Source of the DNA: Phycisphaerae bacterium
GTDB lineage: Bacteria > Planctomycetota > Phycisphaerae > UBA1845 > Fen-1342
Length of the DNA stretch: 64,000 nucleotides
Reading direction: 5' to 3'
NCBI GenBank assembly: GCA_963675745.2
Contig: CAXXWX010000016.1
Span: 160,001 to 224,000 of the forward strand
Each line of letters opens with the position of its first letter. Positions within the stretch are counted from its first letter, which is position 1. The notes under the pieces are model-generated. The model searched no databases. It saw nothing but the letters and a program-made list of their open reading frames with translations, and was not told where the DNA came from. Below, in pieces: positions 1 through 64,000 of this stretch. Both the position numbers and the translations under genes were made by a program.

Positions 1-109
1 CGAAGGGGTGAGGACCAGTCGGTCTTCAGCGCGGCGTGAATCCGCGCCGGGGATGGTTCGATCAGCAACGCCTGGTCGGCGCTGGGTGTCCGGAGACGCC
101 CGGGCTCGA

Positions 110-862
110 TCATCTGCTCTCGGGACATGCACACAGAGTACAGGTCGGTGCCCGCTTTGTCGCGGCGCTGTCGGTGGTCAGTGCGCGCAGCAGCACTTCG
201 ACATAGTGCAGCAAGCGCGCCTCCGGGTCGTCGAGCGTCCCGCCAAACTCGCGTTGCGTGTCACGGTAGATGCGCCGAACCGGGATTTCGCGCATTTTCA
301 TACCGGCCCGAGCGAATCGTGGCCAGAATTGCAGCGGAAAAGCGTAGCCCGGCTCATCCAGGCACAACGCGCGCATCGCGGCGACACGGTGGGCCTTGAA
401 GCCGCAGAATGAGTCGGTCAGCTTCAGGCCCAAGAGCTGCTCCAGCAGGTTGTTGATCAGGAAGTTTATGCGGCGGCGTTCGCGCGGGGCCTCATCGTCG
501 TCGGGGTGCGGCGCAAGATAGCGCGATCCGCTTATCAGATCCACGTCATTACGCGCAGCGGCCGCGAAGAACTCGGGCAACTGGGCCGGCTCGTGCTGTT
601 CATCACAGTCCATCGTGACGACCCAGTCATATCCGGCGCGCTGGGCGTAGGCGAAGGCGTCGATCAGACTCTGGCCATACCCGCGGTTCTCGATGTGCGT
701 AATCGTGGCCACATGGGGGAATTCGGCGAGCAGGCCGGCGGTGGAGTCGGTTGACCCGTCGTTGATCACGAGGATGTCCCGCGCATACCGCGAAACCGCC
801 GCCAGAACGCGCGGCAGGTAGGGAGCTTCATTGTAGACCGGTATGGCCACCAGAATTCGCAT
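110..862 (-). CDS. Glycosyltransferase family 2 (DPM/DPG synthase-like)
   Basis: Start MRILVAIPVYNE (ATG at 862), INDGSTD, NRGYG, MDCDEQH (DxD), DSFCGFKA motifs. Confidence 0.85.
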   Translation of the reverse strand: MRILVAIPVYNEAPYLPRVLAAVSRYARDILVINDGSTDSTAGLLAEFPHVATITHIENRGYGQSLIDAFAYAQRAGYDWVVTMDCDEQHEPAQLPEFFAAAARNDVDLISGSRYLAPHPDDDEAPRERRRINFLINNLLEQLLGLKLTDSFCGFKAHRVAAMRALCLDEPGYAFPLQFWPRFARAGMKMREIPVRRIYRDTQREFGGTLDDPEARLLHYVEVLLRALTTDSAATKRAPTCTLCACPESR

Positions 863-942
863 CGACCCGGCTCCCGCGGCATCCCATGGGCAATCCGCCC
901 GATTCCCACATCGGATGATTCTTCTAGGCCACTGTGCAAATG

Positions 943-2172
943 TCAAACGCGAGTTTTGGCCAGTACTTGCAGGGCATCATCGACGATCGCGCCGGCCGCA
1001 TCCGGACGACCCAGGCCTCCGGCGCGGCGCCGCAGCGCCGCCAGTCGGTCGGCATCGTTCAGCATACTGCCAACGCGGTAGCCCAGCATGCGAATATTGT
1101 TGACTTTGACGGCCGCGCCCCCCTCCAGCAGAAAGTCACTGTTGCGGGCTTCCTGCCCGGGAATCGGATTGACAACCACCAGGGGCAGCCCGCAGACCAG
1201 CGCCTCAGACGCGGTCAGCCCCCCGGGCTTGGTTATCGCCACGTCCGCCGCCCGCATGAACTCATGCATCTTGTCCGTAAAGCCAACCACCACGACCGTG
1301 CGGCTGCCGCGGCTGGCTCGGGCCTGGAGCCGGCTGCGCAGTTTCTCGTTGTGACCGGTGACCACAATCAACTGCACCTGAGGCGGCATGCGCATCAGCT
1401 CGCGAAACAGCTCGCCGGTCGGCCCCACACCGAAGCCGCCGCAAAGCAACAACGCCACCGGCTGGTCGAGGCGCAGCCCGTGCTTCCGGCGTGCGAATTC
1501 CCTGGAGATCGGCTGATTGAACGCGGCGCGCACGGGTATGCCGGTCACGTGTACGTCGCGCGGCGCGACGCCCCAGGTCACCAGATACGCCTTACCTTCC
1601 TCCGTGGCGGTGTAGTAGCGCTCCGTGGGCGGCTGCACCCAGAGGCGGTGAGTTTCGAAATCGGTGGTGACGGTCACCTGTGGGCAGCTCAGCCGGTAGC
1701 GCCGCCGCTGAATCGCCACAATTTCCGCCGACAGAAAGTGGGTGTTCACAATCAGGCTGGGCCGGCGGCGAAAGAGGTACTTGACCGTGCTGCGCGTGTT
1801 GATGTTCTGGAAGGCGGTGCGTATCCAGTCGCGGTATTCCTGGTCCGGCCGATCCATGGCCTCGTAGAGCCAACCCATGGCGCTGGGGGCATGGTTGACA
1901 AGTGCCAGGTAACCCTGGGCATACAGGCGGCGGAAGAACCCGTTGGAGAGCTGCAACACATCGATGATCTCGACGTCGCCATGCGGCAGGCGCTCACGAA
2001 ACGCGGATTGCAGCGCCTCGGCCGCGACCATATGACCCGCGCCCGCCGAAGCGCTCAGGATCAGGATCGGGCCCTGATCGGCAGACACGCCGGCACTCTC
2101 ATCGTGCGAAGCCGGTGCGGGGTGAACCTGCGGCGTGGCGGCGTCTCGGATTGTCGACGTGGGTGCGCTCAT
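943..2172 (-). CDS. MGDG synthase / UgtP-like diacylglycerol glycosyltransferase (GT28-like)
   Basis: ILSASAGAGH, VTTDF, TGIPVR, TKPGGLT, PIPGQEARN motifs; start uncertain (ORF open to 2274). Confidence 0.85.
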   Translation of the reverse strand: MSAPTSTIRDAATPQVHPAPASHDESAGVSADQGPILILSASAGAGHMVAAEALQSAFRERLPHGDVEIIDVLQLSNGFFRRLYAQGYLALVNHAPSAMGWLYEAMDRPDQEYRDWIRTAFQNINTRSTVKYLFRRRPSLIVNTHFLSAEIVAIQRRRYRLSCPQVTVTTDFETHRLWVQPPTERYYTATEEGKAYLVTWGVAPRDVHVTGIPVRAAFNQPISREFARRKHGLRLDQPVALLLCGGFGVGPTGELFRELMRMPPQVQLIVVTGHNEKLRSRLQARASRGSRTVVVVGFTDKMHEFMRAADVAITKPGGLTASEALVCGLPLVVVNPIPGQEARNSDFLLEGGAAVKVNNIRMLGYRVGSMLNDADRLAALRRRAGGLGRPDAAGAIVDDALQVLAKTRV

Positions 2173-2216
2173 TTGTCGATTCTCAACAAACGTCCGTTCT
2201 CCGCAGGTGGCGGCCG

Positions 2217-2555
2217 TTACACGCACATACGCTTGGTCACGCGCACAAGTGACAGGATGCAGTCTTCCAGGCACATGTGCATGCCGCGCTGCGGCGCAAT
2301 AAGCAAATCATAACCGGGTGGCAGGTCATGCTGCGACAAGCGAAACGCCTCGCGCAGAATCCGTTTTAGCCGGTTTCGCCGCACTGCGCCACCATGCTTG
2401 CGGCTGACGATCAGCCCCAATCGGGTTACGTCCAGTCCGTTGGGCATCACCCAGACAACCAGCGGGCCGTCGTGGGCGCGCCTTCCCTCTGCAAACGCGC
2501 GCTGGAAGTCGCGGCGTTTGCGTACACGCAACCGCGGCGGGAACCTCATGCGCAT
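2217..2555 (-). CDS. rnpA: Ribonuclease P protein component
   Basis: FPPRLRVRKRRDF, RLGLIVSRK-GGAVRRNRLKRILREAFR (RNR motif). Confidence 0.92.
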   Translation of the reverse strand: MRMRFPPRLRVRKRRDFQRAFAEGRRAHDGPLVVWVMPNGLDVTRLGLIVSRKHGGAVRRNRLKRILREAFRLSQHDLPPGYDLLIAPQRGMHMCLEDCILSLVRVTKRMCV

Positions 2556-2583
2556 GGGCACCCCGTGTGTGCTTCGGCCCGGC

Positions 2584-3796
2584 TCACGATTCCGCCGGCC
2601 GGAAAAATCCGATGCTGGCTGTATGGCCATGCAGGAAGTTCCGCTCCCCGATGGGGCCGATCTCGCCTTGGCAGAACATGCCGGCCACCGGTAACGCACC
2701 ACACTGGTCAGCGATTGCGCGCGTGTCATGATGCGCGCACGAGAATAGGCGTGTCCCGCGGCCGTTGCAACTGAACAACAACGCACCCGCCGGCCGCGGC
2801 GGCGCGCCCTGTGCCAGCAGGGCTGTCAGTTCCTCGCTGGCCGACTCTTCGTCGCGCACGTGAAACTGGAGCGTCTGTCCCGCGCGCACCACGTCGTTGA
2901 TCGCCAGCGTCCCGCTCTCCTGGTCCGAGTCGATCGGATTACGTATGAGGAAATCGTGCGGCTGCTCCCGCCGATCATCGATCACGCGACCAACCAGGAC
3001 GCCGCGCGTGCGCGCCAGTTCGATGTCGCGCTGCCGGCAGGTGCGCAGAACCTCGATGAGCCTTGAAAGCGCCGGTTCTTCGTCGAGCTGTTGGATGATA
3101 TTGCGTTCCGCCTGGGTGACGACCAGCGGCCGCCCGATCGGGCGACAACCCTGTGATACGACAGTGTCGATGCGCGCATTGCCCCAGACCGCCACACCCA
3201 CCAGGCCGCTGCGCAGCGCCTGCCCCTCAAACGCCAGCAGGTTCTGGCCGGGGCGTTCAGCCGCGGATGCCATCCCGCCGATGACGGATCTGCCGGGGTA
3301 TGCCACCTCCAGGCGGTTAAGCAGCTCGAGCGCGCCAGGGCCGCAGGTGAATGGGTCCGCCAGCAGCACGAAGCTCGGCCCCTCATCGGCCGGCACATCA
3401 AGGTACTCGCGTATGCGCTCGGGATGATCGTGTACGGCGACATCGTCGGCGCTCAGGTGAAACGCCTTTACGCGACCGCCCGGCATGTGTGCGGCCCACA
3501 AGGCGACGGCCGGTCGTGACTCCAGTTCCTGTTGATCACAGGCCACAACTTCAGCGCTCGTTCCGATGAACGCCTGCGGGCCGAGGTGGTCATACATGTC
3601 GCCTGTCAGGCGTGTGTACTCCTCCTCGAAGTGCGCGCTGGCGAAGAGTAACCGCCAGGTGTACCGGGCGGTCGCCGAGCGCTTGGCGCACGTCATCTGC
3701 CAGCCGCTTGCCCGTATCGGCCTGGCCGACGCTGGTAGCCAGCGCGGTTGCGACCCGCATTTCTCCCGTTTTGGAATGCATATCAGCGGTGTCCAA
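2584..3796 (-). pseudogene. FIST N/C domain protein with a single-base frameshift near 3650 (real or sequencing error)
   Basis: C-terminal FIST motifs (VVSQGCRPIG, LFSCNGRG, GMFCQGEIGP) in ORF 2584..3804; the N-terminus (MRVATALATS..RPVHLAV) is in ORF 3590..3796; removing one A at 3650/3651 joins them as ..HLAVLFASAHF. Confidence 0.75.
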
Positions 3797-3937
3797 TCCG
3801 TCACGCCACAGCCGACGCCTTTTTTGATCTGACTGCTAAGCGTCCACAGTACCGTTGCGGCTTGCGCCTAGCGGGCCGCCGAGCTGAAAACATGGTTTCC
3901 GCTCTCCAGCGGCCGGCGGGGCGCCGGCCGTTACATT

Positions 3938-4258
3938 TCACGGCAGCCAGTGCTCCTGGTCTCCTGCGTCGTCGTCAGTGACGACGTCAGCCAGCGCGGA
4001 AATGCTGACGACGGCGGCGCGATCAACGAACGTCAACTTTCGGCTGATCCGCCGCACACCGGAGCACTCCAGCTTGCGGGCGTCGTTGAGGTACACCTCC
4101 TTGGTGCTGTGGCCGTCCCGACGGTCGTGAACGTCGGCGTCCGCCAGCCAATACCCGGTTCCGTCGTGTTGTCGCAGCAGGCCGATGTACAACAGCGGCC
4201 CCTGCGTGTCGAGCACGACGCGTTGCCGCAGATACCTGTCCAGCGAAAGCTCGCCCAT
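3938..4258 (-). CDS. Small hypothetical protein, possible Sm/LSm-like fold
   Basis: VVLDT..YIGLL..D..YWL.DADVHD pattern reminiscent of the Sm1 motif; divergent from recO. Confidence 0.55.
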   Translation of the reverse strand: MGELSLDRYLRQRVVLDTQGPLLYIGLLRQHDGTGYWLADADVHDRRDGHSTKEVYLNDARKLECSGVRRISRKLTFVDRAAVVSISALADVVTDDDAGDQEHWLP

Positions 4259-4406
4259 CCGTCGCTCACGATTCAGACGCCACCGTGGCCACACCCGTGG
4301 CCGACGTATTACGCTATTCTATGAACAACCACCGCGCAGCACCACGCGTTGCGCGGCGGAAGGAAGTGTGTGGCCGCTTGCGGCGGCACATGAACGAGGT
4401 GCGTCC

Positions 4407-5141
4407 ATGCCGATCGAGCGCGATCAGGCGATCGTCCTGCGTTTGACTGACTACTCGGAAACGTCGCAGATTGCGACGCTGTTCGCGGCCGACGCCGGCC
4501 TGCTGCGTCTGATTGCCAAGGGGATCAAACGCGGCACTTCCAAGCGCTTTGCAACCGGCATGGACCTGCTGGAATTGGGCGAGGTCAACTACGCACCGCC
4601 GCGTGGCGATGCAACACTGGCGACGCTCACCGATTGGACGCAGCGCGACACGTTCAGCGGCCTGCGCAAAAACCTGGCCGGCCTTTACGCCGGCCTCTAC
4701 GCGGCCGAGTTGGTCAGCTCGCTCACGGAAGAGCGCGACCCGCATCCCGAGCTCTTCGAAGCCCTGCACGGATTGCTCGCCGGCCTCGCGGACGGCGGCC
4801 AGATCGCCCTGAAGATCTCGCGCTTCCAATACCGATTGCTGGACGCGATTGGTTATCGGCCCACGTTGGACCGCTGTGTCTCGTGTGACCGCCCGGCGGC
4901 TCCTAACGCCACGCTTTACTTCAGCAGCGCGGCCGGCGGCATCGTCTGCCGCGATTGTGAGATGCACTATGTCGAGAAACGCCCGCTGCGCCGCGGCTTG
5001 ATCGGCGCCAAGCGTGAGGCGCGTGACGCCTCGGCATGGTTCGAGTTACTGGACTATCATCTGTGTAATATCGCGGGTCACGGCTTTAAGTCGACGTCGC
5101 AATTGGCACGCCAACTGGCTCGTCTCGCGGAAGGCGCGTGA
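4407..5141 (+). CDS. recO: DNA repair protein RecO
   Basis: AIVLRLTDYSETSQIATLF, AKG, CVSC...CRDC zinc finger; SD GAGG upstream of ATG 4407. Confidence 0.92.
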   Translation: MPIERDQAIVLRLTDYSETSQIATLFAADAGLLRLIAKGIKRGTSKRFATGMDLLELGEVNYAPPRGDATLATLTDWTQRDTFSGLRKNLAGLYAGLYAAELVSSLTEERDPHPELFEALHGLLAGLADGGQIALKISRFQYRLLDAIGYRPTLDRCVSCDRPAAPNATLYFSSAAGGIVCRDCEMHYVEKRPLRRGLIGAKREARDASAWFELLDYHLCNIAGHGFKSTSQLARQLARLAEGA

Positions 5142-5294
5142 CAATCGTGTGCGATCCCGATCCTGATCGCGCTCAGCACGGCGAAGGAACCGGCCCCGGC
5201 CGGATGTTCTAAGCCACTTACGCAAGCGGACTTACATCGACGCGGCAAGTGTGGTCCCCGCCGGCGCGGATTAGCCGTTGGTTTGGCGCGGGTA

Positions 5295-5323
5295 TTGCGA
5301 GGGGCAGTGATGAGGCCTATACT
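5295..5323 (+). promoter_or_regulatory. Putative sigma70 promoter of rpsO-pnp
   Basis: TTGCGA-N17-TATACT about 90 nt upstream of rpsO. Confidence 0.55.
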
Positions 5324-5410
5324 GTGCCCCAATCAGGTTGTCTCGGCGACCTTCCGCGCCCGGAAGTGAACGACTGGGACATTACCCAAGTGTTGTAAGG
5401 AGAATGGGCC

Positions 5411-5680
5411 GTGGCATTATCCACAGAGGAAAAAACAGAGGTCACAAAAGACCACCGCCGGCATGACACGGACACGGGCTCCGCGGAAGTGCAGATTGCG
5501 GTGTTGACCACACGCATCAAGCAGTTGACGGAACATTTGCGGTCGCACGCGAAAGATCACTCAGCGCGGCGCGGGTTGCTCAAAATGGTTGGGCGCCGTT
5601 CAGCGCTGTTGAAGTTTCTCGCCCGAGGGTCACACGATCGCTATTTGGAGACGATCGGGAAATTGGGCTTGCGCAAATAG
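5411..5680 (+). CDS. rpsO: 30S ribosomal protein S15
   Basis: DTGSAEVQIAVLT..HLRSHAKDHSARRGLLKMVGRR..LGLRK. Confidence 0.98.
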   Translation: MALSTEEKTEVTKDHRRHDTDTGSAEVQIAVLTTRIKQLTEHLRSHAKDHSARRGLLKMVGRRSALLKFLARGSHDRYLETIGKLGLRK

Positions 5681-5912
5681 GGTGCGAGAGCGGTCAGCGA
5701 AAACCGCAGCGCTCGCGATCGGGATTCCACGGGGGGCATGTGGAACAGTGCGAGCAACGAATCTGAAGCACTCAACACTCGCAGCCGCGTGGCGCTTTGC
5801 AAGCGCTCGCGGCGCGCTGTGTATTTGGGGGGCATCGGATCAGACGGACAGCAAGACAACTTACAGGCAGAGATTACAGAGAGTCTGAGAAACTAGGGCA
5901 GGTAGAATAGCG

Positions 5913-8009
5913 ATGGTATTCAAAGTCGAACGGCAAGTAGGTGAATGCGTTCTATCAATCGAGGTCGGCAAAGTCGCCAAGCAGGCGGCCGGCGCCGCGG
6001 TGGTTCGTTATGGCGATACCGTCGTGCTCGGGACGGTGGTCTCTTCTGATCCGCGCCCGGGGATAGATTTTTTCCCTCTCCAGGTCGATTATCGTGAGCG
6101 CATGGCCGCCGCGGGCAAGTTCCCCGGCGGCTTTTTCAAGCGCGAAGGCCGACCCTCCGCCAAGGAAATCCTCTCGGCGCGCATGATCGACCGCCCGATT
6201 CGGCCGCTGTTTCCGAAGGATTTCAAGAACGAAGTCCAGATTCAGGTAATCACGTTGGCGGTCGACTGCCAGCATGATACGGATGTGCTGGGCCTTGTGG
6301 CCGCGGCCGCCGCCCTCGCCGTCGCCCCGATTCCGTTCGAGGGACCGGTCGCGGGCGTTCGTGTGGCCCATGTGGAAGGCAAGTACATCATTAACCCGAC
6401 TCAGGCGCAGCTCGAGTACAGCGACCTGGACCTGGTGCTCGCCGGCCATCCGGACGGCGTCAACATGATCGAGGTCGGCGCCGACGAAGCCTCGGAAAAA
6501 ACCGTGCTCGATGCCATCAAGTTCGGTCACGAGCAGGGCATTCAGCCAATCTGTGAAATGCTCGAGGAACTCAAACGCAACGTTGGCAAACCGTCCACCT
6601 GGGAAGCCCCCGAAGCTGACAGCGCGTTTGCCGAAGAGATCAACAAGAAAGCCTACGAACGGCTGCGTGAAGCCAAGAGCATCGCCGGCAAACAGGAGCG
6701 CTACGACGCCGTTAACGTCGTATATTCCGAGCTTCTCGATGAGTATTGCCCGGAAGATGCCCCCGAGAGCGAACGAACTCGTGGCGAAGTCAGAGAGGCG
6801 ATCCAGGAGGTCGAAAAGTCCGTCATTCGCGACCGCCTGCTCAATGACGGTGTCCGGCCCGATGGCCGTGACGCCGAGACAATCCGACCGATTGACTGCG
6901 AGGTGGCGTGGTTGCCACGCATTCACGGATCGGCCGTGTTCACGCGCGGCGAAACTCAGGCCCTGGTGGTCACGACGCTCGGCACGCCGCGCGATGAGCA
7001 GACCATTGACGACATGATGGGTGAGTATTCGAAGAAGTTCCTGCTGCACTACAATTTCCCCCCCTTCTCGGTCGGAGAAGCCCGCCGCATCATGGGGCCC
7101 GGACGGCGTGAGATCGGGCACGGCGCGCTGGCCGAGCGCAGCCTCCAGGCGGTGCTGCCATCGCCGGACGACTTCCCATACACCATTCGCCTGGTCAGTG
7201 ATATTCTCGAGTCAAACGGGTCCAGCTCGATGGCAACCGTCTGCGGCGGCACGATGAGCCTGATGGACGCGGGCGTGCCGATCAAAGCGCCGGTTGCGGG
7301 CATTTCGGTGGGAATGTTCACCAACAGCGACAAGCATCAGTTGGTGATCGACATTCTCGGTGAAGAGGATCATTTTGGCGACATGGACTTCAAGGTCGCC
7401 GGTACCGAAAACGGCATCACGGGCATCCAGCTTGACCTCAAGGCGCGCGGCCTGAGTCATGAGCTGATCGCCGAGACATTCGAGCTGGCCAAGAAGGGGC
7501 GGCTGCACATCCTCAAGGAAATGGCCAAAACCCTCGACAAGCCACGGCAGGACATCAGTGAACACGCCCCAAGAATGTTGACGATCCGGATCGATCCTGA
7601 GAAGATCGGTAAGGTGATTGGCCCGGGCGGCAAGTCGATCAAGGCTTTGCAGGCCGCCAGCGGCGCACAGATCGATATCGAGGAAGACGGCACGATCTTC
7701 ATTTCGTGCCTGGAGGCCAAGGGCGCCGAGGAAGCACGCAGCGCGATCGAGCGCATGACCGAAGATGTCAAGGTCGGTCGCATCTATGATGGGACGGTGA
7801 CGACCATCCGCGACTTCGGCGCGTTTGTTGAGTTGTTTGAAGGCCAGGATGGCCTGTGCCACATCAGCGAGTTGGCCGACGGCTATGTAAAGAGCGTCAC
7901 TGATGAGGTCTCGCTGGGTCAGAAGGTCAAGGTCAAGGTGATCGCGATCGACCAGCAGGGCCGTGTAAAGCTCTCGCGTAAGGCCGCGCTGAAAGAGACG
8001 ACGGAATAG
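5913..8009 (+). CDS. pnp: Polyribonucleotide nucleotidyltransferase
   Basis: [43 protein letters not shown] and S1 domains; follows rpsO. Confidence 0.98.
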
Positions 8010-8237
8010 CGTTTCACGCGGGCGTATGTGAGCCCGCGCGTTGGCATACGACTGGCGGACAAGCGGGGTTGTCTTGTCCGTTGCGCCACTCGCCAGGATT
8101 CTGGCGAGCGGCTCGGGATAGGTGTGTGCGGCAATTCTGTCGCATTCACTCCCGCGGTCGGTGTCTGTCAGTCTCATTTCGAATCGGGAGCCGCGCCCCA
8201 CGCACCTCTAAGTAAAGCGGCTCCGGAGGTCGGCATT

Positions 8238-8453
8238 ATGACATCCGGCAATGTGAAGTGGTTTGATCAGAAGAAAGGGTACGGCTTTATCGTTGGCCCC
8301 GAAGGACAGGATGTATTCGTGCACTACACGAACATCCAGGCCGAAGGCTTTCGGTCTTTGCGGGACGGCGAGACGGTCGAGTACGAGCTGAAGAAGACCG
8401 ACAAGGGGCTTCAGGCCGGAACCGTTCGGCCGGTTGCCTCGCATGAGGCCTGA
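8238..8453 (+). CDS. Cold-shock domain protein
   Basis: GNVKWFDQKKGYGFI..DVFVHY (RNP1/RNP2); SD GGAGG. Confidence 0.95.
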   Translation: MTSGNVKWFDQKKGYGFIVGPEGQDVFVHYTNIQAEGFRSLRDGETVEYELKKTDKGLQAGTVRPVASHEA

Positions 8454-8715
8454 CGGTCGCCTTGCCACGGTGAACGAGCGTTTGCCGGACCAGCGTGGAC
8501 GGCTGACCCGCCCGCAGCGGGCGTGACAGGCAAATAGGGGATGGCGCCGCGCGTCTGGGTGTGCGCACCACCTGTAAGTACGGGTGGTCCGCCGCGCCAC
8601 TTGTGGTGCCTGACTTCCGCACGAGTGCACTGGAGCGATCCAGTGTGGAGTCGGTCCCCGAATATCGACACTTCGCCGGCCCGAGCAGGGACGCGCATAG
8701 ACGCCGAGGTTATCC

Positions 8716-10383
8716 GTGGCCACGTTTCATGTATTGCAGGGTCCGGACAAGGGGCGCACGCTCAAGACCGACGATAGCGTGGTGCTGATCGGCCGGGCCA
8801 GCGACCAGGTCCCCCTCACCGACCAGACCGTCAGCCGGCGACACGCCCAGCTCAAGCGTGAGAACGACGCCTGGACGCTCTACGATCTCCACAGCGTCAA
8901 CGGAACATATCTCAATGGTGTGCGGCTCCAGAAGCCGACGCGCCTGAAGCACGGCGACCAGATACGCGTCGGCAGCACGCTGTTCGTTTACGCCGGCGAG
9001 GAACGCACCGAGCAGTTCGCCGGCTCGACCATACCCACCGACCTGGTCACGCTTGACGCGGCCAACGACGCCATTGACGCATCCATTGTCGCCAGCGTGC
9101 CCTCCAACGAGGATAGCGTGGTGATGGCGGCGCCGGAGACCGCGTCAGCCGTCAAGGCCTGGCGCGTGATCCGCGAGCTGGCCGACGTGATCGGCAGCCT
9201 GCTGCCGCCTGACAAGCTCCTCGCACGCGTCATGGACATAATATTCGCGGAGGTCGAGGTCGAGCGTGGCGTGATCTTTGTGCGCGACGACGCCGCGGAA
9301 GAGCTGCTGCCGGAGGTCGTGCGGTTTCGACGTACAGAGGGCAAGCACGCCGCACCGGACGAGGCCATCATCGCCTCTCGCACCATCATGAAACACGTGA
9401 TCGATGCCCGCGACGGCGTGCTGTGCTCAAATGTCATCGCCGACAAGCGCTTTCGCAGCGGCAAGAGCGTGCAGAACCTGGGCATGCGTTCGGTGGTCTG
9501 CGCGCCGATCGTCGCCCGGGAACAGGTCCTGGGTATCATCCACCTCGACTGCCCGGTGACACGCCACACATATACCGAGCACGAGCTGCGCCTGATCACG
9601 GCGATCGGCTACCAGACCGGACTGGCGATCGAAAATGCCCGGCTCGTGCAGGCCCAGTTACAGCAGGAGCGGCTGGCGGCGACCGGCGAGACGGTCGCCT
9701 ACCTGTCGCACTCCATCAAGAACATGCTTCAGGGTCTGCAAAGCGGCGGTGATGTGCTGAAACGCGGTCTGGGCAAGCGCGACCTGGCGGCCGTCACGCA
9801 AGGCTGGGGCATCGTCACGCGCAATCTCGACAAAGTTTCGCGACTCATGATGAACATGCTGGCCTTCAGCAAGGACCGCGAGCCCCACCTGGAGCTGATC
9901 CAGATCAACAAGATCGTCGAAGAGGCCATCGCTGAATTACAGGGCCAGGCCGATCGCAAATCGGTGGTGCTCCTGAGCGATCTGGACGAGTTTGCCCCCA
10001 TCCCTCTCGATTATGACGGCGCGCATCAGCTTATCCTCAATCTGGTCGGCAACGCGATTGATGCCGTTCCGCCGGACAAGGGGATCGTCAATGTGCGGAC
10101 GTCGTTTGATGCGGTCGATGACGTCGTGGTTCTCACCGTGGCGGACAACGGTCCCGGTGTGCCCGAGGAGGAACGGGAACGCGTGTTCGAGCCGTTTCAC
10201 TCGACCAAGGGACACGCCGGCACCGGTCTGGGCCTCGCGGTCGCCCGCAAATTCGTGCTCGAGATGGGTGGGCGCATCGAGCTGAACTGCCCCAAAGACG
10301 GCGGGGCCGAGTTCATCGTCCGCCTGCGCAGCCAACGCGATCAGACGCTCGAGGCTGGCGATACGCACGGCCCCGGTGCATGA
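8716..10383 (+). CDS. FHA-GAF-histidine kinase
   Basis: IGR..VSRRHA..SVNGT (FHA); GAF RSVVCAPI; HSIKN, NLVGNAIDA, DNGPG, GTGLGL. Confidence 0.9.
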   Translation: MATFHVLQGPDKGRTLKTDDSVVLIGRASDQVPLTDQTVSRRHAQLKRENDAWTLYDLHSVNGTYLNGVRLQKPTRLKHGDQIRVGSTLFVYAGEERTEQFAGSTIPTDLVTLDAANDAIDASIVASVPSNEDSVVMAAPETASAVKAWRVIRELADVIGSLLPPDKLLARVMDIIFAEVEVERGVIFVRDDAAEELLPEVVRFRRTEGKHAAPDEAIIASRTIMKHVIDARDGVLCSNVIADKRFRSGKSVQNLGMRSVVCAPIVAREQVLGIIHLDCPVTRHTYTEHELRLITAIGYQTGLAIENARLVQAQLQQERLAATGETVAYLSHSIKNMLQGLQSGGDVLKRGLGKRDLAAVTQGWGIVTRNLDKVSRLMMNMLAFSKDREPHLELIQINKIVEEAIAELQGQADRKSVVLLSDLDEFAPIPLDYDGAHQLILNLVGNAIDAVPPDKGIVNVRTSFDAVDDVVVLTVADNGPGVPEEERERVFEPFHSTKGHAGTGLGLAVARKFVLEMGGRIELNCPKDGGAEFIVRLRSQRDQTLEAGDTHGPGA

Positions 10384-10397
10384 CGCGCCGGCGTTAG

Positions 10398-12869
10398 TCA
10401 GTCGCGCCCCAATTTCGCCTTGTCCACTGCCGACAGGTCTGCATACAGCAGCATGTTGCGCATGATCCGCAGAGAACTGTCGCCGTCATAGCCGCGGCAG
10501 TCGTAAACGTCTGTGCCCAGCAGGCCGCTGCTCAAATCCAGCGGCGACACCAGCGCCGCCGCGTTGCGCTTGAGGTTGTAAGTCATCAGTCGCGGATAGC
10601 CACGTCCGCCCGCCTCCCGCCGAGCGGCGCGACGGTAGGCGACTCCCTCGAGCGACACGGCGTCGGGGATCCCGTCACCGGATACGATCGCGGCCTTGTG
10701 CGGCGCCGGCTCGGCCGACGATCGCAGGGCCTTGGTCAGGTATGTATCGAGCGCGTCGGCGAATTGACCCGCCCCGCCCGTGGCATCGGCCAGCAGTGTG
10801 CCCCCGCGCGTCAGAAAACGCTGGAGGCCGTCCAGCTCTTCTTCGCTCAGTTCGAAGGCGCCGTTGCCGGTGATGTGTGCGACCTTGAACTCGCGCAGCC
10901 TCGGCGAGTCAAGCTCAACGCCATTCTCAACGACAAGTCGCGTGGCGGCCTGGTTGTTCATGTAGTTGGCCAGACGATCCCATCCATACGGCTCGGGGTT
11001 CCACGCACCGTCATACTTGATTCGCGCCACATTGATTTCGCGCACGGGGTCGACCGCCAGACGCTCGATGTATGGGCCCTTGAGGCGGCTGCGCTGCGTG
11101 GTTTTGTCGGTCGCATAAAGGAAGATATTCACGCCCAGTTGGAAGTCTTTCTCGCGGTTACGATAGTGGTACTTGTGCCAGGCCTCGGCGATGTCGCGCG
11201 TACTGAGCAGCATGAGCGTGCGTAGACCGCTGTTCATTTCATAGATTTCCGGTGGATCATCGATCGGCGAGCGCACGTCGCCGTTGAACAGCGGATGATC
11301 GGGTGGGAGCTTTTCGAGAGCGTACTCCGGGAACATGCGTGTCGCGAGGGCTCTAAAACCCTGGGCGAAATCCTGGCTGTTGTGATCGGCCACACCGAGA
11401 ATCATGCCCCCCCGCCGGCAGTACTCACGCAACTTCGCGACCTCGGCGTCACTGAACTGCCACTCCAGCCGCCCGCACATGTACAGCACGGGTGCTTCCA
11501 TCAGGTCGGCCAGCGAGCCGTCCAGTCGCACGATCTGCCAGTTCACCAGCCGTTCGAGGCTGCGCGCCGTGTAGCGCGTCAGGCCGGCCACGTCGCGCAT
11601 CTTGTTGTTCCAGTCAGAGACGCGGACGGTCTCGACGTTCTCGTCCGAAGGCGCGCCGGGTTCCGCATTTGGTTCATCCTCGTCCCCCCATCGGCTGCGC
11701 GGACGCTCGTCGTCACGCCGCGCTTCCTCGCCGCGCCGCGGGGCGCCGCGGCGGCGGGATTCGCGCGCCGAGATTTCGCGGGTCTCGACCCACTCGTGTT
11801 CGAGCTTGTTGAACAACACCGGGGCGCGGCCGTGACAGAGGAACATCAGCCCGAAGCTGGTGTTGCGCAGGTCCGACGCGGTGAATTCCTGCCCAGCGCC
11901 GCCGCCGGGCCATGAGCCGTCGGCGCGCTGTTCACCCAGCAGGAAAGCGGCACCCTCGCGGAACCAGTCAATCTCGCGGAAATACTTCTGCCCGCTGGCG
12001 CGACCGACGCGTTCGATGCCGTAGAGGTAGTAGTATTTCCATTTCTCATCGCCGTGCGGATTGTCAACGGTGAATTCGCGCGCATACCAGTCAAGCCCAC
12101 GATCAATCGTGGCGACGAGATCGACCGCCTCGCGCGGACGATCGACGTACAGGCGATCGAGGGCCACGTACAGCGACGCCAGGCCGGCGGCGGTCATCGA
12201 TCCGGTCGTCGAGCGGCCGCGCGCGTCATATCCCCAGCCGCCATCGCCGTTCTGATTGCCCATCCAGTGCCCGGCCACCAGCTCCCAGTAGGTGTTGGCG
12301 ACGGTGGCCCCGGCGTCAGTGCCCATCCAGACGCCCAGCACGCCGTACTGCGAATTCGAATTGTCGTAGCGCGAGGTCGGCCGCCCCTTGTAGTCGTAGG
12401 CCCCCGGATGGGCGCTGTCCGCGGCACCGATGTTGTGGGCCAGCCAGTCCACATCGCGCTGAAGGTGGCGTGCGTATTTCCGCTGGGGAACGAGGGCGAG
12501 CACATGGGCGCGCGTACCCACCGTATAGGTGTGCGAAAGCTCCTGAGAAGCCAGCCACTCGAGCGAGGTGACCATATCATCAGCGAGCGGATTCTCACCG
12601 GCGTAAAGCAGGGCGAGCAGCGTCAGTCCGGTATCGCCGGCCCATACCATCGACTTCTCACCGTGGGTTTCCCAATGCCCCGACTCATTGCGCTGGGCCT
12701 TGAGCCAGGTGACGGCGTTGCGGATGGCGTCGTCGACGGCCGCGTCCGTCACGCGGTCGGCGGCTCGGGAGGCCGGCGCCGGCCAACTCACGAGCAGCAG
12801 CATCCAGATATTGAGCCAGACCGCCGCCAGGCGGACCCCCTCGCGAGGTCGGTTCCGGGGACTAATCAT
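10398..12869 (-). CDS. Secreted prenyltransferase/squalene-oxidase-repeat protein with tandem DUF4159-like domains
   Basis: Signal peptide; QW-type repeats (QNGDGGWGY, QRADGSW), DNSNSQY, YYLYGIERVG; C-terminal PVLYMCG/LREYCRRGG repeats; start uncertain. Confidence 0.8.
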   Translation of the reverse strand: MISPRNRPREGVRLAAVWLNIWMLLLVSWPAPASRAADRVTDAAVDDAIRNAVTWLKAQRNESGHWETHGEKSMVWAGDTGLTLLALLYAGENPLADDMVTSLEWLASQELSHTYTVGTRAHVLALVPQRKYARHLQRDVDWLAHNIGAADSAHPGAYDYKGRPTSRYDNSNSQYGVLGVWMGTDAGATVANTYWELVAGHWMGNQNGDGGWGYDARGRSTTGSMTAAGLASLYVALDRLYVDRPREAVDLVATIDRGLDWYAREFTVDNPHGDEKWKYYYLYGIERVGRASGQKYFREIDWFREGAAFLLGEQRADGSWPGGGAGQEFTASDLRNTSFGLMFLCHGRAPVLFNKLEHEWVETREISARESRRRGAPRRGEEARRDDERPRSRWGDEDEPNAEPGAPSDENVETVRVSDWNNKMRDVAGLTRYTARSLERLVNWQIVRLDGSLADLMEAPVLYMCGRLEWQFSDAEVAKLREYCRRGGMILGVADHNSQDFAQGFRALATRMFPEYALEKLPPDHPLFNGDVRSPIDDPPEIYEMNSGLRTLMLLSTRDIAEAWHKYHYRNREKDFQLGVNIFLYATDKTTQRSRLKGPYIERLAVDPVREINVARIKYDGAWNPEPYGWDRLANYMNNQAATRLVVENGVELDSPRLREFKVAHITGNGAFELSEEELDGLQRFLTRGGTLLADATGGAGQFADALDTYLTKALRSSAEPAPHKAAIVSGDGIPDAVSLEGVAYRRAARREAGGRGYPRLMTYNLKRNAAALVSPLDLSSGLLGTDVYDCRGYDGDSSLRIMRNMLLYADLSAVDKAKLGRD

Positions 12870-12990
12870 ACCGGCATCCTCATGCTTCCCGGCCCAACAG
12901 GTTGTTTGACCGTCCATTGGCATCCGCCTAATATTGTTGCGGACAATCGCGGTTCGTGAAGTCTGGCACATCTCGCCTGGAAGGTTACGC

Positions 12991-14229
12991 GTGGCGGACC
13001 CGTCAGAAGACACTCATATAGCGCGCCTCGTGGTAGAGCGTCAATACGCCACCTCCGAGGAGATCCGTGTCGCTACCGAGTTTCGTGAGCAGCAGGCCCA
13101 GAGCGGCCGCAGCCGGCCGCTGGGCGAAGTTCTTATCGACCTCGGATTTCTCACGCGCACACAATACCAGCGCCTGACGGGTTTTGGGAAGGAAGACTCG
13201 GGCGGTCGTCCGGCACAGCAGATCTCCGGTTATCAGATCTTAAAGAAGGTCGGCGCGGGGGCGATGGCGATTGTGTACAAGGCCCGCCAGCTCAGCCTCG
13301 ATCGCATAGTCGCGATCAAGGTTCTGCCTCGCCGCATGAGCAAGAACCAGGATTTTGTTGAGCGGTTTTATCGCGAGGGGCGGGCGGCCGCCGCTTTGAG
13401 CCACAACAACATCGTGCAGGCGATCGACGTCGGCGAGTCGGGGGGGTTCCACTATTTCGTGATGGAATTCGTCGAAGGCTGCACGGTATACGACGAGCTT
13501 GCTGACGGTAAGGTGTACTCGGAGCAGGAAGCGATCGATATCGTGACGCAGATCGCCGAAGCCCTGCTGCACGCCCACGATCGCGGCTTCATCCACCGTG
13601 ACGTGAAGCCCAAGAACATCATGCTCACACCACAGCGCGTCGCCAAGCTGGCCGATATGGGTCTGGCGCGCGAAGCGACGGATCTCGAGGCGGCGATGGC
13701 CGAGGCGGGCCGGGCTTATGGGACGCCCTACTACATCAGCCCCGAGCAGATTCGCGGCGAGGTGAACATCGACCAGCGCGCCGATCTATACTCGCTCGGC
13801 GCGACGTTTTATCACATGATCACCGGCCGCGTCCCGTTTGAGGCGCCGACGCCGTCGGCGGTCATGCACAAGCACCTGAAAGAACCGCTGACGCCACCGG
13901 ACCACATCAACACCAGCCTGACATCGGGCTGTGGTTCGATGATCGAGATGTTGATGGCCAAGAGCGCTGACGAACGCTATCCCAGTGCGCGCGAGCTGCT
14001 CGAAGACCTGGCGCTGCTGGGGCGCGGCGAGTCACCCCACTACGCCCGTCAATTCCTCGATCATGACGTGCTGAACAACCTGTCCTCGGGCGAAAACGTG
14101 ATTACCGAGGTGCCCTCCTCACGCCGCAGCCACTCGGAGGACATGGCCACGCCGTCCGTTGCGGTGATTGTGCTGGCGATCGTGGCGGGCGTCAGTCTGC
14201 TGCTGAATATCGTGCTGGCCTTGCGTTAG
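12991..14229 (+). CDS. Serine/threonine protein kinase with C-terminal TM helix
   Basis: GAGAMA, VAIK, HRDVKPKN, DMG, GTPYYISPE; hydrophobic C-terminus; probable GTG start. Confidence 0.92.
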   Translation: MADPSEDTHIARLVVERQYATSEEIRVATEFREQQAQSGRSRPLGEVLIDLGFLTRTQYQRLTGFGKEDSGGRPAQQISGYQILKKVGAGAMAIVYKARQLSLDRIVAIKVLPRRMSKNQDFVERFYREGRAAAALSHNNIVQAIDVGESGGFHYFVMEFVEGCTVYDELADGKVYSEQEAIDIVTQIAEALLHAHDRGFIHRDVKPKNIMLTPQRVAKLADMGLAREATDLEAAMAEAGRAYGTPYYISPEQIRGEVNIDQRADLYSLGATFYHMITGRVPFEAPTPSAVMHKHLKEPLTPPDHINTSLTSGCGSMIEMLMAKSADERYPSARELLEDLALLGRGESPHYARQFLDHDVLNNLSSGENVITEVPSSRRSHSEDMATPSVAVIVLAIVAGVSLLLNIVLALR

Positions 14230-14420
14230 CCCCCCTACGGCGAAACCCGCTGTCAAGCCGCCGCACAACGTCCGTATATGAGCGCTCGCTCACACGTCCG
14301 CCGTCCCGACCCGATAGAGCAATCTGTGTAGCCGGGTTGCCAAAGCGGTTGCCAACGGGTCAAATACGTGACTTTCATACCGCCCGCAGGAGTGGTGAGG
14401 TTCTCGCCAAACGCTGATAT

Positions 14421-15137
14421 ATGGATGCTCTGTTATTAGGTGGTTTGATCGCCGGCGTCGGCATCGACGAGGCGACGATGGTCGAGTGGCTGCGTGTCGC
14501 GTTCTATCCGACACTGCTCGGCATCCTCATAGTCGCCAGCCTGGGCATCCCGATCCCCGAGGACATTCCGTTGATCGCCGCCGGCGTGATCCTGGCCACG
14601 CACCCCGAGGTGGCCAGTTGGAGCGGCACGCTGCTGGTGGCGCTGTTGGGGATAATGAGCGGCGACCTGGTGCTCTACAGCTTTGGCCGATTCGTCGGGC
14701 CCGGCCTGGTCCGTCACCGACTGGTGCGTTGGATGATCACGCCCCGCCGCTTTGCGCGCACCGCGCAGCAATTCAGAAAACACGGCGCGTGGGCGTGTTT
14801 CTTCGGCCGCTTCTTTGTGGGCATTCGGGCGATGATGTGCATGACCGCCGGCGCCACCCGCTATCCATACTGGAAGTTCTTTCTGGCCGACTGTGCCGGC
14901 GCTGTGCTGTCCATTCCGCTGTTTGTCGGGCTGGGCTATTGGTTCGCCGGCATGATCCCGACGTTGCGGCGGTGGTTGGTCGGTGTCAACAGCGCGGCGC
15001 TGATCGGCGTCGTCATCCTGGTGATCGGGATAATCATCTACTGGAAGCTGCGCGGCTTCCGCCGCCTGACACGCGCATCACAGCGCGACGTGGCCGCCTT
15101 GAAAGCCTCACCGGACAACAACTCGCACGCCGCGTGA
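14421..15137 (+). CDS. DedA family membrane protein
   Basis: GIPIPED, GDLVLYSFGR, FGRFFVGIR motifs. Confidence 0.9.
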   Translation: MDALLLGGLIAGVGIDEATMVEWLRVAFYPTLLGILIVASLGIPIPEDIPLIAAGVILATHPEVASWSGTLLVALLGIMSGDLVLYSFGRFVGPGLVRHRLVRWMITPRRFARTAQQFRKHGAWACFFGRFFVGIRAMMCMTAGATRYPYWKFFLADCAGAVLSIPLFVGLGYWFAGMIPTLRRWLVGVNSAALIGVVILVIGIIIYWKLRGFRRLTRASQRDVAALKASPDNNSHAA

Positions 15138-15310
15138 TCCTGCGCGAACCGCCCCGTCGACATGACGCTTATGCCACCCGTGGACAACACGCAGTCAACA
15201 TGGGAAGCTCCCCTACCGCACCGGACCGTTAACATACCGCAGCGGTCGCGCTCAAGAGACACCGGGAACCGATGTCTACTGCCGATTCATATCAGCCGGT
15301 TTCCCGCAGC

Positions 15311-17019
15311 CTAGTACAGGTTCGCGGCGGTGAGTGCGATTACGAACGGATCGATGTCCGCGTTGTCGACAGCGCCATCGAGATTGCAGTCCGCGTTATC
15401 ACAGGGGTACTGCGTGACGTACGCGGCATGGTCTGAGAGCGCCATCAGAAACGCGTCGATGTCGCCATTGTTGAGCAGGCCATCACAGTTTGCGTCGCCG
15501 GTCACGTGCGTGAAGATGAAGACCGTGCCGTTGTAGCTGTTGCTGAACGGCTGAACGGCGAACCGAAGAGGATTTCATCCAGACCGTCATTGTTCGTGTC
15601 CGACGCGGACAGCGAAAAGCCGATGCGGTCCTGCGCGCCGCCGATGATTCGCAGGTCGGAGTCAACGTTGGCCGTAAACGTAGCGCCCGGGGAGAAATCG
15701 CGTCCCCAAAGCACCTCCACGACGCCGTTGCTGGAGGGTCCGCCGAAGCGTTCGGACGCGGCCACGTCGTCATAGCCGTCGCCGTTGAAGTCACCGGCGC
15801 TGGTTTCGGCCCCCAGGCCTTCCTGGTATTCACCGATGAACAGGAAGTCCGGAGTGGCGGTGGCATAGTCGATCAGGTGCGTACCGGTTTGATAGCTGGT
15901 CGACCCCAGCAAGCCGTAAACGAAACCGTCGCCGATCTGGTCGTCGAACACGCCGGCGTCGGCTCCGGGGGCGCCGGTTGCCAGGTCCATGATGCCGTCA
16001 TGGTTGAAATCACCGACGGCGGCTGATTCGCCGAGATCGTCATACTTGCGATATCCCAGCAGGGTTATGTCAGCCGGCGTTGTGCCCAGGTTGTAGTAGC
16101 TGGTCGTCCAGGTTGTGCGGCCACGGAAGATATGGACGGCGCCCTCGGAGTCGAAGAGGTACTGGCTGAAATAGTGGTTGGGGATGATCACGTCATCAAG
16201 GCCGTCGCCAGTGACATCGCCGGTGAGCACAAAGTCGCCGGTTTCGTCGTATCTGTCGTCGCCATAGATCGCGACGTCGTAGTTGGCACTGGAGGCAAGA
16301 TCGAGCGTCGTACCGGTGGCAAACGACTGGCCCAGCACGATGTAGACACGCCCGGTGTCGTCGGTATTGCCGTCGGCCAGATGCACGCCCAACACAATAT
16401 CGCCATAAACGTCGCCGCTGAGATTACCGATGGCGGCGGCGTGGGTGTCTCCGCCGCCGAAAGACAAGCAGGCGCCCATATCGCCGGCGGCCACCGGCCC
16501 TATGATGCGCACGTCCCATTCGCTCGTGGTGCTCAGATCGCGCGTTGGCGAGTCGAAGAAACCAGCGCCGCCATAGATGAGATACGCGATGCCGGCGTCG
16601 GCCCGGCTGCTGTAGTCGGCGAGCGACGCGCAGATCAGCAGGTCGTCAATGGTGTCGCCGTTGACGTCGCCCGTGGTGATCGAGGAGCCGAGGTTGTCGT
16701 CAAGCTGGGCCCCGATAACCACCTGATCCACTCCGCCGAGCGTCAGATCCACGAGTCCCTGCCCGTGTGTGCCGGGGCCGCCACGAATTATGTACACGTG
16801 GCTGATGACGCTGCCCCACGATTCGGACGCGGCGACGATCACCTCGTCGTACCCGTCGCCGTCGAGGTCGCCCGCCGCCAATGGTCGCCCCCAGTCCTGA
16901 TCAACGACCGGGCTGAGAAAAACCGTACCGGCGTCGGCGGCCTGGTACTCGGGCGGTGTCGCCAGGGCGGGGGATACCACCAACAGCGCAATAACGATGG
17001 TGTGAATACTGCTTCGCAC
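15311..17019 (-). pseudogene. Secreted integrin-alpha/FG-GAP repeat protein whose C-terminal dockerin-like domain is frameshifted off by an 8-bp duplication
   Basis: Signal peptide, repeated GD(L/F/V)xGDGxDD motifs in 15502..17019; dockerin-like GDANCDG in 15311..15505; GCTGAACG tandem at 15542-15557. Confidence 0.8.
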
Positions 17020-17270
17020 GACGCACTCCTGTTCCCTACCGGATCATCTTGACTGCCATGTGCAGAACTTCATTTTACCGCGCCGCAACGGTCGCCCCAA
17101 ACAAAGTCGGCGGTTGCGCGGGAGGATTTGGGCGCCGGAGGCTCAGCCGTTATCATTCGCCGTGATAATAAGGGGAAGCGCGCCAACATGGCTTCGCACC
17201 GTGACAGGTCGGCGGGCTAAGACGGTTGGGTCCACAGTGTCGGCGTATGGCTGAATGCGAAGGAGATCGT

Positions 17271-17483
17271 GTGAAATCGGCTCACCGGCGCGCGTTGGCC
17301 GTTCTTGTCGCAATCGCGCTGACCGGCGCTCTGATGGGCTGTATCGATCCCGTGGCGCTATTCGTGAAATCGCAAGCGGGCTTCTGGCCGACCGGGACGA
17401 ACGCGCTCACACGCGCGCTGTGGGACCTATTCTCCGAGCGGTCGCCAAGTGAGCGCTGGGCAGAGCTATACGGCGATCTGTGA
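17271..17483 (+). CDS. Small putative lipoprotein
   Basis: GTG start after GAAGGAG; basic N-terminus, hydrophobic stretch, lipobox-like LMGC. Confidence 0.45.
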   Translation: MKSAHRRALAVLVAIALTGALMGCIDPVALFVKSQAGFWPTGTNALTRALWDLFSERSPSERWAELYGDL

Positions 17484-17528
17484 AGGCTGCCCCCCACCGC
17501 AGACTGCAAGCCCGATGCACTGTGTCCA

Positions 17529-17599
17529 CATGCCGACGCGAACAGCCGTCGGCATGGCACCCAGATGGTCACGTCGGCATGGCACCCGGCATGGCACCC
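17529..17599. repeat. REP-like palindrome plus three GGCATGGCACCC units
   Basis: Hairpin CATGCCGACG-N8-CGTCGGCATG; GGCATGGCACCC occurs three times between convergent genes. Confidence 0.6.
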
Positions 17600-17755
17600 A
17601 GCAACCTCCGTTATGCGCCACAGTTCGGCTGTGACTTGTAACGGCCGGCGCCTCGCCGGCCGCCTGATATCGGTAGTGCCGTTCGGGGCCGACGGCCTGC
17701 GAGGCGCAGGCCGCTACAACGCTGTGGCCGCGCAGCTGTTGAACCGGCAACGGCG

Positions 17756-18715
17756 TTATCCCGCGCCCGCGAACAATATCGCCGAGCCGGCCACCGCGAC
17801 GAACGCGCCCAGCACGGCGCGCACGCTCAGGCGTTCCTTCTGAATCCATACCGCCAGCGGCAGGATGAATACCGGCGAGAGCGAGCACAGCGTTTGCGCG
17901 ATGCCCAATGGCGCCCGGTCGGATGCCACCAGCGACATCCACACGCCCAGGTACGGCCCCACAAACGCGCCACAGACCGTCAGGAAGTAACCCACGCCGC
18001 GCGATCCGCTTCGCGTCGGACTGGCCGCCACGGCCCGGCGTTTACGCTGTCGCGCGCGGTGGATGATGAATATCGGCAGGAAGCCCACGCCGGCAAACAC
18101 CATCCGCAGCAGCGTGGCGGCCTGGGGGTCCATACGCTCGCCGCAGGCAAGCCACCCATGGCCCATGCCCTGTTTACTAAGCAGCAAGCCGGCCGCTTGG
18201 CACGCCGCCCCGACAAACGCCAGGACAATCCCCCGCGCCCGGTGCCGAGTGTCCGCGGGGGTGGTTAAGGGTGGGCGTTCGAGCACGACCCAACCCACGC
18301 CGCCGATGACCAGGACAATCCCCACCCAGGCCGTAGCGTGCAGCGTCTCCCCGAGGGCCACCCATCCGAAAAACGCCGCCAGCAACGGCGACGTGGTCAT
18401 GATGAGCATGGCCATGCGCGGGCCAATGGCGACGAAGGCACTGAAGAGCGCCTGATCGCCGATCGTCAGCCCCACGATGCCCGACAGGGCCAGATACAAC
18501 ACCTGCTCAAAGCGCGCCTCGGGAACCCAGACGCCGGTGAGCAAACGGTGTGTCACGCCAAGCAGGATGATGGCCAGCGCGATGCGCGCGCCGTTGACAA
18601 ACACCGCCCCCAGCCTTCGGCCGGCGCCGGTAAACGCCAGCGACGTGAAGGTCCACAAGACGGACGTTGCCACGCCGGCGGCGGGGCCGATGTAGGGTTC
18701 CAGTGCCGGAAGCAT
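17756..18715 (-). CDS. EamA/DMT family transporter
   Basis: About 10 TM helices in two repeats; SGIVGLTIGD, LSPVFILP..KERLS. Confidence 0.9.
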   Translation of the reverse strand: MLPALEPYIGPAAGVATSVLWTFTSLAFTGAGRRLGAVFVNGARIALAIILLGVTHRLLTGVWVPEARFEQVLYLALSGIVGLTIGDQALFSAFVAIGPRMAMLIMTTSPLLAAFFGWVALGETLHATAWVGIVLVIGGVGWVVLERPPLTTPADTRHRARGIVLAFVGAACQAAGLLLSKQGMGHGWLACGERMDPQAATLLRMVFAGVGFLPIFIIHRARQRKRRAVAASPTRSGSRGVGYFLTVCGAFVGPYLGVWMSLVASDRAPLGIAQTLCSLSPVFILPLAVWIQKERLSVRAVLGAFVAVAGSAILFAGAG

Positions 18716-18768
18716 GTTCGCGGATCATACCCGCAGACGGCAACCCGGGTCGCCTCCGCGGGCGACTG

Positions 18769-21700
18769 CTATTTATCCGCTTCCGGGATCCCCATGCCGC
18801 TGCGATCCGGATATGCCGGCCGGGTCGGCGGCGTGTACGGGCTACGCTTGATTTCGTCGAGCATCAGTCCGATGGCCGCCTCGAGCTGCGGGTCTGATCC
18901 GTCTACCATCAGGGCCGGATCATCGACGACCTCCTGGTCCGGATCGACGCCATGGCCTTCGATGCCCCAGGTGCCGTCGAGGTCGTAATAGGCAAAGCGC
19001 GGCACGGTCAGGTAGGTGCCGTCGAGTAATCCCGGATTTCCGGAGATGCCCACCAGGCCGCCCCACGTGCGCGTGCCGATGAGCTTCCCGAGCCCCGCGT
19101 TGCGGAAATACGCGGGGAACGCGTCGCCGCCCGAGCCCGCCAACCCATTGATCAGCATGCACTTCGGACCCTGGTGCGCGTCGCCCGGGCTCGGCGCATC
19201 GTAGCTGTCGCGCTGGGCCCAGTAGTTGACCACCGGGCGATTGAGCAGCTCGACAAACCGATGTGGAATCTGCCCACCACCGTTCCAACGCTCGTCGATA
19301 ATCAGGGCGGCCTTGTCGATCTGACCGTAGAACTGGCGGAAGAGCTCGTTCTGCCCACCGCCGCCGGTATCGGGCACGTAGATATAGCCGACCTTTCCGG
19401 CGGTGCTCTCGGCGACGTGTCGGCGATTGGCCTCTACCCACGCCCGATAGCGCAGGTTGTCCTCGCTGGAGAGGAGCTTGACGACCAGGTCGCGCGGCTC
19501 CTCGGACTCGGGCGAGTCAGCGACGGTCAGCGTCACAACCTGGTTTGCCAGACCCACAAACGCGGCCCAAGGATCTTCGGCCGGGTCGAGCTTGATGTCA
19601 TTGACCGCGAGAAGAAAGTCACCCACTTTGGCCTCGACGCCCGGCTGACTTAGCGGCCCGCGCGCGTCGGCGTCGAACGGTCCGCCGGTGTAGAGCTTCC
19701 TAATCCGGTAGGCTCCATCGGCCAGTTCGAAATCGCACCCCAGCATGCCGACGTTGACGCTTGGCCCGCTCTCGTAATCTCCGTGCATGTAATAAGCGTG
19801 GCCGACGTTCAGCTCGGAGATCATCTCGCGGATCAGAAATGCCAGGTCATCACGTGAGACGCAGTCCGCCAGCATCTGGCCGTACAGCGCGCGGACAGCG
19901 GGCCAGTCGACGCCGTGCATGTGCGGGTCGTAGAAATAGTCGCGATAGATGCGCCAGGCCTCGTTGAACATCTGCTCCCATTCGGCGCGCGGGTCGATCG
20001 TGATCCGCATGCCGCCCGTGGGAACGGTTTTGTCCATCTTCTGGCCGGCGGCGGCCTTGATGACCGCCAGCTTGCCGCTCTTGTGTACCAGCAACATCTT
20101 GCCGTCGGCGGTGATCGCGAAATGGCCGGCGTCGGCGAGCACGTTCTTTTCCTCGCGTTTTTCGTCTTCCAGATCGAAGATCTTGATCGCCGTCTTTACG
20201 CCCGGGCCACGCCCGGAACGCGTGTAAAGCAGATGGCCCTTGTGGTTTACCGCGAGTGAACGGAAGTGGCCGCGATCGAGCGGCAGAATAATCGCGCGGG
20301 ACTCGAATCCGTCCAGGTCGATCTCGAGCGGCTCCTCTTCTTCCTCAGCCTCCTCGTCACTCTCTTCGTCCTTGTCTTCGCCGTCCTTGTCTTCTTCATC
20401 ATCGGCTGAGTCATCAGCGGCGGCATTCTCTGGGTCTTCATCGTCCGCAGTGTCATCGGCAGCGTCGTCGGCGCCATCCTCTCCGCCGCCGGAGTCCTCA
20501 GCCTCGTCACCCTCATCGTCGGCGTCATCATCACCGTCGCCATCATCCGCGTCATCCGCGTCTTCGGCGTCATCTTCGCCATCCGCCTCGTCCCATTCCT
20601 CTTCGTCGCTCTTGGGTGCAAACGGTGACTTCATATCAGCGCGCAACGGCACGACCATCAGGCGATTCGTGTTCGTGTAGACGAATGAACGCCCCGCATC
20701 CTCGTAAAGCGGCCCGCTGAAATCGCGCGCGCTGACGTAGAAGAGGTAATCGCCCTCCCGGTCAAACGTCGGCCACGTATCGTTGAACATGCCGCTGGTG
20801 ACCTGGTGCTTGTCGCCCGAGGCGAGGTTGTAGAGCCAGACCGACGTCACCTGGTTGCGGCCGTCCTTGCCATAGGCGATCCACGACGAGTCGTGTGACC
20901 AACTGCCCTGCCGTAGCGTCGACCAGGGGTCCTTGTCGACGAACTTCACCTCTTCGGTTTCCAACGTGTACAGGTACAGCGACCCCGTGCGATCCCCGAA
21001 CAGAATGTGCTCCGAATTCGGCGACCAACTGATGAGTGTTCTGAAGACGGTGCCGTCGTGGGTGAGTTGGCGCGTCTCGCCCTTGCCGTCTGATTGCGTG
21101 ATATACAGCTCGTACTCGCCGGTCTGATCCGAGAAATACGCAATCCAACGGCCGTCGGGGCTCCACTCCGGCTCGCGCTCGTGGATGCCGTTCGTGCGTG
21201 TCAGGCTGCGTGGTGAGCCATGCTCCGCCGGCAGTGTCCAGATATCACCGCGCGCCTCGGCCACGGCGCGTTTGCCACTGGGCGAGATGTTCGCGCGACG
21301 AATGGCATTGCTGACATCCACAACCTGCTGGCGCACCTTGGGCAGCTCACCGGGAATGGTGATCGAGACCTTGCGCAGTTTCTCGGTCGCAAGGTCGAGC
21401 AGGTGCAGGTCAGCGCCCTGCTGCAAGACAATCTCGCCGGCGCCGCTCGGGCCGGGACCAATCGACGGCCACTTCACGTCATAGTCGGCGAACTTGGTCA
21501 CCTGGTGGCGTTGCCGCGTTTGCGTGTCATACACCCAGATGTTCAGCCGGTGCGCCGGGCCGGCGTCGCAAAGGTAGTAGACCTTGGAACCGTGCCACAT
21601 CGGCTGTGTGTCGGTGCCCTCCCAATCGGTGATCTTCTGCGATGTGTGCTCGGCCAGGTGGAACAGCCAGATATCCGTCGCCATCCCACCGCGATAACGC

Positions 21701-22278
21701 TTCCAGGTGCGACGATCGCGTGAGTGCGGCGTGTATGCCAGCCACTGCCCATCGGCACTGACGGCTCCGCTGGCGCCGTATGGAACGGGCATCTTCTCGG
21801 GCAAGCCGCCGGTTGCAGGAACCGTGAACAGCTCCACCGCTCGTGGATAGGTGCCCATGCCCGACGCGTGGAAGATCAGTCGCCCATCGGGTGTCCAGTC
21901 GCAGAGCCGCTCACCTGCCGGGTGGTGCGTCACACGAAACGGCACGCCGCCCACGGCCGGGATGGTGTACAGATCCTGATTGCCGTCATAGTTCGCCCTG
22001 AAGGCAATCACGCTGCCGTCGGGGCTGAAGCGCGGATAGAGCTCAACGCCGGGCGGGCTCACCAGCGGAGTCGCCGAACCACCCGCGCGCGGCACGAGCC
22101 ATATATCGTTGGCGTAGCCGAAGGCGATGTGCGTGGCGCTGACGTCGGGGTGACGCAACATCTGCGCGTGGGGCTCGGTCGTGTCCCCCAGCGCCGTGCC
22201 GGCGAAGAGCGTTCCGAAACCAAGGGCCAACACGCCAACGGAAAGTCGCGTTACGGCCGAGGTGATCCATGCGGACAT
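18769..22278 (-). CDS. Tricorn protease homolog (peptidase S41) with PD40 propellers, PDZ and an acidic linker
   Basis: Signal peptide; WKRYRGGMATDIW; ELNVGHAY; DERWNGGG; GSGGDAF; GTRTWGG; IEGHGVDPD. Confidence 0.95.
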   Translation of the reverse strand: MSAWITSAVTRLSVGVLALGFGTLFAGTALGDTTEPHAQMLRHPDVSATHIAFGYANDIWLVPRAGGSATPLVSPPGVELYPRFSPDGSVIAFRANYDGNQDLYTIPAVGGVPFRVTHHPAGERLCDWTPDGRLIFHASGMGTYPRAVELFTVPATGGLPEKMPVPYGASGAVSADGQWLAYTPHSRDRRTWKRYRGGMATDIWLFHLAEHTSQKITDWEGTDTQPMWHGSKVYYLCDAGPAHRLNIWVYDTQTRQRHQVTKFADYDVKWPSIGPGPSGAGEIVLQQGADLHLLDLATEKLRKVSITIPGELPKVRQQVVDVSNAIRRANISPSGKRAVAEARGDIWTLPAEHGSPRSLTRTNGIHEREPEWSPDGRWIAYFSDQTGEYELYITQSDGKGETRQLTHDGTVFRTLISWSPNSEHILFGDRTGSLYLYTLETEEVKFVDKDPWSTLRQGSWSHDSSWIAYGKDGRNQVTSVWLYNLASGDKHQVTSGMFNDTWPTFDREGDYLFYVSARDFSGPLYEDAGRSFVYTNTNRLMVVPLRADMKSPFAPKSDEEEWDEADGEDDAEDADDADDGDGDDDADDEGDEAEDSGGGEDGADDAADDTADDEDPENAAADDSADDEEDKDGEDKDEESDEEAEEEEEPLEIDLDGFESRAIILPLDRGHFRSLAVNHKGHLLYTRSGRGPGVKTAIKIFDLEDEKREEKNVLADAGHFAITADGKMLLVHKSGKLAVIKAAAGQKMDKTVPTGGMRITIDPRAEWEQMFNEAWRIYRDYFYDPHMHGVDWPAVRALYGQMLADCVSRDDLAFLIREMISELNVGHAYYMHGDYESGPSVNVGMLGCDFELADGAYRIRKLYTGGPFDADARGPLSQPGVEAKVGDFLLAVNDIKLDPAEDPWAAFVGLANQVVTLTVADSPESEEPRDLVVKLLSSEDNLRYRAWVEANRRHVAESTAGKVGYIYVPDTGGGGQNELFRQFYGQIDKAALIIDERWNGGGQIPHRFVELLNRPVVNYWAQRDSYDAPSPGDAHQGPKCMLINGLAGSGGDAFPAYFRNAGLGKLIGTRTWGGLVGISGNPGLLDGTYLTVPRFAYYDLDGTWGIEGHGVDPDQEVVDDPALMVDGSDPQLEAAIGLMLDEIKRSPYTPPTRPAYPDRSGMGIPEADK

Positions 22279-22452
22279 GGCAACTCCTTGTGTGGCAAGC
22301 GGGTGTGATGCCTGGAATATGTGGTTCGTCGTGCGCCGCCGGATGCTACCGCGTCGCGCGTCAAGCGCGACAGGACCGGTTTAGCGCTGGATCTCCACCA
22401 TAGCGGCGTGGGGCAGCCGTTGCGATGGGTGTGGAGAGAATCCGACAATTAC

Positions 22453-25173
22453 CTACCGACGGCCGAGCAATGCTACAAACGAGTCTATGTCGCCGTTGTT
22501 TACGTCGCCGTCCAGATTGCAGTCGGCGAGGTCGCGGCTGCACTGCGGGTAGGCCGCCGCATAGCCCGCCGGCTCGGACAGCGCAAGCACGAATGCGTCG
22601 ATGTCGGCGTTGTTGAGCAAGCCGTCGCAATTGAGATCGCCATAGAGCAGTTCGCACTCGTCGGGGATGGCGTTGTCGTTCTCATCGTTGGAATAGGCCG
22701 GAGTCGCGACCAGCGACAACACTGTGTTGGGGTCAGCGCCGCCGGCTTGGTTATACGACCACTGCAGGCCGATCTCCCCGTCCCATTGATAGCCGATCGT
22801 GGCCGACGCCGCATGGTCCTGTTGTGGGAACTCGAAGTCGGTATCGGCGTAGAGCATCTGGGCGAAGACGTCATCCGCCGGCGACTCGTAGATCTGCACC
22901 TGGAACGTCACTTCGTCGCCATCGAGTATGGTATTACCGGGGAAATGCGGACGATTATGCCACTGAACCACGAACGCGCGCGTGGGTGCGCTGCCCAGTG
23001 TCGCCACGTATACGTTGCCGGTGTCTGAATCGAGATCGTCCCAGTATGGCAGGAGCGCTTGCGTGCCGGCAAACGCCGCCCCGCTGGGGATCTGGTAGTT
23101 CCAGCTTGTCAGATTGCCGGTGTCGCTGAACCCGACGCCGCCGTTGTTGTGAACGCGTGCGATACCGCTGGTAAACAAGGCGTTGGCGAAGGGTATATCG
23201 ACCGACGCGACGCCATTATCAGCCAGCCCAAGCGGCGTGCCGCTGGTCGAGATGTCCACCCAACCGAGTTGCTGGCCGCGGTCGTCAACCAGCACGACGC
23301 TCAGCAGCACGTCACACTCGTCGGGCACGCCGTTGCCGTTGCAATCGGGGCTGGTCTGTTCCGCAACGTCGCAAGCATCGGGCACACCGTTGCTGTTGCA
23401 ATCAGGGCTGGTGCCATCGGCGACATCACACTCGTCGGGCACGCCGTTGGTGTTGCAGTCCGGGCTCGTGCCGGCGCTGACGTCGCAGGCGTCAATCACA
23501 CCGTTGCCGTTGCAGTCCGGCGCACCGGCGGCGAGATCACAATCATCGGGCGTGCCGCTGCCGTCACAATCCTCTTCCCAGGCATCGGGTACGCCGTTGT
23601 TGTTGCAGTCCGGATCGTCCCAGAGCAACGGCCTGTTGTCGCCACCGCTGCCAATACCACCACCGTCATGCGGCAGATTGGTGTCACCCAGCCAGTCGCC
23701 GTCGGTATCGCTGCCGGTGTAATCGGACCAGTAGTTACCACCCAGATAGGGGAAGCCGAATATGTTGGGGCCGGGTGACTTGGCGATGTTCCAGGTGTTG
23801 GTGCCGTCATCGGACGCGTTTTGCAGCAGGCTGCGAAAGTAGTTGTTGTAGATGGTGTTACCTGAACTGCCGTTGAACGCCACACCGGTGTTGTTGTCGC
23901 GGAAGTAGTTGCCATCGACGGTCGAGCTGTCGGTTTGATAGAAGCGCACGCCGCGGCTGTTGCCGTCGATCCGGTTTCCGCTGATGGCATGGCCGTAGCT
24001 GTAGCGGTTGGCGTCGTACGCCTCACACAACACGCCGTTGCTGTTGCCGATGAGCGTGTTGTCGCGCACGGTTGTCTCGAACGTGTCTTTCAACTCGGGG
24101 TAAACCGCCACCAGGCTGCTGTCCTGGTCGGTCCAGAGCCAGATAGCCTGGCTGCAGTTGGTGAAGGTGTTGCCCTCGATGAGGTTGTTGTTTCCGTGCT
24201 CGATCGCCACGCCGGCGGTCACGCAATCACTTGCCGAGTTGCCGCGCACCTCGCTGAAGGACGAGTAGCCGAGCCAGTAGCCGTAGTTGCACCCATCGGT
24301 GACATTATTCTCGAACACGTTGTATTGGCTAAAGGTCGCCTCGAAACCGTTGTTGGGACTATCGGAGCAATCGTTGCCCGCGAAGTAGTTGTGGTTGTTC
24401 GGACGGCGATCGAGCGAGTGAGTAGCGCCCGCGAGAAACACCCCGTCGCCACCGCCGATCAGGTGGTTGCTGAGCACATCGTTGTAATCGGATCCATAGA
24501 CCATGAGCAGCGATGCGGCGTCGGCTCCGCTCCAGCCATAGTAATCACGCGTGCAGTAGTTGGCGGTGTTGTGACTGATGACCGAGTTGTCAGTGTTCCA
24601 GAGCGTGATCCCCCAACCGCTGTTGTCCGACGCCTGGTTGTAGGACACCAGTGCTTCGGTGCAATCAAAAAGGCTGATGCCGTTCTGCTGATTGGTAACG
24701 TCGTTGTAGTTGATCGTCGCGCGGTCACACCAGCGCAGCCAGATCGCGTGGGCATATGTTCCGTCGGCGCCGTCAAAGATGTTCAGGAAGATGCTGCCTT
24801 CGGGCAACTCGGGCGTGTCCCACACATTGCAGTTGAAGATCGTCAGGTCATCACAATCATAGAAATGCATGCCGTGATCGTAATGCCGCACGGTCAGGAA
24901 CTGCACGACGACGTTGTCTCGGCCGCTGGCGTAGACGCCGTTGCCGACGTCATCGCCGACGATGATCGTCCCGTCACCCGCCACGGTCACATCATCGGCC
25001 GCGATAGTGACGCCGTTGGGAAGGTAATAGGACCCCGCGCAGAAGGTCGTATCCTCGGTGATCACCATCCCGTCGAAAGGCAAGACACACTCAGCGGCCG
25101 CGGGCGCCATGAGCGTCGCGGCTGACAGGCACAGTGCAATGGCGCACTCCACGCCGCGAGAACTCGTAACCAC
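22453..25173 (-). CDS. Secreted right-handed beta-helix (NosD/PbH1) protein with Cys-rich DCNxNG repeats and a dockerin-like C-terminus
   Basis: Parallel beta-helix repeats, GGNYWSDY, 4-6 x DCNGNGVPDECD, terminal GDLNCDG..ADCNLDG. Confidence 0.85.
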   Translation of the reverse strand: MVTSSRGVECAIALCLSAATLMAPAAAECVLPFDGMVITEDTTFCAGSYYLPNGVTIAADDVTVAGDGTIIVGDDVGNGVYASGRDNVVVQFLTVRHYDHGMHFYDCDDLTIFNCNVWDTPELPEGSIFLNIFDGADGTYAHAIWLRWCDRATINYNDVTNQQNGISLFDCTEALVSYNQASDNSGWGITLWNTDNSVISHNTANYCTRDYYGWSGADAASLLMVYGSDYNDVLSNHLIGGGDGVFLAGATHSLDRRPNNHNYFAGNDCSDSPNNGFEATFSQYNVFENNVTDGCNYGYWLGYSSFSEVRGNSASDCVTAGVAIEHGNNNLIEGNTFTNCSQAIWLWTDQDSSLVAVYPELKDTFETTVRDNTLIGNSNGVLCEAYDANRYSYGHAISGNRIDGNSRGVRFYQTDSSTVDGNYFRDNNTGVAFNGSSGNTIYNNYFRSLLQNASDDGTNTWNIAKSPGPNIFGFPYLGGNYWSDYTGSDTDGDWLGDTNLPHDGGGIGSGGDNRPLLWDDPDCNNNGVPDAWEEDCDGSGTPDDCDLAAGAPDCNGNGVIDACDVSAGTSPDCNTNGVPDECDVADGTSPDCNSNGVPDACDVAEQTSPDCNGNGVPDECDVLLSVVLVDDRGQQLGWVDISTSGTPLGLADNGVASVDIPFANALFTSGIARVHNNGGVGFSDTGNLTSWNYQIPSGAAFAGTQALLPYWDDLDSDTGNVYVATLGSAPTRAFVVQWHNRPHFPGNTILDGDEVTFQVQIYESPADDVFAQMLYADTDFEFPQQDHAASATIGYQWDGEIGLQWSYNQAGGADPNTVLSLVATPAYSNDENDNAIPDECELLYGDLNCDGLLNNADIDAFVLALSEPAGYAAAYPQCSRDLADCNLDGDVNNGDIDSFVALLGRR

Positions 25174-25518
25174 ACCAACGCTCCTTGCCCACCGGCCCAG
25201 TTGGCCGCCACTACGGCCGGCACCTGAACCCGTTCATCTTCTTTCGATAGTAACGACATGCCTGCGAGCGTTCAACGATATTGACGCCTTATGAACCCCC
25301 GACTTGTGCCAAGACAGCGGCATGCGCAGCGCTTTCTACAGACGTACGCTACGCGCGCACAACGCTGTAGCGGCCTGCGCCTCGCAGGCCGTCGGCGCCA
25401 GACAACGTCCCCGCCGTCCGGCAGCCGGCAAGGCGCTGGCCGGTGCGCTCCACCCAGAGCCGTCACGCGATTGACGCTCCGTTAGATGAGACGGCACTCA
25501 GTGCTGATCGGCCGCGCT

Positions 25519-25893
25519 CTAGCCGAGCTTCTGCTTCAGAATCGTCAACAGCATGTTGCTGTCGAGCGGCTTCTGAAAAACGCCCGTTAAGCCCAACTCC
25601 TTGTAATCCACGGAGAGGTTCAGGTTGTCGCCCGCCGAGCTCAGCAGGTACACCGGCACCGTCTCGCCAAGCACCTTCAGCTCCTTGACGAACAGCGTGC
25701 CGGCGTCGACCTCTTCCATCATCAGGTCGACGATTACCAGGTCGGGATTGTGCTCCTTGAAGACGCGCAACCCTTCCTCGGCGGTCGGCGCTTCAACGCA
25801 GACATACCCGTTGCTCTCCAGCACAACCTTCATCGAATAGCGAATGTCCTGATCATCATCAACAACCAGGATTACGTGTTTTCCGTCTTGCAT
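25519..25893 (-). CDS. Single-domain response regulator (REC)
   Basis: ILVVDDD, IVDLMME, QKP; last gene of the hox operon. Confidence 0.9.
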   Translation of the reverse strand: MQDGKHVILVVDDDQDIRYSMKVVLESNGYVCVEAPTAEEGLRVFKEHNPDLVIVDLMMEEVDAGTLFVKELKVLGETVPVYLLSSAGDNLNLSVDYKELGLTGVFQKPLDSNMLLTILKQKLG

Positions 25894-26417
25894 ATCATGT
25901 CCCCGTCGGAGGCTCGCGCCTCGCCGGACGACCCGCGTTCGTATCGGGTCGCGGTTTCTTCGAAAGTACCTTCCCGTAACACCGCCGTGAGCAGCGTGAC
26001 GGCCGCTCGCAGGTTCTGTTCGGCGCGCGGGCTCAATCGCTGACCGTACTCGTTGAACTCATAGCCGCGGATTCCCAGCAGGTAGCCGGGCACGCGGCGT
26101 TCAAACAGGTCTTCCGCAAGCCCGAGCACCGCCTCCGGCCTGACGCTGTGTGAGCTGAAGCTCAGCGCCGTGCGCGGCTGGATGCGCTCAAAAAAGCACG
26201 GTGCGGGACCGGTCTCCGCCGCGTCGGCAAACACGACCACATCGTGCTCGGCCACGGCGGCGGCATCTTCAACCGACAACTGGTAGTCAGCATCCACGGT
26301 CACGCCCGTCAGCGCGAGCTTCTCGATTTCGGCGGCCAGCGCTGGTCCCAGGCCGTCATCCAGACGACCGGGATTACCGAAGCCAACCAGCAAAACACGA
26401 AGCGGCTCGCGCGCCAT
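25872..26417 (-). CDS. hoxW: Hydrogenase maturation protease (HoxW/HyaD-like)
   Basis: GFGNPGRLDDGLG, VFADA, SSH; immediately after the large subunit. Confidence 0.85.
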   Translation of the reverse strand: MAREPLRVLLVGFGNPGRLDDGLGPALAAEIEKLALTGVTVDADYQLSVEDAAAVAEHDVVVFADAAETGPAPCFFERIQPRTALSFSSHSVRPEAVLGLAEDLFERRVPGYLLGIRGYEFNEYGQRLSPRAEQNLRAAVTLLTAVLREGTFEETATRYERGSSGEARASDGDMICKTENT

Positions 26418-26425
26418 CAGATCAC

Positions 26426-27868
26426 CTAGCGGCCACGACTGTCAATCACGTTACCTTCGCAATCCACGAGCTCGACAACCAGCGGCATCTGGCCCAACGC
26501 GTGCGTGGCACACGAAAGGCACGGGTCATAGGCCCGGATGGCCACCTCGATGTGGTTGAGCAACGGCTCAGTCACCTCGTTACCGCTCAAGTACCGCTTG
26601 GCGATGCTCTCCACCGCGCGATTCATCGGCTCGTTGTTGTTGGTCGTCGAGACGATCAGGTTGGCCATTACGACCTGGTCGTTCTTGTCGACCTTGTAGT
26701 GATGGAACAGCGTGCCGCGCGGGGCCTCGAGCAGGCCGACGGCCTCTTCACGCCGCTCGCCGGTAACCACCAGGTCAGTGCCCTGCAAGTCCTTGTCGTT
26801 CAGCAGATCGCGGATCTTCTCGACCGCGTGCAACAGCTCGATCATGCGCGCCCAGTGATACGCCAGCGACAGCCCGTTGGGCTTGTTGTCGGTGACGGCC
26901 ATGAACTCCTTGCGCCCCGCCTCGGCTTCGGGCGTATCGATGAAATCGCAGGCGTTGACGCGCGCCAGCGGGCCCACGCGATACCAGCCGTTCTCGGGGC
27001 CGAGTTTCTTCAGGAAGGGGAACTTCATGTACGACCACGGACGCACCTCCTCACGCACGTGCTGGAGGTAGTCCTGGTAATCGACCTGGTCGATGATCTT
27101 GCAGCCGTCGGCGTCGACAACGCGCAGGTTGCCGTGGTACAGGTCCATGGCGCCGTCATCACGAATCAGGCACATGTGGTTTGACGGAAAGGCAGCGAAG
27201 TCCATCGCCAAGTTGAGGTGCTCGACGGTGTAGTCCTTGGCGATCTTGAGCGCCGCGCGCGCCCACTCGATCATCTGGTCAAGGTCCTTCAACAGCGCGT
27301 CACGCTCGGCGATTGACAGGTTCTTGTTCACGCCGCCCGGGATGGCCCCGGTGCCGTGGATTTTCTTGCCGGCGGTGGCCTTGATGATCTCCTGCCCATA
27401 CTTGCGCATCATCACGCCTTGCACCGCCAGGTCAGGGTGCTTTTCGATCACGCCGACGACGTTGCGGACCGCCACGTCGGCATCAAAGCCGAACAGCAGG
27501 TCTGGCGAGCAGAGATGGAAAAAGTGCAGCGCGTGCGATTGCAACGTCTGCCCGTAGTGCATCAGGCGGCGCACCTTCTCAGCCGTCGGCGTGAGCTTCT
27601 CGCCGCCGACAATACGGTCCATGGCCTTGGCGGCCGCCAGGTGATGGCTCACCGGACAGATTCCGCACAGGCGCTGGACCAGCACGGGCACTTCCCAGAA
27701 GGGACGGCCCTGGATGAACCGCTCAAACCCGCGAAACTCGACGATGTGCAGACGCGCCTGGCGCACCTGGTTCTTCTCGTCCAGCAGCACGGTGACTTTG
27801 CCGTGCCCTTCGACGCGGGTGACCGGCTCAATGACGACTCGTTTGAGTCCGTTCGTAGCTGTAACCAC
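26426..27868 (-). CDS. hoxH: [NiFe]-hydrogenase large subunit, group 3d-type
   Basis: PVTRVEGH, L1 RLCGICPVSH, EAPRG, L2 DPCLSCATH plus cleavable tail. Confidence 0.95.
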   Translation of the reverse strand: MVTATNGLKRVVIEPVTRVEGHGKVTVLLDEKNQVRQARLHIVEFRGFERFIQGRPFWEVPVLVQRLCGICPVSHHLAAAKAMDRIVGGEKLTPTAEKVRRLMHYGQTLQSHALHFFHLCSPDLLFGFDADVAVRNVVGVIEKHPDLAVQGVMMRKYGQEIIKATAGKKIHGTGAIPGGVNKNLSIAERDALLKDLDQMIEWARAALKIAKDYTVEHLNLAMDFAAFPSNHMCLIRDDGAMDLYHGNLRVVDADGCKIIDQVDYQDYLQHVREEVRPWSYMKFPFLKKLGPENGWYRVGPLARVNACDFIDTPEAEAGRKEFMAVTDNKPNGLSLAYHWARMIELLHAVEKIRDLLNDKDLQGTDLVVTGERREEAVGLLEAPRGTLFHHYKVDKNDQVVMANLIVSTTNNNEPMNRAVESIAKRYLSGNEVTEPLLNHIEVAIRAYDPCLSCATHALGQMPLVVELVDCEGNVIDSRGR

Positions 27869-27889
27869 TATCTATATCCTCCAGTCCGA

Positions 27890-28435
27890 TCAGTCGTACT
27901 TGATGAGCTGGTACGGAAGCTCGATGGGTTTGTCCGTCAGCAGCGCCACGAGCGTCTCCCAGATGGCATCCGCCGGCGGCGGGCATCCGGGAAGGTGATA
28001 GTCAATCTTCACCACCTCATGGCACGGGTAGACCTGTTTCAGCAGCAGCGGCAGCTCCGCATCATTGGGAATCTCCCGCGCCGGGTTGTACACGCTCGGC
28101 CCGTTGAGGTAGGCCTCGTCGTAGCACTCCTGAAGCGGGATGTTGTTGCGCATCGCGGGAATCCCGCCCATCGTGGCGCAGTCACCGAGTGAAATCAGAA
28201 CGTCGCAGTTCCTGCGAAAGTCCCGCAGCACCTCCACGTTCTCCTCGTTACAGCAGCCGCCTTCGACCAGTCCGACCGCGCAGCGCTCGCTGAACTTCTT
28301 GATGTCGGTTACCGGAGACTTGTGGAAGTCTATCAGCTCGACCAGTTTCAGAATCCGCTCGTCGATATCGAGGATCGCCATGTGGCAACCGAAGCAGCCG
28401 GCAAGCGACGTCGTTGCTACCTTGGGTTTGGCCAT
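27890..28435 (-). CDS. hoxY: [NiFe]-hydrogenase small subunit (short form)
   Basis: GCFGCH, VEGG, GDCA..GG, PGCPP; 181 aa. Confidence 0.93.
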   Translation of the reverse strand: MAKPKVATTSLAGCFGCHMAILDIDERILKLVELIDFHKSPVTDIKKFSERCAVGLVEGGCCNEENVEVLRDFRRNCDVLISLGDCATMGGIPAMRNNIPLQECYDEAYLNGPSVYNPAREIPNDAELPLLLKQVYPCHEVVKIDYHLPGCPPPADAIWETLVALLTDKPIELPYQLIKYD

Positions 28436-28454
28436 ACTATCTCACTCCCTTCTG

Positions 28455-29165
28455 CTATTTCGCCGCCGGGGCTTCGATGTCCGAACCAATCGGCTTCTCG
28501 TCGTACAGACGCTGTCCGATTGGGACGGCGTATCCGGTGCGTTTCTTCAGCAGCGCCCCGACCGGGCAGGCCTCGACCGCCTGGTCGGCTACATTGATAT
28601 TCGTGTCCGCCAGCTTGGCGTCAGAATTGACGGCGATCCGCTTTTCCGGGCCGCGCCCGACAAACTGGAAGACGTTCTTGCCGTCGACATCGCGCGAAGT
28701 GCGGATGCAGCGCGCGCACAGGATACAACGGTTGCGGTCGATCAGAATGTCCGGGTGCGAAGCATCAACCTCGCGCTTCGGATACATGTAGGGATACTTC
28801 GGCGCGGTTATGCCAAAGCGGTAGGCCAGCGCCTGAAGCTCGCAGTTGCCGCTCTTCTCGCAATACATGCAGTAGTGATTGCCCTCGACGAAGAGCATCT
28901 CGATCAGGTTGCGGCGTAGATTCGTGAGGCGCTCGGTGTTGTTTTCCACGATCATCCCGGGGCCGATCGGCTGCGTACACGCCGTCTGCGGTCGGCCGTT
29001 GACCATCACCATGCACACCCGGCAACTGCCGAACGGTGAGAGCCCCTTGTAGGCGCACAAACGCGGGATATAAACCCCGGCGTCATCGGCGGCTTCCATG
29101 ATCGTCTGCCCGGGCCGGCCAGAGATTTCGACGCCGTCGATGGTGAATGTAATCGTATCGCTCAT
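28455..29165 (-). CDS. hoxU: Diaphorase Fe-S subunit
   Basis: IPRLC, GSCRVC, HYCMYC..C, RCILCARC (NuoG N-terminal-like). Confidence 0.93.
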   Translation of the reverse strand: MSDTITFTIDGVEISGRPGQTIMEAADDAGVYIPRLCAYKGLSPFGSCRVCMVMVNGRPQTACTQPIGPGMIVENNTERLTNLRRNLIEMLFVEGNHYCMYCEKSGNCELQALAYRFGITAPKYPYMYPKREVDASHPDILIDRNRCILCARCIRTSRDVDGKNVFQFVGRGPEKRIAVNSDAKLADTNINVADQAVEACPVGALLKKRTGYAVPIGQRLYDEKPIGSDIEAPAAK

Positions 29166-29182
29166 ATCACATCCCTTCCGTA

Positions 29183-30997
29183 TCAGTGGGCATGAATCGA
29201 CTTGCGGCCCGTAATCTCTTCAGCGTCCGCCACCGCCGCGCCCAGGTCGAACGACGGCTGGAGCCCCTCGTCATCATCCTTGACCAGCGCGTTGTACACG
29301 AGGCGGAAGCTCTTCAGCGTCGTCAGAATCGGGTTCGGCGACGTCTGCCCCAGCCCGCACCGGCTCATTGTCTTCACGGTTTCCGCAAGCTCCTGCAGAT
29401 AGTCCAGATCCGACGGCACACCACGCCCCTCGAGGATTCTCACCAGGCGCTCCTTCAACAGCACATTACCGACACGACACGGGGTGCAATAGCCGCAGCT
29501 CTCCTCGATGAAGAACTCCATGAAGTGCTTGACGATGTCGAGGATGTTGCGCTGGGGGCCGAAGACCATGAACGCCCCGCCCGTGGCAAGGTCGTCGAAG
29601 CAGATCTTGCGTTCAAAGCCATCCGGGGCAACCATCGTGCCGCTGGCCCCGCCGACCTGCACCGCGATCGCATCCTCGCCGCCGGCGAGCTTCAATACTT
29701 CACGAACCGTGACGCCAAACGGGAGCTCGTATACGCCGGGCCGCCGGCAATCACCAGAGACGCTCAGCAGCTTGGTGCCCGTGCTGCCTTGCGAACCGAA
29801 CTCGCAAAACGCGGCCGGTCCGTTTTCCAGGATCTTGGTCACCGCGCACAACGTCTCAACGTTGTTGACCACTGTCGGACAACCCAGATAGCCCTTCTGC
29901 GCCGGGAACGGCGGGCGGTTCTTCGGATCGCCGCGCAAACCCTCGCACGAGCTGATCAGCGCGGTCTCCTCGCCGCAGACATATGCTCCGGCCCCCATCT
30001 GAATGCGAATGTCGAAATCAAAACCCTCTTTGCCGCACACTGATTTTCCGAGCAGCCCCGCCTCGCGACGTTGCTGGATAATGTGCTCGAGGTAAACGCG
30101 CAGGTATGCATACTCGGCGCGCAGGTAGACGATGCCCGTGTCCGCGCCGATCGCATAACCAGCGATCGTCATGCCGGCCAGAACTCGGTCGGGGCGTTCC
30201 GTCAGAATCACGCGATCCTTGAACGTCCCGGGCTCGCCTTCGTCCGCGTTGCAGAGCACGTAGCGCTGGCGACCTTCAGCCGCGCGACAGAACTCCCACT
30301 TCATACCGGTTGGGAACCCTGCCCCGCCACGGCCGCGCAGCCGCGCTGCCTTCACCGCGCGGATGACCTCCTTCGGGCTCATACCCACGGCCTTGCCGAT
30401 CGCGGCGCCGGGGTTGATCGGGCTGAAGATCAATGGCACCTCGGTGCGCAGGTTGTTGCGCACCATTGAATTGACCAGGTCGTGAGCGTTGTTGCCGTCG
30501 CCGAATTCGGTGACCAGCTTGTACGGGTCGCCGTGCTCGCGGAGCTGGGCCACAATATCCCTGGCACGGTCGCTGGACAGCCGCGTGACCGGCACGTCGT
30601 TGACCAGCGCCGCCGGCGCCTGGTCGCACAGCCCGATGCAGGGCGCCTCTTCCAGCGTGATCTTGCCGTCCTCGGTGGTTTGCCCCACCTTGATGCCCAG
30701 CTCATCCTCGAACACTCTGCGAATTCGGGCGGCGCCGTGCATGCGATCGATTATGTCGTTGCACAAGCGAATCACGACGTGGCCCTTCTTACGATCCGAG
30801 AGGTAGGAGTAGAAAGAGACCACGCTTTCCACCTCCACTCGGTGCGTGTTGACGGTCCGCGCGATCAGCGACATTGCGTCGCCGCTCACGCAGCCGAATT
30901 CGCCTTGCACCGCGCGGACGATATCCATCATCCGCGCGCGGTCGTTGTTAAACGCCGCGCAAATCGCTTTGACCGATCTTTCCAGACTCTTGCTCAT
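29183..30997 (-). CDS. hoxF: NAD(H) diaphorase subunit with NuoE-like N-terminus fused to NuoF
   Basis: GRGGAGFPTG, NADEGEPGTFKDR, GAGAYVCGEETAL, ESCGYCTPCR..C. Confidence 0.93.
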   Translation of the reverse strand: MSKSLERSVKAICAAFNNDRARMMDIVRAVQGEFGCVSGDAMSLIARTVNTHRVEVESVVSFYSYLSDRKKGHVVIRLCNDIIDRMHGAARIRRVFEDELGIKVGQTTEDGKITLEEAPCIGLCDQAPAALVNDVPVTRLSSDRARDIVAQLREHGDPYKLVTEFGDGNNAHDLVNSMVRNNLRTEVPLIFSPINPGAAIGKAVGMSPKEVIRAVKAARLRGRGGAGFPTGMKWEFCRAAEGRQRYVLCNADEGEPGTFKDRVILTERPDRVLAGMTIAGYAIGADTGIVYLRAEYAYLRVYLEHIIQQRREAGLLGKSVCGKEGFDFDIRIQMGAGAYVCGEETALISSCEGLRGDPKNRPPFPAQKGYLGCPTVVNNVETLCAVTKILENGPAAFCEFGSQGSTGTKLLSVSGDCRRPGVYELPFGVTVREVLKLAGGEDAIAVQVGGASGTMVAPDGFERKICFDDLATGGAFMVFGPQRNILDIVKHFMEFFIEESCGYCTPCRVGNVLLKERLVRILEGRGVPSDLDYLQELAETVKTMSRCGLGQTSPNPILTTLKSFRLVYNALVKDDDEGLQPSFDLGAAVADAEEITGRKSIHAH

Positions 30998-31140
30998 CAG
31001 CGTCCTCGCTCAATCTGTGAGCCCAATTACGCCCCCGACTTACGCCGACACCGGCTCGCCAATGTGTCGGAGTGTCGCTCCCTGTCTGGCAGTCGCACGG
31101 GCGCCCTGCGTCCCGTGCCGAACTGCCCCGCGTCTGTGCG

Positions 31141-31803
31141 TCACGCCTCTGTGCGCGCCGCGCGCTGCTCGCGCAACCAGGCGAGCCAGCTATCCATACC
31201 CTGCCCCGTTCGAGCCGCGAGCTCGATCAGCGGGGCCCGTGTGTTGATGCGCGACAGGTCGTCACGCACTTGATCAATCGCAAAGTCGAGCACGCCGCTC
31301 AGATCCATCTTGGTGAGCAGGATGGCGTCGGCGCGTTGAAAAAGTGTCGGGTACTTGGCGACCTTGTCGTCACCCTCGGGGACGCTCAGCAACACAACCC
31401 GCAGGTGCTCGCCGAGGTCAAAGGCCGCCGGACAGACCATGTTGCCGACGTTCTCAATAAACAGATAGCCCACGCCCTCCAGGTCGAGCGTGCCCAACCC
31501 CTCCGCCACCTGGGCGGCGTCGAGGTGGCAGCCGCGCCCGGTGTTTATCTGCGTGATCGATGCCGCCAGGTCACTGAGCCGCTCGGCGTCGCGCGACGTC
31601 TGCAAGTCCCCCACCAGCACCGCGGCCCGGCACTCGCCGGCCAGCGCCGCCAGCGTCTTCTCCAGCAGCGTTGTCTTGCCGCTGCCGGGCGCGCTCATCA
31701 GGTTGAGCGTCAGCAAACCGGCGGCCGTCATGCGCTGGCGGTTCTCGCGCGCCAGTGCGTCATTGACCTTGAGCACGCTTTCAACGACGTTCACTTTCTT
31801 CAT
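31141..31803 (-). CDS. hypB: Hydrogenase nickel-insertion GTPase
   Basis: SAPGSGKTT, GCHLDA, ENVGNMVCPA, TKMD. Confidence 0.95.
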   Translation of the reverse strand: MKKVNVVESVLKVNDALARENRQRMTAAGLLTLNLMSAPGSGKTTLLEKTLAALAGECRAAVLVGDLQTSRDAERLSDLAASITQINTGRGCHLDAAQVAEGLGTLDLEGVGYLFIENVGNMVCPAAFDLGEHLRVVLLSVPEGDDKVAKYPTLFQRADAILLTKMDLSGVLDFAIDQVRDDLSRINTRAPLIELAARTGQGMDSWLAWLREQRAARTEA

Positions 31804-32168
31804 GTCGCATCCGCGCTTTCCGCGAGCTCCAATACAACCGATCTCAGAATAATCTCGTTGCCGTCGATGATGCGCACATCGGCCTGCCCACATTCGGGGC
31901 AGGCGAAGCTGTAATCCACATCCGGCTCGAACCGCCGACCGCAACGCCGGCACTCCGCCAGCGCCGGCACCTCAACCATCTTCAACTCGGCGCCGGCGGC
32001 GATACTCTCCGTTCGCACGGCTTCCCAGGACATCGCCAGCGCCTCGGGCACGACCATTTGCATCCGCCCGATTGCCAGCTCAACCTCTGCCACGCGTTCA
32101 GCACCTTGCTCGCCCGCGTGCGCGAGCACCTGCTCGAGGACGTTTACTGCGATCGACATCTCGTGCAC
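31800..32168 (-). CDS. hypA: Hydrogenase nickel metallochaperone
   Basis: GTG start giving MHEMSIA; CRRC...CPEC. Confidence 0.93.
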   Translation of the reverse strand: MHEMSIAVNVLEQVLAHAGEQGAERVAEVELAIGRMQMVVPEALAMSWEAVRTESIAAGAELKMVEVPALAECRRCGRRFEPDVDYSFACPECGQADVRIIDGNEIILRSVVLELAESADAT

Positions 32169-32238
32169 AGCGCTGAAACTCCACGTTCTCTTTGCTGCGC
32201 GCCGTCGCGGACCCGCCGCGGGCGCGCTCATCGCGACC

Positions 32239-33255
32239 TCAACATATCCGCGGCAGATCCTCGCCATACGGACGCTGCACCACGCGCCGGCCGCCCACTG
32301 ACGTCAACAGCTCAACCATCGGTGTCTCGGCCGAGCGCAACCGGCCGATCACCGCCGCGTGCCGCCCAAGCGGGTGCGCCCGGCAGGCTTTCAGCACGCG
32401 CTCGGCGTCCTCCCGCGGCACCACGGCAACACATTTGCCCTCGTTGGCAACCGTTAACGGATCCAATCCGAGCAGTTCGGCCGCATGCCGCGCCATCGGC
32501 GTGAGCGGTACGGCGTCTTCCTCGATCTCTACGGCCAGACCCGTGCTCTCCACGATGTCAGCCAGCACGCCGGCCAGACCACCACGCGTTGGGTCACGCA
32601 GAAACCGCAGGTCGGCCCCGGTCGCAAACATGCAGCCGATCAAATCACCCAATGGTGCCGCGTCGCTCCGCAGGTCGGTCTCGAACGCCAACCCCTCGCG
32701 CGCCGACATCACGGCCAGGCCATGCTCCGCGATCCCGCCGTTGATAATGATCACGTCGCCGGGGCAAACGCGGCCCACGTCGACTCGTGCATCATCGCGC
32801 ATCTCGCCGACGCCGGCGGTCGTGATTGTCAGGCCGTCCACGCCGCGGCGCTCGATGACCTTGGTGTCTCCCGTGCCGATCACCACACCCGCCTCGCGCG
32901 CGGTAGCGGCAATCGAGTCGATAATTCGGCCAAGCGTCGCCAACGGCAACCCTTCCTCTATCACCAGTGCCAGGCTCAGCACTTTCGGCGTCGCACCGGC
33001 CACTGCCAGATCATTCACCGTTCCACATACGGCCAGACGCCCGATATCGCCGCCCGGAAACTCCAGCGGCTGTACGACGAACGCATCGGTGGTCATGCAA
33101 ACGGCGCCGCTCATCGGCGATATAACCGCCGAGTCAGACAGCGGATTGAGCAACGGGTTGCCGAGCTTGGGCACGATGTGCTCTGCCAGCAGGCGCCGCA
33201 TCAGCTCCCCCCCACCGCCATGCGCCAGCACAATTCGCTCGTCGGCCGCGGTCAT
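32239..33255 (-). CDS. hypE: Hydrogenase maturation protein HypE
   Basis: LAHGGGG, GTVNDLA, RDPTRGG, C-terminal LPRIC. Confidence 0.96.
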   Translation of the reverse strand: MTAADERIVLAHGGGGELMRRLLAEHIVPKLGNPLLNPLSDSAVISPMSGAVCMTTDAFVVQPLEFPGGDIGRLAVCGTVNDLAVAGATPKVLSLALVIEEGLPLATLGRIIDSIAATAREAGVVIGTGDTKVIERRGVDGLTITTAGVGEMRDDARVDVGRVCPGDVIIINGGIAEHGLAVMSAREGLAFETDLRSDAAPLGDLIGCMFATGADLRFLRDPTRGGLAGVLADIVESTGLAVEIEEDAVPLTPMARHAAELLGLDPLTVANEGKCVAVVPREDAERVLKACRAHPLGRHAAVIGRLRSAETPMVELLTSVGGRRVVQRPYGEDLPRIC

Positions 33256-34355
33256 CAGTTGCGTGCCCCCGCTTCCGCGTATCGGCCGGGCCGGCCATAT
33301 TTGTGCCAGGCGGCGCAGGTACCCTCACTGCTCACCATGCACGGGCCGATGGGCCGCGTCGGCGAACACGTCGTTCCAAACAGCGAACACGCCACCGGAT
33401 CCACCTTCCCTTGAATGACCTCGCCGCAAAGGCACCCCGGCGGCTCGTGGTCAGCGCCATACGTCACACCGAGCGCGTGCCGCGCATCAAAACGTCGATA
33501 CTCCTCGCGCAATTCCAGGCCGCTGCGCGGTATCGTGCCCATGGCGCGCCAGACGGCATCTTGCACCGCGAATACGCGATCAATGCAGGCCCGCCCGGCC
33601 GAGTTGCCGTCGTGGTTCACCGCGACGCCGTATACGTTCTCGACCGACGCATTACCCGCAACGGCCTGCTCAACCAAGCGCAGAATCCCTGTCAGCATTT
33701 GCGCCGGCTCGAATCCGACCACAACGCACGGCTTGTGAAACTGAGTGGCGATCGGCTGATAGGCGTCGGAGCCGATGACAACGCTCACATGCCCCGGACA
33801 CATGAATCCGTCAATCGGAACGTCGCCGGCGGCCAGCAACGCAGTCATCGCGGGAATCACGAGCTTATGCGCTGACAGGATGGTGAAATTCGTGAGCTGC
33901 GCTGCCTCAGCTTCCAGCACCGCCGCCGCAGTCGCGGGCGCGGTCGTCTCAAACCCGACCGCGAGGAAGACAACCTGCTCGCTCGGGTGACGCGTGGCAT
34001 ACTGCACGGAGTCGCGCGCCGAGTAAACCACGCGTACGCGCGCCCCTCGGCCGCGGCACGCTTCGAGGCTGTCCAGCCGACCGGGCACGCGTACCATGTC
34101 GCCATAGGTACAGATGGTCAATTCAGGGCGCGCGGTTAGCTCGCAGGCGGCGTCGATATACGCGCTGGAAGTGACACAGACCGGACACCCGGGCCCGCTG
34201 ATCAGCCGAACGCGCTCGGGCAGCATCGACTTGATGCCGCTGCGGAACAAGGCGACGGTGTGCGTGCCGCAGACCTCCATGATCCGGATGGGGTCGCAGT
34301 TGCGCAGCAGGCGGCCGATTCGTCCGATAATGTCTTGTGCATCCACGTGTGCCAC
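33255..34355 (-). CDS. hypD: Hydrogenase maturation protein HypD
   Basis: MEVCGTHT, GPGCPVCV, GFETT, PGHVS, CMVSSEGTC. Confidence 0.96.
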   Translation of the reverse strand: MAHVDAQDIIGRIGRLLRNCDPIRIMEVCGTHTVALFRSGIKSMLPERVRLISGPGCPVCVTSSAYIDAACELTARPELTICTYGDMVRVPGRLDSLEACRGRGARVRVVYSARDSVQYATRHPSEQVVFLAVGFETTAPATAAAVLEAEAAQLTNFTILSAHKLVIPAMTALLAAGDVPIDGFMCPGHVSVVIGSDAYQPIATQFHKPCVVVGFEPAQMLTGILRLVEQAVAGNASVENVYGVAVNHDGNSAGRACIDRVFAVQDAVWRAMGTIPRSGLELREEYRRFDARHALGVTYGADHEPPGCLCGEVIQGKVDPVACSLFGTTCSPTRPIGPCMVSSEGTCAAWHKYGRPGRYAEAGARN

Positions 34356-34376
34356 AAATCTGCCGTGTACCGTTGC

Positions 34377-34652
34377 CTAGGCGTCGTCCCCGTTGTCCTG
34401 CCCGGGGACTTCATCCACGAGCTCCGCTTCCTTCAGGTACTTCCACGTCTCAAGCGCCTCCGCCTCATCCAGCACCGATAGCGCATAGCCGGCATGCACC
34501 AGCAGCCAATCACCAACGGCTGCCTCGGGTGTAAATGCGAGGCCTATCTCCAACCGGCTGCCCTGAAAATCCACTGTGCCGACACGCCCGGTTGGCGTCC
34601 CATCCGGACCGCCGGCGATCTCAATCAGCTTTCCGGGAACCGCAAGGCACAT
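34377..34652 (-). CDS. hypC: Hydrogenase assembly chaperone
   Basis: MCLAVP, LLVHAGYA. Confidence 0.96.
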   Translation of the reverse strand: MCLAVPGKLIEIAGGPDGTPTGRVGTVDFQGSRLEIGLAFTPEAAVGDWLLVHAGYALSVLDEAEALETWKYLKEAELVDEVPGQDNGDDA

Positions 34653-34703
34653 CCGCTGACTCCGGCATCATGAGGGCAACACACGCTTGACACAATATAG
34701 CGA

Positions 34704-34719
34704 TGTGAAATCATTCACA
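34704..34719. promoter_or_regulatory. Rex-like (or CRP/FNR-family) operator upstream of the hyp-hox operon
   Basis: TGTGAA-ATCA-TTCACA, 52 bp upstream of hypC and next to a minus-strand -10-like TATATT (34694-34699). Confidence 0.6.
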
Positions 34720-34974
34720 GCGCTTCGCGCTTCATGTTGCAAGTGGCGTTCCGCCGAGGGTCGGCATTGCCCGCCCTTCCCGTCGCACACTCGCCCTAAA
34801 TACGCTTTTCTCAAGAGGATAACCGAACTTGCGCGCGGGTGTTAACCCGCAAGGCTGCGGATAATTACACACGACTTGCCCCAGCGCGCCAGATTGCTTG
34901 AATACCAATACGCACGATTAATATATTAATCATTGGCGGCCTGCAATGGGATTGCTCATCGCGGGCTGGGGATA

Positions 34975-35883
34975 ATCGGGTAGCCGGGGAGGTTGCCCTG
35001 CCCCGGCTCCCACACCACCGTACGTACGGTTCCGTATACGGCGGTTCACGAGCAACCCGCGAGTCGCCGATGCTCGTCCATCAGGCTGATCAGCCCGAGT
35101 CCGCGCAGTTCGGAGGTCGGGACGGCGTGGTTCATGTGACGGGCCCCGGCGTTCCACCAGGGACCACGCCCATTCCACGCCGACTGCCGGGCCCGCTCAT
35201 GATCCAGGCCCCGCCGGCACAGCTCCCTGAACTGGGTCCGGTGTCGCTTCCACTGTCGCCACAGGATGCAGCGCAGTTTTCGTCGTAACCACTGGTCCAG
35301 TTGCTCGAAGCTCGCCTTGACCTCCGCGAGCTTGTAGTACGCCACCCAGCCCCGCAGTACGCGGGTCAGGGATTCGGCGACGCGGGCGAGGTTGCAACCC
35401 CGTCCGCGACGCAGCATGGGGCGGAGCTTGGCCTTCAATCGGTGCACCGATTGCGGGGCCACCTTCAGCTTCGGCTGCCGGTGCATGGTCACGGTGTAGC
35501 CCAGGAACTTGCGGGTCCAGGGCCGATCCACCGCGCTCTTCTCACGGTTCACGTGGAGACGCAGTCGCTCCGTCACGAACCGCTCCACCGAATCGAGCAC
35601 CCGTTCGCCCGCACGCCTGGACCGCACGTAGATGTTGCAGTCGTCAGCATAGCGAACGAATCGATGGCCGCGCCGTTCCAGCTCCTTGTCCAGCTCATCG
35701 AGCAGGACGTTGCTCAACAGCGGCGATAGCGGCCCACCCTGCGGTGTGCCCTCGGCCCGGGGCGAGACCAGCCCGCCCTCCATCATCCCCGCCTGTAGAT
35801 AGCGGCGGAGGAGGAGTAACACCTTCTTGTCCTTGACCCGGCGCGCCACGCGTGACATGAGCACGTCGTGGTTCACCCGGTCG
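34975..35883 (-). mobile_element. 3' part of a class C-like group II intron (RT C-terminal half, domains V-VI)
   Basis: Minus-strand DV GAACCGCCGTATACGGAACCGTACGTACGGTGGTGT, DVI ending ...CTACCCGAT at 34975. Confidence 0.9.
35046..35883 (-). pseudogene. ltrA: Group II intron RT/maturase, C-terminal half
   Basis: FDRVNHD, GTPQGGPLSPLLSN, RYADD, KFLGY, maturase X domain; cut at the FFD motif. Confidence 0.9.
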
Positions 35884-35956
35884 AAGGAACACACGACACA
35901 CTACCCACATCCGCGACCTTCCCGCCACCGTCACGGTCCTCCGTAAACGTCATCCG

Positions 35957-36415
35957 ATGGAAGGTAAGGCGCTGCGCATCCATGGACATCTTCATCGAAA
36001 CGGTTGCTACCTTCTGGTGTTGGAGTTGCCGGACGGCACACGATCGCTGATCCCGGCCTGCTGGACCGATCTGGACAGAGTGTCGTCACCAACTCCTGAC
36101 GCCGAGACCCCGTCGAGCACATCACAATTGCTCGGATTGGTTCGTGACTTGCTCCAGGCCCGCAAGGTCGTGGATGCTCTGCTGCGAAGGCTGGAGGCTC
36201 AATCGCCATCAGCGAATGGCCTTTCGCAGGAGGAGCGCCGCGATGCAATACCAACTGGAGTTCTGGCCCACGACGGAGGTGGTTCTCCACAAGCACGAGC
36301 CATGGGAGAACTTGGGCATCAACGAGCAAGCCGAGCGAATCGCCCTGTTGGCGCGCTTGATCGCAAAGGCCGTATGTCCGGAGCGGGACGACGCGACGCA
36401 GGAGAGCAGCCATGA
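35957..36415 (+). CDS. DUF5372-like accessory protein; frame stays open 5' to the element end
   Basis: VTVLRKRHP..G..LELPDGTRSLIPACWTDL pattern (family call from recall); TGA overlaps the recombinase ATG (ATGA). Confidence 0.65.
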   Translation: MEGKALRIHGHLHRNGCYLLVLELPDGTRSLIPACWTDLDRVSSPTPDAETPSSTSQLLGLVRDLLQARKVVDALLRRLEAQSPSANGLSQEERRDAIPTGVLAHDGGGSPQARAMGELGHQRASRANRPVGALDRKGRMSGAGRRDAGEQP

Positions 36416-36422
36416 GCAGTAA
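36243..36422 (+). CDS. Small (59 aa) accessory protein overlapping the recombinase start
   Basis: Strong SD AGGAGGAG before ATG 36243; MQYQLEFW..W..ALLARLI; stop lies inside the recombinase 5' end. Confidence 0.55.
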   Translation: MQYQLEFWPTTEVVLHKHEPWENLGINEQAERIALLARLIAKAVCPERDDATQESSHEQ

Positions 36423-38634
36423 CGAGAAGATCAAACCGACTCACTTGGATCGCAACGCCTACGTGTACGTGCGTCAGTCCACGGCCACGCAAGTTCAACA
36501 CAACCGCGAGTCTACCCGCCGACAGTACAAGTTGGTGGATCGCGCCATCTCTTTGGGATGGCCGAAGGAGCGAGTCAAAGTCATTGACGAGGACCTGGCC
36601 CGCTCGGGCGCCGGCAACGTGGAACGCGACGGGTTCACCCGAATGACGGCCGAGGCGGCCCTGGGGCAGGTCGGGCTGATCCTCTCGATCGAAGTCTCAC
36701 GCGTCGCGCGCAACAATGCCGACTGGTATCGGCTGCTGGATCTGTGCGGCGTGACCGACACGCTGATCGGCGACGAAGACGGTCTGTACCACGCCGGCCT
36801 GTTCAACGATCGACTGCTCCTTGGACTGAAGGGCACGATGGCGGAAGCCGAACTGCACGTCATTCGGGCCCGGCTGGATGGTGGTATCCGCAACAAGGCT
36901 GCACGCGGCGAGTTGCGTCGCGGGCTTCCGGTCGGCTTTGTCTGGGGCGAAGACGACGGCGAAGTGCTTTTTCATCCCGACCAAGCCGTCACGGGCGCGA
37001 TCCGGGCCGTCTTTGACAAGTTTGCTGAAGTCGGGTCGGCCCGACAGGTCTGGCTCTGGTTCCGAGGTGAAGGGCTCCATTTTCCGCTACAGGCGAACGG
37101 TCTGCGCGAGATCCGCTGGGTGACGCCGACCTACACCGCCATTCACAACATCCTGACCAACCCGGTCTATGCAGGCGCTTACACGTATGGTAAGACTCGC
37201 CAGGAACGATATGTGGACAAAAGCGGTCGGCTCAGGAAGCGGCTGCGCCGCTTGCCGCAATCCGAGTGGGCCGTGCTGATCCAGGATCACCACGAAGGCT
37301 TCGTTGACTGGAACACCTATGAGATGAACCAGGCCCGCCTCAAGCAGAACACCCGCCCGCGTCCTCATCAGGCTGGCGGCGCGGTCCGTGAAGGCACGGC
37401 ACTGCTGCAAGGCATCGCGACCTGCGCCGCCTGTGGACGCCGCCTGAATGTTTACTACCAGGGCCGCAACGCCACGCCCGGCTACTACTGTCCCAGCAGC
37501 AACATCGCCAACGGCAGGGGACGCTGGTGCATGCGCGTCGGCGGAGCGCGGATCGACAAGGCGGTCAGCGCTGCCTTCCTGGAAGCGGTCGCTCCGGCGG
37601 GCATGCGGGCCGCGCTGCAAGCCGAAGAGCTGATCGACGCCGAATACGACAGTGCAGTAGCGCAATGGCGTCTGCAGGTCGAGCAAGCCCATTACCAAGC
37701 CGAGCGGGCTGAGCGTCGTTACCGATCAGTGGAGCCGGAGAACCGCCTGGTGGCTCGAACCCTGGAAGCCGAGTGGAACAAGCGGCTCGACGAACTGACC
37801 ACCGCCGAGGCCGAACTGGCGCGCCGAGAGCATCAACGTCCCGAACGTCTGACTGACCGGCAACGTGAGCGCATTCATCGACTTGGCGCAGACCTGAATC
37901 GCGTATGGGAAGCGTCCACAACGACGGACCGCGATCGCAAGGAGCTACTGCGATCCATGCTCGAGGAAGTCAACATCGCCGTGAACCGCACTGATGCCCA
38001 GGCGCACGTAACGCTCCGTTGGCGTGGCGGGCTGTTCACCGAGATCGATGTGCCGCTCTGGCATCCCAAGGAGACGGTCGTCCGCACTGATGAAGATACC
38101 GTGGATCTCCTGCGGCGACTGGCCGAGCACCATCCCGACGCGATGATCGCCGGTATCCTCAACCGCCAAGGGCGGAAGACCGTCCGCGGCCTGCGCTTCA
38201 GCGCCAACCGTGTCAGCAGCCTGCGGCGAAGTTGGAAGATCCCACGCTACCAGCCGCCAGATACTCCTCCCGAGGGCGAGTTGGTTACCGTGGAGAGAGC
38301 GGCGAAGATCCTCGGTACCGCACCTTCGACCGTACATCGCTGGATCAACGATGGGTTCATCGCCGGCCAGCAGGTGACTCCCGGCGCGCCCTGGCAAATT
38401 CGCGTTGCCGACGACTGGAAGGAACGCTTTGTCGAAGAGCCGCCGCCGGGCTATGTGGCGATGCAGGTCGCAACCCGAATCCTCGGCGTCTCGCGCCAGA
38501 CCGTCTTGCAACGTGTAAAGCGCGGCGAGCTGCAGGCGGTGCATGTGTGCCGCGGCAGGCGCAAAGGCCTTCGTATCAGAGTGTTAGATAATCAGCCGGG
38601 TCTCTTCGACGCGAATCAAAAAGCAGGGGTGTAG
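36412..38634 (+). CDS. Large serine recombinase (resolvase, recombinase, Zn ribbon, coiled coil, C-terminal HTHs)
   Basis: YVRQST catalytic Ser, SRVARN, NPVYAG, CAAC..YYC..WC, two terminal HTH-like segments. Confidence 0.93.
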   Translation: MSSNEKIKPTHLDRNAYVYVRQSTATQVQHNRESTRRQYKLVDRAISLGWPKERVKVIDEDLARSGAGNVERDGFTRMTAEAALGQVGLILSIEVSRVARNNADWYRLLDLCGVTDTLIGDEDGLYHAGLFNDRLLLGLKGTMAEAELHVIRARLDGGIRNKAARGELRRGLPVGFVWGEDDGEVLFHPDQAVTGAIRAVFDKFAEVGSARQVWLWFRGEGLHFPLQANGLREIRWVTPTYTAIHNILTNPVYAGAYTYGKTRQERYVDKSGRLRKRLRRLPQSEWAVLIQDHHEGFVDWNTYEMNQARLKQNTRPRPHQAGGAVREGTALLQGIATCAACGRRLNVYYQGRNATPGYYCPSSNIANGRGRWCMRVGGARIDKAVSAAFLEAVAPAGMRAALQAEELIDAEYDSAVAQWRLQVEQAHYQAERAERRYRSVEPENRLVARTLEAEWNKRLDELTTAEAELARREHQRPERLTDRQRERIHRLGADLNRVWEASTTTDRDRKELLRSMLEEVNIAVNRTDAQAHVTLRWRGGLFTEIDVPLWHPKETVVRTDEDTVDLLRRLAEHHPDAMIAGILNRQGRKTVRGLRFSANRVSSLRRSWKIPRYQPPDTPPEGELVTVERAAKILGTAPSTVHRWINDGFIAGQQVTPGAPWQIRVADDWKERFVEEPPPGYVAMQVATRILGVSRQTVLQRVKRGELQAVHVCRGRRKGLRIRVLDNQPGLFDANQKAGV

Positions 38635-38950
38635 TATGATGATGTCTCCAAGAACCCACGGATGTCGACGTCGAGCACCCAGTTCACCTTCCTCGTCAGC
38701 AGTCCGGTGTACAGGGCGTCCAGCGCGTTGTGCTGGCTGCGCCCCGGCCGGAAGCCGTACGAGAAGCCGAGGAAGTCAGTTTCGTAGATGGCGTTCAACA
38801 CCTCGACCGTGGCCCGGTTGTAAACTGGACGAGCTTGTCTTCCAGCACGGGCACACCGAGCGGCCTTTGCCGCCCGTCGGCTTTGGCGATGTACACCCTA
38901 CGAACCGGCTTGGCTCGGTACGCTCCGCGTTTGAGCCGCGCGGAAAGGTC

Positions 38951-39580
38951 GCGGCGCTGCCACCGATTCAAAACCCGCCACGGAGGCGCCTCCCGGGGCG
39001 ACCACTGCGGAGATCACATCCCTGGAGGCGTCGGAGGTTCTCCTCCAGCGCCTCGCCGTAGGCTTTCCACGTCTGCCCGTCTACACCCGGCGCGGCATCC
39101 CGCTTGAGGCGGAAGTACGCCTCCCGCAGCGTGTCCAGGTTGTAAACGTGGTGCGCTTTCCGGCATTTCGGCGGCGTGCCCAAGACGCTGGTGTCGACAA
39201 CCTCAAGGCTGCGGTCATCAAGGCCGACTGGTTCGACCCGGATCTCAAGGAGCGCGGTGAACCGCATCTTCCTATCACTTCTTGCCGCATGGCGTATCCG
39301 CTCCAACGCACTGGGCAGGTCACTGGAGCGGCGGTAGGTGCATCCCCTTGGCTGTGTCCGCGGTTTCCCGCTCACACGGTACGCATCTTCGACCGGCGTG
39401 CCCGTGTAGGGTTCGCCATATCCGTCTCCTTCGCCCGGCACGGTGTCCGGGACCTGTTTTGCTGGCGCGGATTCCCTTTGGCCAAGCCCAATTCGAGTTC
39501 ATGGATGACCATCCGATCATCCGGAGTCTGGGCGACTACGAACAGTTCGTCCAAACCGCTTTTCGGGAGACAAAGCTATG
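38951..39580 (+). mobile_element. IS21 istA-like fragments interleaved with intron sequence
   Basis: AFRHFGGVPKTLV.DNLKAAVIKADWFDPDL (about 39154-39246), HTVRIFD, EFMDDHPIIRSLGDY. Confidence 0.65.
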
Positions 39581-39717
39581 ATGGTAGAAACACTTCGAGC
39601 CCCTGGCGTCCAAATCGTGGTCGCCGATCCCCTTGAGGGGGAACCAGCGTACCCAGGTTCCCCCTCAAACTCCCCCTCCTTCCTTCATTCCCCTCCGGCG
39701 GGAAGGAGGTGGCGTCT

Positions 39718-40528
39718 ATGAATGAAGCCATGCAGACAGCTTTGAAGAAGTTGCGGCTTTCCGGGATGGCGCAGTCGTTGGAGGTGCGTTTGCAGGAAGC
39801 GTCCAAGCCACGGACTCAACCACGCGGAGTTCTTGGAGCTGATTCTCCAGGATGAGTTGGCCATCCGCGCCGAGCGGCAGATGAACCGGCGGGTCAAGGC
39901 CGCCGCCTTCCGCGAACTCAAGCCGCTCGATCAATTCGACTTCGCGTTCAATCCTTCGATCAAGAAGAAACAAGTGTACGACCTGGCCACCTGCCGGTTC
40001 ATCCGCGAAGCGCGGGACTGCCTCCTGCTCGGTCCTCCGGGCACGGGCAAGAGCTTTTTGGTCCAAGCCCTGGGCTATCAGGCCATCAAGGCGGGATTCA
40101 CGGTGCTGTATCGCTCGATCTTCGATCTGGTGCGCGACTTCCTGCACGACGATGCCTTCGCCGGCATCGACCGAGTGCTAACCAGATACCTCAAACCGGA
40201 CTTAGTCATCATCGACGATTTTGGGATGAAGCAACTGCCGAAGCGCTCGGGGGAGTATCTGTTTGAGATCATCATGCGGCGCTACGAGACCCGCTCTACG
40301 ATCATGACCTCGAACCGGCCGCTGGAGGATTGGGGCAAGGTCATCGGCGACGTCCCGGCCGCTACTGCCATCCTGGATCGCTTCCTGCACCATGCCGAGG
40401 TCATCACCATCACGGGCAAGAGCTACGGCTGCGCAAACCAAGCCCGTGATAGCAAGAGCCCCAACGACCCGACCGACAACATGACGAGAAGAAGGGCAAG
40501 GTTGCGGCTCCCTTGCCGGACCCAGTGA
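39718..40528 (+). pseudogene. istB: IS21-family helper ATPase, frameshifted near 39805 and near the 3' end
   Basis: LKKLRLSGM N-terminus in another frame; GPPGTGKS, VIIDDFG, TSNRP..WG, AILDRFLHH. Confidence 0.85.
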
Positions 40529-41185
40529 GGACGGTATAGAAACATCAACAAAAGTGCTGGGTTTGAGGGCGCTCGCCTGGACTTCTCAGGCGCCTCCCGT
40601 ACTACGAGCGGCGGTAGGTGCATCCCCTTGGCTGTGTCCGACGGTTTCCCTCTGCGTGCCCGTGTAGGGTTCGCCATATCCGTCTCCATCGCCCGGCACG
40701 GTGTCCGGTCCTGTTTTGCTGGCGCGGATTCCCTTTGGCCAAGCCCCTTCCCTCCGCCCCCTCCGCACGGGGACTTCGCAGGTCTACGGGCCTGTCCGAC
40801 TTCTCGCGTCCGTTCATCATCGGCGTGTGGACTTCCCCACGGCCCGCAGCACCATCAGTTGCGGGCGGACACGAGATCTCCCGGTTCTCGCGCGAGGTGT
40901 TTCCGCACATGCACGGGGTCTCAGACCGCGCGGGGTCCCACCGCATCTCGCGATATCGATGCGTCGGATGTAGCCTTCCGCCTACCTCCACGGCGTCGGC
41001 ACCCCAAAGGGAGTTACTTTCGCGGCTCAGTACCCGGCCTGCACGTACCCCTGTCAACGCTTCGCCCCTGCCCTCGCGGGCAACGACGCATGACTCGGGG
41101 CCGCTGTGGGCCGCTAACCCTTCAACGTATGACTCCTTCATTCACTACACCTCGCCGGTTTATCCCGGCGCACGGAGGAACCAAC

Positions 41186-42055
41186 ATGTGTAGTCAGAGA
41201 ACGCGATGGACGTTGGTGCTGGTAGGGGTGCTGCTCCTCGGCGTGCAGGTTGACAATGTACCAGCCCAGGACTGTCCGGGGACGAACCCCAACCCAACGT
41301 ACGTGCAAACATACACCACGGCGGCGGACTTCAACTCCGAAGCCCCGCCGAATCAACAGCACGACAACTTCTGGATCAATCAGCCTATCCAGAACAACAC
41401 GCTCGGCGTGGAGGGAGAACTCAGGATCGGCTGGGATTCAGACCCTGTGACGCCAAGAGTGTTCCCTTACATTTGGGTGGCGTGCTCCGATCGAGGGACA
41501 GTAGTGCGCATCGCTACCGAACCACATCACTCGCCGGTGCACGGGAACGTGACGAGGGGGCAAATAGTGGGGGAGTATCTCACTGCTCCTGAAGGAGCGC
41601 CGAAGAACCCGTCGCGCACAACAGTCGATTTTGATGGGAGCGTTTGGGTCGGCAACCGGGACGACATCAAGATTGACGGGCTGGACATGGGGCACATCGT
41701 CAAGATCGGTACAGGCCTTGGTCACCAATGGATTGACCGCAATGGTAACGGGATGCTCGATACGTCAACGGGGCTGGGCGACGTTCGGCCCTGGCCGGAT
41801 TGCACGGGCGGTGACTTCACGGCCTCGGATATCGAGTTTGCTGAGGACGAGCTTACCCTGCTCTACCAACCGGTGACGGCCGAAGGGTTGCGCACGGTGG
41901 CGGTGAACCGCGACAAGAGCGTGTGGATCGGAGGGCATGAACGCCGGGCGGGGCCGGTTGGTTGGGGCGGGGGCTTCGAAGTTGTCTGGGGATGCAGGAA
42001 TTACGGGGCGGGGCGAATTCTTGGACCGCTGCTTGACTTGGGTGGCTCGGTCTGA
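41186..42055 (+). pseudogene. N-terminal fragment of a large secreted beta-propeller protein, truncated near 41940
   Basis: SD GGAGG, signal peptide MCSQRTRWTLVLVGVLLLG, PYIWVA..GTVVRI, PSRTTVD.DGSVWVGNR; sequence character breaks after VWIGGHE. Confidence 0.65.
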
Positions 42056-42468
42056 TATGATTCGGGGCGCGGGCAGGATAGCTTTTGTCAACAAAGAGAG
42101 GGGTAGCGCAAGTGTGTCGCAGGAGCGGGTTTACGGCACGGAGGGTGACGCTAGCTGGTGCCGGTCAGCACGGCGATGCGTGGCACGGTCTTGACGGCGA
42201 TGCCTGGGACCGCCTGGCCCTGATCCTCCAACGACACGACGGCGTCTGTGCGTTCGCACCTCAGGCTGCGGTGACTTTTCATCAAAGTGGCGAGATTCTC
42301 GCACGCCAACTTCGGTTTTCCGTGGTTTGTAGAGGGGGAGGGTACACCTGCAAGCGGGCGGGTGCAAAGGCTCTCTCGGGTCGGGCAGACGGCTGCCGCT
42401 TGAAGTCCGGCCCTTGCCCGTCTGGCGACTGAACGACTAGAGGCTCATCAGAAACAGGACAATCAACG

Positions 42469-42915
42469 ATGACAACTCTCAGACACGCATACCTTGCCGG
42501 ATTGGTAGTCACGGTGCTGCTGAGCACTCTCTGCACACCCGCGCTATCCGCCCCCGTCTTGGTCGCAGCAAGCTACGACGGCGTGATCTACGATGTTAAC
42601 CCGCTGACTGGCGAAGCATCCAATCCGCGTCACACTGGCATTGACTACATCTCCGGGATTGCCTTTTCAGCAGACGGAACGCTATATGCACAATCGGGTG
42701 AGTTCGGCAGTCCACCTGCGACTCTGTACACGATAGATCTGCAGACCGGCGCTGCTACACTACAAGGATATGTTGGTAAGACTGCGCGCGACATCGATGT
42801 TGACCCAACGACCAACAAGCTGTACGGCATAATGCCATGGCCTGGAATGTCCTACGCGGAGCTCTATACAATCGACACCGGGTCTGGTGTCCCAACTTCG
42901 ATAGGTGCCGCGCCG
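42469..42915 (+). pseudogene. Secreted beta-propeller protein truncated by IS256
   Basis: Signal peptide; repeats IAFSADGTLY / LYTID..TG; ORF runs into the IS256 inverted repeat. Confidence 0.65.
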
Positions 42916-44345
42916 GGAGGTATTGTCAAATATCGTTGATGGGCCGGCTTTCAGGCGGCGGCCTTCTCGGGTTTTTCTCCGTCGATGAACTTTGCTCCGG
43001 CGATGACTTCCGGCAGTAGCTTAGCCCCATTCAGCAGTCGCCAGCGTCGGGCGGCCGACTCGCAGAGCTTGAAGACCATCGCCAGGCACGCCACGCGGCT
43101 GCCGTTACCCTTCGTCCGCCGATGACGCAGTCGCACCGTCGCAAACGTACTTTCGATCGGGTTCGTCGTACGCAAGTGCAGCCAGTGCTCGGCCGGGAAG
43201 TCATAGAACGTCAACAACTCGACCCGGTCCTTCTGTAAGCACTCGACCGCGCCTGGGTACTTCGCGCTGTAGGCTGCAGCAAAGTGGTCGAACGCCTGCT
43301 CGGCATCCGCACGCGTCGACGCCATCCAGATCTGGTGCAGCTTCTCCTTCGCCCCGGACTGCACCTTCTTGGCCATCTTGTCCAGCACGTTGGCTGTCTT
43401 GTGCACCCAGCAACGCTGAGCCCGCGTGGTGGGCCACACTTGCGGCAACGCCTTCCAGAAGCCCAGGGCCCCGTCCGCCGTCGCCACCTTTGGGTCGAGC
43501 GTCAAGCCCCGTTGCTTGCAATCCAAGAGCAAGGTGTACCACGATTGCTCACTCTCACGATGCCCGTCGGCCACCGCAATCAGCTCCTTCTTGCCCTCGG
43601 CCGTGGCGCCCATCAAGACCAGAATGCACTGGCGATCCTCCTCCAACCGGACATTGAAGTGGATGCCGTCAGCCCACAGATACACGTACTGTTTGCCTTC
43701 CAGCGTGCGGTGGCTCCAGGACTTGTGCTCGTCCTGCCAGGCCGTCACTAGCCGCGTGATCGTGGTGGCACTCAACCCCGCCACCTGGGGACCGACCAGA
43801 GCCTGCAAGGCCTCGGCGAAGTCGCCCGTGCTCACGCCCTTGAGGTACAACCACGGGATCAGCTCCTCGATGGCCTTCGTCTTCCGCAGGTAGGGAGGCA
43901 GGATCTTCGAGCTGAACCGGGTGATCGGCTGACCTGCCGCGTCGATCGTCTGCCCCTCTTCGTCAATTCCGGCAACGCGTCGGTCCAGCACCCGTGGCTG
44001 CGTGACCGCCACCGGTCCAACTCCAGTGACCAGTCTGCGAGTCGGGTGATGGCCGTTGCGGACCACCTGTCGGCGGCCCTGCTCGTCAGTCAGACTCGCG
44101 TACCGCTCAGTCCAGTCGGCAACCTCCGCCTCAATTGCCTGTCCCAACAGACGTTGTGCCCCGTTCCGTAGGATTTCGGTCAACACATCCCGTCCCGGGA
44201 CTGGAATCGTCGTCGTAGCTTCGCTATTCTCCAACACCGGCGTACTCCTCTGCCCAACGTGGGCGGCTCGGAACCTTCGTTTTCAGATCCCGAGAGTACG
44301 CCGCCTTTTTTCGTCCCGCCATCAACGAAATTCGGTTATACCTCC
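42916..44345 (-). mobile_element. IS256-family insertion sequence
   Basis: Imperfect IRs GGAGGTATTGTCAAATATCGTTGATGG and CCATCAACGAAATTCGGTTATACCTCC; no matching target duplication. Confidence 0.9.
42951..44237 (-). CDS. IS256 transposase
   Basis: LYLKGVSTGDF, YLWADG, ADGALGF, QRCWVHK, TTNPIES. Confidence 0.95.
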   Translation of the reverse strand: MLENSEATTTIPVPGRDVLTEILRNGAQRLLGQAIEAEVADWTERYASLTDEQGRRQVVRNGHHPTRRLVTGVGPVAVTQPRVLDRRVAGIDEEGQTIDAAGQPITRFSSKILPPYLRKTKAIEELIPWLYLKGVSTGDFAEALQALVGPQVAGLSATTITRLVTAWQDEHKSWSHRTLEGKQYVYLWADGIHFNVRLEEDRQCILVLMGATAEGKKELIAVADGHRESEQSWYTLLLDCKQRGLTLDPKVATADGALGFWKALPQVWPTTRAQRCWVHKTANVLDKMAKKVQSGAKEKLHQIWMASTRADAEQAFDHFAAAYSAKYPGAVECLQKDRVELLTFYDFPAEHWLHLRTTNPIESTFATVRLRHRRTKGNGSRVACLAMVFKLCESAARRWRLLNGAKLLPEVIAGAKFIDGEKPEKAAA

Positions 44346-45706
44346 AGTCAGTTGCGGCCGACCACATGGACTACGCAAGCCCAACACTATTCTGGTTTGC
44401 TCCCTATGACCAGGACTATATAATGGATTATACCGTTACGTATACTGCTGACGTCACCAGCATTGTCACTGCAGTTGGAGGGAATGCAGATTACACCATA
44501 GGAGGAGCGCTTGATAAGGACGTCCCTGATCCAGATCCATCTGTCTATCTATACGCTCTAGGGGAGGGCGTTTCCCTGCTCGTGATCTATGAGAGCACAG
44601 CGGAGCCGGTCAGAGACATTATGGTGTACGTTGGGCTAACCTCAACTATGTCGAGCTACCCCCGCTATCACGCAACAGCAACACTTGGGTTTCCGAGTTT
44701 CTATCCAGGCTGCCAAGCCAAGTTCTTCATGAATGTATTGGACGGCCAGGCCAGCATTCCCGGCGAAGACTTCGTCGATCACTTCGTGGTCAACGGCATC
44801 GTTGTGGACGGGGCGCTTGGCACAATTGATATTGGGCACCCATTTGTTCCGGATGCGTGGCAGGGCACACTCGGTCCGGACAACGTCGAGCCCTGCGGCG
44901 TTTGGAACATGTACGACCATGCCTTCGGAGACGCGGGGCCGTTCATGACCCGAGGGGACACATCTTTGACGTTTGACACTACAGACCCCCAGCTCTATCC
45001 GCCAGCCTCGACGCCGGAGGCGATCGGTCACAGCTTCGCGTGCATCTCGTTCATTAACTGCGATCCTCTGCCCGAGCCGGGCGGGGCCTTTGATCGTAAC
45101 GGCAACTCTCTTCAGGACGCTTGCGATATTTACAACGGGACGAGCGAGGACTGTAACGGCAATTGCATCCCGGATGAATACGACATCGCCGAAGCGACCA
45201 GCGATGACTGTCAATGCCCGCCGAACGGCGTGCCGGATGAATGTGACATTGGGTTTGGCGACGTGGTGCTGGGGGAACCGGCGATCTACACCGTGGGTAA
45301 CCGTCCGACAGGTGTAAACGCGACGGCGCAGACCGCCGATGGTCGAACGGTGACTCTGGACATCGATAGTGACGGAGACGGTGATCTCGTGGCTGTCAAC
45401 TGGAGTGGTACTCCGAAGACGTTGACAATTCTCTGGAACGACGGCAGCGGCGATTTCGACGAGACTCCTTCGACGACGGTGGAGCTGACAGGAACCATCA
45501 GCCCGCACCGGGCGGCCGCGGGTGACTTCGACGGGGACGGTGATTACGACTTGGCCGTGGCGCGCGGAACCAGCAGCTCGGGGCAGGTGGCGATCCTGCT
45601 GAACAACGGGCTGGACCTCTCACCGCCGTACGCGTGGTTAGGCTTGACGCAGGCCGCGGACGTTTCCGTGGGGACCGATCCCAGATCGATCGTGACCGCC
45701 GACCTA

Positions 45707-46802
45707 TTGACCATTGAATAGCTAACGCAACAGACGCTGTTTGGCCGATACTCCTATGTATGAGACCCACAGGTACAGCCGAAGAACTGGAGCGGCGTCG
45801 ACGGAGAGCCATCGCGCTGCTAGACAAGGGCCGAGGCGTCCGGGAGGTGGCGGGCATGGTCGGGGCCTCGCCCGCAGCCGTAACTCGTTGGCGCCAGGCC
45901 TACGAGAAACGAGGGGAGGACGGGCTGTGCGCCAAGCCCCATCCGGGACGTACGCCCAAGCTCTCGTTGAAACAACGCCGCAAGTTGATCCGGTTGCTGA
46001 AGCGAGGCCCGGGCAAGCATGGCTATCACACGGAGTTGTGGACGCTGAAGCGGGTGGCCGAGGTGATCCGCAAGCACTTCGGGGTCCGCTACGACCCCTC
46101 CGGCGTGTGGCACGTCCTGCGGGGGATGGGCTGGAGCTGCCAGAAGCCCGAACGTCGAGCCCGAGAACGCAACGAGAAGGCCATCGAACGTTGGCGGAAG
46201 CAGGACTGGCCACGCATAAAAAAACGCGCGTCGCCGCGGGCGTAGCATTGTTTTTCTCGACGAAAGCGGCTTCATGCTGCAACCGGTGGTCCGCCGCACC
46301 TGGGCTCCCCAAGGCCAAACTCCCATTCATTACAGTTGGGACCGTCGCGATCGGCTCTCGGTTATATCTGCCATCAGTGTGTCCGCCAAACGCCGGCGGC
46401 TCGGACTCTACTTCGACATCCACGATCACAACATCGTCACCGATGATTTTGAGCGTTTCGTGGAAACGCTGCTGCGTCGTCTGCAACGGCGGATCATCCT
46501 GGTCATCGATCGGTGGTCGGTTCACCGTTCGGGGGCTCGACGGCTGCTTCGCCGGTTTCCGCGTCGCGTTCAGCTCGAGTGGCTGCCGGCGTACGCTCCC
46601 GAACTCAACCCCGACGAACAGGTCTGGAAACACACCAAGTATGACGATCTGGCCAACTACATCCCCGATGACATCCGAGCGCTCGGTCGAGCCATCTGCC
46701 GATCGCTTCGTCGGAGCCGAGGTCAACAGCCATTGTTGCGGTCGTTCTTCCCGCACGCAAAGCTCGGATTGTGAGATGTTACATTGTCTGTTCAATGGTC
46801 AA
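45707..46802 (+). mobile_element. IS630-family insertion sequence with TA duplication
   Basis: IR TTGACCATTGAA / TTCAATGGTCAA; TA at 45705-6 and 46803-4. Confidence 0.92.
45760..46774 (+). CDS. IS630 transposase in two frames (HTH ORF 45760..46245; DDE ORF to 46774), likely -1 frameshift at an A7 run near 46218-46224
   Basis: WTLKRV..GWSCQKP; FLDESG, VID, LPAYAPELNPDEQVW. Confidence 0.85.
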
Positions 46803-47697
46803 TAGATTCGGACGGTGATCTTGATCTGGCTACGGCCAACAAGGATTCGGGGAACATCTCCGTGCTTTACAACAATGGGTGGGGAACCTTCGCGGAGGTG
46901 ACGAACTCTCCATTCCTCGTGGGGGATTCGCAGTATGATGACGTTTACGGGATTGTGGCCGGCGACCTCGACGGAGACAACCTAGTGGATCTCGCCGCAG
47001 CGAATTGGACGGACAACTTGGCTGGGATCTTCCTCAATGCAAACAACGGCCCGGATGCCAATCTCAGTTTCACACAGGCAGACTCTCATTCCCTGGGGCA
47101 AGACGATCCCGAGCCCGAAAGCCTGGCGCTAGCTGACTTGGACCACGATGGTCATCTGGATATTGTAAGCGCCAACTACGAGAGCGAAACCGTGGGCGTG
47201 TTGCGGAACTTAGGTGGCAGCCCGTGGGCAGGGTTCGATGCGGTGGAGGAGTACATTCTCCCCTATGGCTTGATCCCGGAGTATGAAATAGCTCCCTACT
47301 TCGTGTTCACGCCCGATCTCGACGCCGACGGGCTCCCGGAAATCTGTACCACAGATGCGACGAACCTACGAGTGCACCTTACCCAGTTCGTCAACTTCAC
47401 GCAGCAGGCCGGTCTGGACTTCGCGGCCCCTGAACACACGGAGCTAGGAACCAGCGGGGATTTCGTGCATGCCGCGGTCGGGGACTTGAACGCTGATGGG
47501 ATGGTGGACTTGGCGGTTGCATGCAAGAAGGGCTCGGGAGAGGTCTGGGTGTTGCTGAACCTTACCGAGCCCCCCAACAGCCGAGACTATAATCCGCCAA
47601 ACGGCACCCCGGACGAGTGCGAATGCCCGGAGGTTGCTACGGTGTCCGCGGTGAGCCCGCCCGACGGGGCGATCGACGCGCGCAAGCCACATCCTAA

Positions 47698-49148
47698 TAT
47701 GACAGCGCTATGACGTATTGGCTCGGGCAGCTCGGTGTCTTCGGCTGGCGTAGGATGCTTCATTGCGTTCCTGCCAGTAGGCTATTTGTGCACCCAGGTC
47801 ACGGTAGCGCGAGTTCCATCTGGTAAACCGATCGCGAACGATGAGGTTGACCACCTGTGCCACCTGCTCGAACGTGATCCGCGGATTTTTCCCCCCGAAG
47901 CCGCTGCGTTTGCTCGGCCAGAAAGAGCATCGCCAAGCTGGAACAGAGCCAGTGTCTCATCAAACTACAGTACGTACGCACCTCAAAGGCACCCAACCCC
48001 GCTTCCTGCTTGGCACGCTCGAACCACATCTCGATGTGCCACCGGGCAAACGCCGCCTGCAACATCTCCAGCATCGACGCGCCGCCCGGAGCATTGCTGG
48101 CGAAGTACTTGACCTCTCCCGTCTCCGGTTGACGTGCCACGATCAACCAATACTTACGATCCGTGGGCCGCGATCGGGAGCCGCCGGTGTCCACCAGGTG
48201 GACACGCGCCGCCTTGATCTCCCATACGCACGGACCACGCGTCGTCTCTTTGATTCGTACCTTCCGCCACGGCTGCTCCCGGAACACCGGACTGTAGCGA
48301 CAGACGTTCTCAACTTTCTTGGCCGCGAAAGGGCCCTGGAGCGAATGACACGATGGATAGGTCGGCCAGCACAGGAAGTTGCTCGGCACCTCGCCGATCG
48401 CCCGTTGGCCCAGTTTGTCCAGCGCGAACCAGAACGCCGGAACCTTGCCGAATTCTTCGTCGAAGGTGAGCCACGCAAACCGGATGCCGTTGCCCGACGC
48501 TTCGCTGACCTGATCGAGCGCGATCTGCCAGGAGGGCTGATGGATCACGCTGTCGGGAATGTGGGCCCGCCGGCAACGCTCCCGATCCTTGGACCAACTC
48601 TTAGGAAGGTACAGGTCGCTGGCCAGCATGCACGAAAAGGGGTTGTCCCGGTCGTTGTCGGTATACAGCAAATGCTGGCCGATGACGCAGTTCTCGACCT
48701 TGCCGACCTCGCCACACCATTGACGTTGCACGCCGGGCGTCATCTTACCCTGTTTGCGGTGGCCGCTGGCGTCGACGACACCGACGGCGTGGTCGACGCC
48801 ATGGTGATCGGCCACGTAGTGTTGCATCAGCGTGCGGACGCGGAAGTCGTCCCACGGCAAGTGCGAGAGAAACTCCTGCAGTGTCCGCACGGCCGTGTTG
48901 CAGGCGAGGGCGATGGGCTCGACGCTCTTGCGGTCGAAGTCAGACATCAGCCCGCTAACGTAGTTCGCCAGGTGCTTGAAACTACACACCTTCGGAAAGG
49001 CGGGGCGGACGTTCTCGAGCAGCGCATCCAGCGCCGGCCGCAACGATCGTATCTGATCGGTGTTCATGAGCAGGTCTCCGGATTCAGCTTCCGGATTCCT
49101 TATCGTCAAACCCCTTCGCCAATCTTGAGCCCAAGTAGCGCTGTCATA
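47698..49148 (-). mobile_element. IS701-family insertion sequence with CTAA duplication
   Basis: IR TATGACAGCGCTA / TAGCGCTGTCATA; CTAA at 47694-7 and 49149-52. Confidence 0.92.
47799..49109 (-). CDS. IS701 transposase
   Basis: RKSVEPIA, GVQRQWCG..GKVENC, LYLPKSW, RWHIE..F..AKQEAGL..FEVR. Confidence 0.92.
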   Translation of the reverse strand: MTIRNPEAESGDLLMNTDQIRSLRPALDALLENVRPAFPKVCSFKHLANYVSGLMSDFDRKSVEPIALACNTAVRTLQEFLSHLPWDDFRVRTLMQHYVADHHGVDHAVGVVDASGHRKQGKMTPGVQRQWCGEVGKVENCVIGQHLLYTDNDRDNPFSCMLASDLYLPKSWSKDRERCRRAHIPDSVIHQPSWQIALDQVSEASGNGIRFAWLTFDEEFGKVPAFWFALDKLGQRAIGEVPSNFLCWPTYPSCHSLQGPFAAKKVENVCRYSPVFREQPWRKVRIKETTRGPCVWEIKAARVHLVDTGGSRSRPTDRKYWLIVARQPETGEVKYFASNAPGGASMLEMLQAAFARWHIEMWFERAKQEAGLGAFEVRTYCSLMRHWLCSSLAMLFLAEQTQRLRGEKSADHVRAGGTGGQPHRSRSVYQMELALP

Positions 49149-50049
49149 CTAATGATGCGACGACGCCTCTGTACGGCTTCGGGATGCCGGATGATCCGGG
49201 GACGGGCGCTAAGGACGAGTCCACCTTCTATCCGATCATAGTAGATATTGGGGTGGAGGATGCGGACAGACTGGAATGCTGGGCGATCTGTGAAACGGAC
49301 GGGGGCGCCCCGTTGGAGGAGGGGGCCAACTCCATAGTATCCTGCACGGATCTCGGGCAAGGCCGGTACGAACTGATCCTGGATCACGGTGCCAAGGCCG
49401 GGTATGTTACGACCATCGAGTATCTGGGCGATATCACCGGTACCAGCTATGTAGAGTACATCCACCTGCCGGCCGACGCCGACGGCAGCGGTGACTCCAA
49501 CGGCAACGACATAATCGCGGTGGTTGACTGTTTGAATCATCAGAACTGCGAGAACTATGAGGCGGACATCGACGCCTCGAACGACCAGACCGGCAACGAC
49601 GTCATCGAAGTGGTCGACCTGCTGAACGGGATGGGGGCTTACGATCCGTGGTTCATGGTCGAAGCACCGGAGAACAACGGCAACTGCCCGGCCTGTGTGC
49701 GCGACCTACCGCTCGGCCGCGGAGGCGAAGGCGACGGCGGGCGCGGGATTCAAAGTGCGCCGGAGGTTGAGCAAGAGGAGCAGCCGTTCGGGCCGTGGTT
49801 CGCCGGATATTTGATGGCAGCCGATCCGGCAGATGAGGGCGCGCTGGCGGAGCTTGTCATAACGGTAGAAGCCCTGACCCGCTGGTGCGCTGAGCAGCTC
49901 AGCTCGACCGAGAAGAGAGAGCTAATCACACTGCTGACCGACCCGGAGGCCGAGTTTGCGAGTGAGGCCGTCAGAGCGTTGGTGCCACGAATTGTCGCGG
50001 CGTTGCGGTAGCTGAGGAATCGAGTCAGACGCAGCGCACACGAAAAATA

Positions 50050-50078
50050 CCCCCCGGGCGGTGATCCCATCCGGGGGG
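50050..50078. terminator. Hairpin between convergent genes, possible terminator
   Basis: CCCCCCGG..CCGGGGGG stem preceded by AAAAATA (U-rich tail on the minus strand). Confidence 0.5.
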
Positions 50079-50143
50079 CATCGCTTGTGTAGAACGGTCT
50101 CCCGACTGCCGGCCGAGCTGGCAAGCGCCGGGATCAGTTGTTC

Positions 50144-50842
50144 CTAGCGCCGGCGGATCAGGGCCAGACCACCCAGGGCCAGCAGCGCCAGGCTCGCCGG
50201 CTCGGGCACACCCGTCACCATCACATTGTCGAGCGCCAGGTCTTCGTCACCCGCATCGAGCTGCCAGATGATGCTGATGTCCAGCGTGCTCCCGGTGCCG
50301 GGAATGGCCTGGGCGAACGGGGCGAAGGTGCTGGTGATGACCGTGCCGTCACCGTCACCATCGAAGTTCGTGTCCAGAGCCGGGGGCGTGTTGAACGTAT
50401 CGTCTGGAATCGACTCGATCCAGAGCAGGTTCTGGTAGCCCCCGCCGTCGATCTGGTACTGAATGTGGACGTAATCGAGCAGATCCCAGTCCTCATTGGT
50501 CCCGTCGTCGTCCTCGGCCAGGTCGATGCCGAACATCAGACCGGTGTAGCCGTCGATATCAATGCCGTTGAAATCCTGGTACAGCGGCAGGGTGGCACCT
50601 TCCCCGTCGAGGTCCATGCCGTTGAAATAGTTCCCGTCGGCGCCTAAGTACTCAACGAAGCTGCCCTTGGAAAGAGGGCCAGCCGTGTTGAACCAGAAAT
50701 CGCCCGAGCCGTCCGAGAACTCCGGAGTCGAGGTGACGTAGGTTACCGTCGTATCCTCGAAGTCCTCCAACAGCAGGGTGGTCTCGCCGAAAGCCGTCGT
50801 GGCCAAGGCCAGCACGACCATCGAAACAAAAGCCTTCTTCAT
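50144..50842 (-). CDS. PEP-CTERM sorting-domain protein
   Basis: SD GGAGGAG, signal peptide MKKAFVSMVVLALATTAFG, C-terminal VPEPASLALLALGGLALIRRR. Confidence 0.92.
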   Translation of the reverse strand: MKKAFVSMVVLALATTAFGETTLLLEDFEDTTVTYVTSTPEFSDGSGDFWFNTAGPLSKGSFVEYLGADGNYFNGMDLDGEGATLPLYQDFNGIDIDGYTGLMFGIDLAEDDDGTNEDWDLLDYVHIQYQIDGGGYQNLLWIESIPDDTFNTPPALDTNFDGDGDGTVITSTFAPFAQAIPGTGSTLDISIIWQLDAGDEDLALDNVMVTGVPEPASLALLALGGLALIRRR

Positions 50843-51577
50843 GATTACTCTCCTCCAGTTGCCTCTCCAGAACCTCACCTTCCGCGCACGAGGACACCTC
50901 GCACACCTCCGCCCCGTATAGTCTAACGCTGCAGCGGATTGCAAACAAGGGCATACCTGCAGCACCCGAACAAATCCCACACCGAACCACCGTCCACCGC
51001 GTCGCCAGACCAAGAGGGCGGCCGGCGCCTGAATGGTCTGGCCGCTCTGCCGCCTGCTATGCTAGCCTTCGTCTTCCACTTTTCACGTTAAGGTTCAGTT
51101 ATTCTTCAGTCAGAATCGTCAAGAAGACCTGCTCGGGGGCGTCACCCCAGCTCCGAATGATGCGGAGATAAGGACAACAAAGCGGCGATCGGGCAAGCCG
51201 GAGCCTGGTAAACAGCAGATGCAGGAGGAACCAAGGGGCATATACCTGTGAGTTTCTGGCAGGGTACCGGCTGACGCCTGGTGGACGCCAACGGGGCGCC
51301 TGGCGGACGGTATTCTCCAGGATAAGCTCTATCCCGAAAGAAACGGTAAACGGTACCAGCGCCACGGCGTAGGTCGGCGGTCATCTGCGCATACTACCAG
51401 GTGACCGAGGCGTCCTTGCCGTGCGATTAGGAAGCAGCGCTTTGCCCGCAGATCTGGCCGGAACGCCGCATGCGTGGGGCTTTCTCTCAGCGTTTGAAGC
51501 GCGCCGGACCCGCTCAATTCAGTCCGATAAGCCCTAGACCGCTAAGCAAAGTCGCCCCCCCGCCGGACCGATAAGAC

Positions 51578-52447
51578 ATGGGTCAGCCTCCGGTATATCC
51601 ACTCGGGGAGGTCGGAATCGTGGTGCGCGCAGACAATGCCCTGACCGCCGGCAAGGAGCTCGCGGAGCACAGCCAACTGCTGCTCAGCCTCGCGTCGCGC
51701 GACATCCGCGTCCGCTATAAGCAGTCGCTGCTGGGCATCGCCTGGGCCGTGCTGCTGCCGCTCTCGATGATGCTGATCTTCACCTTCGTCTTCACGCGGG
51801 CGGTGAAGATCGCCCACGGGCTCGACCCCGCCCTGCCCTACGCCCTCTACGCCTACACCGGGCTGGTGCCCTGGACCTTCTTCAGCATGGCCACCATCGC
51901 CTGCGTCAACTCGCTGGTCGCCAACCGCAACCTGGTCACCAAGGTCTACTTCCCGCGCGAGGTGTTCCCGCTGGCGTGCGTGTTGAGCTCCTTCATGGAC
52001 TTCTGCGTCGCCGGGGCCGTGCTGGTCGGGCTGATGCTCTACTTCCACCTGGGTGGCACCTGGTCGTTCGTTTTTCATCCCGCGCTGGTACTCGTGCCGG
52101 TGATCGTACTGGTGCAGATCGCCTTTACCGCCGGGCTGGGCATGGTGCTGGCGATGGCGAACCTGTTCTATCGCGACGTGCGCCAGGTTGTGGCGGTGGC
52201 GCTGCAACTGCTGATGTTCGTCTCCTGCGTAGTAGTGCCACTGCCCAAGGACGGCTCGCTGCTGGGGCAACTAATGATGCTGAACCCGCTGGTCCCGCTG
52301 ATCAGCGCCTATCGCGACTGCATTCTGCGCGGCTGCTGGCCGGAGCCGGCGCCGTTTGCCTATGCCACCCTGGTCGCCCTGACGCTCCTGGGCGGCGGGT
52401 GGTACTGCTTCCGCCGGGCCTCTTACCGTTTCGCGGAGTGCATCTAG
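51578..52447 (+). CDS. wzm: ABC-2 polysaccharide export permease
   Basis: RDIRVRYKQSLLGIAW, NLVTKVYFPRE, LNPL. Confidence 0.9.
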   Translation: MGQPPVYPLGEVGIVVRADNALTAGKELAEHSQLLLSLASRDIRVRYKQSLLGIAWAVLLPLSMMLIFTFVFTRAVKIAHGLDPALPYALYAYTGLVPWTFFSMATIACVNSLVANRNLVTKVYFPREVFPLACVLSSFMDFCVAGAVLVGLMLYFHLGGTWSFVFHPALVLVPVIVLVQIAFTAGLGMVLAMANLFYRDVRQVVAVALQLLMFVSCVVVPLPKDGSLLGQLMMLNPLVPLISAYRDCILRGCWPEPAPFAYATLVALTLLGGGWYCFRRASYRFAECI

Positions 52448-53743
52448 ATGAGTAACGCCCCGGTGCGCTTCGAGCAAGTGTCGAAACGGTTCCGCCTCGG
52501 GGCCAACCATGACTCCCTGCGCGACCTGCTGGCGGCGGGAGCTGGGCGCCTGCTTGGGCGCCGCGGCACCCGGCGCGAACGTTCGAACCTCTGGGCCCTC
52601 AAGAACGTAAGTTTCGCGGCCGCCCCGGGCGAGGCGTTGGGCATCATCGGCCCTAACGGTGCGGGCAAGAGCACGGCCCTGCGGCTACTGGCGGGCATCC
52701 TGTGCCCGGACGGAGGTGAAGTGCACGTGCGCGGCCGGCTCAGCGCGCTGATCGAGGTCGGTGCCGGCTTTCACGGGGACCTGACGGGGCGCGAGAACGT
52801 CTTTCTTAACGGCGCTATCCTCGGCATGAGCCGGACGGAGATTCGCAGCAAGCTGGACGCGATCGTCGCCTTCGCCGGGCTCGAGCGTTTTCTCGATACG
52901 CCGGTCAAGCGCTACAGCTCCGGCATGTACGCCCGCCTCGGCTTCAGCATCGCCGCCCACGTCGATCCGGAAGTGCTGTTGGTGGATGAAGTGCTCTCTG
53001 TGGGGGACGCGGTCTTTCGCCTGCGCTGTTTGGAGCGGATGCGCGAGCTGGTGCAAAGCGGCACCACACTCATCTTCGTTACGCACAACCTGGAGCAGAT
53101 GCAGGCGATCTGCCCGCGCGCGTTGGTGCTGGACGGCGGGGTGGTGGCGTATGAAGGCGACGCCCGCCTGGCGGTCAGTCACTACATGGAAGCCATGTCC
53201 CACGCCTACTACACCAAGCCGACCGACCTGCCCACAGGCCAACACGGGCAACAGAGTGCGGTCGAATTGGTGGAGCTGAAGACGCTGAACGCCGCGGGGG
53301 AGCAAGTAGTCTGGACGCCCGCAGGCGCGCGGATCGAGGTGGAGCTGACCTTGCGCTTGCGCCACCCGATTCGACGGCTGATATTGGAACTTAACCTGCG
53401 TGCCAGTCCGCGCGAGAACCTGCTCAGCTTCAACTCCGGGCGGGAAGAACGCTATTTCGACGTCCCCGCCGGGTTGCAGCGTTTCCGGCTGTCGCTGCCC
53501 GAGCTGCCGCTGGCGAGCGGGCAGTACTTATGGATCGTGCGGGCGTGGGATCATGACACATCCGTAGCGGAGTTGGATGCCCCGCGCAACTTTCCACTGG
53601 TGGTGGACGATCAAGGGCGGGCGACGGGTACCTTGGCACTCAAGCACGAGTGGCACTTCGAGGCTAAAGACCGTGCCGCAAGCGCCGAAACCTTCGCACC
53701 CGTCGGGGGCGTAAGCGCCACCGAAGTCGGAGCCAAAGCGTGA
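52448..53743 (+). CDS. wzt: Polysaccharide ABC transporter ATPase with Wzt C-terminal domain
   Basis: GPNGAGKST, LTGREN, YSSGM, VDEVLSVGD. Confidence 0.92.
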   Translation: MSNAPVRFEQVSKRFRLGANHDSLRDLLAAGAGRLLGRRGTRRERSNLWALKNVSFAAAPGEALGIIGPNGAGKSTALRLLAGILCPDGGEVHVRGRLSALIEVGAGFHGDLTGRENVFLNGAILGMSRTEIRSKLDAIVAFAGLERFLDTPVKRYSSGMYARLGFSIAAHVDPEVLLVDEVLSVGDAVFRLRCLERMRELVQSGTTLIFVTHNLEQMQAICPRALVLDGGVVAYEGDARLAVSHYMEAMSHAYYTKPTDLPTGQHGQQSAVELVELKTLNAAGEQVVWTPAGARIEVELTLRLRHPIRRLILELNLRASPRENLLSFNSGREERYFDVPAGLQRFRLSLPELPLASGQYLWIVRAWDHDTSVAELDAPRNFPLVVDDQGRATGTLALKHEWHFEAKDRAASAETFAPVGGVSATEVGAKA

Positions 53744-54837
53744 AGATCTGCCTCTTTGGCGACCTTGATTGCGTACACGTACCGCGGGCGGCTACCGGGC
53801 TGGCGGCGCGGGGGCATACGGTGCACGTCTGCTGCCATCACCCGGCCGAGCTACCCGGCGTGACGGTGCAGAAATTTGCCGTGCCGGCGCCCGGTCTGCG
53901 GAATCCGCGCCGCTGGCAGCAGCGCCAAGAGGCCTACCTCAAGGGTTTCCTGCGCAAGTTCGACGTCGTGCTCATCTGCTTTCTCAGTGATTGGGGCCTC
54001 ACGCCGCAGCTTATGGAGCAGGGTTGCCTGGTGGCCTTCCCCTTCGGTTCCGACATCGTGCCCCCCCCCGGCGAGGACCCGCCCTCCGCCAGCCTATCGG
54101 CCGCACGTCTGAATATGTTGCGGCACGCCCAAGCGATCGGAGTCGCCGGCCCGCGCTTCGCGAAAGTGGTTGCTCATTTTGCAGGCTTGGAGTGTGAGCG
54201 CGTTGACCTGCTGCCGATCGGGGTGGACACCGAACTGTTCAAACCGCGACCGGCTTCTGACAAGGGAGTCATACGCCCCCCTCGCGTCGGCTTCTTCAAA
54301 GGCTTCCGCCGCGTATATGGCGCCCCTTATCTGGTGCGTGCCATACCCTCGGTGTTAGACGAGGTACCCCTGGCGCGTTTCGACTTCATCGGTGACGGCC
54401 CGGAGCTACTCTTAAGTAAACAGATGGCGGGTTTGTACGGAGTGGAGTCCGCGATCAACTGGCATCGCCCCCAGCCGCACCGCAACCTGCCGAACTTCCT
54501 CGCCGGCTGGGACCTTAGTGTTATTCCCTCACTCTGTGAGAGCTTCGGCGTAGCGGCGCTGGAGTCGGCCGCGATGCAGGTGCCGGTGGTCGCGTCCGAC
54601 GTCGGAGGCCTGCCTGATACCGTGCTGCACGAACAGACCGGGCTGCTGGTGCCTCCGCAGGCGCCTGAAGCCCTGGCCGACGCGATCATTACCCTGCTCC
54701 AAGACACACCGCGCCGCCGCCTCATGGGCCTGACCGGGCGCGCGTTCGTCAAAGAGCATTACGAATGGGACAATCTCTTGCAGCGATGGGAAGACGTATT
54801 TGAAAAGGCCCGCGATCGTGCGGCCGTAATGGTCTAA
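53740..54837 (+). CDS. Glycosyltransferase family 4
   Basis: PSLCESFGVAALE..VVASDVGG. Confidence 0.88.
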   Translation: MKICLFGDLDCVHVPRAATGLAARGHTVHVCCHHPAELPGVTVQKFAVPAPGLRNPRRWQQRQEAYLKGFLRKFDVVLICFLSDWGLTPQLMEQGCLVAFPFGSDIVPPPGEDPPSASLSAARLNMLRHAQAIGVAGPRFAKVVAHFAGLECERVDLLPIGVDTELFKPRPASDKGVIRPPRVGFFKGFRRVYGAPYLVRAIPSVLDEVPLARFDFIGDGPELLLSKQMAGLYGVESAINWHRPQPHRNLPNFLAGWDLSVIPSLCESFGVAALESAAMQVPVVASDVGGLPDTVLHEQTGLLVPPQAPEALADAIITLLQDTPRRRLMGLTGRAFVKEHYEWDNLLQRWEDVFEKARDRAAVMV

Positions 54838-54865
54838 ACAGGAGTACCGAGAGTCGAAAGCAGAA

Positions 54866-54964
54866 GGGTGGCATGCCCAAGCCGAAGGCACCGGCATGTT
54901 ATTGCGGAACGAAGGCGTTCTTCCGAGGGACAGCATGGCGGCGCTGCGCTTGGCCATGCCACCC
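54866..54964. repeat. REP/MITE-like element with terminal IR GGGTGGCATG..CATGCCACCC (copy 1)
   Basis: Near-identical arms recur at 58568-58783. Confidence 0.75.
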
Positions 54965-55038
54965 ACGTTAGACCACCGGCTTCCCTGCTGCAGGGAGCTA
55001 TTCAGGCTGGATAGAAGACTACTGTTAGTACCGAGTCA

Positions 55039-56478
55039 ATGGCACGCGCTCCGGCAAATTCTGACTCCCGCATCGACGCACCGGGTGCGGCTGCGCCCCG
55101 GGTCTTGATCCTGGCTTGCGCGTTTCCCCCCACTGGAGGCGTGGGGGTAATGCGCGTGGTCAAATTCGCCAAGTATCTGCCGGCGTATGGGTGGAACCCT
55201 TGGGTTTGGTCGGCCGACTACGTCCCCGGTTTGCCCCGCGATGAATCGCTCAGGTCCGGGCTGCTGCCAACCCTGGAGCACAGCACCCTACCCACGCGCG
55301 ATCCCGCCGCGTGGCTCAAACACAAATTCGCACCTTTCCACAAGCATCCTCGGCTCTACCACCGCTGGCTGGAGGGGCTCGAATGGCGCTTGAGCAACTG
55401 GTCACGCTGGTGCCTCACCCAGGACTTCCCCGACGACCAGGCGTCCTGGGCCCGTAGGAGCTATCATCACCTGCTCCGCCAACTTAAGAGTAGACCGGTA
55501 GACCTTCTCTTCAGCACCTTCAGCCCCGCGTCCAACCACTGGCTGGCGCTCAAGCTGCACCGCGCCACCGGCATCCCTTGGATCGCGGACTTCCGCGACC
55601 TCTGGACGGAGGACGGAGAGGTGCCGCGGCGCGGGTGGCTCAGGCGCCGGCTGGAGCGGCGGCTGGAGCAGCATTGTCTCGAAACCGCTGCGGCCGTGAC
55701 CGCGACCGACCATACTCTGGAGCTGCTCGCGCGTCACCTGCCGGACGAGCGGCACAAGTTCCACCTGGTGCCCAACGGAGTTGACCTCGACGACTTCGTG
55801 CCTCTCCGCACGCGCAACAAAGGAGGTGTAGCCGAACGGCAAGGCGGCCGATTCCGGCTCAGCTTCGTAGGTCAGTTCCGCGAAACCAGAGTCACCCCAG
55901 AGTACTATGAGGGCATCGTGCGTTTCCTGCGCGGTGACGCGGAGCGCCAGGCGCAGTTCGAATTACGTGTAGTCGGATCGATTTCCGCGGACTTGCAGCA
56001 GCGCGCCCGCGCCGCGGGCATAAACTTAACAGTTGCCGGGCACCTGCCGCACCGGGAAGCTCTGCGCGAAATGGTGGAGGCGGATGTGCTCTTGCTTTCC
56101 ACCGCCTGCCGCAGAAACTCCACCCATGTCATCCCCGCCAAGACTTACGAGTACCTCGCCTCGGGCAGACCGATCCTCGTAGTAGGCGCACCGGATAGCG
56201 ACGCGCTCCGCCTGGTGGAGGACAACGGCGCGGGGGTGGGGGTGGGGCACGACCCGGACGCACTGGCCGAGGCCTTGGGAGATTACTGGGAAGCCTGGCG
56301 CGTGGAGCAGCTCCCCACCGGCTGCACCCTCGAGGAATTGGAACGGTACAGTAGAGCAACCGCGACCCGCCAGCTCGCGGACATCTTCAACCGGGTATCC
56401 GGCCGCGCCCCGGTCGCCCTGGAACCGAGACCGGCGCCGTCCTGCACCCTCCAAGTCGCGGGAGTAGCCGCCGAATGA
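55039..56478 (+). CDS. Glycosyltransferase family 4
   Basis: FPPTGGVGVMRVVKFAKYL, WIADFRDLW, PAKTYEYLASGRP. Confidence 0.88.
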   Translation: MARAPANSDSRIDAPGAAAPRVLILACAFPPTGGVGVMRVVKFAKYLPAYGWNPWVWSADYVPGLPRDESLRSGLLPTLEHSTLPTRDPAAWLKHKFAPFHKHPRLYHRWLEGLEWRLSNWSRWCLTQDFPDDQASWARRSYHHLLRQLKSRPVDLLFSTFSPASNHWLALKLHRATGIPWIADFRDLWTEDGEVPRRGWLRRRLERRLEQHCLETAAAVTATDHTLELLARHLPDERHKFHLVPNGVDLDDFVPLRTRNKGGVAERQGGRFRLSFVGQFRETRVTPEYYEGIVRFLRGDAERQAQFELRVVGSISADLQQRARAAGINLTVAGHLPHREALREMVEADVLLLSTACRRNSTHVIPAKTYEYLASGRPILVVGAPDSDALRLVEDNGAGVGVGHDPDALAEALGDYWEAWRVEQLPTGCTLEELERYSRATATRQLADIFNRVSGRAPVALEPRPAPSCTLQVAGVAAE

Positions 56479-57521
56479 CCACCCCCACCGTCTCCGTCAT
56501 CATCCCCACCTACAACCGGGCGGAGCTGCTGCCCCGGGCGCTGGATTCGGTGCGGGCGCAGACGTTCGGTGACTGGGAAATCGTGCTGGTGGACGACGGA
56601 TCGACGGATGAAACAGAAACGGTCGCGGCCAAGTACAGTCGCATACTCGGTCCGCGCTTCGTCTATTACCGGCAGGAGAACCAGGGCGCCAGCGCCGCCC
56701 GCAACCGCGGCCTGAACTTGAGCCGCGGGCGCTTCCTTGCCTTCCTCGATTCCGACGACGAGTACCTGCCCCGCAAGCTCGAAAGACAGCTCGCCCTCTT
56801 CGAGCTGCGCCCGGAGCTGGGATTGGTCTACAGCGATTACGCCTACGTCGACCTGGCGGGATCGCAGCATCCCAGTGCCTTCGCTACGTGCCACGCATTG
56901 GCACGCCAGGTTCCATCCGCGCCGGTTGCACCCGGCCTGTTCCTCTGCCGGGGAAACCTGTTGGACTGGTTGCTGCGCGAGTATTTCATCGCCACGATCG
57001 TCGGCATGGTGCGGCGCGAGGTGCTCGGCAACGACATTCGGTTTCCAGAGGAACTGAGCTACGCGGAGGAATGGCTCTTCTACTTGCAGGTAGCCCAGAA
57101 ATGCCCCGCCGGCTTCGTGGACGAGCCGCTCGCGCTGCATCATCACCTGCCCGGCAGCCTCGCTCGTACCGATACCCACCGCAACAACCTGCGCCTGCGC
57201 CGGCTGCTCGAGACCATCCCCGCGGTGCTGCCGCATCTGACCCACCCCCAACGACGCCAACTGCGTCGGCGCCGGGCTACCGCCAGCCGCCAACTCGGAT
57301 ATGACGCCTTTCACGCCGGGAGCTTTGACGAAGCCCGACGTTTCCTGCACGACGCCCTACGCGGAGCACCCTCCCTCCGCAGTCTCTACGACCTCGCCCA
57401 CGCCACCCTGTGTCGATTCACACGGGGAGCAGAGGCGTCGGTGCACGGCACCTGCCGGCTCAACTCAGGTGGCCAATCGTCCGATAAACCGAATACTCTG
57501 GGTCGGGCGCCGGTCCGGTGA
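56475..57521 (+). CDS. Glycosyltransferase family 2
   Basis: VSVIIPTYNR, DDGSTD, ARNRG, FLDSDD. Confidence 0.9.
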   Translation: MTTPTVSVIIPTYNRAELLPRALDSVRAQTFGDWEIVLVDDGSTDETETVAAKYSRILGPRFVYYRQENQGASAARNRGLNLSRGRFLAFLDSDDEYLPRKLERQLALFELRPELGLVYSDYAYVDLAGSQHPSAFATCHALARQVPSAPVAPGLFLCRGNLLDWLLREYFIATIVGMVRREVLGNDIRFPEELSYAEEWLFYLQVAQKCPAGFVDEPLALHHHLPGSLARTDTHRNNLRLRRLLETIPAVLPHLTHPQRRQLRRRRATASRQLGYDAFHAGSFDEARRFLHDALRGAPSLRSLYDLAHATLCRFTRGAEASVHGTCRLNSGGQSSDKPNTLGRAPVR

Positions 57522-57577
57522 AGCATCAGCGCACAGGCGGGAGCATGGCAGCGGGTGCGCCGGAAGAAGTCGAGGAA

Positions 57578-57649
57578 GCACTGCTCACAGAGCAGTGGCA
57601 CACAGCACACGCGCAACCGCAGAGGCACTGCTCAAGAGCAGTGGCACCC
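57578..57649. repeat. Two REP-like palindromes CACTGCTC-N2/3-GAGCAGTG-GCAC
   Basis: Direct repeats at 57578 and 57625, each a perfect 8-bp stem. Confidence 0.65.
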
Positions 57650-57690
57650 ACGTGAGTGCAAGTGTGAGCGAGTGTCAGAGAGTTTGACTC

Positions 57691-58539
57691 ATGACTACCT
57701 CCGTCGCTGAAGCCAAGCCAGCTCCGCCCGCGACCGCGACCACCGGGCCCGGGGTATGGGAGCAGCTCTGGCGCAAACCGCTTTCCGACGCGGCCGACGA
57801 CGCTCAGCTTGCGCGCGAGCGGCGCAGCCCGCGCTGGACGGCGCTGACGGAACGCCTCGAAGCCACCTTCGGAAGGATCGCAGACCTGCGCACCCTCGAA
57901 CTGGGTAGTGGGCGCGGCGACTTATCCGCCCTCCTGGCTGAGCGCGGGGCGCAAGTCACCCTGCTGGACTACAGCACGACCGCTCTGAACCAGGCACGGC
58001 GGCGTTTTGATCGGCTGGGTCTGGAAGCACGCTACGCCCGGGACGACCTGCTTGGACCACTTGACAAGCTGCGAGGCAGCTTCGACGTCGCCCTGTCGTC
58101 CGGCGTTATCGAGCACTTCAAGGGCTATCAGCGCACCCGCGCCCTGCAGGCGCACTACCGGGTATTGAACCCACGCGGGTTCTGCCTGATCAGTGTGCCG
58201 CACGCCTGGTGCATTCCTTACCGGATCTGGAAGCTGTATCTCGAAGTGCGCGGCTGGTGGCCTTACGGCATGGAGATCCCCTTCAGTCGGACCGAGCTTA
58301 CCCGCCGAGCCCGCGCCGCCGGCTTCGCCCGCAGCGAGACCCCGGCGGTGGGATTCTGGCAGGCGCTCGGCGACCACTGGGGGCGCAGTATTCTGGGTCG
58401 AGGGCCGGATTGGGTGGACAAACCTTCCTGCTGCGACCAAGCGTTAGGGCTTAACCTACTGCTGTTCGCCTGGTGCCAGGATATGGCACTCGATGGGCGG
58501 GCGGAGGCGAATGAACATCCCGGACCTCGCAGGAGCTAG
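57691..58539 (+). CDS. Class I SAM-dependent methyltransferase
   Basis: LELGSGRG, FDVALS.GVIEHF, LNPRG. Confidence 0.88.
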   Translation: MTTSVAEAKPAPPATATTGPGVWEQLWRKPLSDAADDAQLARERRSPRWTALTERLEATFGRIADLRTLELGSGRGDLSALLAERGAQVTLLDYSTTALNQARRRFDRLGLEARYARDDLLGPLDKLRGSFDVALSSGVIEHFKGYQRTRALQAHYRVLNPRGFCLISVPHAWCIPYRIWKLYLEVRGWWPYGMEIPFSRTELTRRARAAGFARSETPAVGFWQALGDHWGRSILGRGPDWVDKPSCCDQALGLNLLLFAWCQDMALDGRAEANEHPGPRRS

Positions 58540-58567
58540 ATAGGACCACTGAAAATGGAAACCAGCA

Positions 58568-58783
58568 GGGTGGCATGCCCAAGCCGAAGGCGCCGGCATG
58601 TGCTGCAAGCACGTAGGGTGCGTCCCGGACGCACCTGTTATGGGATTGGAGATTGTGGATTGTGGATTAGGAAGCAGGTGGAAGTAGCAGATAGGTACCG
58701 CAAGTGCCTTCCGCATTCGCTCTTCGCTATTCGACATTCGCTATTTCCCCCGTATGGCGGCGCCGCGCTTAGCCATGCCACCC
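58568..58783. repeat. REP/MITE-like element copy 2, containing a GTAG-type REP and heptamer repeats
   Basis: Same arms as 54866-54964; internal GTAGGGTGCGTCCCGGACGCACC (58613-58635), GATTGGA/GATTGTG and ATTCGCT-type 7-mers. Confidence 0.75.
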
Positions 58784-58827
58784 ACTTTGGACCGTCGGTT
58801 TCGCTAGTGCAGGGAGTCATTTAGCAG

Positions 58828-60039
58828 GTGTCTCGCCCACTGCGCATTCTACTCGACGCGCGCATGATGCTGGGGAGCTTCTCCGGCGTGGGGCGCGTGG
58901 TGACCTGCTTGGTCGATGAACTGGCTCGGCAGGACGGGCTGGAACTGCTGGTCCTCTGTGGCAACGAGCCCTACGAACCGTGGCGCGGGCGCGACGATAT
59001 CGAGCTGGTCACCTCCAGCTTCACCCGCGCCCACCGCACGGCCATCCGCCGCGCCTGGTGGGAGGCGCGCCACCTGGCGCCTATCATCCGCCGCACCCAG
59101 GCGGATGTCTTTCACGCCACCTGGAACACAGGCGTCCCGCCGCGCTGCCCGGCAGCCGCCGTGCTCACCATTCATGACCTGATCCCGCTGCACGAGCCCG
59201 CCCGCCACTTCGCCAACCGGCGGCAGCAGTTCGCCTATCACTACGCGCTGCGCAGCTCGGCCACCCGCGCCAACCTAGTCACCACCGTTAGTGAATACGT
59301 CCGGCGGGAGGTCCTCGACCAGTTGCAGCTCGAGCCCGACCGCGTGGTGGCAATCCCCAACGGGGTAATCTTGCCCGATGCTCTGCCGTTGCCTCCTCAT
59401 ACCGTATGCGGGAGCGATCCCTATGTGCTCTACGTCGGCGGGCACGAACCGCGCAAGAATCTGGCGGCCGTCTTGCACGCCCTCGCCCACTACTGGCAGC
59501 ATCATGACCCAACGCTTCAACTCCGACTCACCGGGCGCGTCGAAGCCCTCTCCGAGCAGGCCCGCACCGCCTACTCGAGCCTGCCTCATCCCGAGCGCGT
59601 GACGTTCCTCGGCAGCCTGAACGAGCAGGACTTGGCGGCCGCATACCGTGGCGCCCAAGCCCTGCTGCTGCTTTCCGAGGCCGAAGGTTTCGGGCTGCCC
59701 GTGTTGGAGGCCTTTGCCCACGGCTGCCCTGTAGTCGCAGCCGAGCGGGCATCCCTGCCCGAAGTCGTGGGCAACGCCGGCCTGCTGGTAAATCCGGACG
59801 ACCCCGCCGAGGTCGCCCGGGCACTCGCACGAATCAGGTCCGACCCTGCCCTCCGGCAGACGTGCAGCGTCCGAGGCCTGACGCGCGCCCGCCAGTTCAC
59901 GTGGCAGGCGACGGCCTCCCAGATGCGCCACGCGTACGAACAGGCCGCCTCTCAGGCCTGCAACACCCGCCCCAAGCAGGCCCCCGCACGCCCTGACGCC
60001 GCCGTCCGCAAGACCTCTAATATCGGCACTATCGTTTGA
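58828..60039 (+). CDS. Glycosyltransferase family 4 (mannosyltransferase-like)
   Basis: LTIHDLIP, EPRKN, EGFGLPVLEA, SLPEVVG. Confidence 0.9.
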   Translation: MSRPLRILLDARMMLGSFSGVGRVVTCLVDELARQDGLELLVLCGNEPYEPWRGRDDIELVTSSFTRAHRTAIRRAWWEARHLAPIIRRTQADVFHATWNTGVPPRCPAAAVLTIHDLIPLHEPARHFANRRQQFAYHYALRSSATRANLVTTVSEYVRREVLDQLQLEPDRVVAIPNGVILPDALPLPPHTVCGSDPYVLYVGGHEPRKNLAAVLHALAHYWQHHDPTLQLRLTGRVEALSEQARTAYSSLPHPERVTFLGSLNEQDLAAAYRGAQALLLLSEAEGFGLPVLEAFAHGCPVVAAERASLPEVVGNAGLLVNPDDPAEVARALARIRSDPALRQTCSVRGLTRARQFTWQATASQMRHAYEQAASQACNTRPKQAPARPDAAVRKTSNIGTIV

Positions 60040-60103
60040 AACTACCCATGTAAGCATTCCAGCAGTGGCTGGTGTAAACCTCGGTATATTATGCCGGCTT
60101 GAC

Positions 60104-60255
60104 CGTTGGGACGCCGTGCGTGTGGAACCCCTTCCCTGGCAACCGAACGAGGTTGCCCCGAGACCCTGGACACCCTGCGGGCTACCGGCGACACTAGTGG
60201 TTCTCGGCCAAGAACGCAGGCGGCGCCCGCTGGGGGGAGTCACGTACGACTAACG
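60104..60255 (+). ncRNA. Candidate structured ncRNA (rod-like, possibly 6S-like)
   Basis: Nested complementary segments CGTTGG/CTAACG, CGTGCGTG/CACGTACG, CTTCCCTGGC/GCTGGGGGGAG, TTGCCCCGAGACC/GGTTCTCGGCCAA; TATATT just upstream. Confidence 0.4.
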
Positions 60256-60376
60256 CTAGCAACCGCCAACCGCGACTTGGCGACCGTATTCGCCTCTGCC
60301 GGGATCGTCCGAGGCGCGGGGCAGCACTCATCCGGCCGGAGGGCATACGCCCACCGGCTGCAAGATCCGAGGGAAG

Positions 60377-62581
60377 ATGGAGATTAAGTCACTCGTCCAA
60401 CTAATCGGCAGCGGCAACACCAAGACCGTCGAGGAGCACTGGCTTGAGCTGCTCGAAGCATCGGAGCTGACCGTGGCGCAGCTCTGCCGCTACGACGAGG
60501 TCCTCGCGGAGCTGGTGCGGGTGGAGAACACCCAACTGGCGGAGGAACTCGCCTGGGCGACTCTGGAGTCGCTGGGCAGTCGGTTCGCGCCGCAGGAGAT
60601 GCTGGAACTGGCGGGCAGGTTTCTGCTGGCGGTCGGCGATAGCCCCGAATTGCGCGCGGAGACCGGCGCACTATATCGCAAGACACACGGAGAGGTGGAA
60701 GGATTCGACGCCCTGCTGGCCGAAGCCGGCCTGGAGGAGGGGCGCCCCGTGCGGCGGGCGTTGCGCACGCTGGAGGTCTGCCTCGAAGTCCAGGAAGGGG
60801 CGTACCTCGCCGCCCGCGACGACGGCGGGGCTGCCCGCGTGGAGCGGATCGAGCGTTCCAAGTGGGAATACACCCTCGACACGGGAGCGAGATCACTCAA
60901 GCTCGGGGCGGTGCACCTCGCGGATCGCTATACCTTGGCCGAGCGCGCTGACTTCAAAGTGTTGCGGTGTTTCTTCCCGGAGGAGCTGGCCGAGCAGCTC
61001 AAGAACAACCCCGTAGATACGTTGATCGAGATCTGTCGGCGGCACGGGAACGAAATCGACAGCGACCGGCTGGAGCTGATGCTGGTGCCCGCGCTGGTGC
61101 CCGCGGAGGACTGGAAGAAGTGGTTCACCGCGGCGCGCGGGGCGTTGCGGCGCACGGCCCACGTGGCGATCGAAGGGCGCGGACCCTGGATCATCCGCTA
61201 CCATGAGGATGCCGTCTCGCCGGAGGATGATTTCCACGCCGCCTTCAAGACGAAGCGCACCCCGGCGGCGCGCTTCGCCGCCCTGGAGACCTACGCCCGC
61301 GAGTCTAAGCAACGCAAGCTAGAAGTGTCCGCCGAAGTGCTGTCCCAGGTAAGCACCTGGTTCGTCGAGCACGCCCGCCAGCGCACGCAGAAGCAGCGAG
61401 CGGACGCCGGGGAATACTGGATGTACGCCCGCCGCGCCGGTGAGCTTGCGGGGCTGGACGAGCCGATCGAGCAAGCCCGCGCCTGGGTGCGACAACTGCC
61501 CGACTTGCGCCCGGAGCTGACCAGGCTGGATGACGACGCCCTCATCCTGGCCTTCTGCAATACGGTGGTGGAGGCCCGCCCCGAAACCTGGCAGACGGAG
61601 CTGGCGGCCCTCTTCCCCCTGCTTCCCGGTTCGGCATGTGAGGCGACTGCCCAACGGCTGACAGAGGCAGGCTACGGGCCGGCGGACTGGGTTTTGGTGG
61701 TGAATCAGATCCTGGCTGACCCGGTCGCCAATTTCGACGCCCTGCTCTGGCTGTGGGATCGCCCTTCCAACTTAGTGGTAACCGAGGAACTGGCGCCTAC
61801 TACGATCCTCGCGCGTATCCTGGCGGTACTGGAGCAGGCGCAGCGACTGGAGGGCGTGACCAAGGAGCGAGCCAAGAAGATCGGAGCGCGCGCCCGGGCG
61901 GTCCTCGGGGCACGTAAGCGCGTACGCTTCGGCGAATGTCTCGTAACGCTCGAGGCGGGCTTGGCCCGGGCGTGGCGCACGCAGCTTAACCGCCTCGACA
62001 ACCTCGGCCGGGCGGTGCGCGAGGACCTGGTGCGCGACATCAACGACAAGTTCCCCGTGCTCTACCGCAAACCCAGCCGCGAACTCTGGGAACAGGACGA
62101 CGTGCTCTACGTGACTATGGCGGGCATGACGCGGCAGCAGGCGCAGATCGATGACCTGGTCAACGTGAAGATGCGCGAGAACGCCAAGGCGATCGGGTTG
62201 GCCGCGGAGAAGGGCGACCTCAGCGAGAACTCGGAGTACAAGTTCGCGTTGGAAGAGCGTGACCTCCTGCGGGCTCGCCTGGCCCAGATGAACATCGAGG
62301 TCGGAATAGCCCAGATCCTTTCCGAGGACTCCATCCCCACCAACCGCGTGGGCATCGGCACCCGGGTGGTGCTGGAGCGCATCACCGACCAGGAGCGACA
62401 CGATTTCTGCTTCCTGGGCCCGTGGGATACCAACCAGGAGAGACGCATCTTCAACTACAAGACGCCGCTGGCGCAGCGTTTTCTCGGTAGGAAGGTGGGA
62501 GATGAGGTGGAGCTCGACCTCGCAGAGGTCGCGGGCACCTATCGCATCGTCGAACTGCGGAACGAAATGCTGGAGCATTGA
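60377..62581 (+). CDS. Long GreA/GreB-domain protein with a large N-terminal extension
   Basis: C-terminal GDLSENSEY, VGIGTRV, LGPWD..YKTPLA..LG.KVGD. Confidence 0.85.
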   Translation: MEIKSLVQLIGSGNTKTVEEHWLELLEASELTVAQLCRYDEVLAELVRVENTQLAEELAWATLESLGSRFAPQEMLELAGRFLLAVGDSPELRAETGALYRKTHGEVEGFDALLAEAGLEEGRPVRRALRTLEVCLEVQEGAYLAARDDGGAARVERIERSKWEYTLDTGARSLKLGAVHLADRYTLAERADFKVLRCFFPEELAEQLKNNPVDTLIEICRRHGNEIDSDRLELMLVPALVPAEDWKKWFTAARGALRRTAHVAIEGRGPWIIRYHEDAVSPEDDFHAAFKTKRTPAARFAALETYARESKQRKLEVSAEVLSQVSTWFVEHARQRTQKQRADAGEYWMYARRAGELAGLDEPIEQARAWVRQLPDLRPELTRLDDDALILAFCNTVVEARPETWQTELAALFPLLPGSACEATAQRLTEAGYGPADWVLVVNQILADPVANFDALLWLWDRPSNLVVTEELAPTTILARILAVLEQAQRLEGVTKERAKKIGARARAVLGARKRVRFGECLVTLEAGLARAWRTQLNRLDNLGRAVREDLVRDINDKFPVLYRKPSRELWEQDDVLYVTMAGMTRQQAQIDDLVNVKMRENAKAIGLAAEKGDLSENSEYKFALEERDLLRARLAQMNIEVGIAQILSEDSIPTNRVGIGTRVVLERITDQERHDFCFLGPWDTNQERRIFNYKTPLAQRFLGRKVGDEVELDLAEVAGTYRIVELRNEMLEH

Positions 62582-62833
62582 CGCCCGGCAGGATGGCACG
62601 GTCCGGTTCGGCAGGGTGGCACGGTCCAGCTCCGCTGGGCCGTGTGATAGCGTGTAGCGGCCGACCCCCGTGGCGACCAACGGATTACGAGAGACCTTCG
62701 AACCTTTACGTCCGCCCCAGCAGGCGGACACTACACAAGGCAATCTCCTGTCATAGGCCCTTGACTCGCTGCCTGGCTTGCGTGATACCGGCGTGCTCTT
62801 GCGAAGGCACGCTGAGAATAAAGGAACACTCCC

Positions 62834-63898
62834 ATGCACGCCGCGATCATCGGTTTGCCGCAATCGGGCAAGAGCACCGTCTTCGCCGCCGTGACCGGCA
62901 AGACCGTCGATCCCTATGCCCCACCGGAGCCGCGCCGCGCCCTGGCCCACGTGCCCGATCCCAGGCTCGAGTTCCTGGCTCAGCTCTGCAACCCCAAGAA
63001 GGTCACCGAGGAGACCATGGAGTTTCTCGACGTACCCGGCTTCTCCCTGGATACGCCTAAGGGCCAGGATGATTGGCGGCGGATGTTGCCCACGGTGCGG
63101 CTGGCTGATCTGCTGGTAGTCGTGGTGCGGGCGTTTGAAACTGAGTCGGTCCCAGCCTACCGAGGTCGGATCGATCCCGTGGCTGACTTCGCGGAGGTCT
63201 GGGATGAGCTGATCTTCGCCGACCTGGAGACGGTTACCAACCGGATGGCCAAGGTCGAGGCCGCCCTCAAGAAACCCTCCAAGTCCCACGACGCCGAGAA
63301 GCATGAGCTGGCCCTGCTGACGCGCTGCCGCGAGGCCCTCGAAGAAGGCACGCCCTTGTCAACAGTGATCACTTCCGAAGACGACCGCAAGCTGGTGCGC
63401 AGCTTCGCCTTTCTAACCGAACTACCGATCGTCTGTGTGCGGAACGTGGCGGACGATCAGGTGGCAACAGCTACCCCGCTGGAACTGGAGCACGTGTCGG
63501 CATCTCTGGTGCTGAGCGCAGAGATTGAAGCCGAAATCAGAGCTCTTGATGAGAAGGATCGGGCGGCCTTTGTTGCTGATCTCGGCTTGCCGGAGCCCGC
63601 CCGCGCCCGTCTGATCCACGCCTGCTATCAGGCCGGTGGGTTAATCTCGTTCTTGACTATGGGGCCTGCCGAGGTGCGCGCCTGGTCCGTGCCCAAAGGC
63701 GCGACCGCGGTCGAAGCCGCCGGCACAATCCACACTGACTTAGCCCGTGGGTTCATTAGAGCCGAGACCATCGCCTACGACGAACTCGTCGCTCAGGGCG
63801 ATATGAAGAACGCCAAGGCGGCCGGCAAGGTGCGCAAAGAGGGAAAGAACTACATAGTCCAGGACGGAGACGTAATGCTGATCCTGGCAAGCACGTAG
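62834..63898 (+). CDS. ychF: YchF/Obg-like ATPase
   Basis: GLPQSGKST, VPDPRL, DVPG, EVRAW..AAGTIHTDLARGFIRAE, EGKNYIVQDGD. Confidence 0.88.
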   Translation: MHAAIIGLPQSGKSTVFAAVTGKTVDPYAPPEPRRALAHVPDPRLEFLAQLCNPKKVTEETMEFLDVPGFSLDTPKGQDDWRRMLPTVRLADLLVVVVRAFETESVPAYRGRIDPVADFAEVWDELIFADLETVTNRMAKVEAALKKPSKSHDAEKHELALLTRCREALEEGTPLSTVITSEDDRKLVRSFAFLTELPIVCVRNVADDQVATATPLELEHVSASLVLSAEIEAEIRALDEKDRAAFVADLGLPEPARARLIHACYQAGGLISFLTMGPAEVRAWSVPKGATAVEAAGTIHTDLARGFIRAETIAYDELVAQGDMKNAKAAGKVRKEGKNYIVQDGDVMLILAST

Positions 63899-64000
63899 GG
63901 TGCGTCCCGGACGCACCGGTTGAAGGATTGGCGATTGCAGATTGTGGATTGGCGATTGGGGGGTAGGTAGAAGTAACAGACCGGTTCCGCAAGTTCCTTC
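63887..64000. repeat. Second copy of the GTAG-REP/heptamer cassette (runs off the window)
   Basis: GCAAGCACGTAGGGTGCGTCCCGGACGCACC..GATTGTGGATT..GAAGTA.CAGA..CGCAAGT.CCTTC matches 58605-58711. Confidence 0.8.

Follow-up and report, generated by a model that had tools for sequence, protein, structure and literature searches.

Locus organization

The window analysed here, a stretch of 64,000 nucleotides of contig C16, carries a small serine-recombinase element lodged between two pieces of group II intron, both of which were found on the minus strand (34975 to 35885 and 38652 to 41173). The features relevant to the analysis are as follows.

26751 to 34974, no strand assigned: host flank with hydrogenase maturation and related genes, copied at the start of contig C2
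34975 to 35046, minus: DV/DVI and 3′ end of an intron assigned to class C (IIC) by Rfam and fold
35046 to 35885, minus: 3′ half of a class C-type intron RT/maturase gene, covering the stretch from the F-D in RT motif 3 up to and including domain X, matching three intact resident copies
35884 to 35885, minus: crossover dinucleotide of the left attachment junction (TT in the intron sense), from junction analysis
35886 to 38649, plus: serine-recombinase element, 2766 nt from core to core (~2.77 kb), antisense to the intron, delimited by its junctions
35886 to 36415, plus: orfA, a small conserved ORF without a family match
36144 to 36422, plus: orfB, a small ORF overlapping the recombinase start, without a family match
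36412 to 38634, plus: large serine recombinase of 740 aa, with Resolvase, Recombinase, zinc-ribbon and C-terminal HTH_17 domains
38650 to 38651, minus: crossover dinucleotide of the right attachment junction, from junction analysis
38652 to 39489, minus: 5′ half of an intron RT gene assigned to class E by trees and public contigs, broken by inserts
39490 to 40605, plus: IS21 istB fragment (1.1 kb), flanked by two copies of an intron stretch that differ from one another
40606 to 41173, minus: 5′ end and ribozyme domains of the class E-type intron (Rfam)
42916 to 44345, minus: IS256-family element without a target duplication, the second candidate for a join between organisms
50147 to 64000, no strand assigned: start of a tract attributed to a different organism (80 kb in total, with second housekeeping copies), running to the contig end

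Two intron halves of different classes

A sequence-only reading of the window had proposed that the two RT halves come from class C and class E introns, respectively. When a separate tree was built for each half, the 3′ half fell among class C references and the 5′ half among those of class E, rather than the two branching together. These trees were made by quick and FastTree methods, with references for g6, CL2 and ML absent, and their F-like, U and ML groups are clusters defined in our own analysis.

The RT frame of the 3′ half (35885 to 35046) begins F-D-R-V-N-H-D, has the GsI-IIC RT as its top PDB match (E 3e-81), and pairs at a local support of 100 with L181, which is labelled C in Table_3 of PMC8919778. 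Three intact class C introns of 1887 nt, two on contig C26 and one on contig C7, match this half at 100% identity over 912 nt. Its DV/DVI region (35046 to 34975) matches the Rfam model Intron_gpII at 44.6 bits, with a fold z of -5.3. A short DV with a CGC triad is a feature of class C introns, and the one described in the initial reading is present, with the DV 4 positions shorter than the Rfam model and CGC at the place of the triad. Class C introns are described as inserting directly after rho-independent terminators (PMC8919778). By inspection, a terminator-like hairpin and T-run precede all three intact copies as well as an empty insertion site on contig C2, and the exon-intron junction at 34974/34975 likewise follows a terminator.

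The 5′ half extends from the intron start at 41173 to 38652, where its RT pieces end in D-I-R-G-F. It is 92% identical to the intact class E protein L165 over 135 columns, whereas its identity to the N-terminal half of the resident intron is only 29-45%. Its 5′ RNA matches the Rfam model group-II-D1D4-6 at 41136 to 40916 (191.6 bits), a model that it shares with L165 and with L114 and L182, whose class E labels are taken from Table_3 of PMC8919778. The intact resident copy instead carries D1D4-3 plus D1D4-1, so that the locus is not a single class C intron.

The class E half is not clean. Its RT region contains inserts of ~8, 80 and 93 nt (at ~38817-38825, 38952-39031 and 39155-39247) that are lacking in public contigs of the matching sample, and the intron is further broken by the istB piece, which shows 18 gaps against a public contig. 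On either side of this piece lie the differing copies of a duplicated stretch of 140-165 nt (39326-39489 and 40606-40746), and overall the half appears garbled when set against the public contigs. A class E maturase C-terminus and class E DV/DVI were absent both at the locus and across the assembly. Judged from sequence comparison, each half belongs to an ordinary member of its class and is present here as an intron fragment.

The recombinase element and its target

The element occurs as a single copy in the assembly, and its gene content is limited to the recombinase and the two small ORFs, with no mobilisation, conjugation or cargo genes. The zinc ribbon of the recombinase scores 24.1 bits, slightly below the cut-off of 25.3, and a domain search returned no match to DUF4368. 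The start codon of orfA sits at the opposite end of the element (~38636-38644) and comes into frame only when the two ends are joined, as in a circular form; this arrangement supplies orfA with a start codon in 53 of 53 full-length elements. A Pfam search with orfA gave no match, and three candidate leads (y4bA, Y4bD and DUF5372) were discarded after a literature search that produced nothing relevant. A small ORF is annotated at the position of orfB in plasmid relatives. Scans near the left junction gave two weak promoter-like sites, both outside the element, and no terminator.

Both attachment junctions are exact, and the TT in the second F of F-F-D is common to the two, so that the intron halves join at the homologous codon, as had been pointed out from the sequence. 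The two ends of the element form a quasi-symmetric site around this core. The further proposal of motif-level targeting across intron classes is borne out by approximately 100 relatives, which reveal repeated insertion at one motif. From 105 input loci, those with short flanks (below 90 nt) or without a junction were dropped. Of the distinct flanks retained, 52 of 54 on the right and 59 of 63 on the left are RT halves cut at the F-F-D codon; six flanks, from five loci, are not RT. Intron classes A, C, D, E, F-like, G and CL are all struck at the same codon. Among loci with distant recombinases (34-42% identity), RT flanks were found in 0 of 14. L197 is another CL 3′ half that is itself cut at the motif.

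On the basis of these comparisons, we take the target to be the D-hydrophobic-x-x-F/Y-F-D motif of intron RT genes, the TT in its second F being the crossover point. The presence of a TT core in 59 of 59 junctions arises partly by construction, since the junction finder favoured an AA core, and the conserved target bases parallel protein conservation and so do not isolate the recombinase's own sequence demand. The element is of a minimal large-serine-recombinase type that would excise to a circle and integrate at RT motifs. The comparison of loci shows that it always lies antisense to the intron and that it accommodates the diverse codon choices of seven or more intron classes.

Origin of the hybrid arrangement at this locus

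The initial reading had also proposed that the element inserted at least twice at the same motif in divergent introns, and that the copies were then joined by recombination or by assembly. Repeated insertion is demonstrated by the relatives; between the two routes, assembly appears the likelier here, although this is not proven at the element itself. We assign a probability of roughly 70% to the C/E join at this locus being a mis-join. The community would hold near-identical element copies in the host's class C intron and in other introns, class E included, and a long-read assembler would have crossed between copies via the shared 2.77 kb, fusing the C 3′ half to the E 5′ half. The contig then ends in the DNA of a second organism.

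Several observations favour a mis-join. The start of contig C2 shares 8224 nt with the host flank of the window with 10 mismatches (a comparison within the assembly), and after this dovetail overlap C2 passes through the empty insertion site; the public contigs X6 record 10 and X7 record 18 also depart from the window at 34974. Of the public runs, X6 and X7 gave the contigs compared here, and X1 and X8 gave pieces only. The assembly lacks a class E 3′ half, an intact class E intron and a second element, and the garbled state of the E half points the same way. To the right of ~210 kb, contig C16 has a foreign tetranucleotide signature, with scores of 22.6-27.1 against 0 +/- 3.2 (the maximum elsewhere is 13.1; 510 windows), and Der, YchF, NadA and TrpA occur there a second time, at 42-61% identity. 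Reciprocal junctions, which had been suggested as a test, are absent from the assembly, and in the public contigs of one sample another variant of the element appears with other flanks: an X6 contig carries the element with 6 differences together with 345 nt of another left flank. An X7 contig stops at 38655, exactly where the 5′ continuation of class C parts from that of class E; this contig end and the X6 variant likewise favour a mis-join.

A less probable alternative, which we nevertheless take seriously, is that part of the host population carries a real hybrid, in which element copies of a C and an E intron recombined, either by homologous recombination across the 2.77 kb or by the recombinase acting between an occupied and an empty site, so that the false join of the contig lies further right, at the IS256 element. 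Both junctions of the element are biologically exact, the terminator ahead of 34974/34975 matches the situation at three other copies, and X7 record 19 bears the C-element junction with zero differences, with 29 nt on the C side, slightly below the bridging threshold. The genes at 41.2-44 kb are not foreign-like, and a complete plasmid offers a precedent (below). Against this stand the lack of a class E intron, partner locus or reciprocal junction in the host assembly (91% complete), the error-rich patchwork formed by the E half and its neighbours, and the depth of the istB piece, which is 5.2 in X6 and 0.3 in X7, unlike the host flank; these ratios are only suggestive, as contig depths are not copy numbers. 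The depth to the right (3.3-4.8 versus 4.9-13) suits a host sub-population and another organism equally. Since the IS256 element (42916-44345) lacks a target duplication, the false join between organisms may indeed lie there instead of at the element, and because codon usage places the genes at 41.2-50 kb with neither the host nor the foreign set, the switch of organism is not pinned to the element.

Two further explanations strike us as highly improbable. If the element had entered a pre-existing C/E chimera or an intron class of mixed character, a single insertion event would suffice, but the three intact introns that match the 3′ half exactly have a class C 5′ half, and none of 117 proteins chosen by a class E 5′ half has a non-E 3′ half; this reading is largely refuted. 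If element-mediated recombination had brought in >80 kb from another Planctomycete, the join could lie at precise attachment sites, and near-identical element variants do occur in the sample. However, the tract carries ordinary housekeeping genes at 42-67% identity to the host copies and reaches the contig end while the host chromosome goes on in C2, and the genome was scored as 6% contaminated.

Hybrid introns elsewhere

Even where a mis-join is the preferred reading for the present locus, a hybrid of this kind exists in a complete sequence. The complete plasmid of Mycetohabitans rhizoxinica B12 (L094) carries a class E/class CL1A hybrid with the element, which is newly described here, and a sister strain has both introns intact and in tandem. 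Real hybrids of like design do arise, probably by deletion between the motifs of neighbouring introns, as in Mycetohabitans B12. HKI 454 was considered as a second hybrid and rejected, as it has both introns intact and no element. Cross-class mismatches in short-read and metagenome contigs (5 of 19 confident cases) were likewise not taken for real hybrids, because a collapse over the repeat accounts for them. Among 120 proteins picked by a class E 5′ half, 3 were dropped for want of the motif and 0 of the other 117 are element-free chimeric RTs, a small sample in which rare chimeras could be missed.

We raise only as a speculative idea that the element, because its landing site is a single codon in every class, acts as a fixed-breakpoint shuffler: copies would recombine and then excise, leaving chimeric introns and RTs in frame, with the DNA between the introns deleted or rearranged. 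It is similarly doubtful, although conceivable, that the product would combine ribozyme DI-DIV and RT 0-3 of one intron with RT 3-7, maturase and DV/DVI of another. The first step of such a process is present in the complete plasmid L094.

Comparison with known systems

TnpX of Tn4451 and TndX of Tn5397 integrate and excise their elements without other element-encoded factors (PMC2475636, PMC5704250), and a circular form is mentioned in the titles of references on these transposons. Like them, the present element has a single large serine recombinase with Resolvase, Recombinase and zinc-ribbon domains, a very short direct repeat at its ends, and a dinucleotide core common to ends and target. 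Unlike them, it is only 2.7 kb long without resistance or mobilisation cargo, strictly prefers one intron-RT motif, has a C-terminal HTH, and contains an accessory gene that is complete only on the circle. From this comparison, we consider that the element probably works like the Tn4451/Tn5397 transposons yet is not a member of that group.

The TT core is also found among the large serine recombinases of Durrant et al. (bioRxiv 10.1101/2021.11.05.467528), and by their rule (>3 target clusters at 50% identity) the element family would seem multi-targeting. Unlike the multi-targeting enzymes described in the parts of that work considered, which use relaxed A/T-rich sites, this family uses one homologous codon in diverged genes, and neither DUF4368 nor the non-homologous targets of the DUF4368 clade are seen. 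The words 'intron' and 'reverse transcriptase' do not occur in the main text of that preprint as available. We found no published description of the element family, which the supplementary database of Durrant et al. may list.

Each intron half resembles ordinary introns (GsI-IIC for class C, and class E introns; Miura et al. 2022, PMC8919778; Toro and Martinez-Abarca 2013, PMC3552965), the difference being that fragments of two are present here. In the portions of these two papers considered, interruption by a recombinase element is unmentioned, and 'recombinase' occurs 0 times in the former. Some IMEs use the nic site within the oriT of distant ICEs for integration (PMC5704250), and the present element similarly lands on a conserved site of another mobile element. 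Unlike those IMEs, it is a serine-recombinase mini-element without a relaxase, and its target is a coding motif of a retroelement.

Implications

As a targeting strategy, it is unusual to read one coding motif across intron classes whose proteins are only ~30% alike, and the landing sequence is dispensable to the host and spread through many phyla. Element insertion is a possible cause for part of the broken group II introns of bacteria, given that ~30% of representative intron proteins are incomplete (PMC8919778). The more than 50 natural target sites form a panel with which to study or exploit a tolerant integrase. Such elements also produce cross-species mis-joins in metagenome assemblies, in the present case probably bringing in >80 kb of another organism, and their insertion makes unrelated introns into recombination partners.

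Architecture of the element and its target codon

The interrupted group II intron RT gene in the window carries a large-serine-recombinase insert (35886-38649), hereafter the element, and is laid out as follows.

41173, minus strand: 5' end of the class E intron, with an Rfam group-II-D1D4-6 match at 41136-40916
39490-40605: IS21 istB piece, flanked by two differing copies of one intron stretch
reaching down to 38652, minus strand: N-terminal RT half, in pieces
between the RT halves, strand opposite to the intron: recombinase element, 2.77 kb
35885-35046, minus strand: C-terminal RT half
35046-34975, minus strand: DV/DVI

The element encodes a large serine recombinase of 740 aa with Resolvase, Recombinase, zinc ribbon and HTH_17 domains, and a domain search returned no family matches for its two small ORFs. 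Its ends are quasi-symmetric around a TT core, the dinucleotide common to both junctions (35884-35885 and 38650-38651), which falls in the second F of the RT motif D-I-x-x-F-F-D. The halves thus meet at a homologous codon, as the sequence-only reading had proposed.

Two intron classes at one junction

Class labels were taken from the rows of Table_3 of PMC8919778 that concern plasmid introns retrieved as references. Three intact introns of 1887 nt, located elsewhere in the assembly, match the 3' 912 nt with 100% identity up to the junction, where the match ends. These resident introns sit behind hairpin-plus-T-run sites, match Rfam D1D4-3 and D1D4-1 and cluster in trees with a labelled class C protein; the best solved relative of the class C half is the GsI-IIC RT. 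The 5' half is only 29-45% identical to the resident N-terminal half, and reaches 87% (tblastn) or 92% (over 135 tree columns) with L165, an intact class E protein whose source genome belongs to the same class as the window's genome. Separate trees for each half, which were quick or FastTree runs made without bootstrap, gave local support of 95 for a wider E group and 88 for a core E group with the 5' half, and of 100 for class C with the 3' half. The earlier observation that RT halves of two classes flank the element is therefore confirmed.

Recombinase relatives target the same motif

We collected loci around recombinase relatives from 10 genome, 80 metagenome and 15 plasmid regions, with a near clade that is 56-93% identical. 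Counting distinct flanks of at least 90 nt, dropping loci with shorter flanks or no detected junction, and using a junction finder that is biased towards a TT core, we found RT 5' halves in 52 of 54 right flanks, with F (32), Y (14), C (3) or L (3) as the last residue, and RT 3' halves in 59 of 63 left flanks, opening with F-D (51) or a near variant. All detected RT halves are antisense to the element, and the introns targeted (at least 100 bits) belong to classes C, D, E, basal E, F-like, A, G and CL. Distant recombinases (34-42% identity) served as a control: in none of 14 loci did their flanks, up to 1.5-3.5 kb long, contain RT sequence. Non-RT sequence borders the element at five loci (L191, L008, L026, L037 and L045); the L191 target, which reads D-I-D-D-T/F-D, may be another gene with a similar motif. 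As judged from these flanks, the proposal that such elements target one RT motif across intron classes is supported as real, and we regard the element's limits, core, target codon, class range and orientation as established.

The join in the window is probably an artefact

Window positions 26751-34974 recur at the start of another contig of the assembly (C2), which runs on through an empty insertion site. This is one of several contig-end overlaps in the assembly, and it indicates that the host chromosome naturally continues on C2. Within the shared stretch, 27890-34652 holds what we take to be a bidirectional hydrogenase-like operon with maturation genes (named by motif). At 8532-8570 of C2, 300 nt past the empty site, 39 nt match the 5' part of the class C intron exactly.

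Judged by tetranucleotides, the window's contig (C16) bears a foreign signature from approximately 210 kb to its end. The four 20-kb segments starting at 200 kb give tetranucleotide values of 1.9-2.2 versus 0.97 +/- 0.24, and the projection of the right part is 22.6-27.1 versus 0 +/- 3.2. Der, YchF, NadA and TrpA each have a second, full-length copy there, and many other genes in this part are 40-67% identical to copies elsewhere. Given this signature and these second housekeeping copies, C16 is a chimera of two organisms. The second-organism tract exceeds 80 kb (window positions ~50147-64000 and on to the contig end at 287260) and is probably responsible for much of the 6% contamination scored for the genome; findings inside it should not be assigned to the host. 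The switch itself is bracketed only to ~35-50 kb of the window: log-odds in 2-kb steps are host-like left of 34 kb, mixed from there up to 50 kb, and foreign-like to the right of 50 kb. By codon usage, the genes at 41.2-50 kb do not look foreign.

We place the mis-join at the element, with a probability of roughly 0.7. A search of the assembly found no class E 3' half and no intact class E intron, and the element is single-copy. Among public contigs from two sequencing runs of a matching sample (X6 and X7), X7 record 19 equals 35857-38655 with zero differences; it includes the junction of the class C half with the element and breaks off at the point from which the 5' continuations of class C and class E would differ. 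X6 record 12 carries a variant of the element (six differences); 345 nt of a different flank adjoin it on the left, and 23 nt on the right have no match. The sample thus has at least two element copies in different flanks, which is the condition for a mis-join, and no record among the matches listed bridges the junction of the element with the class E half. In these public contigs the E half also comes without the 8-, 80- and 93-nt inserts, the istB piece aligns with 18 gaps and 42337-42455 is missing, which marks 38.6-42.5 kb as a poor consensus.

The false join could instead lie at an IS256 copy (42916-44345), which has no target duplication. An IS630 copy (45704-46804) is cleanly inserted, and its one other copy is within the foreign tract, so the DNA from 44.3 kb is assigned to the second organism. 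Public contigs link the class E intron 5' end (41173) to a site inside IS256 (43215), so IS256 probably harbours other copies of this intron. A gene for a large secreted repeat protein (44366-50008) is apparently broken by IS630 and by a transposase gene (47799-49109). A real C/E hybrid within a host sub-population is, in our estimate, unlikely. Of the two origins that the sequence-only reading had allowed, assembly across the repeat is therefore the probable one here and recombination is less favoured; the local join is probably an artefact.

A hybrid in a Mycetohabitans plasmid

Class calls of the two halves disagree in 5 of 19 confident, distinct contig loci (28 examined, nine not confident) and in one of nine confident, distinct plasmid loci (13 examined); in the four non-confident plasmid loci, the best class is identical on both sides. 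The disagreeing plasmid is a finished record of M. rhizoxinica B12 (NZ_CP062175, L094), with a class E 5' half, the element and a class CL 3' half. In HKI 454 (NC_014718), which has no match to the element, both B12 halves have counterparts, 99.7% and 100% identical, with 2680 nt between them; this gap contains the E 3' half and an IS5 piece. The relevant rows of Table_3 of PMC8919778 give canonical E and canonical CL1A introns in tandem at this site. In strain B49, the E intron is present and the IS5 stretch is uninterrupted. These arrangements suggest that B12 lost the DNA between the motif of one intron and that of its neighbour and kept one element. The locus could have arisen by two insertions followed by recombination between them, or from a single insertion, with the recombinase acting on the empty motif next to it. 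The B12 plasmid record contains no reciprocal halves, and the hybrid may be a collapsed pair of elements in that record.

In strain B60, two intron halves stand alone, each cut exactly at the F-F-D codon: L197 (NZ_CP062169, ~647780) and L202 (NZ_CP062170). One lacks any element and the other adjoins a recombinase C-terminal remnant; we read them as scars of element-linked rearrangements.

Significance and proposed mechanism

In literature consulted at title and abstract level, mostly outside subscription papers, we found no description of a recombinase element with group II intron RT genes as its target; the element belongs among the large-serine-recombinase mobile elements, a known kind. The window contributes a class-resolved test of the two halves, the demonstration that the contig is chimeric, and the Mycetohabitans pair.

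Serine integrases cross over inside a two-base core, and a non-palindromic core fixes orientation. For TnpX and TndX, PMC2475636 reports that integration and excision need no accessory factors. The body of orfA, a small ORF on the element, occupies 35886-36415, and its start codon and a purine-rich upstream stretch lie at the opposite element end (38636-38649). In all 53 of 53 elements of full length, the ORF acquires its start codon only across the circle junction, and a circular intermediate is thereby suggested. If the element were excised from a hybrid site, the intron left behind would be an in-frame chimera, a form seen in 0 of 117 proteins chosen for their class E 5' half. At an ordinary site, the element would excise to a circle, thereby completing orfA, and precise excision would restore the RT frame.

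Follow-up and report, generated by a model that had tools for sequence, protein, structure and literature searches.

The window, the whole stretch of 64,000 nucleotides analysed here, contains an element of 2,766 bp (positions 35886-38651, counting one AA) that lies between two halves of reverse transcriptase (RT) genes and is present once in the assembly. An AA dinucleotide is found at both junctions, the left one reading ...GGTCG-AA-GGAACACACGACACACTAC and the right one GTAGTATGATGATGTCTCC-AA-GAACCC. Scripted deletion of the element gives an open frame on the minus strand, ...VLDVDIRGF|FDRVNHDVLM..., and on the RT sense strand the left AA is the TT that opens the second Phe codon. The element and its surroundings are listed in Table 1.

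Table 1. Features of the element and its flanks in the window
Feature	Positions	Strand	Basis
3′ part of group II intron A	34975..35885	-	100% identical to three intact introns in the same genome
Core dinucleotide AA, left junction (attL)	35884..35885	+	Precedes the element in 76/76 left junctions, located via a fixed offset from the ACTACCC motif
Left end of element, P′ arm of predicted attP, GGAACACACGACACACTACCCACA	35886..35909	+	Conserved in 80 loci
ORF1, probably DUF5372 family	35930..36415	+	Codon-phase entropy; PF17342 in orthologues
ORF2, 59 codons, without known family	36243..36422	+	Wobble-phase switch
Large serine recombinase (LSR), 740 aa	36412..38634	+	Pfam; invariant residues
Right end of element, P arm of predicted attP	38626..38649	+	G-rich run 38626-38629; conserved ATG 38636-38638
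Core dinucleotide AA, right junction (attR)	38650..38651	+	59/59 right junctions; the search pattern demanded the last A
N-terminal RT half, decayed, from a second group II intron (B); reads ...VNWVLDVDIRGF at the junction	38652..39441	-	ORFs; frame broken
5′ RNA part of a group II intron, domains I-IV	40916..41136	-	Rfam group-II-D1D4-6, 191.6 bits

Genes and ends of the element

Gene content consists of a gene probably of the DUF5372 family, a 59-codon gene and the LSR. In the protein encoded by the last of these, a resolvase-type catalytic domain (PF00239, residues 16-167; 56.3 bits, cut-off 23.3) is followed by a Recombinase domain (PF07508, 69.4 bits), a zinc ribbon (PF13408, 24.1 bits, slightly below the cut-off of 25.3; precomputed for many relatives) and, in a long extension at the C-terminus, two domains of the HTH_17/excisionase type (TIGR01764 matches at residues 689-716). 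This order of catalytic, Recombinase and zinc beta-ribbon domains places the protein, as judged from its sequence, among the large serine recombinases. Moreover, residues R21-Q22-S23 and cysteines C338, C341, C360 and C373 are invariant in 12 sequences. The best NCBIfam match is to XisF and is weak (60.6 bits against a cut-off of 375), and DUF4368 is absent among the Pfam matches with E up to 0.01. An intact LSR gene is present in 56 of the 58 complete elements.

The frame of ORF1 is open from the first bases of the element, with the first ATG within it at 35957; the codon at 35930 is GTC in the window copy and GTG in many relatives. Coding constraint in this frame, measured as codon-phase entropy, extends to ~36200. 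Read from 35930, ORF1 of the window matches PF17342 (DUF5372) with 13.9 bits (E 0.056; cut-off 25). Five orthologues, which align to it at 35-47% identity, were compared with the same profile, giving 27.0 (L032), 31.0 (L041), 31.2 (L067) and 24.6 bits (L065) and no match for L016. The predicted structure is a small beta barrel with a helix, and a Foldseek search of this model against the PDB returned nothing at E <=0.001, the weak hits being Tudor/SH3/chromo-like barrels at E ~0.3. ORF2 overlaps the frame of ORF1 and runs 11 nt into the start of the recombinase gene; the wobble phase shifts to its frame from ~36216, and orthologues of 51-66 aa occur in 48 loci. No Pfam or NCBIfam match was found for ORF2, and the Atlas returned unnamed clusters only (score <=0.88). 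A three-chain run of ORF1, ORF2 and the recombinase gave scores of 0.00, 0.49 and 0.00, which are uninformative on binding either way. A simple scan of the plus strand from 35700 to 38900 found no promoter.

The left end of the element is dyad-symmetric with the right end, the 19-nt arms showing inverted matches at 11 of 19 positions (binomial chance of at least 11, 0.0023). Across 58 related elements the dyad-symmetric outward positions are 1-3, 9, 12-13, 15-17, 19 and 21, and this family-wide symmetry is more telling than the match in the window copy. The first-pass annotation had described the three genes, the two junction strings and the arm matches. The gene content was borne out by codon-phase analysis and Pfam profiles, both strings occur in the window as quoted, and the 11 matches were reproduced at positions that are likewise symmetric in the related elements.

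Joining the ends brings a conserved ribosome-site-like run and a start codon from the right end into frame with ORF1 in all 58 complete elements, the codon being ATG in 54 and GTG in 4. The joined frame is open for at least 127 aa in 58/58, and the other two frames reach at least 100 aa in 0 and 3 of the 58. Within integrated elements the first in-frame start is inconsistent, its commonest position being shared by only 31 of 79. Given start signals that lie at the right end and in frame with ORF1, the first gene would be whole only in an excised circle. The stop codon of ORF1 overlaps the ATG of the LSR in 49/79. A caveat is that peptide conservation across attP may partly reflect a DNA-binding constraint rather than coding.

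The target site in related loci

We compared the flanks of 90 related loci, comprising 10 genome loci and the best 80 of 595 metagenome relatives; these loci are related to one another and the counts are therefore not of independent events. The first-pass annotation had suggested checking whether the flanks of homologues map to the FFD codons of RT genes, and the outcome was strongly positive. On the strand opposite the recombinase, the motif halves ...D-[ILV]-x-x-[FY] and F-D-x-x-x-H were found in 73 of 76 left and 57 of 59 right flanks. The break point falls between positions 78 and 79 of the Pfam RVT_1 profile: 46/50 left-flank ORFs match it, 45 of them beginning at position 79 (19/50 also match GIIM), and 42/44 right-flank ORFs match, 41 of them ending at positions 75-78. 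When RT halves were tested against TIGR04416, the group II intron RT/maturase model, it was the best match for 16/16, from position 134, with 171.8-226.1 bits as against <=64 for other RT models. This test covered those 16 halves and not the other left-flank ORFs, some of which are shortened by contig ends. The flanking RT halves in the relatives would thus, from their profile matches, be of the group II intron type and not retron, DGR or defence RTs.

These three lines of evidence (motif flanks, RVT_1 break point and TIGR04416 matches) support the claim that RT genes serve as attB, and where other copies might have differed, the element boundaries and the AA core proved constant across the related loci. 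In L014, removal of the element restores a 461-aa RT frame. Nine pairs are at least 88% identical over 1,500 nt, and six of these sit in unrelated flanks, including L014 and L023 at 99.3%. Such near-identical elements in unrelated RT genes, together with the RT flanks, lend support to the earlier suggestion of a hyperparasite of group II introns. Copies at the same site are also present on plasmids of isolates, namely pWW53 and a plasmid of P. mandelii JR-1, and on a Mesorhizobium plasmid the RefSeq annotation runs RT fragment, hypothetical, recombinase, RT fragment.

A few flanks depart from this pattern. The left flanks of L056 and L062 are without RT, as by eye are those of L018 (stop codon) and L076 (12 nt only); that of L011 reads FENLDP, and the motif is missing in the right flanks of L093 and L100. 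One could therefore envisage a recombinase of relaxed specificity that needs a short sequence like TCGAAGAA, with RT genes being just the commonest carriers. The one-sided non-RT flanks of L018, L056, L062 and L076 are in keeping with this, as is the variation of the target arms beyond the conserved codons. However, conserved target positions reach ~25 nt to each side, taking in the His codon in one direction and the D-A-D-I codons in the opposite one, and RT predominates on both sides in the counts given above. Moreover, loci with a non-RT flank retain RT opposite where it is readable (the right flank of L018 matches RVT_1 and that of L056 reads ...DIDLRSY), which fits later rearrangement better than off-target insertion. 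We therefore regard relaxed specificity as very unlikely.

Two introns flank the window copy

The left flank of the window copy comprises RNA domain V/VI (34975-35046; Rfam Intron_gpII, 44.6 bits against a gathering score of 40) and a C-terminal RT/maturase half (35046-35885) that begins FDRVNHD.... This half matches RVT_1 from profile position 79 as well as GIIM, and by itself scores 225.8 bits with TIGR04416 from position 134. An RT with a maturase (X) domain next to ribozyme domain V/VI marks the target, to judge by these profiles, as a group II intron. The three intact copies of intron A are 1.9 kb long with a 467-aa ORF and read ...GGTCGAA|GAACTT... at the insertion place; since the left flank is identical to them, the left boundary is fixed to within the shared AAG. 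All three hold an unoccupied site despite the intact LSR gene in the genome.

The right flank is of another kind. No second copy of its RT half was found elsewhere in the genome, and tblastn against the intact RT gave merely 29-45% identity over short pieces. Relative to the window, sample contigs are shorter by 8 nt at 38817 and by 80 nt at 38952-39031. The RNA part at 40916..41136 is probably the start of intron B; other fragments separate it from the RT remnant.

The first-pass annotation had read the locus as a precise integration into one group II intron RT gene, whose motif returns in frame on removal of the element. The element, the conserved motif site and the open frame all stand, but the two halves stem from two different RT genes and the flanks from two different introns. 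Past the core, intact intron A continues GAACTTCTCCAG..., whereas the window continues GAACCCACGG... past the element. The N-terminal half in the window is 0.91 identical to that of L033, whose C-terminal half is only 0.29 identical to the window's; the C-terminal half is 0.71 identical to that of L090, whose N-terminal half is only 0.16 identical. The window copy is therefore not a simple insertion into one RT. For both flanks to be the halves of one intact RT gene would agree with the canonical motif in the joined frame and with the usual look of related loci such as L014. Against it stand the left flank, identical to intron A up to the core and then followed by the wrong continuation, the right flank without another copy in the genome, and the mismatched partner halves, which make a single insertion scarcely conceivable.

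Most likely, the hybrid flanks arose by recombination between two element copies, or reflect an assembly path through such copies. In the assembly case, at least two copies would lie in different introns, the assembler would have crossed between them and the real insertions would be matched; the right end would be expected to join GAACTTCTCC... and not GAACCCACGG.... Several observations favour such a crossing. Contig C2:1-8224 is 100% identical to window positions 26751-34974 and then runs intron-free into a terminator-like hairpin, so that the assembly holds alternative paths exactly at 34974. The exact-match contig of run X20 ends 4 nt beyond the right junction, a sign of a further right-hand context that has GAAC in common. 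In run X21, which derives from the same sample, there is a variant with 6 differences and other flanks, and contamination of the genome bin is 6.08%. On the other hand, the window contig is unbroken through the element, and the X20 contig keeps 29 nt of the intron A left flank with zero differences, so that a single left context was assembled there. Moreover, the reciprocal halves are absent from the bin, in which RVT_1 matches nothing beyond the window half and the three intact copies. Contigs cannot settle linkage across 2.8 kb. We therefore consider an assembly artefact possible but rather unlikely. An ungapped test for hybrid flanks also flagged L023, L025 and L037, a weak signal from sparse sampling.

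Contigs of four runs aligned on 34000-41000 contained neither a joint skipping the element nor a circle joint; contigs drop rare variants. Similarly, a degenerate pattern for the predicted attP junction was found in 0/119 loci, 0 viral contigs and 0/301 genomes of one carrier's family. Contigs of ~2.7-3.2 kb were considered as assembled circles and rejected, because the fetched metagenome loci with ends all have flanking DNA and none has the attP junction.

Since precise excision would restore the RT frame, the element might also be viewed as a domesticated intervening sequence, like skin in sigK or the fdxN element with XisF, whose regulated excision switches intron mobility on; the weak XisF match of the LSR would agree with this. 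Such a role is extremely improbable given that near-identical elements occupy unrelated RT genes, several intron lineages and several phyla, that many carrier RT genes are decayed further or struck by other insertion sequences, that intact unoccupied introns exist in the same genome, and that the target is itself selfish.

A probable family of intron-targeting elements and its relation to known systems

We consider it highly probable that the window copy belongs to a widespread family of minimal LSR elements that target the RT motif of group II introns and carry attP inside their own operon. Besides the LSR, these mobile elements of ~2.7-2.8 kb would comprise the DUF5372-family gene and a second, small one of 50-65 codons. 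The LSR would recombine attP, the joined ends that form an imperfect inverted repeat around the AA core, with attB, the DNA encoding D-A-D-[IL]-x-x-[FY]-F-D-x-[IV]-x-H of group II intron RTs. Crossover would take place at the TT opening the second Phe codon, with catalysis presumably at the AA core. As this core is not palindromic, element and RT gene always run in opposite directions. The RT would be split by insertion and restored by precise excision. With attP predicted to lie within the 5′ end of the operon, and the first gene carrying its start signals at the right end and its remaining part at the left, this gene and, via the overlapping stop and start codons, the recombinase would be fully translated only from the excised circle. 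This would favour re-integration and keep integrated copies quiet. The excised circle as an intermediate, the dependence of expression on it and the parts played by ORF1 and ORF2 belong to the inferred side of this picture.

A further-reaching proposal is that of an obligate intron hyperparasite with two routes of spread, a circle-wired operon and a brake on introns. Its RT motif target would always be available, would not be needed by the host, would exist in several copies and would itself move horizontally, and insertion would fall in the domain IV ORF region, where cargo is tolerable. Besides hopping as a circle, the element might spread by retrohoming, if composite introns splice and retrohome with RT supplied in trans from intact copies. 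With the operon wired through attP, full expression of the first gene, and of the recombinase coupled to it, would be confined to the circle. If this were true the element would disable introns as a side effect and could be a natural brake on them; we hold this fuller scheme to be improbable.

For the probable family, the natural target of a serine recombinase would be set by the codons of an RT catalytic-core motif. Because this motif is held constant across phyla by protein function, it would offer a safe and portable landing site to a tiny element without transfer genes. The family would add a further layer to the nested parasitism among bacterial mobile elements and account for many of the intron RT genes that are annotated as "broken". 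Moreover, it may provide dozens of natural recombinase/site pairs with short sites and known attB variation, on which DNA recognition by these enzymes could be studied and from which integration tools might be developed. With its first gene split across attP, the element would lend itself to testing whether mobile elements sense being integrated or free.

A search of the literature brought up no account of a recombinase element with intron RT genes as its target, nor any paper on DUF5372. There is no mention of an RT-targeting recombinase element in the accessible portion of PMC4853749, nor of such an element in that of a preprint (10.1101/2021.11.05.467528), whose target-gene Pfam figure and supplements could list RVT_1. 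The preprint links DUF4368 to multi-targeting LSRs.

The window element lacks DUF4368, and at only 2.77 kb also lacks cargo and mobilisation genes, which sets it apart from the clostridial Tn4451/Tn5397 type. In Tn4451/Tn4453 (TnpX) and Tn5397 (TndX) mobility depends on a large serine recombinase alone, an excised circle is the presumed intermediate, and both ends carry a 2-bp core, GA; in Tn4451 the circle joint is reported to create a signal that drives recombinase expression. The present element would be alike in its sole mobility enzyme and its predicted 2-bp core at both ends, and the start codon restored across its joined ends parallels the circle-joint signal of Tn4451. However, its core is AA, its target is a single conserved protein-coding site in a mobile element rather than many sites, and it carries in addition the DUF5372 gene, the small gene and two HTH_17 domains at the C-terminus of the recombinase.

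With the serine integrases of phages and ICEs (phiC31, Bxb1, A118, SPbeta SprA) the recombinase shares the order of Resolvase, Recombinase and zinc ribbon, and it would also share an attP that is an imperfect inverted repeat of ~50 bp, a less symmetric attB and a non-palindromic 2-bp core that sets orientation. In sequence it is distant, the best solved match being 30.6 bits to the catalytic domain and SprA/YokA reaching ~21 bits. Unlike those systems, the element has no phage or conjugation gene, its target is a retroelement gene, and its attP would lie within its own first gene. The skin element (SpoIVCA) in sigK and the fdxN element (XisF) likewise interrupt a coding sequence that precise excision would restore, and XisF is weakly matched here; those, however, act as developmental switches, each a single element passed on vertically within a host gene, whereas the present element belongs to a mobile family of several lineages that resides in a selfish gene.

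Attachment sites or joints within a gene or expression signal are also known from integration-dependent immunity of mycobacteriophages and from the circle junction promoters of IS911 and IS30. As in those cases, the integrated and free forms would express different products, but what is split off here is a start codon with a ribosome-site-like run and not a promoter or C-terminal tag. The layout of DUF5372 gene, small ORF and recombinase is shared with modules on rhizobial plasmids (S. meliloti pRRI128_5), whose LSRs are 35-43% identical. RT was found in the flanks of 0/4 of these distant relatives examined, and RT targeting characterises the clade whose identity to the window LSR is ~57% or higher. 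Lastly, nested parasitism is known from group IIC-attC introns in integron attC sites and from RmInt1 in ISRm2011-2, where the target is likewise a conserved sequence of another mobile element. There it is the intron that invades, whereas here the intron RT gene is invaded by a DNA recombinase.

Element boundaries and the reverse transcriptase target

The element occupies 35886-38651 of the window (2,766 bp with one AA counted) and is present as one copy in the assembly (28 contigs, 5.2 Mb). Both junction strings proposed by the first-pass annotation are present as quoted. In-script removal of the element leaves the minus-strand frame open (...VLDVDIRGF/FDRVNHDVLM..., the slash marking the join), recovering the in-frame reverse transcriptase (RT) motif IRGF/FDRVNHD predicted on deletion; the 19-nt end arms also hold the claimed 11/19 inverted-repeat matches (binomial chance of 11 or more, 0.0023). 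The left flank (34975-35885) shows 100% identity to three other places in the same genome, all of which are intact 1.9-kb group II introns (intron A) with a 467-aa RT/maturase reading ...MDLEKFFDRVNHD.... The DNA of these intact copies at the same site is GGTCGAA/GAACTTCTCC, and therefore the left boundary is fixed to within the common AAG. The RT half in this flank matches RVT_1 from profile position 79 and GIIM (Pfam), as well as the NCBIfam model for group II RT/maturases, starting at its position 134.

Features of the element and its flanks in the window
Feature	Position	Strand	Remarks
Intron domain V/VI	34975-35046	-	Rfam match
Left core AA	35884-35885		followed by GGAACACACGACACACTACCC; junction read in window
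ORF2	36243-36422	+	59 aa; 48 loci carry orthologues (51-66 aa)
Large serine recombinase (LSR) ORF	36412-38634	+	740 aa
Conserved right-end ATG	38636-38638	+	4-6 nt past a G-rich, ribosome-binding-site-like run
Right core AA	38650-38651		preceded by GTAGTATGATGATGTCTCC, followed by GAACCC; junction read in window
IstB_IS21 fragment (IS21-type helper gene)	39833-40528	+	profile 34-232 of 238, 209 bits
Intron 5′ RNA segment (D1-D4)	40916-41136	-	Rfam match

Relatives were collected from two sources. In a scan of a single genome for each species, 10 loci were recovered (35-88% identity), carried by Competibacteraceae, Syntrophobacteria, a deltaproteobacterial bin, Rhizobium, Mesorhizobium and Phycisphaerales, and a recombinase-alignment scan of metagenomes gave 595 relatives, the best 80 of which were kept (61-81% identity). 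Junctions were located by fixed offsets from conserved end motifs. On the strand opposite the LSR, 73/76 left flanks of at least 18 nt read F-[DGNE]-x-x-x-[HQRK] (exceptions L011, L056 and L062), and 57/59 right flanks end in [DG]-[ILVF]-x-x-[FY] (exceptions L093 and L100), which is the outcome expected from the suggestion that homologues would map to the same RT codons. AA directly precedes the element at all 76 left junctions. RVT_1 was found in 46/50 left-flank ORFs that were 60 aa or longer, starting at profile position 79 in 45 and joined by GIIM in 19; it was found in 42/44 right-flank ORFs, and in 41 of these the match runs to the last residues and stops at positions 75-78. TIGR04416 was the best model for all 16 C-terminal RT halves tested, each time from position 134 and in 13 cases without a GIIM match, supporting the assignment of the target RTs to group II introns. 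Moreover, element removal at one locus (L014) restores a 461-aa RT frame.

Family-wide, joining the element ends yields a site with dyad symmetry, each arm reading GGA.....C..CA.ACTAC.C outward from the core. The target lacks such symmetry; its conserved positions are the D-A-D-I codons on one flank and those for F-D...H on the opposite one. Element and target agree in the first base after the core in only ~0.6 of loci; the common core is therefore AA, not AAG. In serine integrases a non-palindromic core sets orientation, which accounts for the fixed antisense orientation of the element.

Element length ranges from 2,703 to 2,933 bp (median 2,742), and the LSR frame is intact in 56/58 complete copies. 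Nine element pairs share 88% identity or more across 1,500 nt, and six of these sit in unrelated flanks, including L014/L023 (99.3%) and L015/L016 (93.0%), a pattern that favours recent, recurrent insertion at this motif over one old event. On two contigs of one bin (L013 and L014), intron plus element are 98.4% identical over 3,884 nt before the contigs diverge; the element either entered two intron copies independently or was copied together with its host intron.

Among isolates, the same left junction occurs on the TOL plasmid pWW53 and on a P. mandelii JR-1 plasmid, the latter also having an RT right of its recombinase gene. The left RT half on the JR-1 plasmid (L106, 604-2842) is itself split by an IS66-family element, giving three nesting layers. 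Nine rhizobial plasmids carry the L017 element at almost full length, and RefSeq annotates a "reverse transcriptase domain-containing protein" either side of the recombinase on a Mesorhizobium plasmid. Four distant recombinases (L019 and L116-L118, 35-43% identity) have, where annotated, the same gene order (DUF5372, small ORF, recombinase), and none has an RT in its flanks; RT targeting is therefore the mark of one clade.

Genes of the element and the start codon across the joined ends

The LSR contains Resolvase (residues 16-167) and Recombinase (196-313) domains, a zinc ribbon (331-388) that at 24.1 bits falls just below its cut-off of 25.3, and two HTH_17/excisionase-type domains close to the C-terminus. 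R21-Q22-S23 and four cysteines are invariant in 12 aligned relatives, and the relationship to solved recombinases is only distant. Codon-phase variability upstream of the LSR, measured in an alignment of 79 related elements, reveals coding constraint in the frame of a 152-aa ORF (ORF1) from the first element bases to ~36200 and in a second frame (ORF2) from ~36216 to 36422, so that the description of a three-gene element holds. ORF1 probably belongs to the DUF5372 family: three of five orthologues score 27.0-31.2 bits, above the cut-off of 25, and the window copy scores 13.9 bits. Its predicted model is a small beta barrel plus helix (mean pLDDT 78) with only weak structural matches, which are Tudor/SH3-like. 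ORF2 matched no known family in Pfam and NCBIfam profile searches.

Once the ends are joined in script, the right-end start codon (ATG in 54, GTG in 4) is in frame with ORF1 in 58/58 complete elements, and the joined frame is open for at least 127 aa in all of them; the other two frames are open for at least 100 aa in 0 and 3. Within integrated elements the position of the first in-frame start varies, the commonest holding in only 31/79, and many alternative internal starts would remove the conserved HPFEG part of ORF1; the window copy has GTC in place of its relatives' GTG. The ORF1 frame ends in an ATGA overlapping the LSR start codon in 49/79. We infer that full translation of the operon would occur only from the excised circle, and part of the end-sequence conservation may reflect DNA-binding constraint. 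In the integrated state the right-end ATG starts a 141-codon outward frame (38636-39061, plus strand), antisense into the RT remnant, which has no Pfam match and probably arises as a side effect of the split start codon.

Hybrid flanks of the window copy

Precise insertion into a single RT gene had been proposed, and the motif site and in-frame join stand, but the flanks come from two different introns. The right flank (38652 onward) has no second copy in its own genome and reads ...VNWVLDVDIRGF, where intron A differs (...MDLEKF). Among 38 loci compared, the window shares 0.91 identity with L033 in the N-half and only 0.29 in the C-half, whilst with L090 it shares 0.71 in the C-half and only 0.16 in the N-half. 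The RT half in the right flank is a decayed remnant with interrupted reading frames. In source-sample contigs this remnant is shorter by 8 nt (at 38817) and by 80 nt (38952-39031), and other copies of the second intron, perhaps intact, are therefore in the sample but not the genome bin. The IstB_IS21 fragment separates this remnant from the intron 5′ RNA segment. Nested mobile-element fragments are piled up in this area. Stretches 39326-39489 and 40606-40746 are 83% alike, which, together with the D1-D4 match, suggests two partial copies of the intron 5′ region.

One of two readings is that the hybrid arose by deletion or other rearrangement through recombination between two element copies; an RVT_1 search of the genome found no reciprocal RT halves. 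The other, that the hybrid is an artefact of the assembly path, we consider less likely but a genuine possibility. It draws on another contig of the same genome (C2), positions 1-8224 of which exactly duplicate window 26751-34974 before continuing without the intron, so that the assembly has two alternative paths here, and on the presence in the sample of at least one further element variant and another right-hand context. Whether the hybrid is real or artefactual, our main conclusion is independent of it.

In C2:1-9724 the first 8,224 nt (hypC/D/E region, 100% identical to the window) run into a hairpin and T-run, placing the window's intron A copy just downstream of a terminator-like hairpin; class C introns use such sites. 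Some 300 nt past the intron-less junction, C2:8532-8570 holds 39 nt 100% identical to part of the intron A 5′ region.

Excised forms and comparison with known elements

Source-sample contigs (four runs, 34000-41000) showed neither a circle, an empty hybrid site nor a tandem copy, and the predicted attP junction pattern was not found in 119 loci, viral contigs or 301 genomes of one carrier's family. Full-text literature searches returned no account of a recombinase element whose target is intron RT genes, and nothing on DUF5372. Text passages of a recombinase-discovery preprint (10.1101/2021.11.05.467528) and of PMC4853749 describe no such element. Large serine recombinases that act at a 2-bp core are a known class of mechanism; the target, the minimal three-gene layout and the location of attP inside the first gene look new.

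Follow-up and report, generated by a model that had tools for sequence, protein, structure and literature searches.

A DUF5372-like gene of a minimal serine-recombinase element is probably divided by the attachment site and given its start codon by the joined element ends

We describe a 2.77-kb element at positions 35884-38651 of the window, i.e., the whole stretch of 64,000 nucleotides from a Phycisphaerae bacterium that was analysed, which contains three genes, namely, ORF1, the small ORF2, and a gene for a 740-aa large serine recombinase (LSR). The best explanation of its layout as a whole, which we consider likely, is that attP lies inside the 5' end of ORF1 and that the start of this gene is supplied by the joined ends of the element. 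The original prediction, that an accessory gene here receives its start codon only when the element circularises, is confirmed in its observation, and a split of the gene is well supported; on the evidence of sequence and comparison, full-length ORF1 could not be made from the integrated element. The features concerned are the following.

34975..35046, minus strand: domain V/VI, forming the 3' end of the group II intron in which the target reverse-transcriptase (RT) gene lies (Rfam RF00029)
35046..35883, minus strand: left flank, C-terminal part of the RT gene with the maturase domain, cut at the FF/D motif
35884..35885, plus strand: attL core dinucleotide AA (crossover site), common to both ends and also found in relatives
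35885..36415, plus strand: ORF1 body, 176 codons plus TGA, DUF5372-like, without a start of its own before 35957
35886..35910, plus strand: attP P' arm (left end), which also codes for R-N-T-R-H-T-T-H
35957..35959, plus strand: Met25, the first in-frame ATG in the integrated state, located after beta-strand 1 of the predicted domain
36243..36422, plus strand: ORF2, 59 aa, behind GGAGGAG, in another frame over the ORF1 tail and ending 11 nt into the recombinase gene
36412..38634, plus strand: large serine recombinase, 740 aa, with two C-terminal HTH_17 domains (Pfam)
38611..38649, plus strand: attP P arm (right end), with the SD-like AGGGG (38625-29) and the conserved start ATG (38636-38)
38650..38651, plus strand: attR core dinucleotide AA
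38652..39441, minus strand: right flank, from a second RT gene, which is frameshifted; its N-terminal part, with ..VLDVDIRGF at the end (RVT_1, weak)

The element is inserted at an AA core within a group II intron RT gene, and its boundaries are fixed by two independent results, namely, the interruption of the minus-strand RT gene, which is broken between ..DIRGF and FDRVNH.., and the existence of uninterrupted intron copies. The left-flank intron has three further copies in the same genome, which are 100% identical to the left flank and all read through the insertion site without interruption (empty sites). The core shared by the two ends is AA (35884-85 and 38650-51), with AAG common to both, and the contigs of several relatives begin or end exactly at this core. 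Pfam matches in the left flank are RVT_1 (3.5e-21) and GIIM (3.1e-20), the intron 3' end matches RF00029 with 44.6 bits (gathering score 40), and identity with the intact intron copy L011 begins exactly at this 3' end. The right flank is single-copy in the genome and has no DNA-level relation to L011; the two flanks of the window copy derive from different RT genes.

In 48 dereplicated elements the att arms form imperfect inverted repeats to about 25 nt around AA, and short att sites with imperfect inverted arms and a non-palindromic central dinucleotide are those of the LSR type. The recombinase itself matches Resolvase (PF00239, 5e-15, residues 16-167), Recombinase (PF07508, 3.5e-19) and HTH_17 (6.7e-12) in Pfam; the match to Zn_ribbon_recom (PF13408), at 24.1 bits, is just below the cut-off of 25.3, and Cys338, Cys341, Cys360 and Cys373 are invariant. 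Ser23 in the motif YVRQS, the candidate nucleophilic serine, is invariant in 43 relatives. By its catalytic domain, its Recombinase/zinc beta-ribbon region and its att sites, the enzyme is an LSR of the phage-integrase/TnpX type, and the element is a minimal site-specific mobile element that inserts antisense at the FF/D motif of group II intron RT genes.

At the left end, the ORF1 frame is closed by the TGA at 35858-60 and open from 35861, and ATG, GTG and TTG are all absent from it until the ATG at 35957; positions 35885-35956 read RNTRHTTHIRDLPATVTVLRKRHP. No SD-like motif was seen directly upstream of Met25 on reading the sequence. At the right end, the recombinase stop TAG (38632-34) is followed by a single T (38635) and then by ATG ATG ATG (38636-44), behind the AGGGG at 38625-29. 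Both the start-less frame and this ATG trio, in frame across attP, had been predicted, and all coordinates given for them hold. Of the three ATGs, the conserved one is the first (38636), which lies 14 nt before the right-end core and comes into frame with ORF1 after end-joining. In the joined form, codon 5 of the junction ORF precedes the attP core and the ORF1 body follows it, which places the core within the gene, and joining the ends in silico supplies an expression signal in the manner of the circle-junction switches of the Tn4451, IS911 and ICEclc type. At its other end, ORF1 stops with a TGA (36413-15) that overlaps the recombinase ATG (36412-14) as ATGA, in agreement with the closed loop of coupled genes that had been proposed.

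Comparison with related elements argues that this arrangement is not peculiar to the window copy. We collected 69 ORF1-recombinase pairs from 116 fetched loci plus the window's own copy, of which 63 had both ends on the contig and were kept, while the other 6 were dropped. Joining the ends of these homologous elements in silico, a check suggested with the original prediction, yielded an in-frame ATG or GTG in 63/63 elements (46 ATG and 17 GTG; 35 and 13 after dereplication to 48 elements), in each case 14 nt before the core. The joined frame is open through the ORF1 domain in 61 of them, the exceptions, L026 (second copy) and L053, being frameshifted. The same end geometry in all 63 related elements is more than the chance coincidence considered at the outset, with the proviso that the arm geometry is fixed and the 63 are not 63 independent trials. 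An SD-like 4-mer stands upstream of the right-end start in 62/63 elements. Among 56 unique strings from the start to +40, stops are found in none in frame 0, in 51 in frame 1, and in 7 in frame 2. A search with the recombinase in 61 genomes (the window's own and 60 relatives) found two distant recombinases only; L016, whose gene layout differs, was left out.

The same layout recurs in a second clade, that of the canonical DUF5372 elements, which have TT as their core and differ in the P' arm and in N-terminal length. For canonical DUF5372 members in the phylum, a recombinase match was found within the fetched locus at 8 of 9 places, and the members sit at the left end of recombinase elements. 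The split layout is present in both of the two canonical-clade elements examined with both ends. In the first, G411, the ends are fixed exactly by two identical 3,379-bp copies, and the joined ends give an ATG, four codons, and then an ORF running into FRVTHPFHP; the joined ends of the second, G432, have the same arrangement with GTG as the start. An in-frame TTG occurs at the element's fourth codon in the G411 clade. Dozens of diverged elements, drawn from many phyla, retain the layout, as does a second clade whose att sites are different.

ORF1 is homologous to DUF5372 at the profile level. Its single-sequence match to Pfam DUF5372 (PF17342) has 13.7 bits (E 0.067; 15 bits in the genome scan), which is under the family cut-off of 25, whereas an hhalign comparison of 82 family sequences with 8 canonical DUF5372 sequences gave a probability of 95.6% and an E-value of 1.2e-8 over residues 13-91. 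In addition, 28 of the best 30 Atlas clusters nearest to ORF1 are DUF5372 (features score 0.95), and the homologue P0010 carries a precomputed DUF5372 assignment. The AlphaFold model of ORF1, with a pLDDT of 88-92 over residues 11-66, predicts an SH3-like barrel with strand 1 at residues 15-18 and a disordered tail (residues 110-176). The suggested check of whether DUF5372-like conservation begins upstream of the Met at 35957 bore the prediction out, since the hhalign alignment starts at residue 13 and strand 1 also precedes this Met. A Foldseek search with the model found no match at E 0.001 or better; the best VIA-align match, with Z 6.2 and rmsd 2.0 over 54 residues, is an Spt5 KOW domain, one of numerous SH3, Tudor and KOW barrels matched. 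A function based on the fold was rejected, as this is a generic small barrel that gives no functional lead. DUF5372 has no recorded function, and our full-text literature search found no paper naming it.

Could ORF1 be translated across the junction mainly for an effect in cis, namely, to deliver ribosomes to the recombinase start, with a protein that has no role in directionality? An ATGA overlap joins the ORF1 stop to the recombinase start in 56 of 77 relatives; 61 of 74 unique sequences have no stop in the ORF1 frame where it runs over ORF2; and the tail that covers this stretch is predicted to be disordered. Such a purely cis-acting role would explain all of these. An ungapped codon-phase analysis of the overlap between the ORF1 tail and ORF2 found entropy saturated in all phases, and ORF2 matched no Pfam family and no named Atlas cluster. 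However, the N-terminal 100 residues of ORF1 contain 13 invariant columns in 82 sequences from many phyla, a strong conservation at the protein level that coupling alone would not require. In addition, a predicted complex of the recombinase with ORF1 residues 1-110 scored 0.60 against 0.00 for the best of three controls, with at least 79% contact agreement between runs and a partner pLDDT of at least 66. In the calibration of this score, 116 of 157 solved complexes passed the mark, as did 2 of 215 mismatched pairs, and scores of 0.60 or lower belonged to only 18 of those 157 solved complexes, plus both passing mismatches, so the prediction lends weak support to ORF1 binding to the recombinase. 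On this balance we regard the purely cis-acting role as unlikely, although it is the least unlikely of the three alternatives that we weighed.

It is somewhat less probable still that the right-end ATG or GTG and its SD-like motif are kept only as a recombinase-binding site, with ORF1 made from internal starts such as Met25 and the extension upstream of it conserved as DNA. In the RT-targeting clade, the TG of the start codon and the SD-like GGAG/GTG sit at positions mirrored in the P' arm, within arms that are inverted repeats to about 25 nt; the conservation of the start codon alone is therefore confounded by a constraint from recombinase binding. Codons 1-8 are conserved at all three positions, and codons 5-8, which lie in the att arm, at nearly all positions, which indicates a constraint on the P' arm at the DNA level. 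Likewise, most of the variation in codons 2-4 of the junction peptide falls on second positions, arguing that there is no protein-type selection in this part. In 97 of 101 unique sequences the distance from the P' arm to the domain varies by whole codons, to which we gave little weight, as most of this is slippage of a CAC repeat and comes in multiples of three anyway. The evidence against a mere binding site comes from codons 13-24, which lie outside the symmetric arm and upstream of Met25. Across 80 unique left ends, conservation is 100% for Pro13 (third-position entropy 1.67), 96% for Val16 (1.81), 97% for Arg20 (1.79), 100% for His23, and 93% for Pro24 (1.95); that is, these codons have invariant amino acids, near-saturated third positions and synonymous-only variation, and such protein-type conservation implies that the region upstream of Met25 is translated. 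The first beta-strand of the predicted barrel lies within these codons, and the DUF5372 homology likewise begins upstream of Met25.

The integrated left ends bear on the same point. Where the frame is closed upstream, 70 of 81 unique left ends have no ATG, GTG or TTG between the upstream stop and Pro13. The first in-frame start of these 70 falls at codons 25-27 in 23, as an internal start like Met25 would have it, but beyond codon 28 in 33, 8 of which have none until beyond codon 62. The remaining 14 have it at codon 24 or earlier, a GTG at Val16 being seen in about ten elements on element-by-element listing; copies with such an early internal start could make a nearly complete domain while integrated. 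Two further observations go against a site kept for binding alone: the canonical clade keeps its start although the TG has no mirror in the P' arm, and in the RT-targeting clade the P-arm triplet is always ATG or GTG and never CTG, whereas its mirror in the P' arm reads CTG in 9 of 63 elements.

Least probable of all, and quite improbable in our view, is that ORF1 is expressed while integrated by read-in from the flank, a non-canonical start or re-initiation, so that the split is only apparent: the frame does stay open for a median of 13 flank codons, a possible flank start exists in 10 of 81 integrated copies (ATG in 3 of them), and the database annotation of the homologue P0006 begins ahead of the conserved region, at a start codon that we read as flank-encoded, but the flanks vary from copy to copy and consist of antisense sequence from unrelated RT genes, the 70 left ends above have no start before codon 13, and no conserved near-cognate codon with a properly spaced SD was seen at the left end.

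The reading that we favour, namely, a gene whose start is supplied by the joined ends, would operate as follows. In the integrated element, the left end has the ORF1 body, first domain strand included, with neither a ribosome-binding site nor a start codon for it; an SD-like motif and an ATG or GTG are found in the att arm of the right end, the start 14 nt ahead of the AA core. Once the recombinase has brought the ends together, whether by excision of a circle or at any other head-to-tail junction, the start with its next four codons, followed by the core and the P' arm (coding for R-x-x-R-H-T-T-H), would be fused in frame to ORF1, and only with joined ends would the full-length protein be translatable. 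In the circle, with the ATGA of ORF1 on the recombinase start and the recombinase stop abutting the ORF1 start, translation would probably be coupled from gene to gene all the way round, and more recombinase would be made at the time when the element has to re-integrate. From the recombinase stop to the ORF1 start that follows it, the distance is 1 nt in 23 of 63 elements and 12-14 nt in 15, while 6 have a GTGA overlap of the two. As for the role of the protein, our best guess, which is tentative, is that ORF1 is a recombinase partner of the circle state that biases the reaction toward integration, e.g. by countering an excision factor such as ORF2.

We looked for the joined form in the available sequences. 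A DNA search of the window's own genome for joined ends hit one place only, the integrated copy, and the contigs of four public runs over 35300-39300 contained no right-end-to-left-end joint, at a depth of about 7 and in assembled contigs, which drop rare forms. A search of all stored loci for the right arm followed by the left arm returned one match, which was rejected as a chance AGTGTG in the flank of L035. A scan for one promoter type, sigma-70-like, found none on the plus strand at either end of the window copy.

Our full-text literature search returned no description of this layout, of a DUF5372 function, or of serine-recombinase elements targeting RT genes; by analogy, the closest systems appear to be junction promoters and attP-within-gene switches. 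In Tn4451/Tn4453 of Clostridium, whose LSR is TnpX, the circle junction is reported to form the promoter of the recombinase gene (Lyras & Rood 2000, as cited in PMC13023037). These are likewise small LSR elements in which end-joining creates an expression signal lacking in the integrated form; in contrast to their junction promoter, an SD and a start appear here to be joined to the body of an accessory ORF, the coding sequence itself being split. For Pcir of ICEclc and P3'end of ICEKp1 it is reported that a signal at one end drives the gene at the other end only after excision (PMC13023037). This state-dependent expression after excision resembles the present case, but it concerns tyrosine-integrase ICEs under transcriptional control, with the regulated integrase gene intact in both states. 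In the integration-dependent immunity of mycobacteriophage BPs, as described in PMC4557955, attP lies inside the repressor gene, and integration removes the 3' end together with a degradation tag. Both systems would have attP inside a coding gene, with different products coded by the integrated and free forms and the att site acting as a state sensor; however, BPs has the 3' end cut, an active integrated form and a tyrosine enzyme, whereas here the 5' end (RBS and start) would be cut, only the free form would code for the protein, and the enzyme is a serine recombinase. In archaeal integrases of the SSV1 type, the element's own tyrosine integrase gene spans attP and is partitioned by integration. 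The two cases are alike in having an element gene across attP that is split when integrated, but the gene split in SSV1 is the tyrosine integrase, whereas here it would be an accessory gene beside an intact serine recombinase.

Mobile elements need to sense whether they are integrated or free, and the known solutions include circle-junction promoters and an attP that clips the 3' end of a regulator. In the element described here, the att site would separate the RBS and start from the coding body, with the same bases serving as recombinase-binding arm and translation signal. It is possible, though we hold this only tentatively, that the DUF5372-recombinase mini-elements of many phyla contain an obligate state sensor, whose circle-only product, made in a coupled ring, directs the LSR to re-integrate, the RT-targeting clade being in addition a dedicated parasite of group II introns. 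The strict targeting of a single motif in group II intron RT genes is of separate interest, as one mobile element here resides inside another. If ORF1 is a circle-only cofactor, this would provide a function for DUF5372, and would represent a new and very compact form of direction control of serine integrases, which are widely used tools of genome engineering.

In the window, the ORF1 (DUF5372-like) frame follows a TGA at 35858-35860, is open from 35861 and has ATG 35957 as its first ATG, GTG or TTG, so the coordinates of the start-less stretch from 35885 to 35956 in the original prediction are correct. Translation of 35885-36415 gives RNTRHTTHIRDLPATVTVLRKRHP followed by MEG.., and the terminal TGA overlaps the ATG of the recombinase as ATGA at 36412-36415. 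At the right end of the element (35884-38651), AGGGG (38625-38629) is followed by the recombinase TAG (38632-38634), one T, ATG ATG ATG (38636-38644), TCT and CC-AA. Once the ends are joined head to tail, 38636 is in frame with both 35885 and 35957, confirming the predicted continuity between ORF1 and an ATG that lies after the recombinase stop and is preceded by AGGGG. The 740-aa recombinase has the Pfam domains Resolvase, Recombinase, a borderline zinc ribbon and two HTH_17, and ORF1 matches Pfam DUF5372 below threshold (13.7 bits vs a cut-off of 25; profile positions 6-50 on residues 23-67). The other features are as follows.

36243-36422: ORF2, 59 aa, with a conserved QLEFW...LARLIAKA and no known family
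Minus strand, 35046-35884 and 38652-39441: reverse transcriptase (RT) gene cut by the element, its right part ending in ..VLDVDIRGF and its left part resuming at FDRVNHD..; the left part carries RVT_1 and a group II maturase domain
34975-35046: group II domain V/VI (Rfam match)

AAG is common to both ends, and comparison of relatives narrowed the crossover to AA (35884-35885 and 38650-38651); the boundaries are thus fixed, which justifies joining the ends as the original prediction did. Three further places in this genome, in C26 (twice) and C7, match the left flank (35000-35884) at 100% identity. They are intact intron copies in which the sequence continues straight past the insertion point, and are thus empty target sites. 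The match between the window and L011, an intact copy of the intron, is confined to 34975-35886. On the right, the element abuts another RT, frameshifted and present once in the genome, so that its left and right flanks derive from different RT genes. Contigs from the public sequencing run X13 contain the element as one unitig (35857-38655) with a depth of 7.3, the four-copy left flank with a depth of about 29-30, and also the right-flank RT in uninterrupted form. These hybrid flanks could be explained by recombination or deletion between two element copies, or by an assembly join through the element; either cause leaves the family-level conclusion untouched. Run X14 contains a variant that differs at 6 bases and has another left flank, suggesting recent mobility. 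The same element (window 35300-39300) is present in runs X13-X16, labelled as two organisms in two studies. To its right lie an ORF (39833-40528) that we take to resemble a fragment of an IS21-type helper ATPase and, on the minus strand at 40916-41136, a complete match to group II intron D1-D4 RNA (RF02005, 191.6 bits); this region is a pile of mobile-element remnants.

Protein search yielded 11 ORF1 homologues, three of which reach upstream of the Met and retain RNTRHTTH..P..V.I.R..HP, and pattern scans gathered relatives at 36 genome loci and 80 metagenome loci. The order ORF1-ORF2-recombinase is uniform across loci, element length is almost invariant (about 2,700-2,800 bp), and full-length recombinase matches are mostly 60-93% identical (local tblastn). 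Record titles of the relatives name Pseudomonadota, Planctomycetota, Verrucomicrobiota, Acidobacteriota, Gemmatimonadota, Binatia, Methylomirabilales and others. Where the left flank is at least 150 nt long, left ends adjoin the C-terminal half of an opposite-strand RT gene in 58 of 69, and right ends adjoin the N-terminal half in 37 of 46; the cut point is always at the motif ..D(I/V)xxFF|DxIxH.., and several contigs begin or end precisely at the core. The family is thus target-specific: its members insert at FF|D in RT genes of the group II intron type, in antisense orientation, so that one mobile element lives within a gene of another, in the ORF-bearing domain of the intron. Copies also occur nested or next to one another: L029, L075 and L076 have recombinase fragments followed by a second ORF1-ORF2-recombinase set, L026 has two elements about 1 kb apart, and L074 has a second right-end motif downstream.

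We joined the ends in silico for the 63 of 69 ORF1-recombinase pairs in the fetched loci (window copy included) that have both ends on the contig; the six dropped pairs (the first copy of L026, L074, L093, L094, L101 and L122) had a right-end motif score <14 or a left end off the contig. A start codon lies exactly 14 nt before the core in 63/63 (46 ATG, 17 GTG; 35 and 13 after dereplication at 93%, n=48), in frame with ORF1 as the original prediction would have it, and the joined frame is open through the conserved domain in 61/63, the exceptions (the second copy of L026, and L053) having internal frameshifts. An SD-like 4-mer occurs 5-16 nt upstream of this start in 62/63. Relative to this start, the recombinase stop falls 1 nt upstream in 23 of the 63 and 12-14 nt upstream in 15, and in 6 the two overlap as GTGA. 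In 14/63 (L020, L021, L022, L069 and others) the recombinase frame reaches the ORF1 start position still open and extends 11-353 nt, mostly across the core into the flank, so that the recombinase C-terminus may differ between the integrated and joined states of those elements. Many relatives, the window copy not among them, carry a 12-bp palindrome, CTTTCATGAAAG, over the recombinase TGA about 27-38 nt before the core; it could serve as a further site of protein binding.

Each end mirrors the other as an imperfect inverted repeat out to about 25 nt, which is what the two arms of a serine-integrase attP should look like. Since the positions mirrored in the left arm include the start codon's TG and some of the SD-like motif, recombinase binding may account for the conservation of both, and because arm geometry is fixed the 63 in-frame cases do not count as independent trials. 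Between the start and CC-AA, moreover, the three codons vary chiefly at the second position, a pattern unlike that of coding sequence. However, the mirrored left-arm triplet is CTG in 9/63, whereas the right arm always has ATG or GTG, and 56 unique joined strings have frame-0 stops in 0/56 versus frame-2 stops in 7/56; this asymmetry and the absence of frame-0 stops reach beyond the arm-symmetry argument.

A second clade bears on the same point. The DUF5372 Pfam model scored above its cut-off in 8 of 401 same-phylum genomes, at 9 places, 8 of which have a related recombinase match within the fetched locus. One genome (G411) has two 100% identical 3,379-bp copies at different sites, which makes the ends exact; its core is TT, and its left arm bears no relationship to the corresponding arm of the RT-targeting clade. 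At its right end an ATG lies 14 nt before the core, and the joined reading M-K-R-T-P-W-K-K-L-S.. continues in frame into FRVTHPFHP; another genome (G432) has the same layout with a GTG start. The TG of the start codon has no mirror in the left arm of the G411-type clade, so the arm-symmetry caveat falls away there. This clade has one in-frame TTG, at the element's fourth codon, a possible internal start.

In the integrated state, 70 of 81 unique left ends (frame closed by a stop within the contig) have no ATG, GTG or TTG between the upstream stop and Pro13; the flank supplies a start in 10/81 (three ATG) and a TTG lies inside in 1/81. Flanking sequence varies between copies, being the antisense strand of unrelated RT genes. 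Of the 70 left ends without a start before Pro13, 14 have their first in-frame start at codon <=24, 23 at codons 25-27, 25 at codons 28-48 and 8 beyond codon 62. We measured codon-position conservation on the most frequent length class of left ends (80 unique sequences). Nearly all positions of codons 5-8 (H-T-T-H, in the att arm) are conserved, indicating constraint on the DNA itself. Beyond the symmetric arm, codons 13-24 follow the pattern of the domain proper, with amino acids invariant or nearly so and third positions near-free: Pro13 100% (third-position entropy 1.67), Val16 96% (1.81), Arg20 97% (1.79), His23 100% and Pro24 93% (1.95). This codon-level pattern is evidence, independent of the end-joining test, that the region upstream of Met25 (ATG 35957) is translated. 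An 82-member family profile aligned with 8 canonical DUF5372 proteins (95.6% probability, E 1.2e-8, residues 13-91) sets VTVLRKRHP over FRVTHPFHP, and homology therefore begins at residue 13, upstream of the Met as originally proposed. The AlphaFold model of ORF1 (82 sequences; pLDDT 64 overall, 88-92 for residues 11-66) shows four strands (15-18, 29-38, 41-47 and 53-57), then a helix (86-106) and, from 110, a disordered tail; since strand 15-18 precedes Met25, a protein initiated there would be without the first barrel strand.

The ORF1 frame is open over ORF2 down to the ATGA overlap with the recombinase start in 56/77 relatives. With this overlap and the recombinase stop beside the junction start, the predicted loop arrangement is borne out in sequence, and the circle would hold three genes coupled head to tail. 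ORF2 lies wholly in the ORF1 tail in another frame; over the last 186 nt before the recombinase in 74 unique sequences, stops occur in 13/74 for the ORF1 frame, 14/74 for the ORF2 frame and 72/74 for the recombinase frame. Since most relatives preserve both frames as open, ORF1 and ORF2 may be a true overlapping gene pair.

A junction promoter is reportedly present in Tn4451/TnpX, and the SSV1 integrase gene has attP inside it. Published accounts describe junction promoters for ICEclc and ICEKp1 (PMC13023037) and an attP inside the BPs repressor gene (PMC4557955). Our full-text search of the literature returned no description of an SD and start codon parted from their own ORF by attP, of a DUF5372 function, or of serine-recombinase elements targeting RT genes. 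The ORF1 fold is a generic SH3/KOW/Tudor-like barrel. A predicted complex of the recombinase with ORF1 residues 1-110 scored 0.60 (best of 3 controls 0.00), a range (<=0.60) holding only 18 of the 157 solved complexes used for calibration and both passing mismatches, the mark being reached by 116/157 solved complexes and 2/215 mismatches; runs share at least 79% of their contacts, at a partner pLDDT of at least 66, lending weak support to ORF1-recombinase binding. In our working model, ORF1 would be a partner of the recombinase in the circle state, favouring re-integration, and its translation may also feed ribosomes to the recombinase gene.
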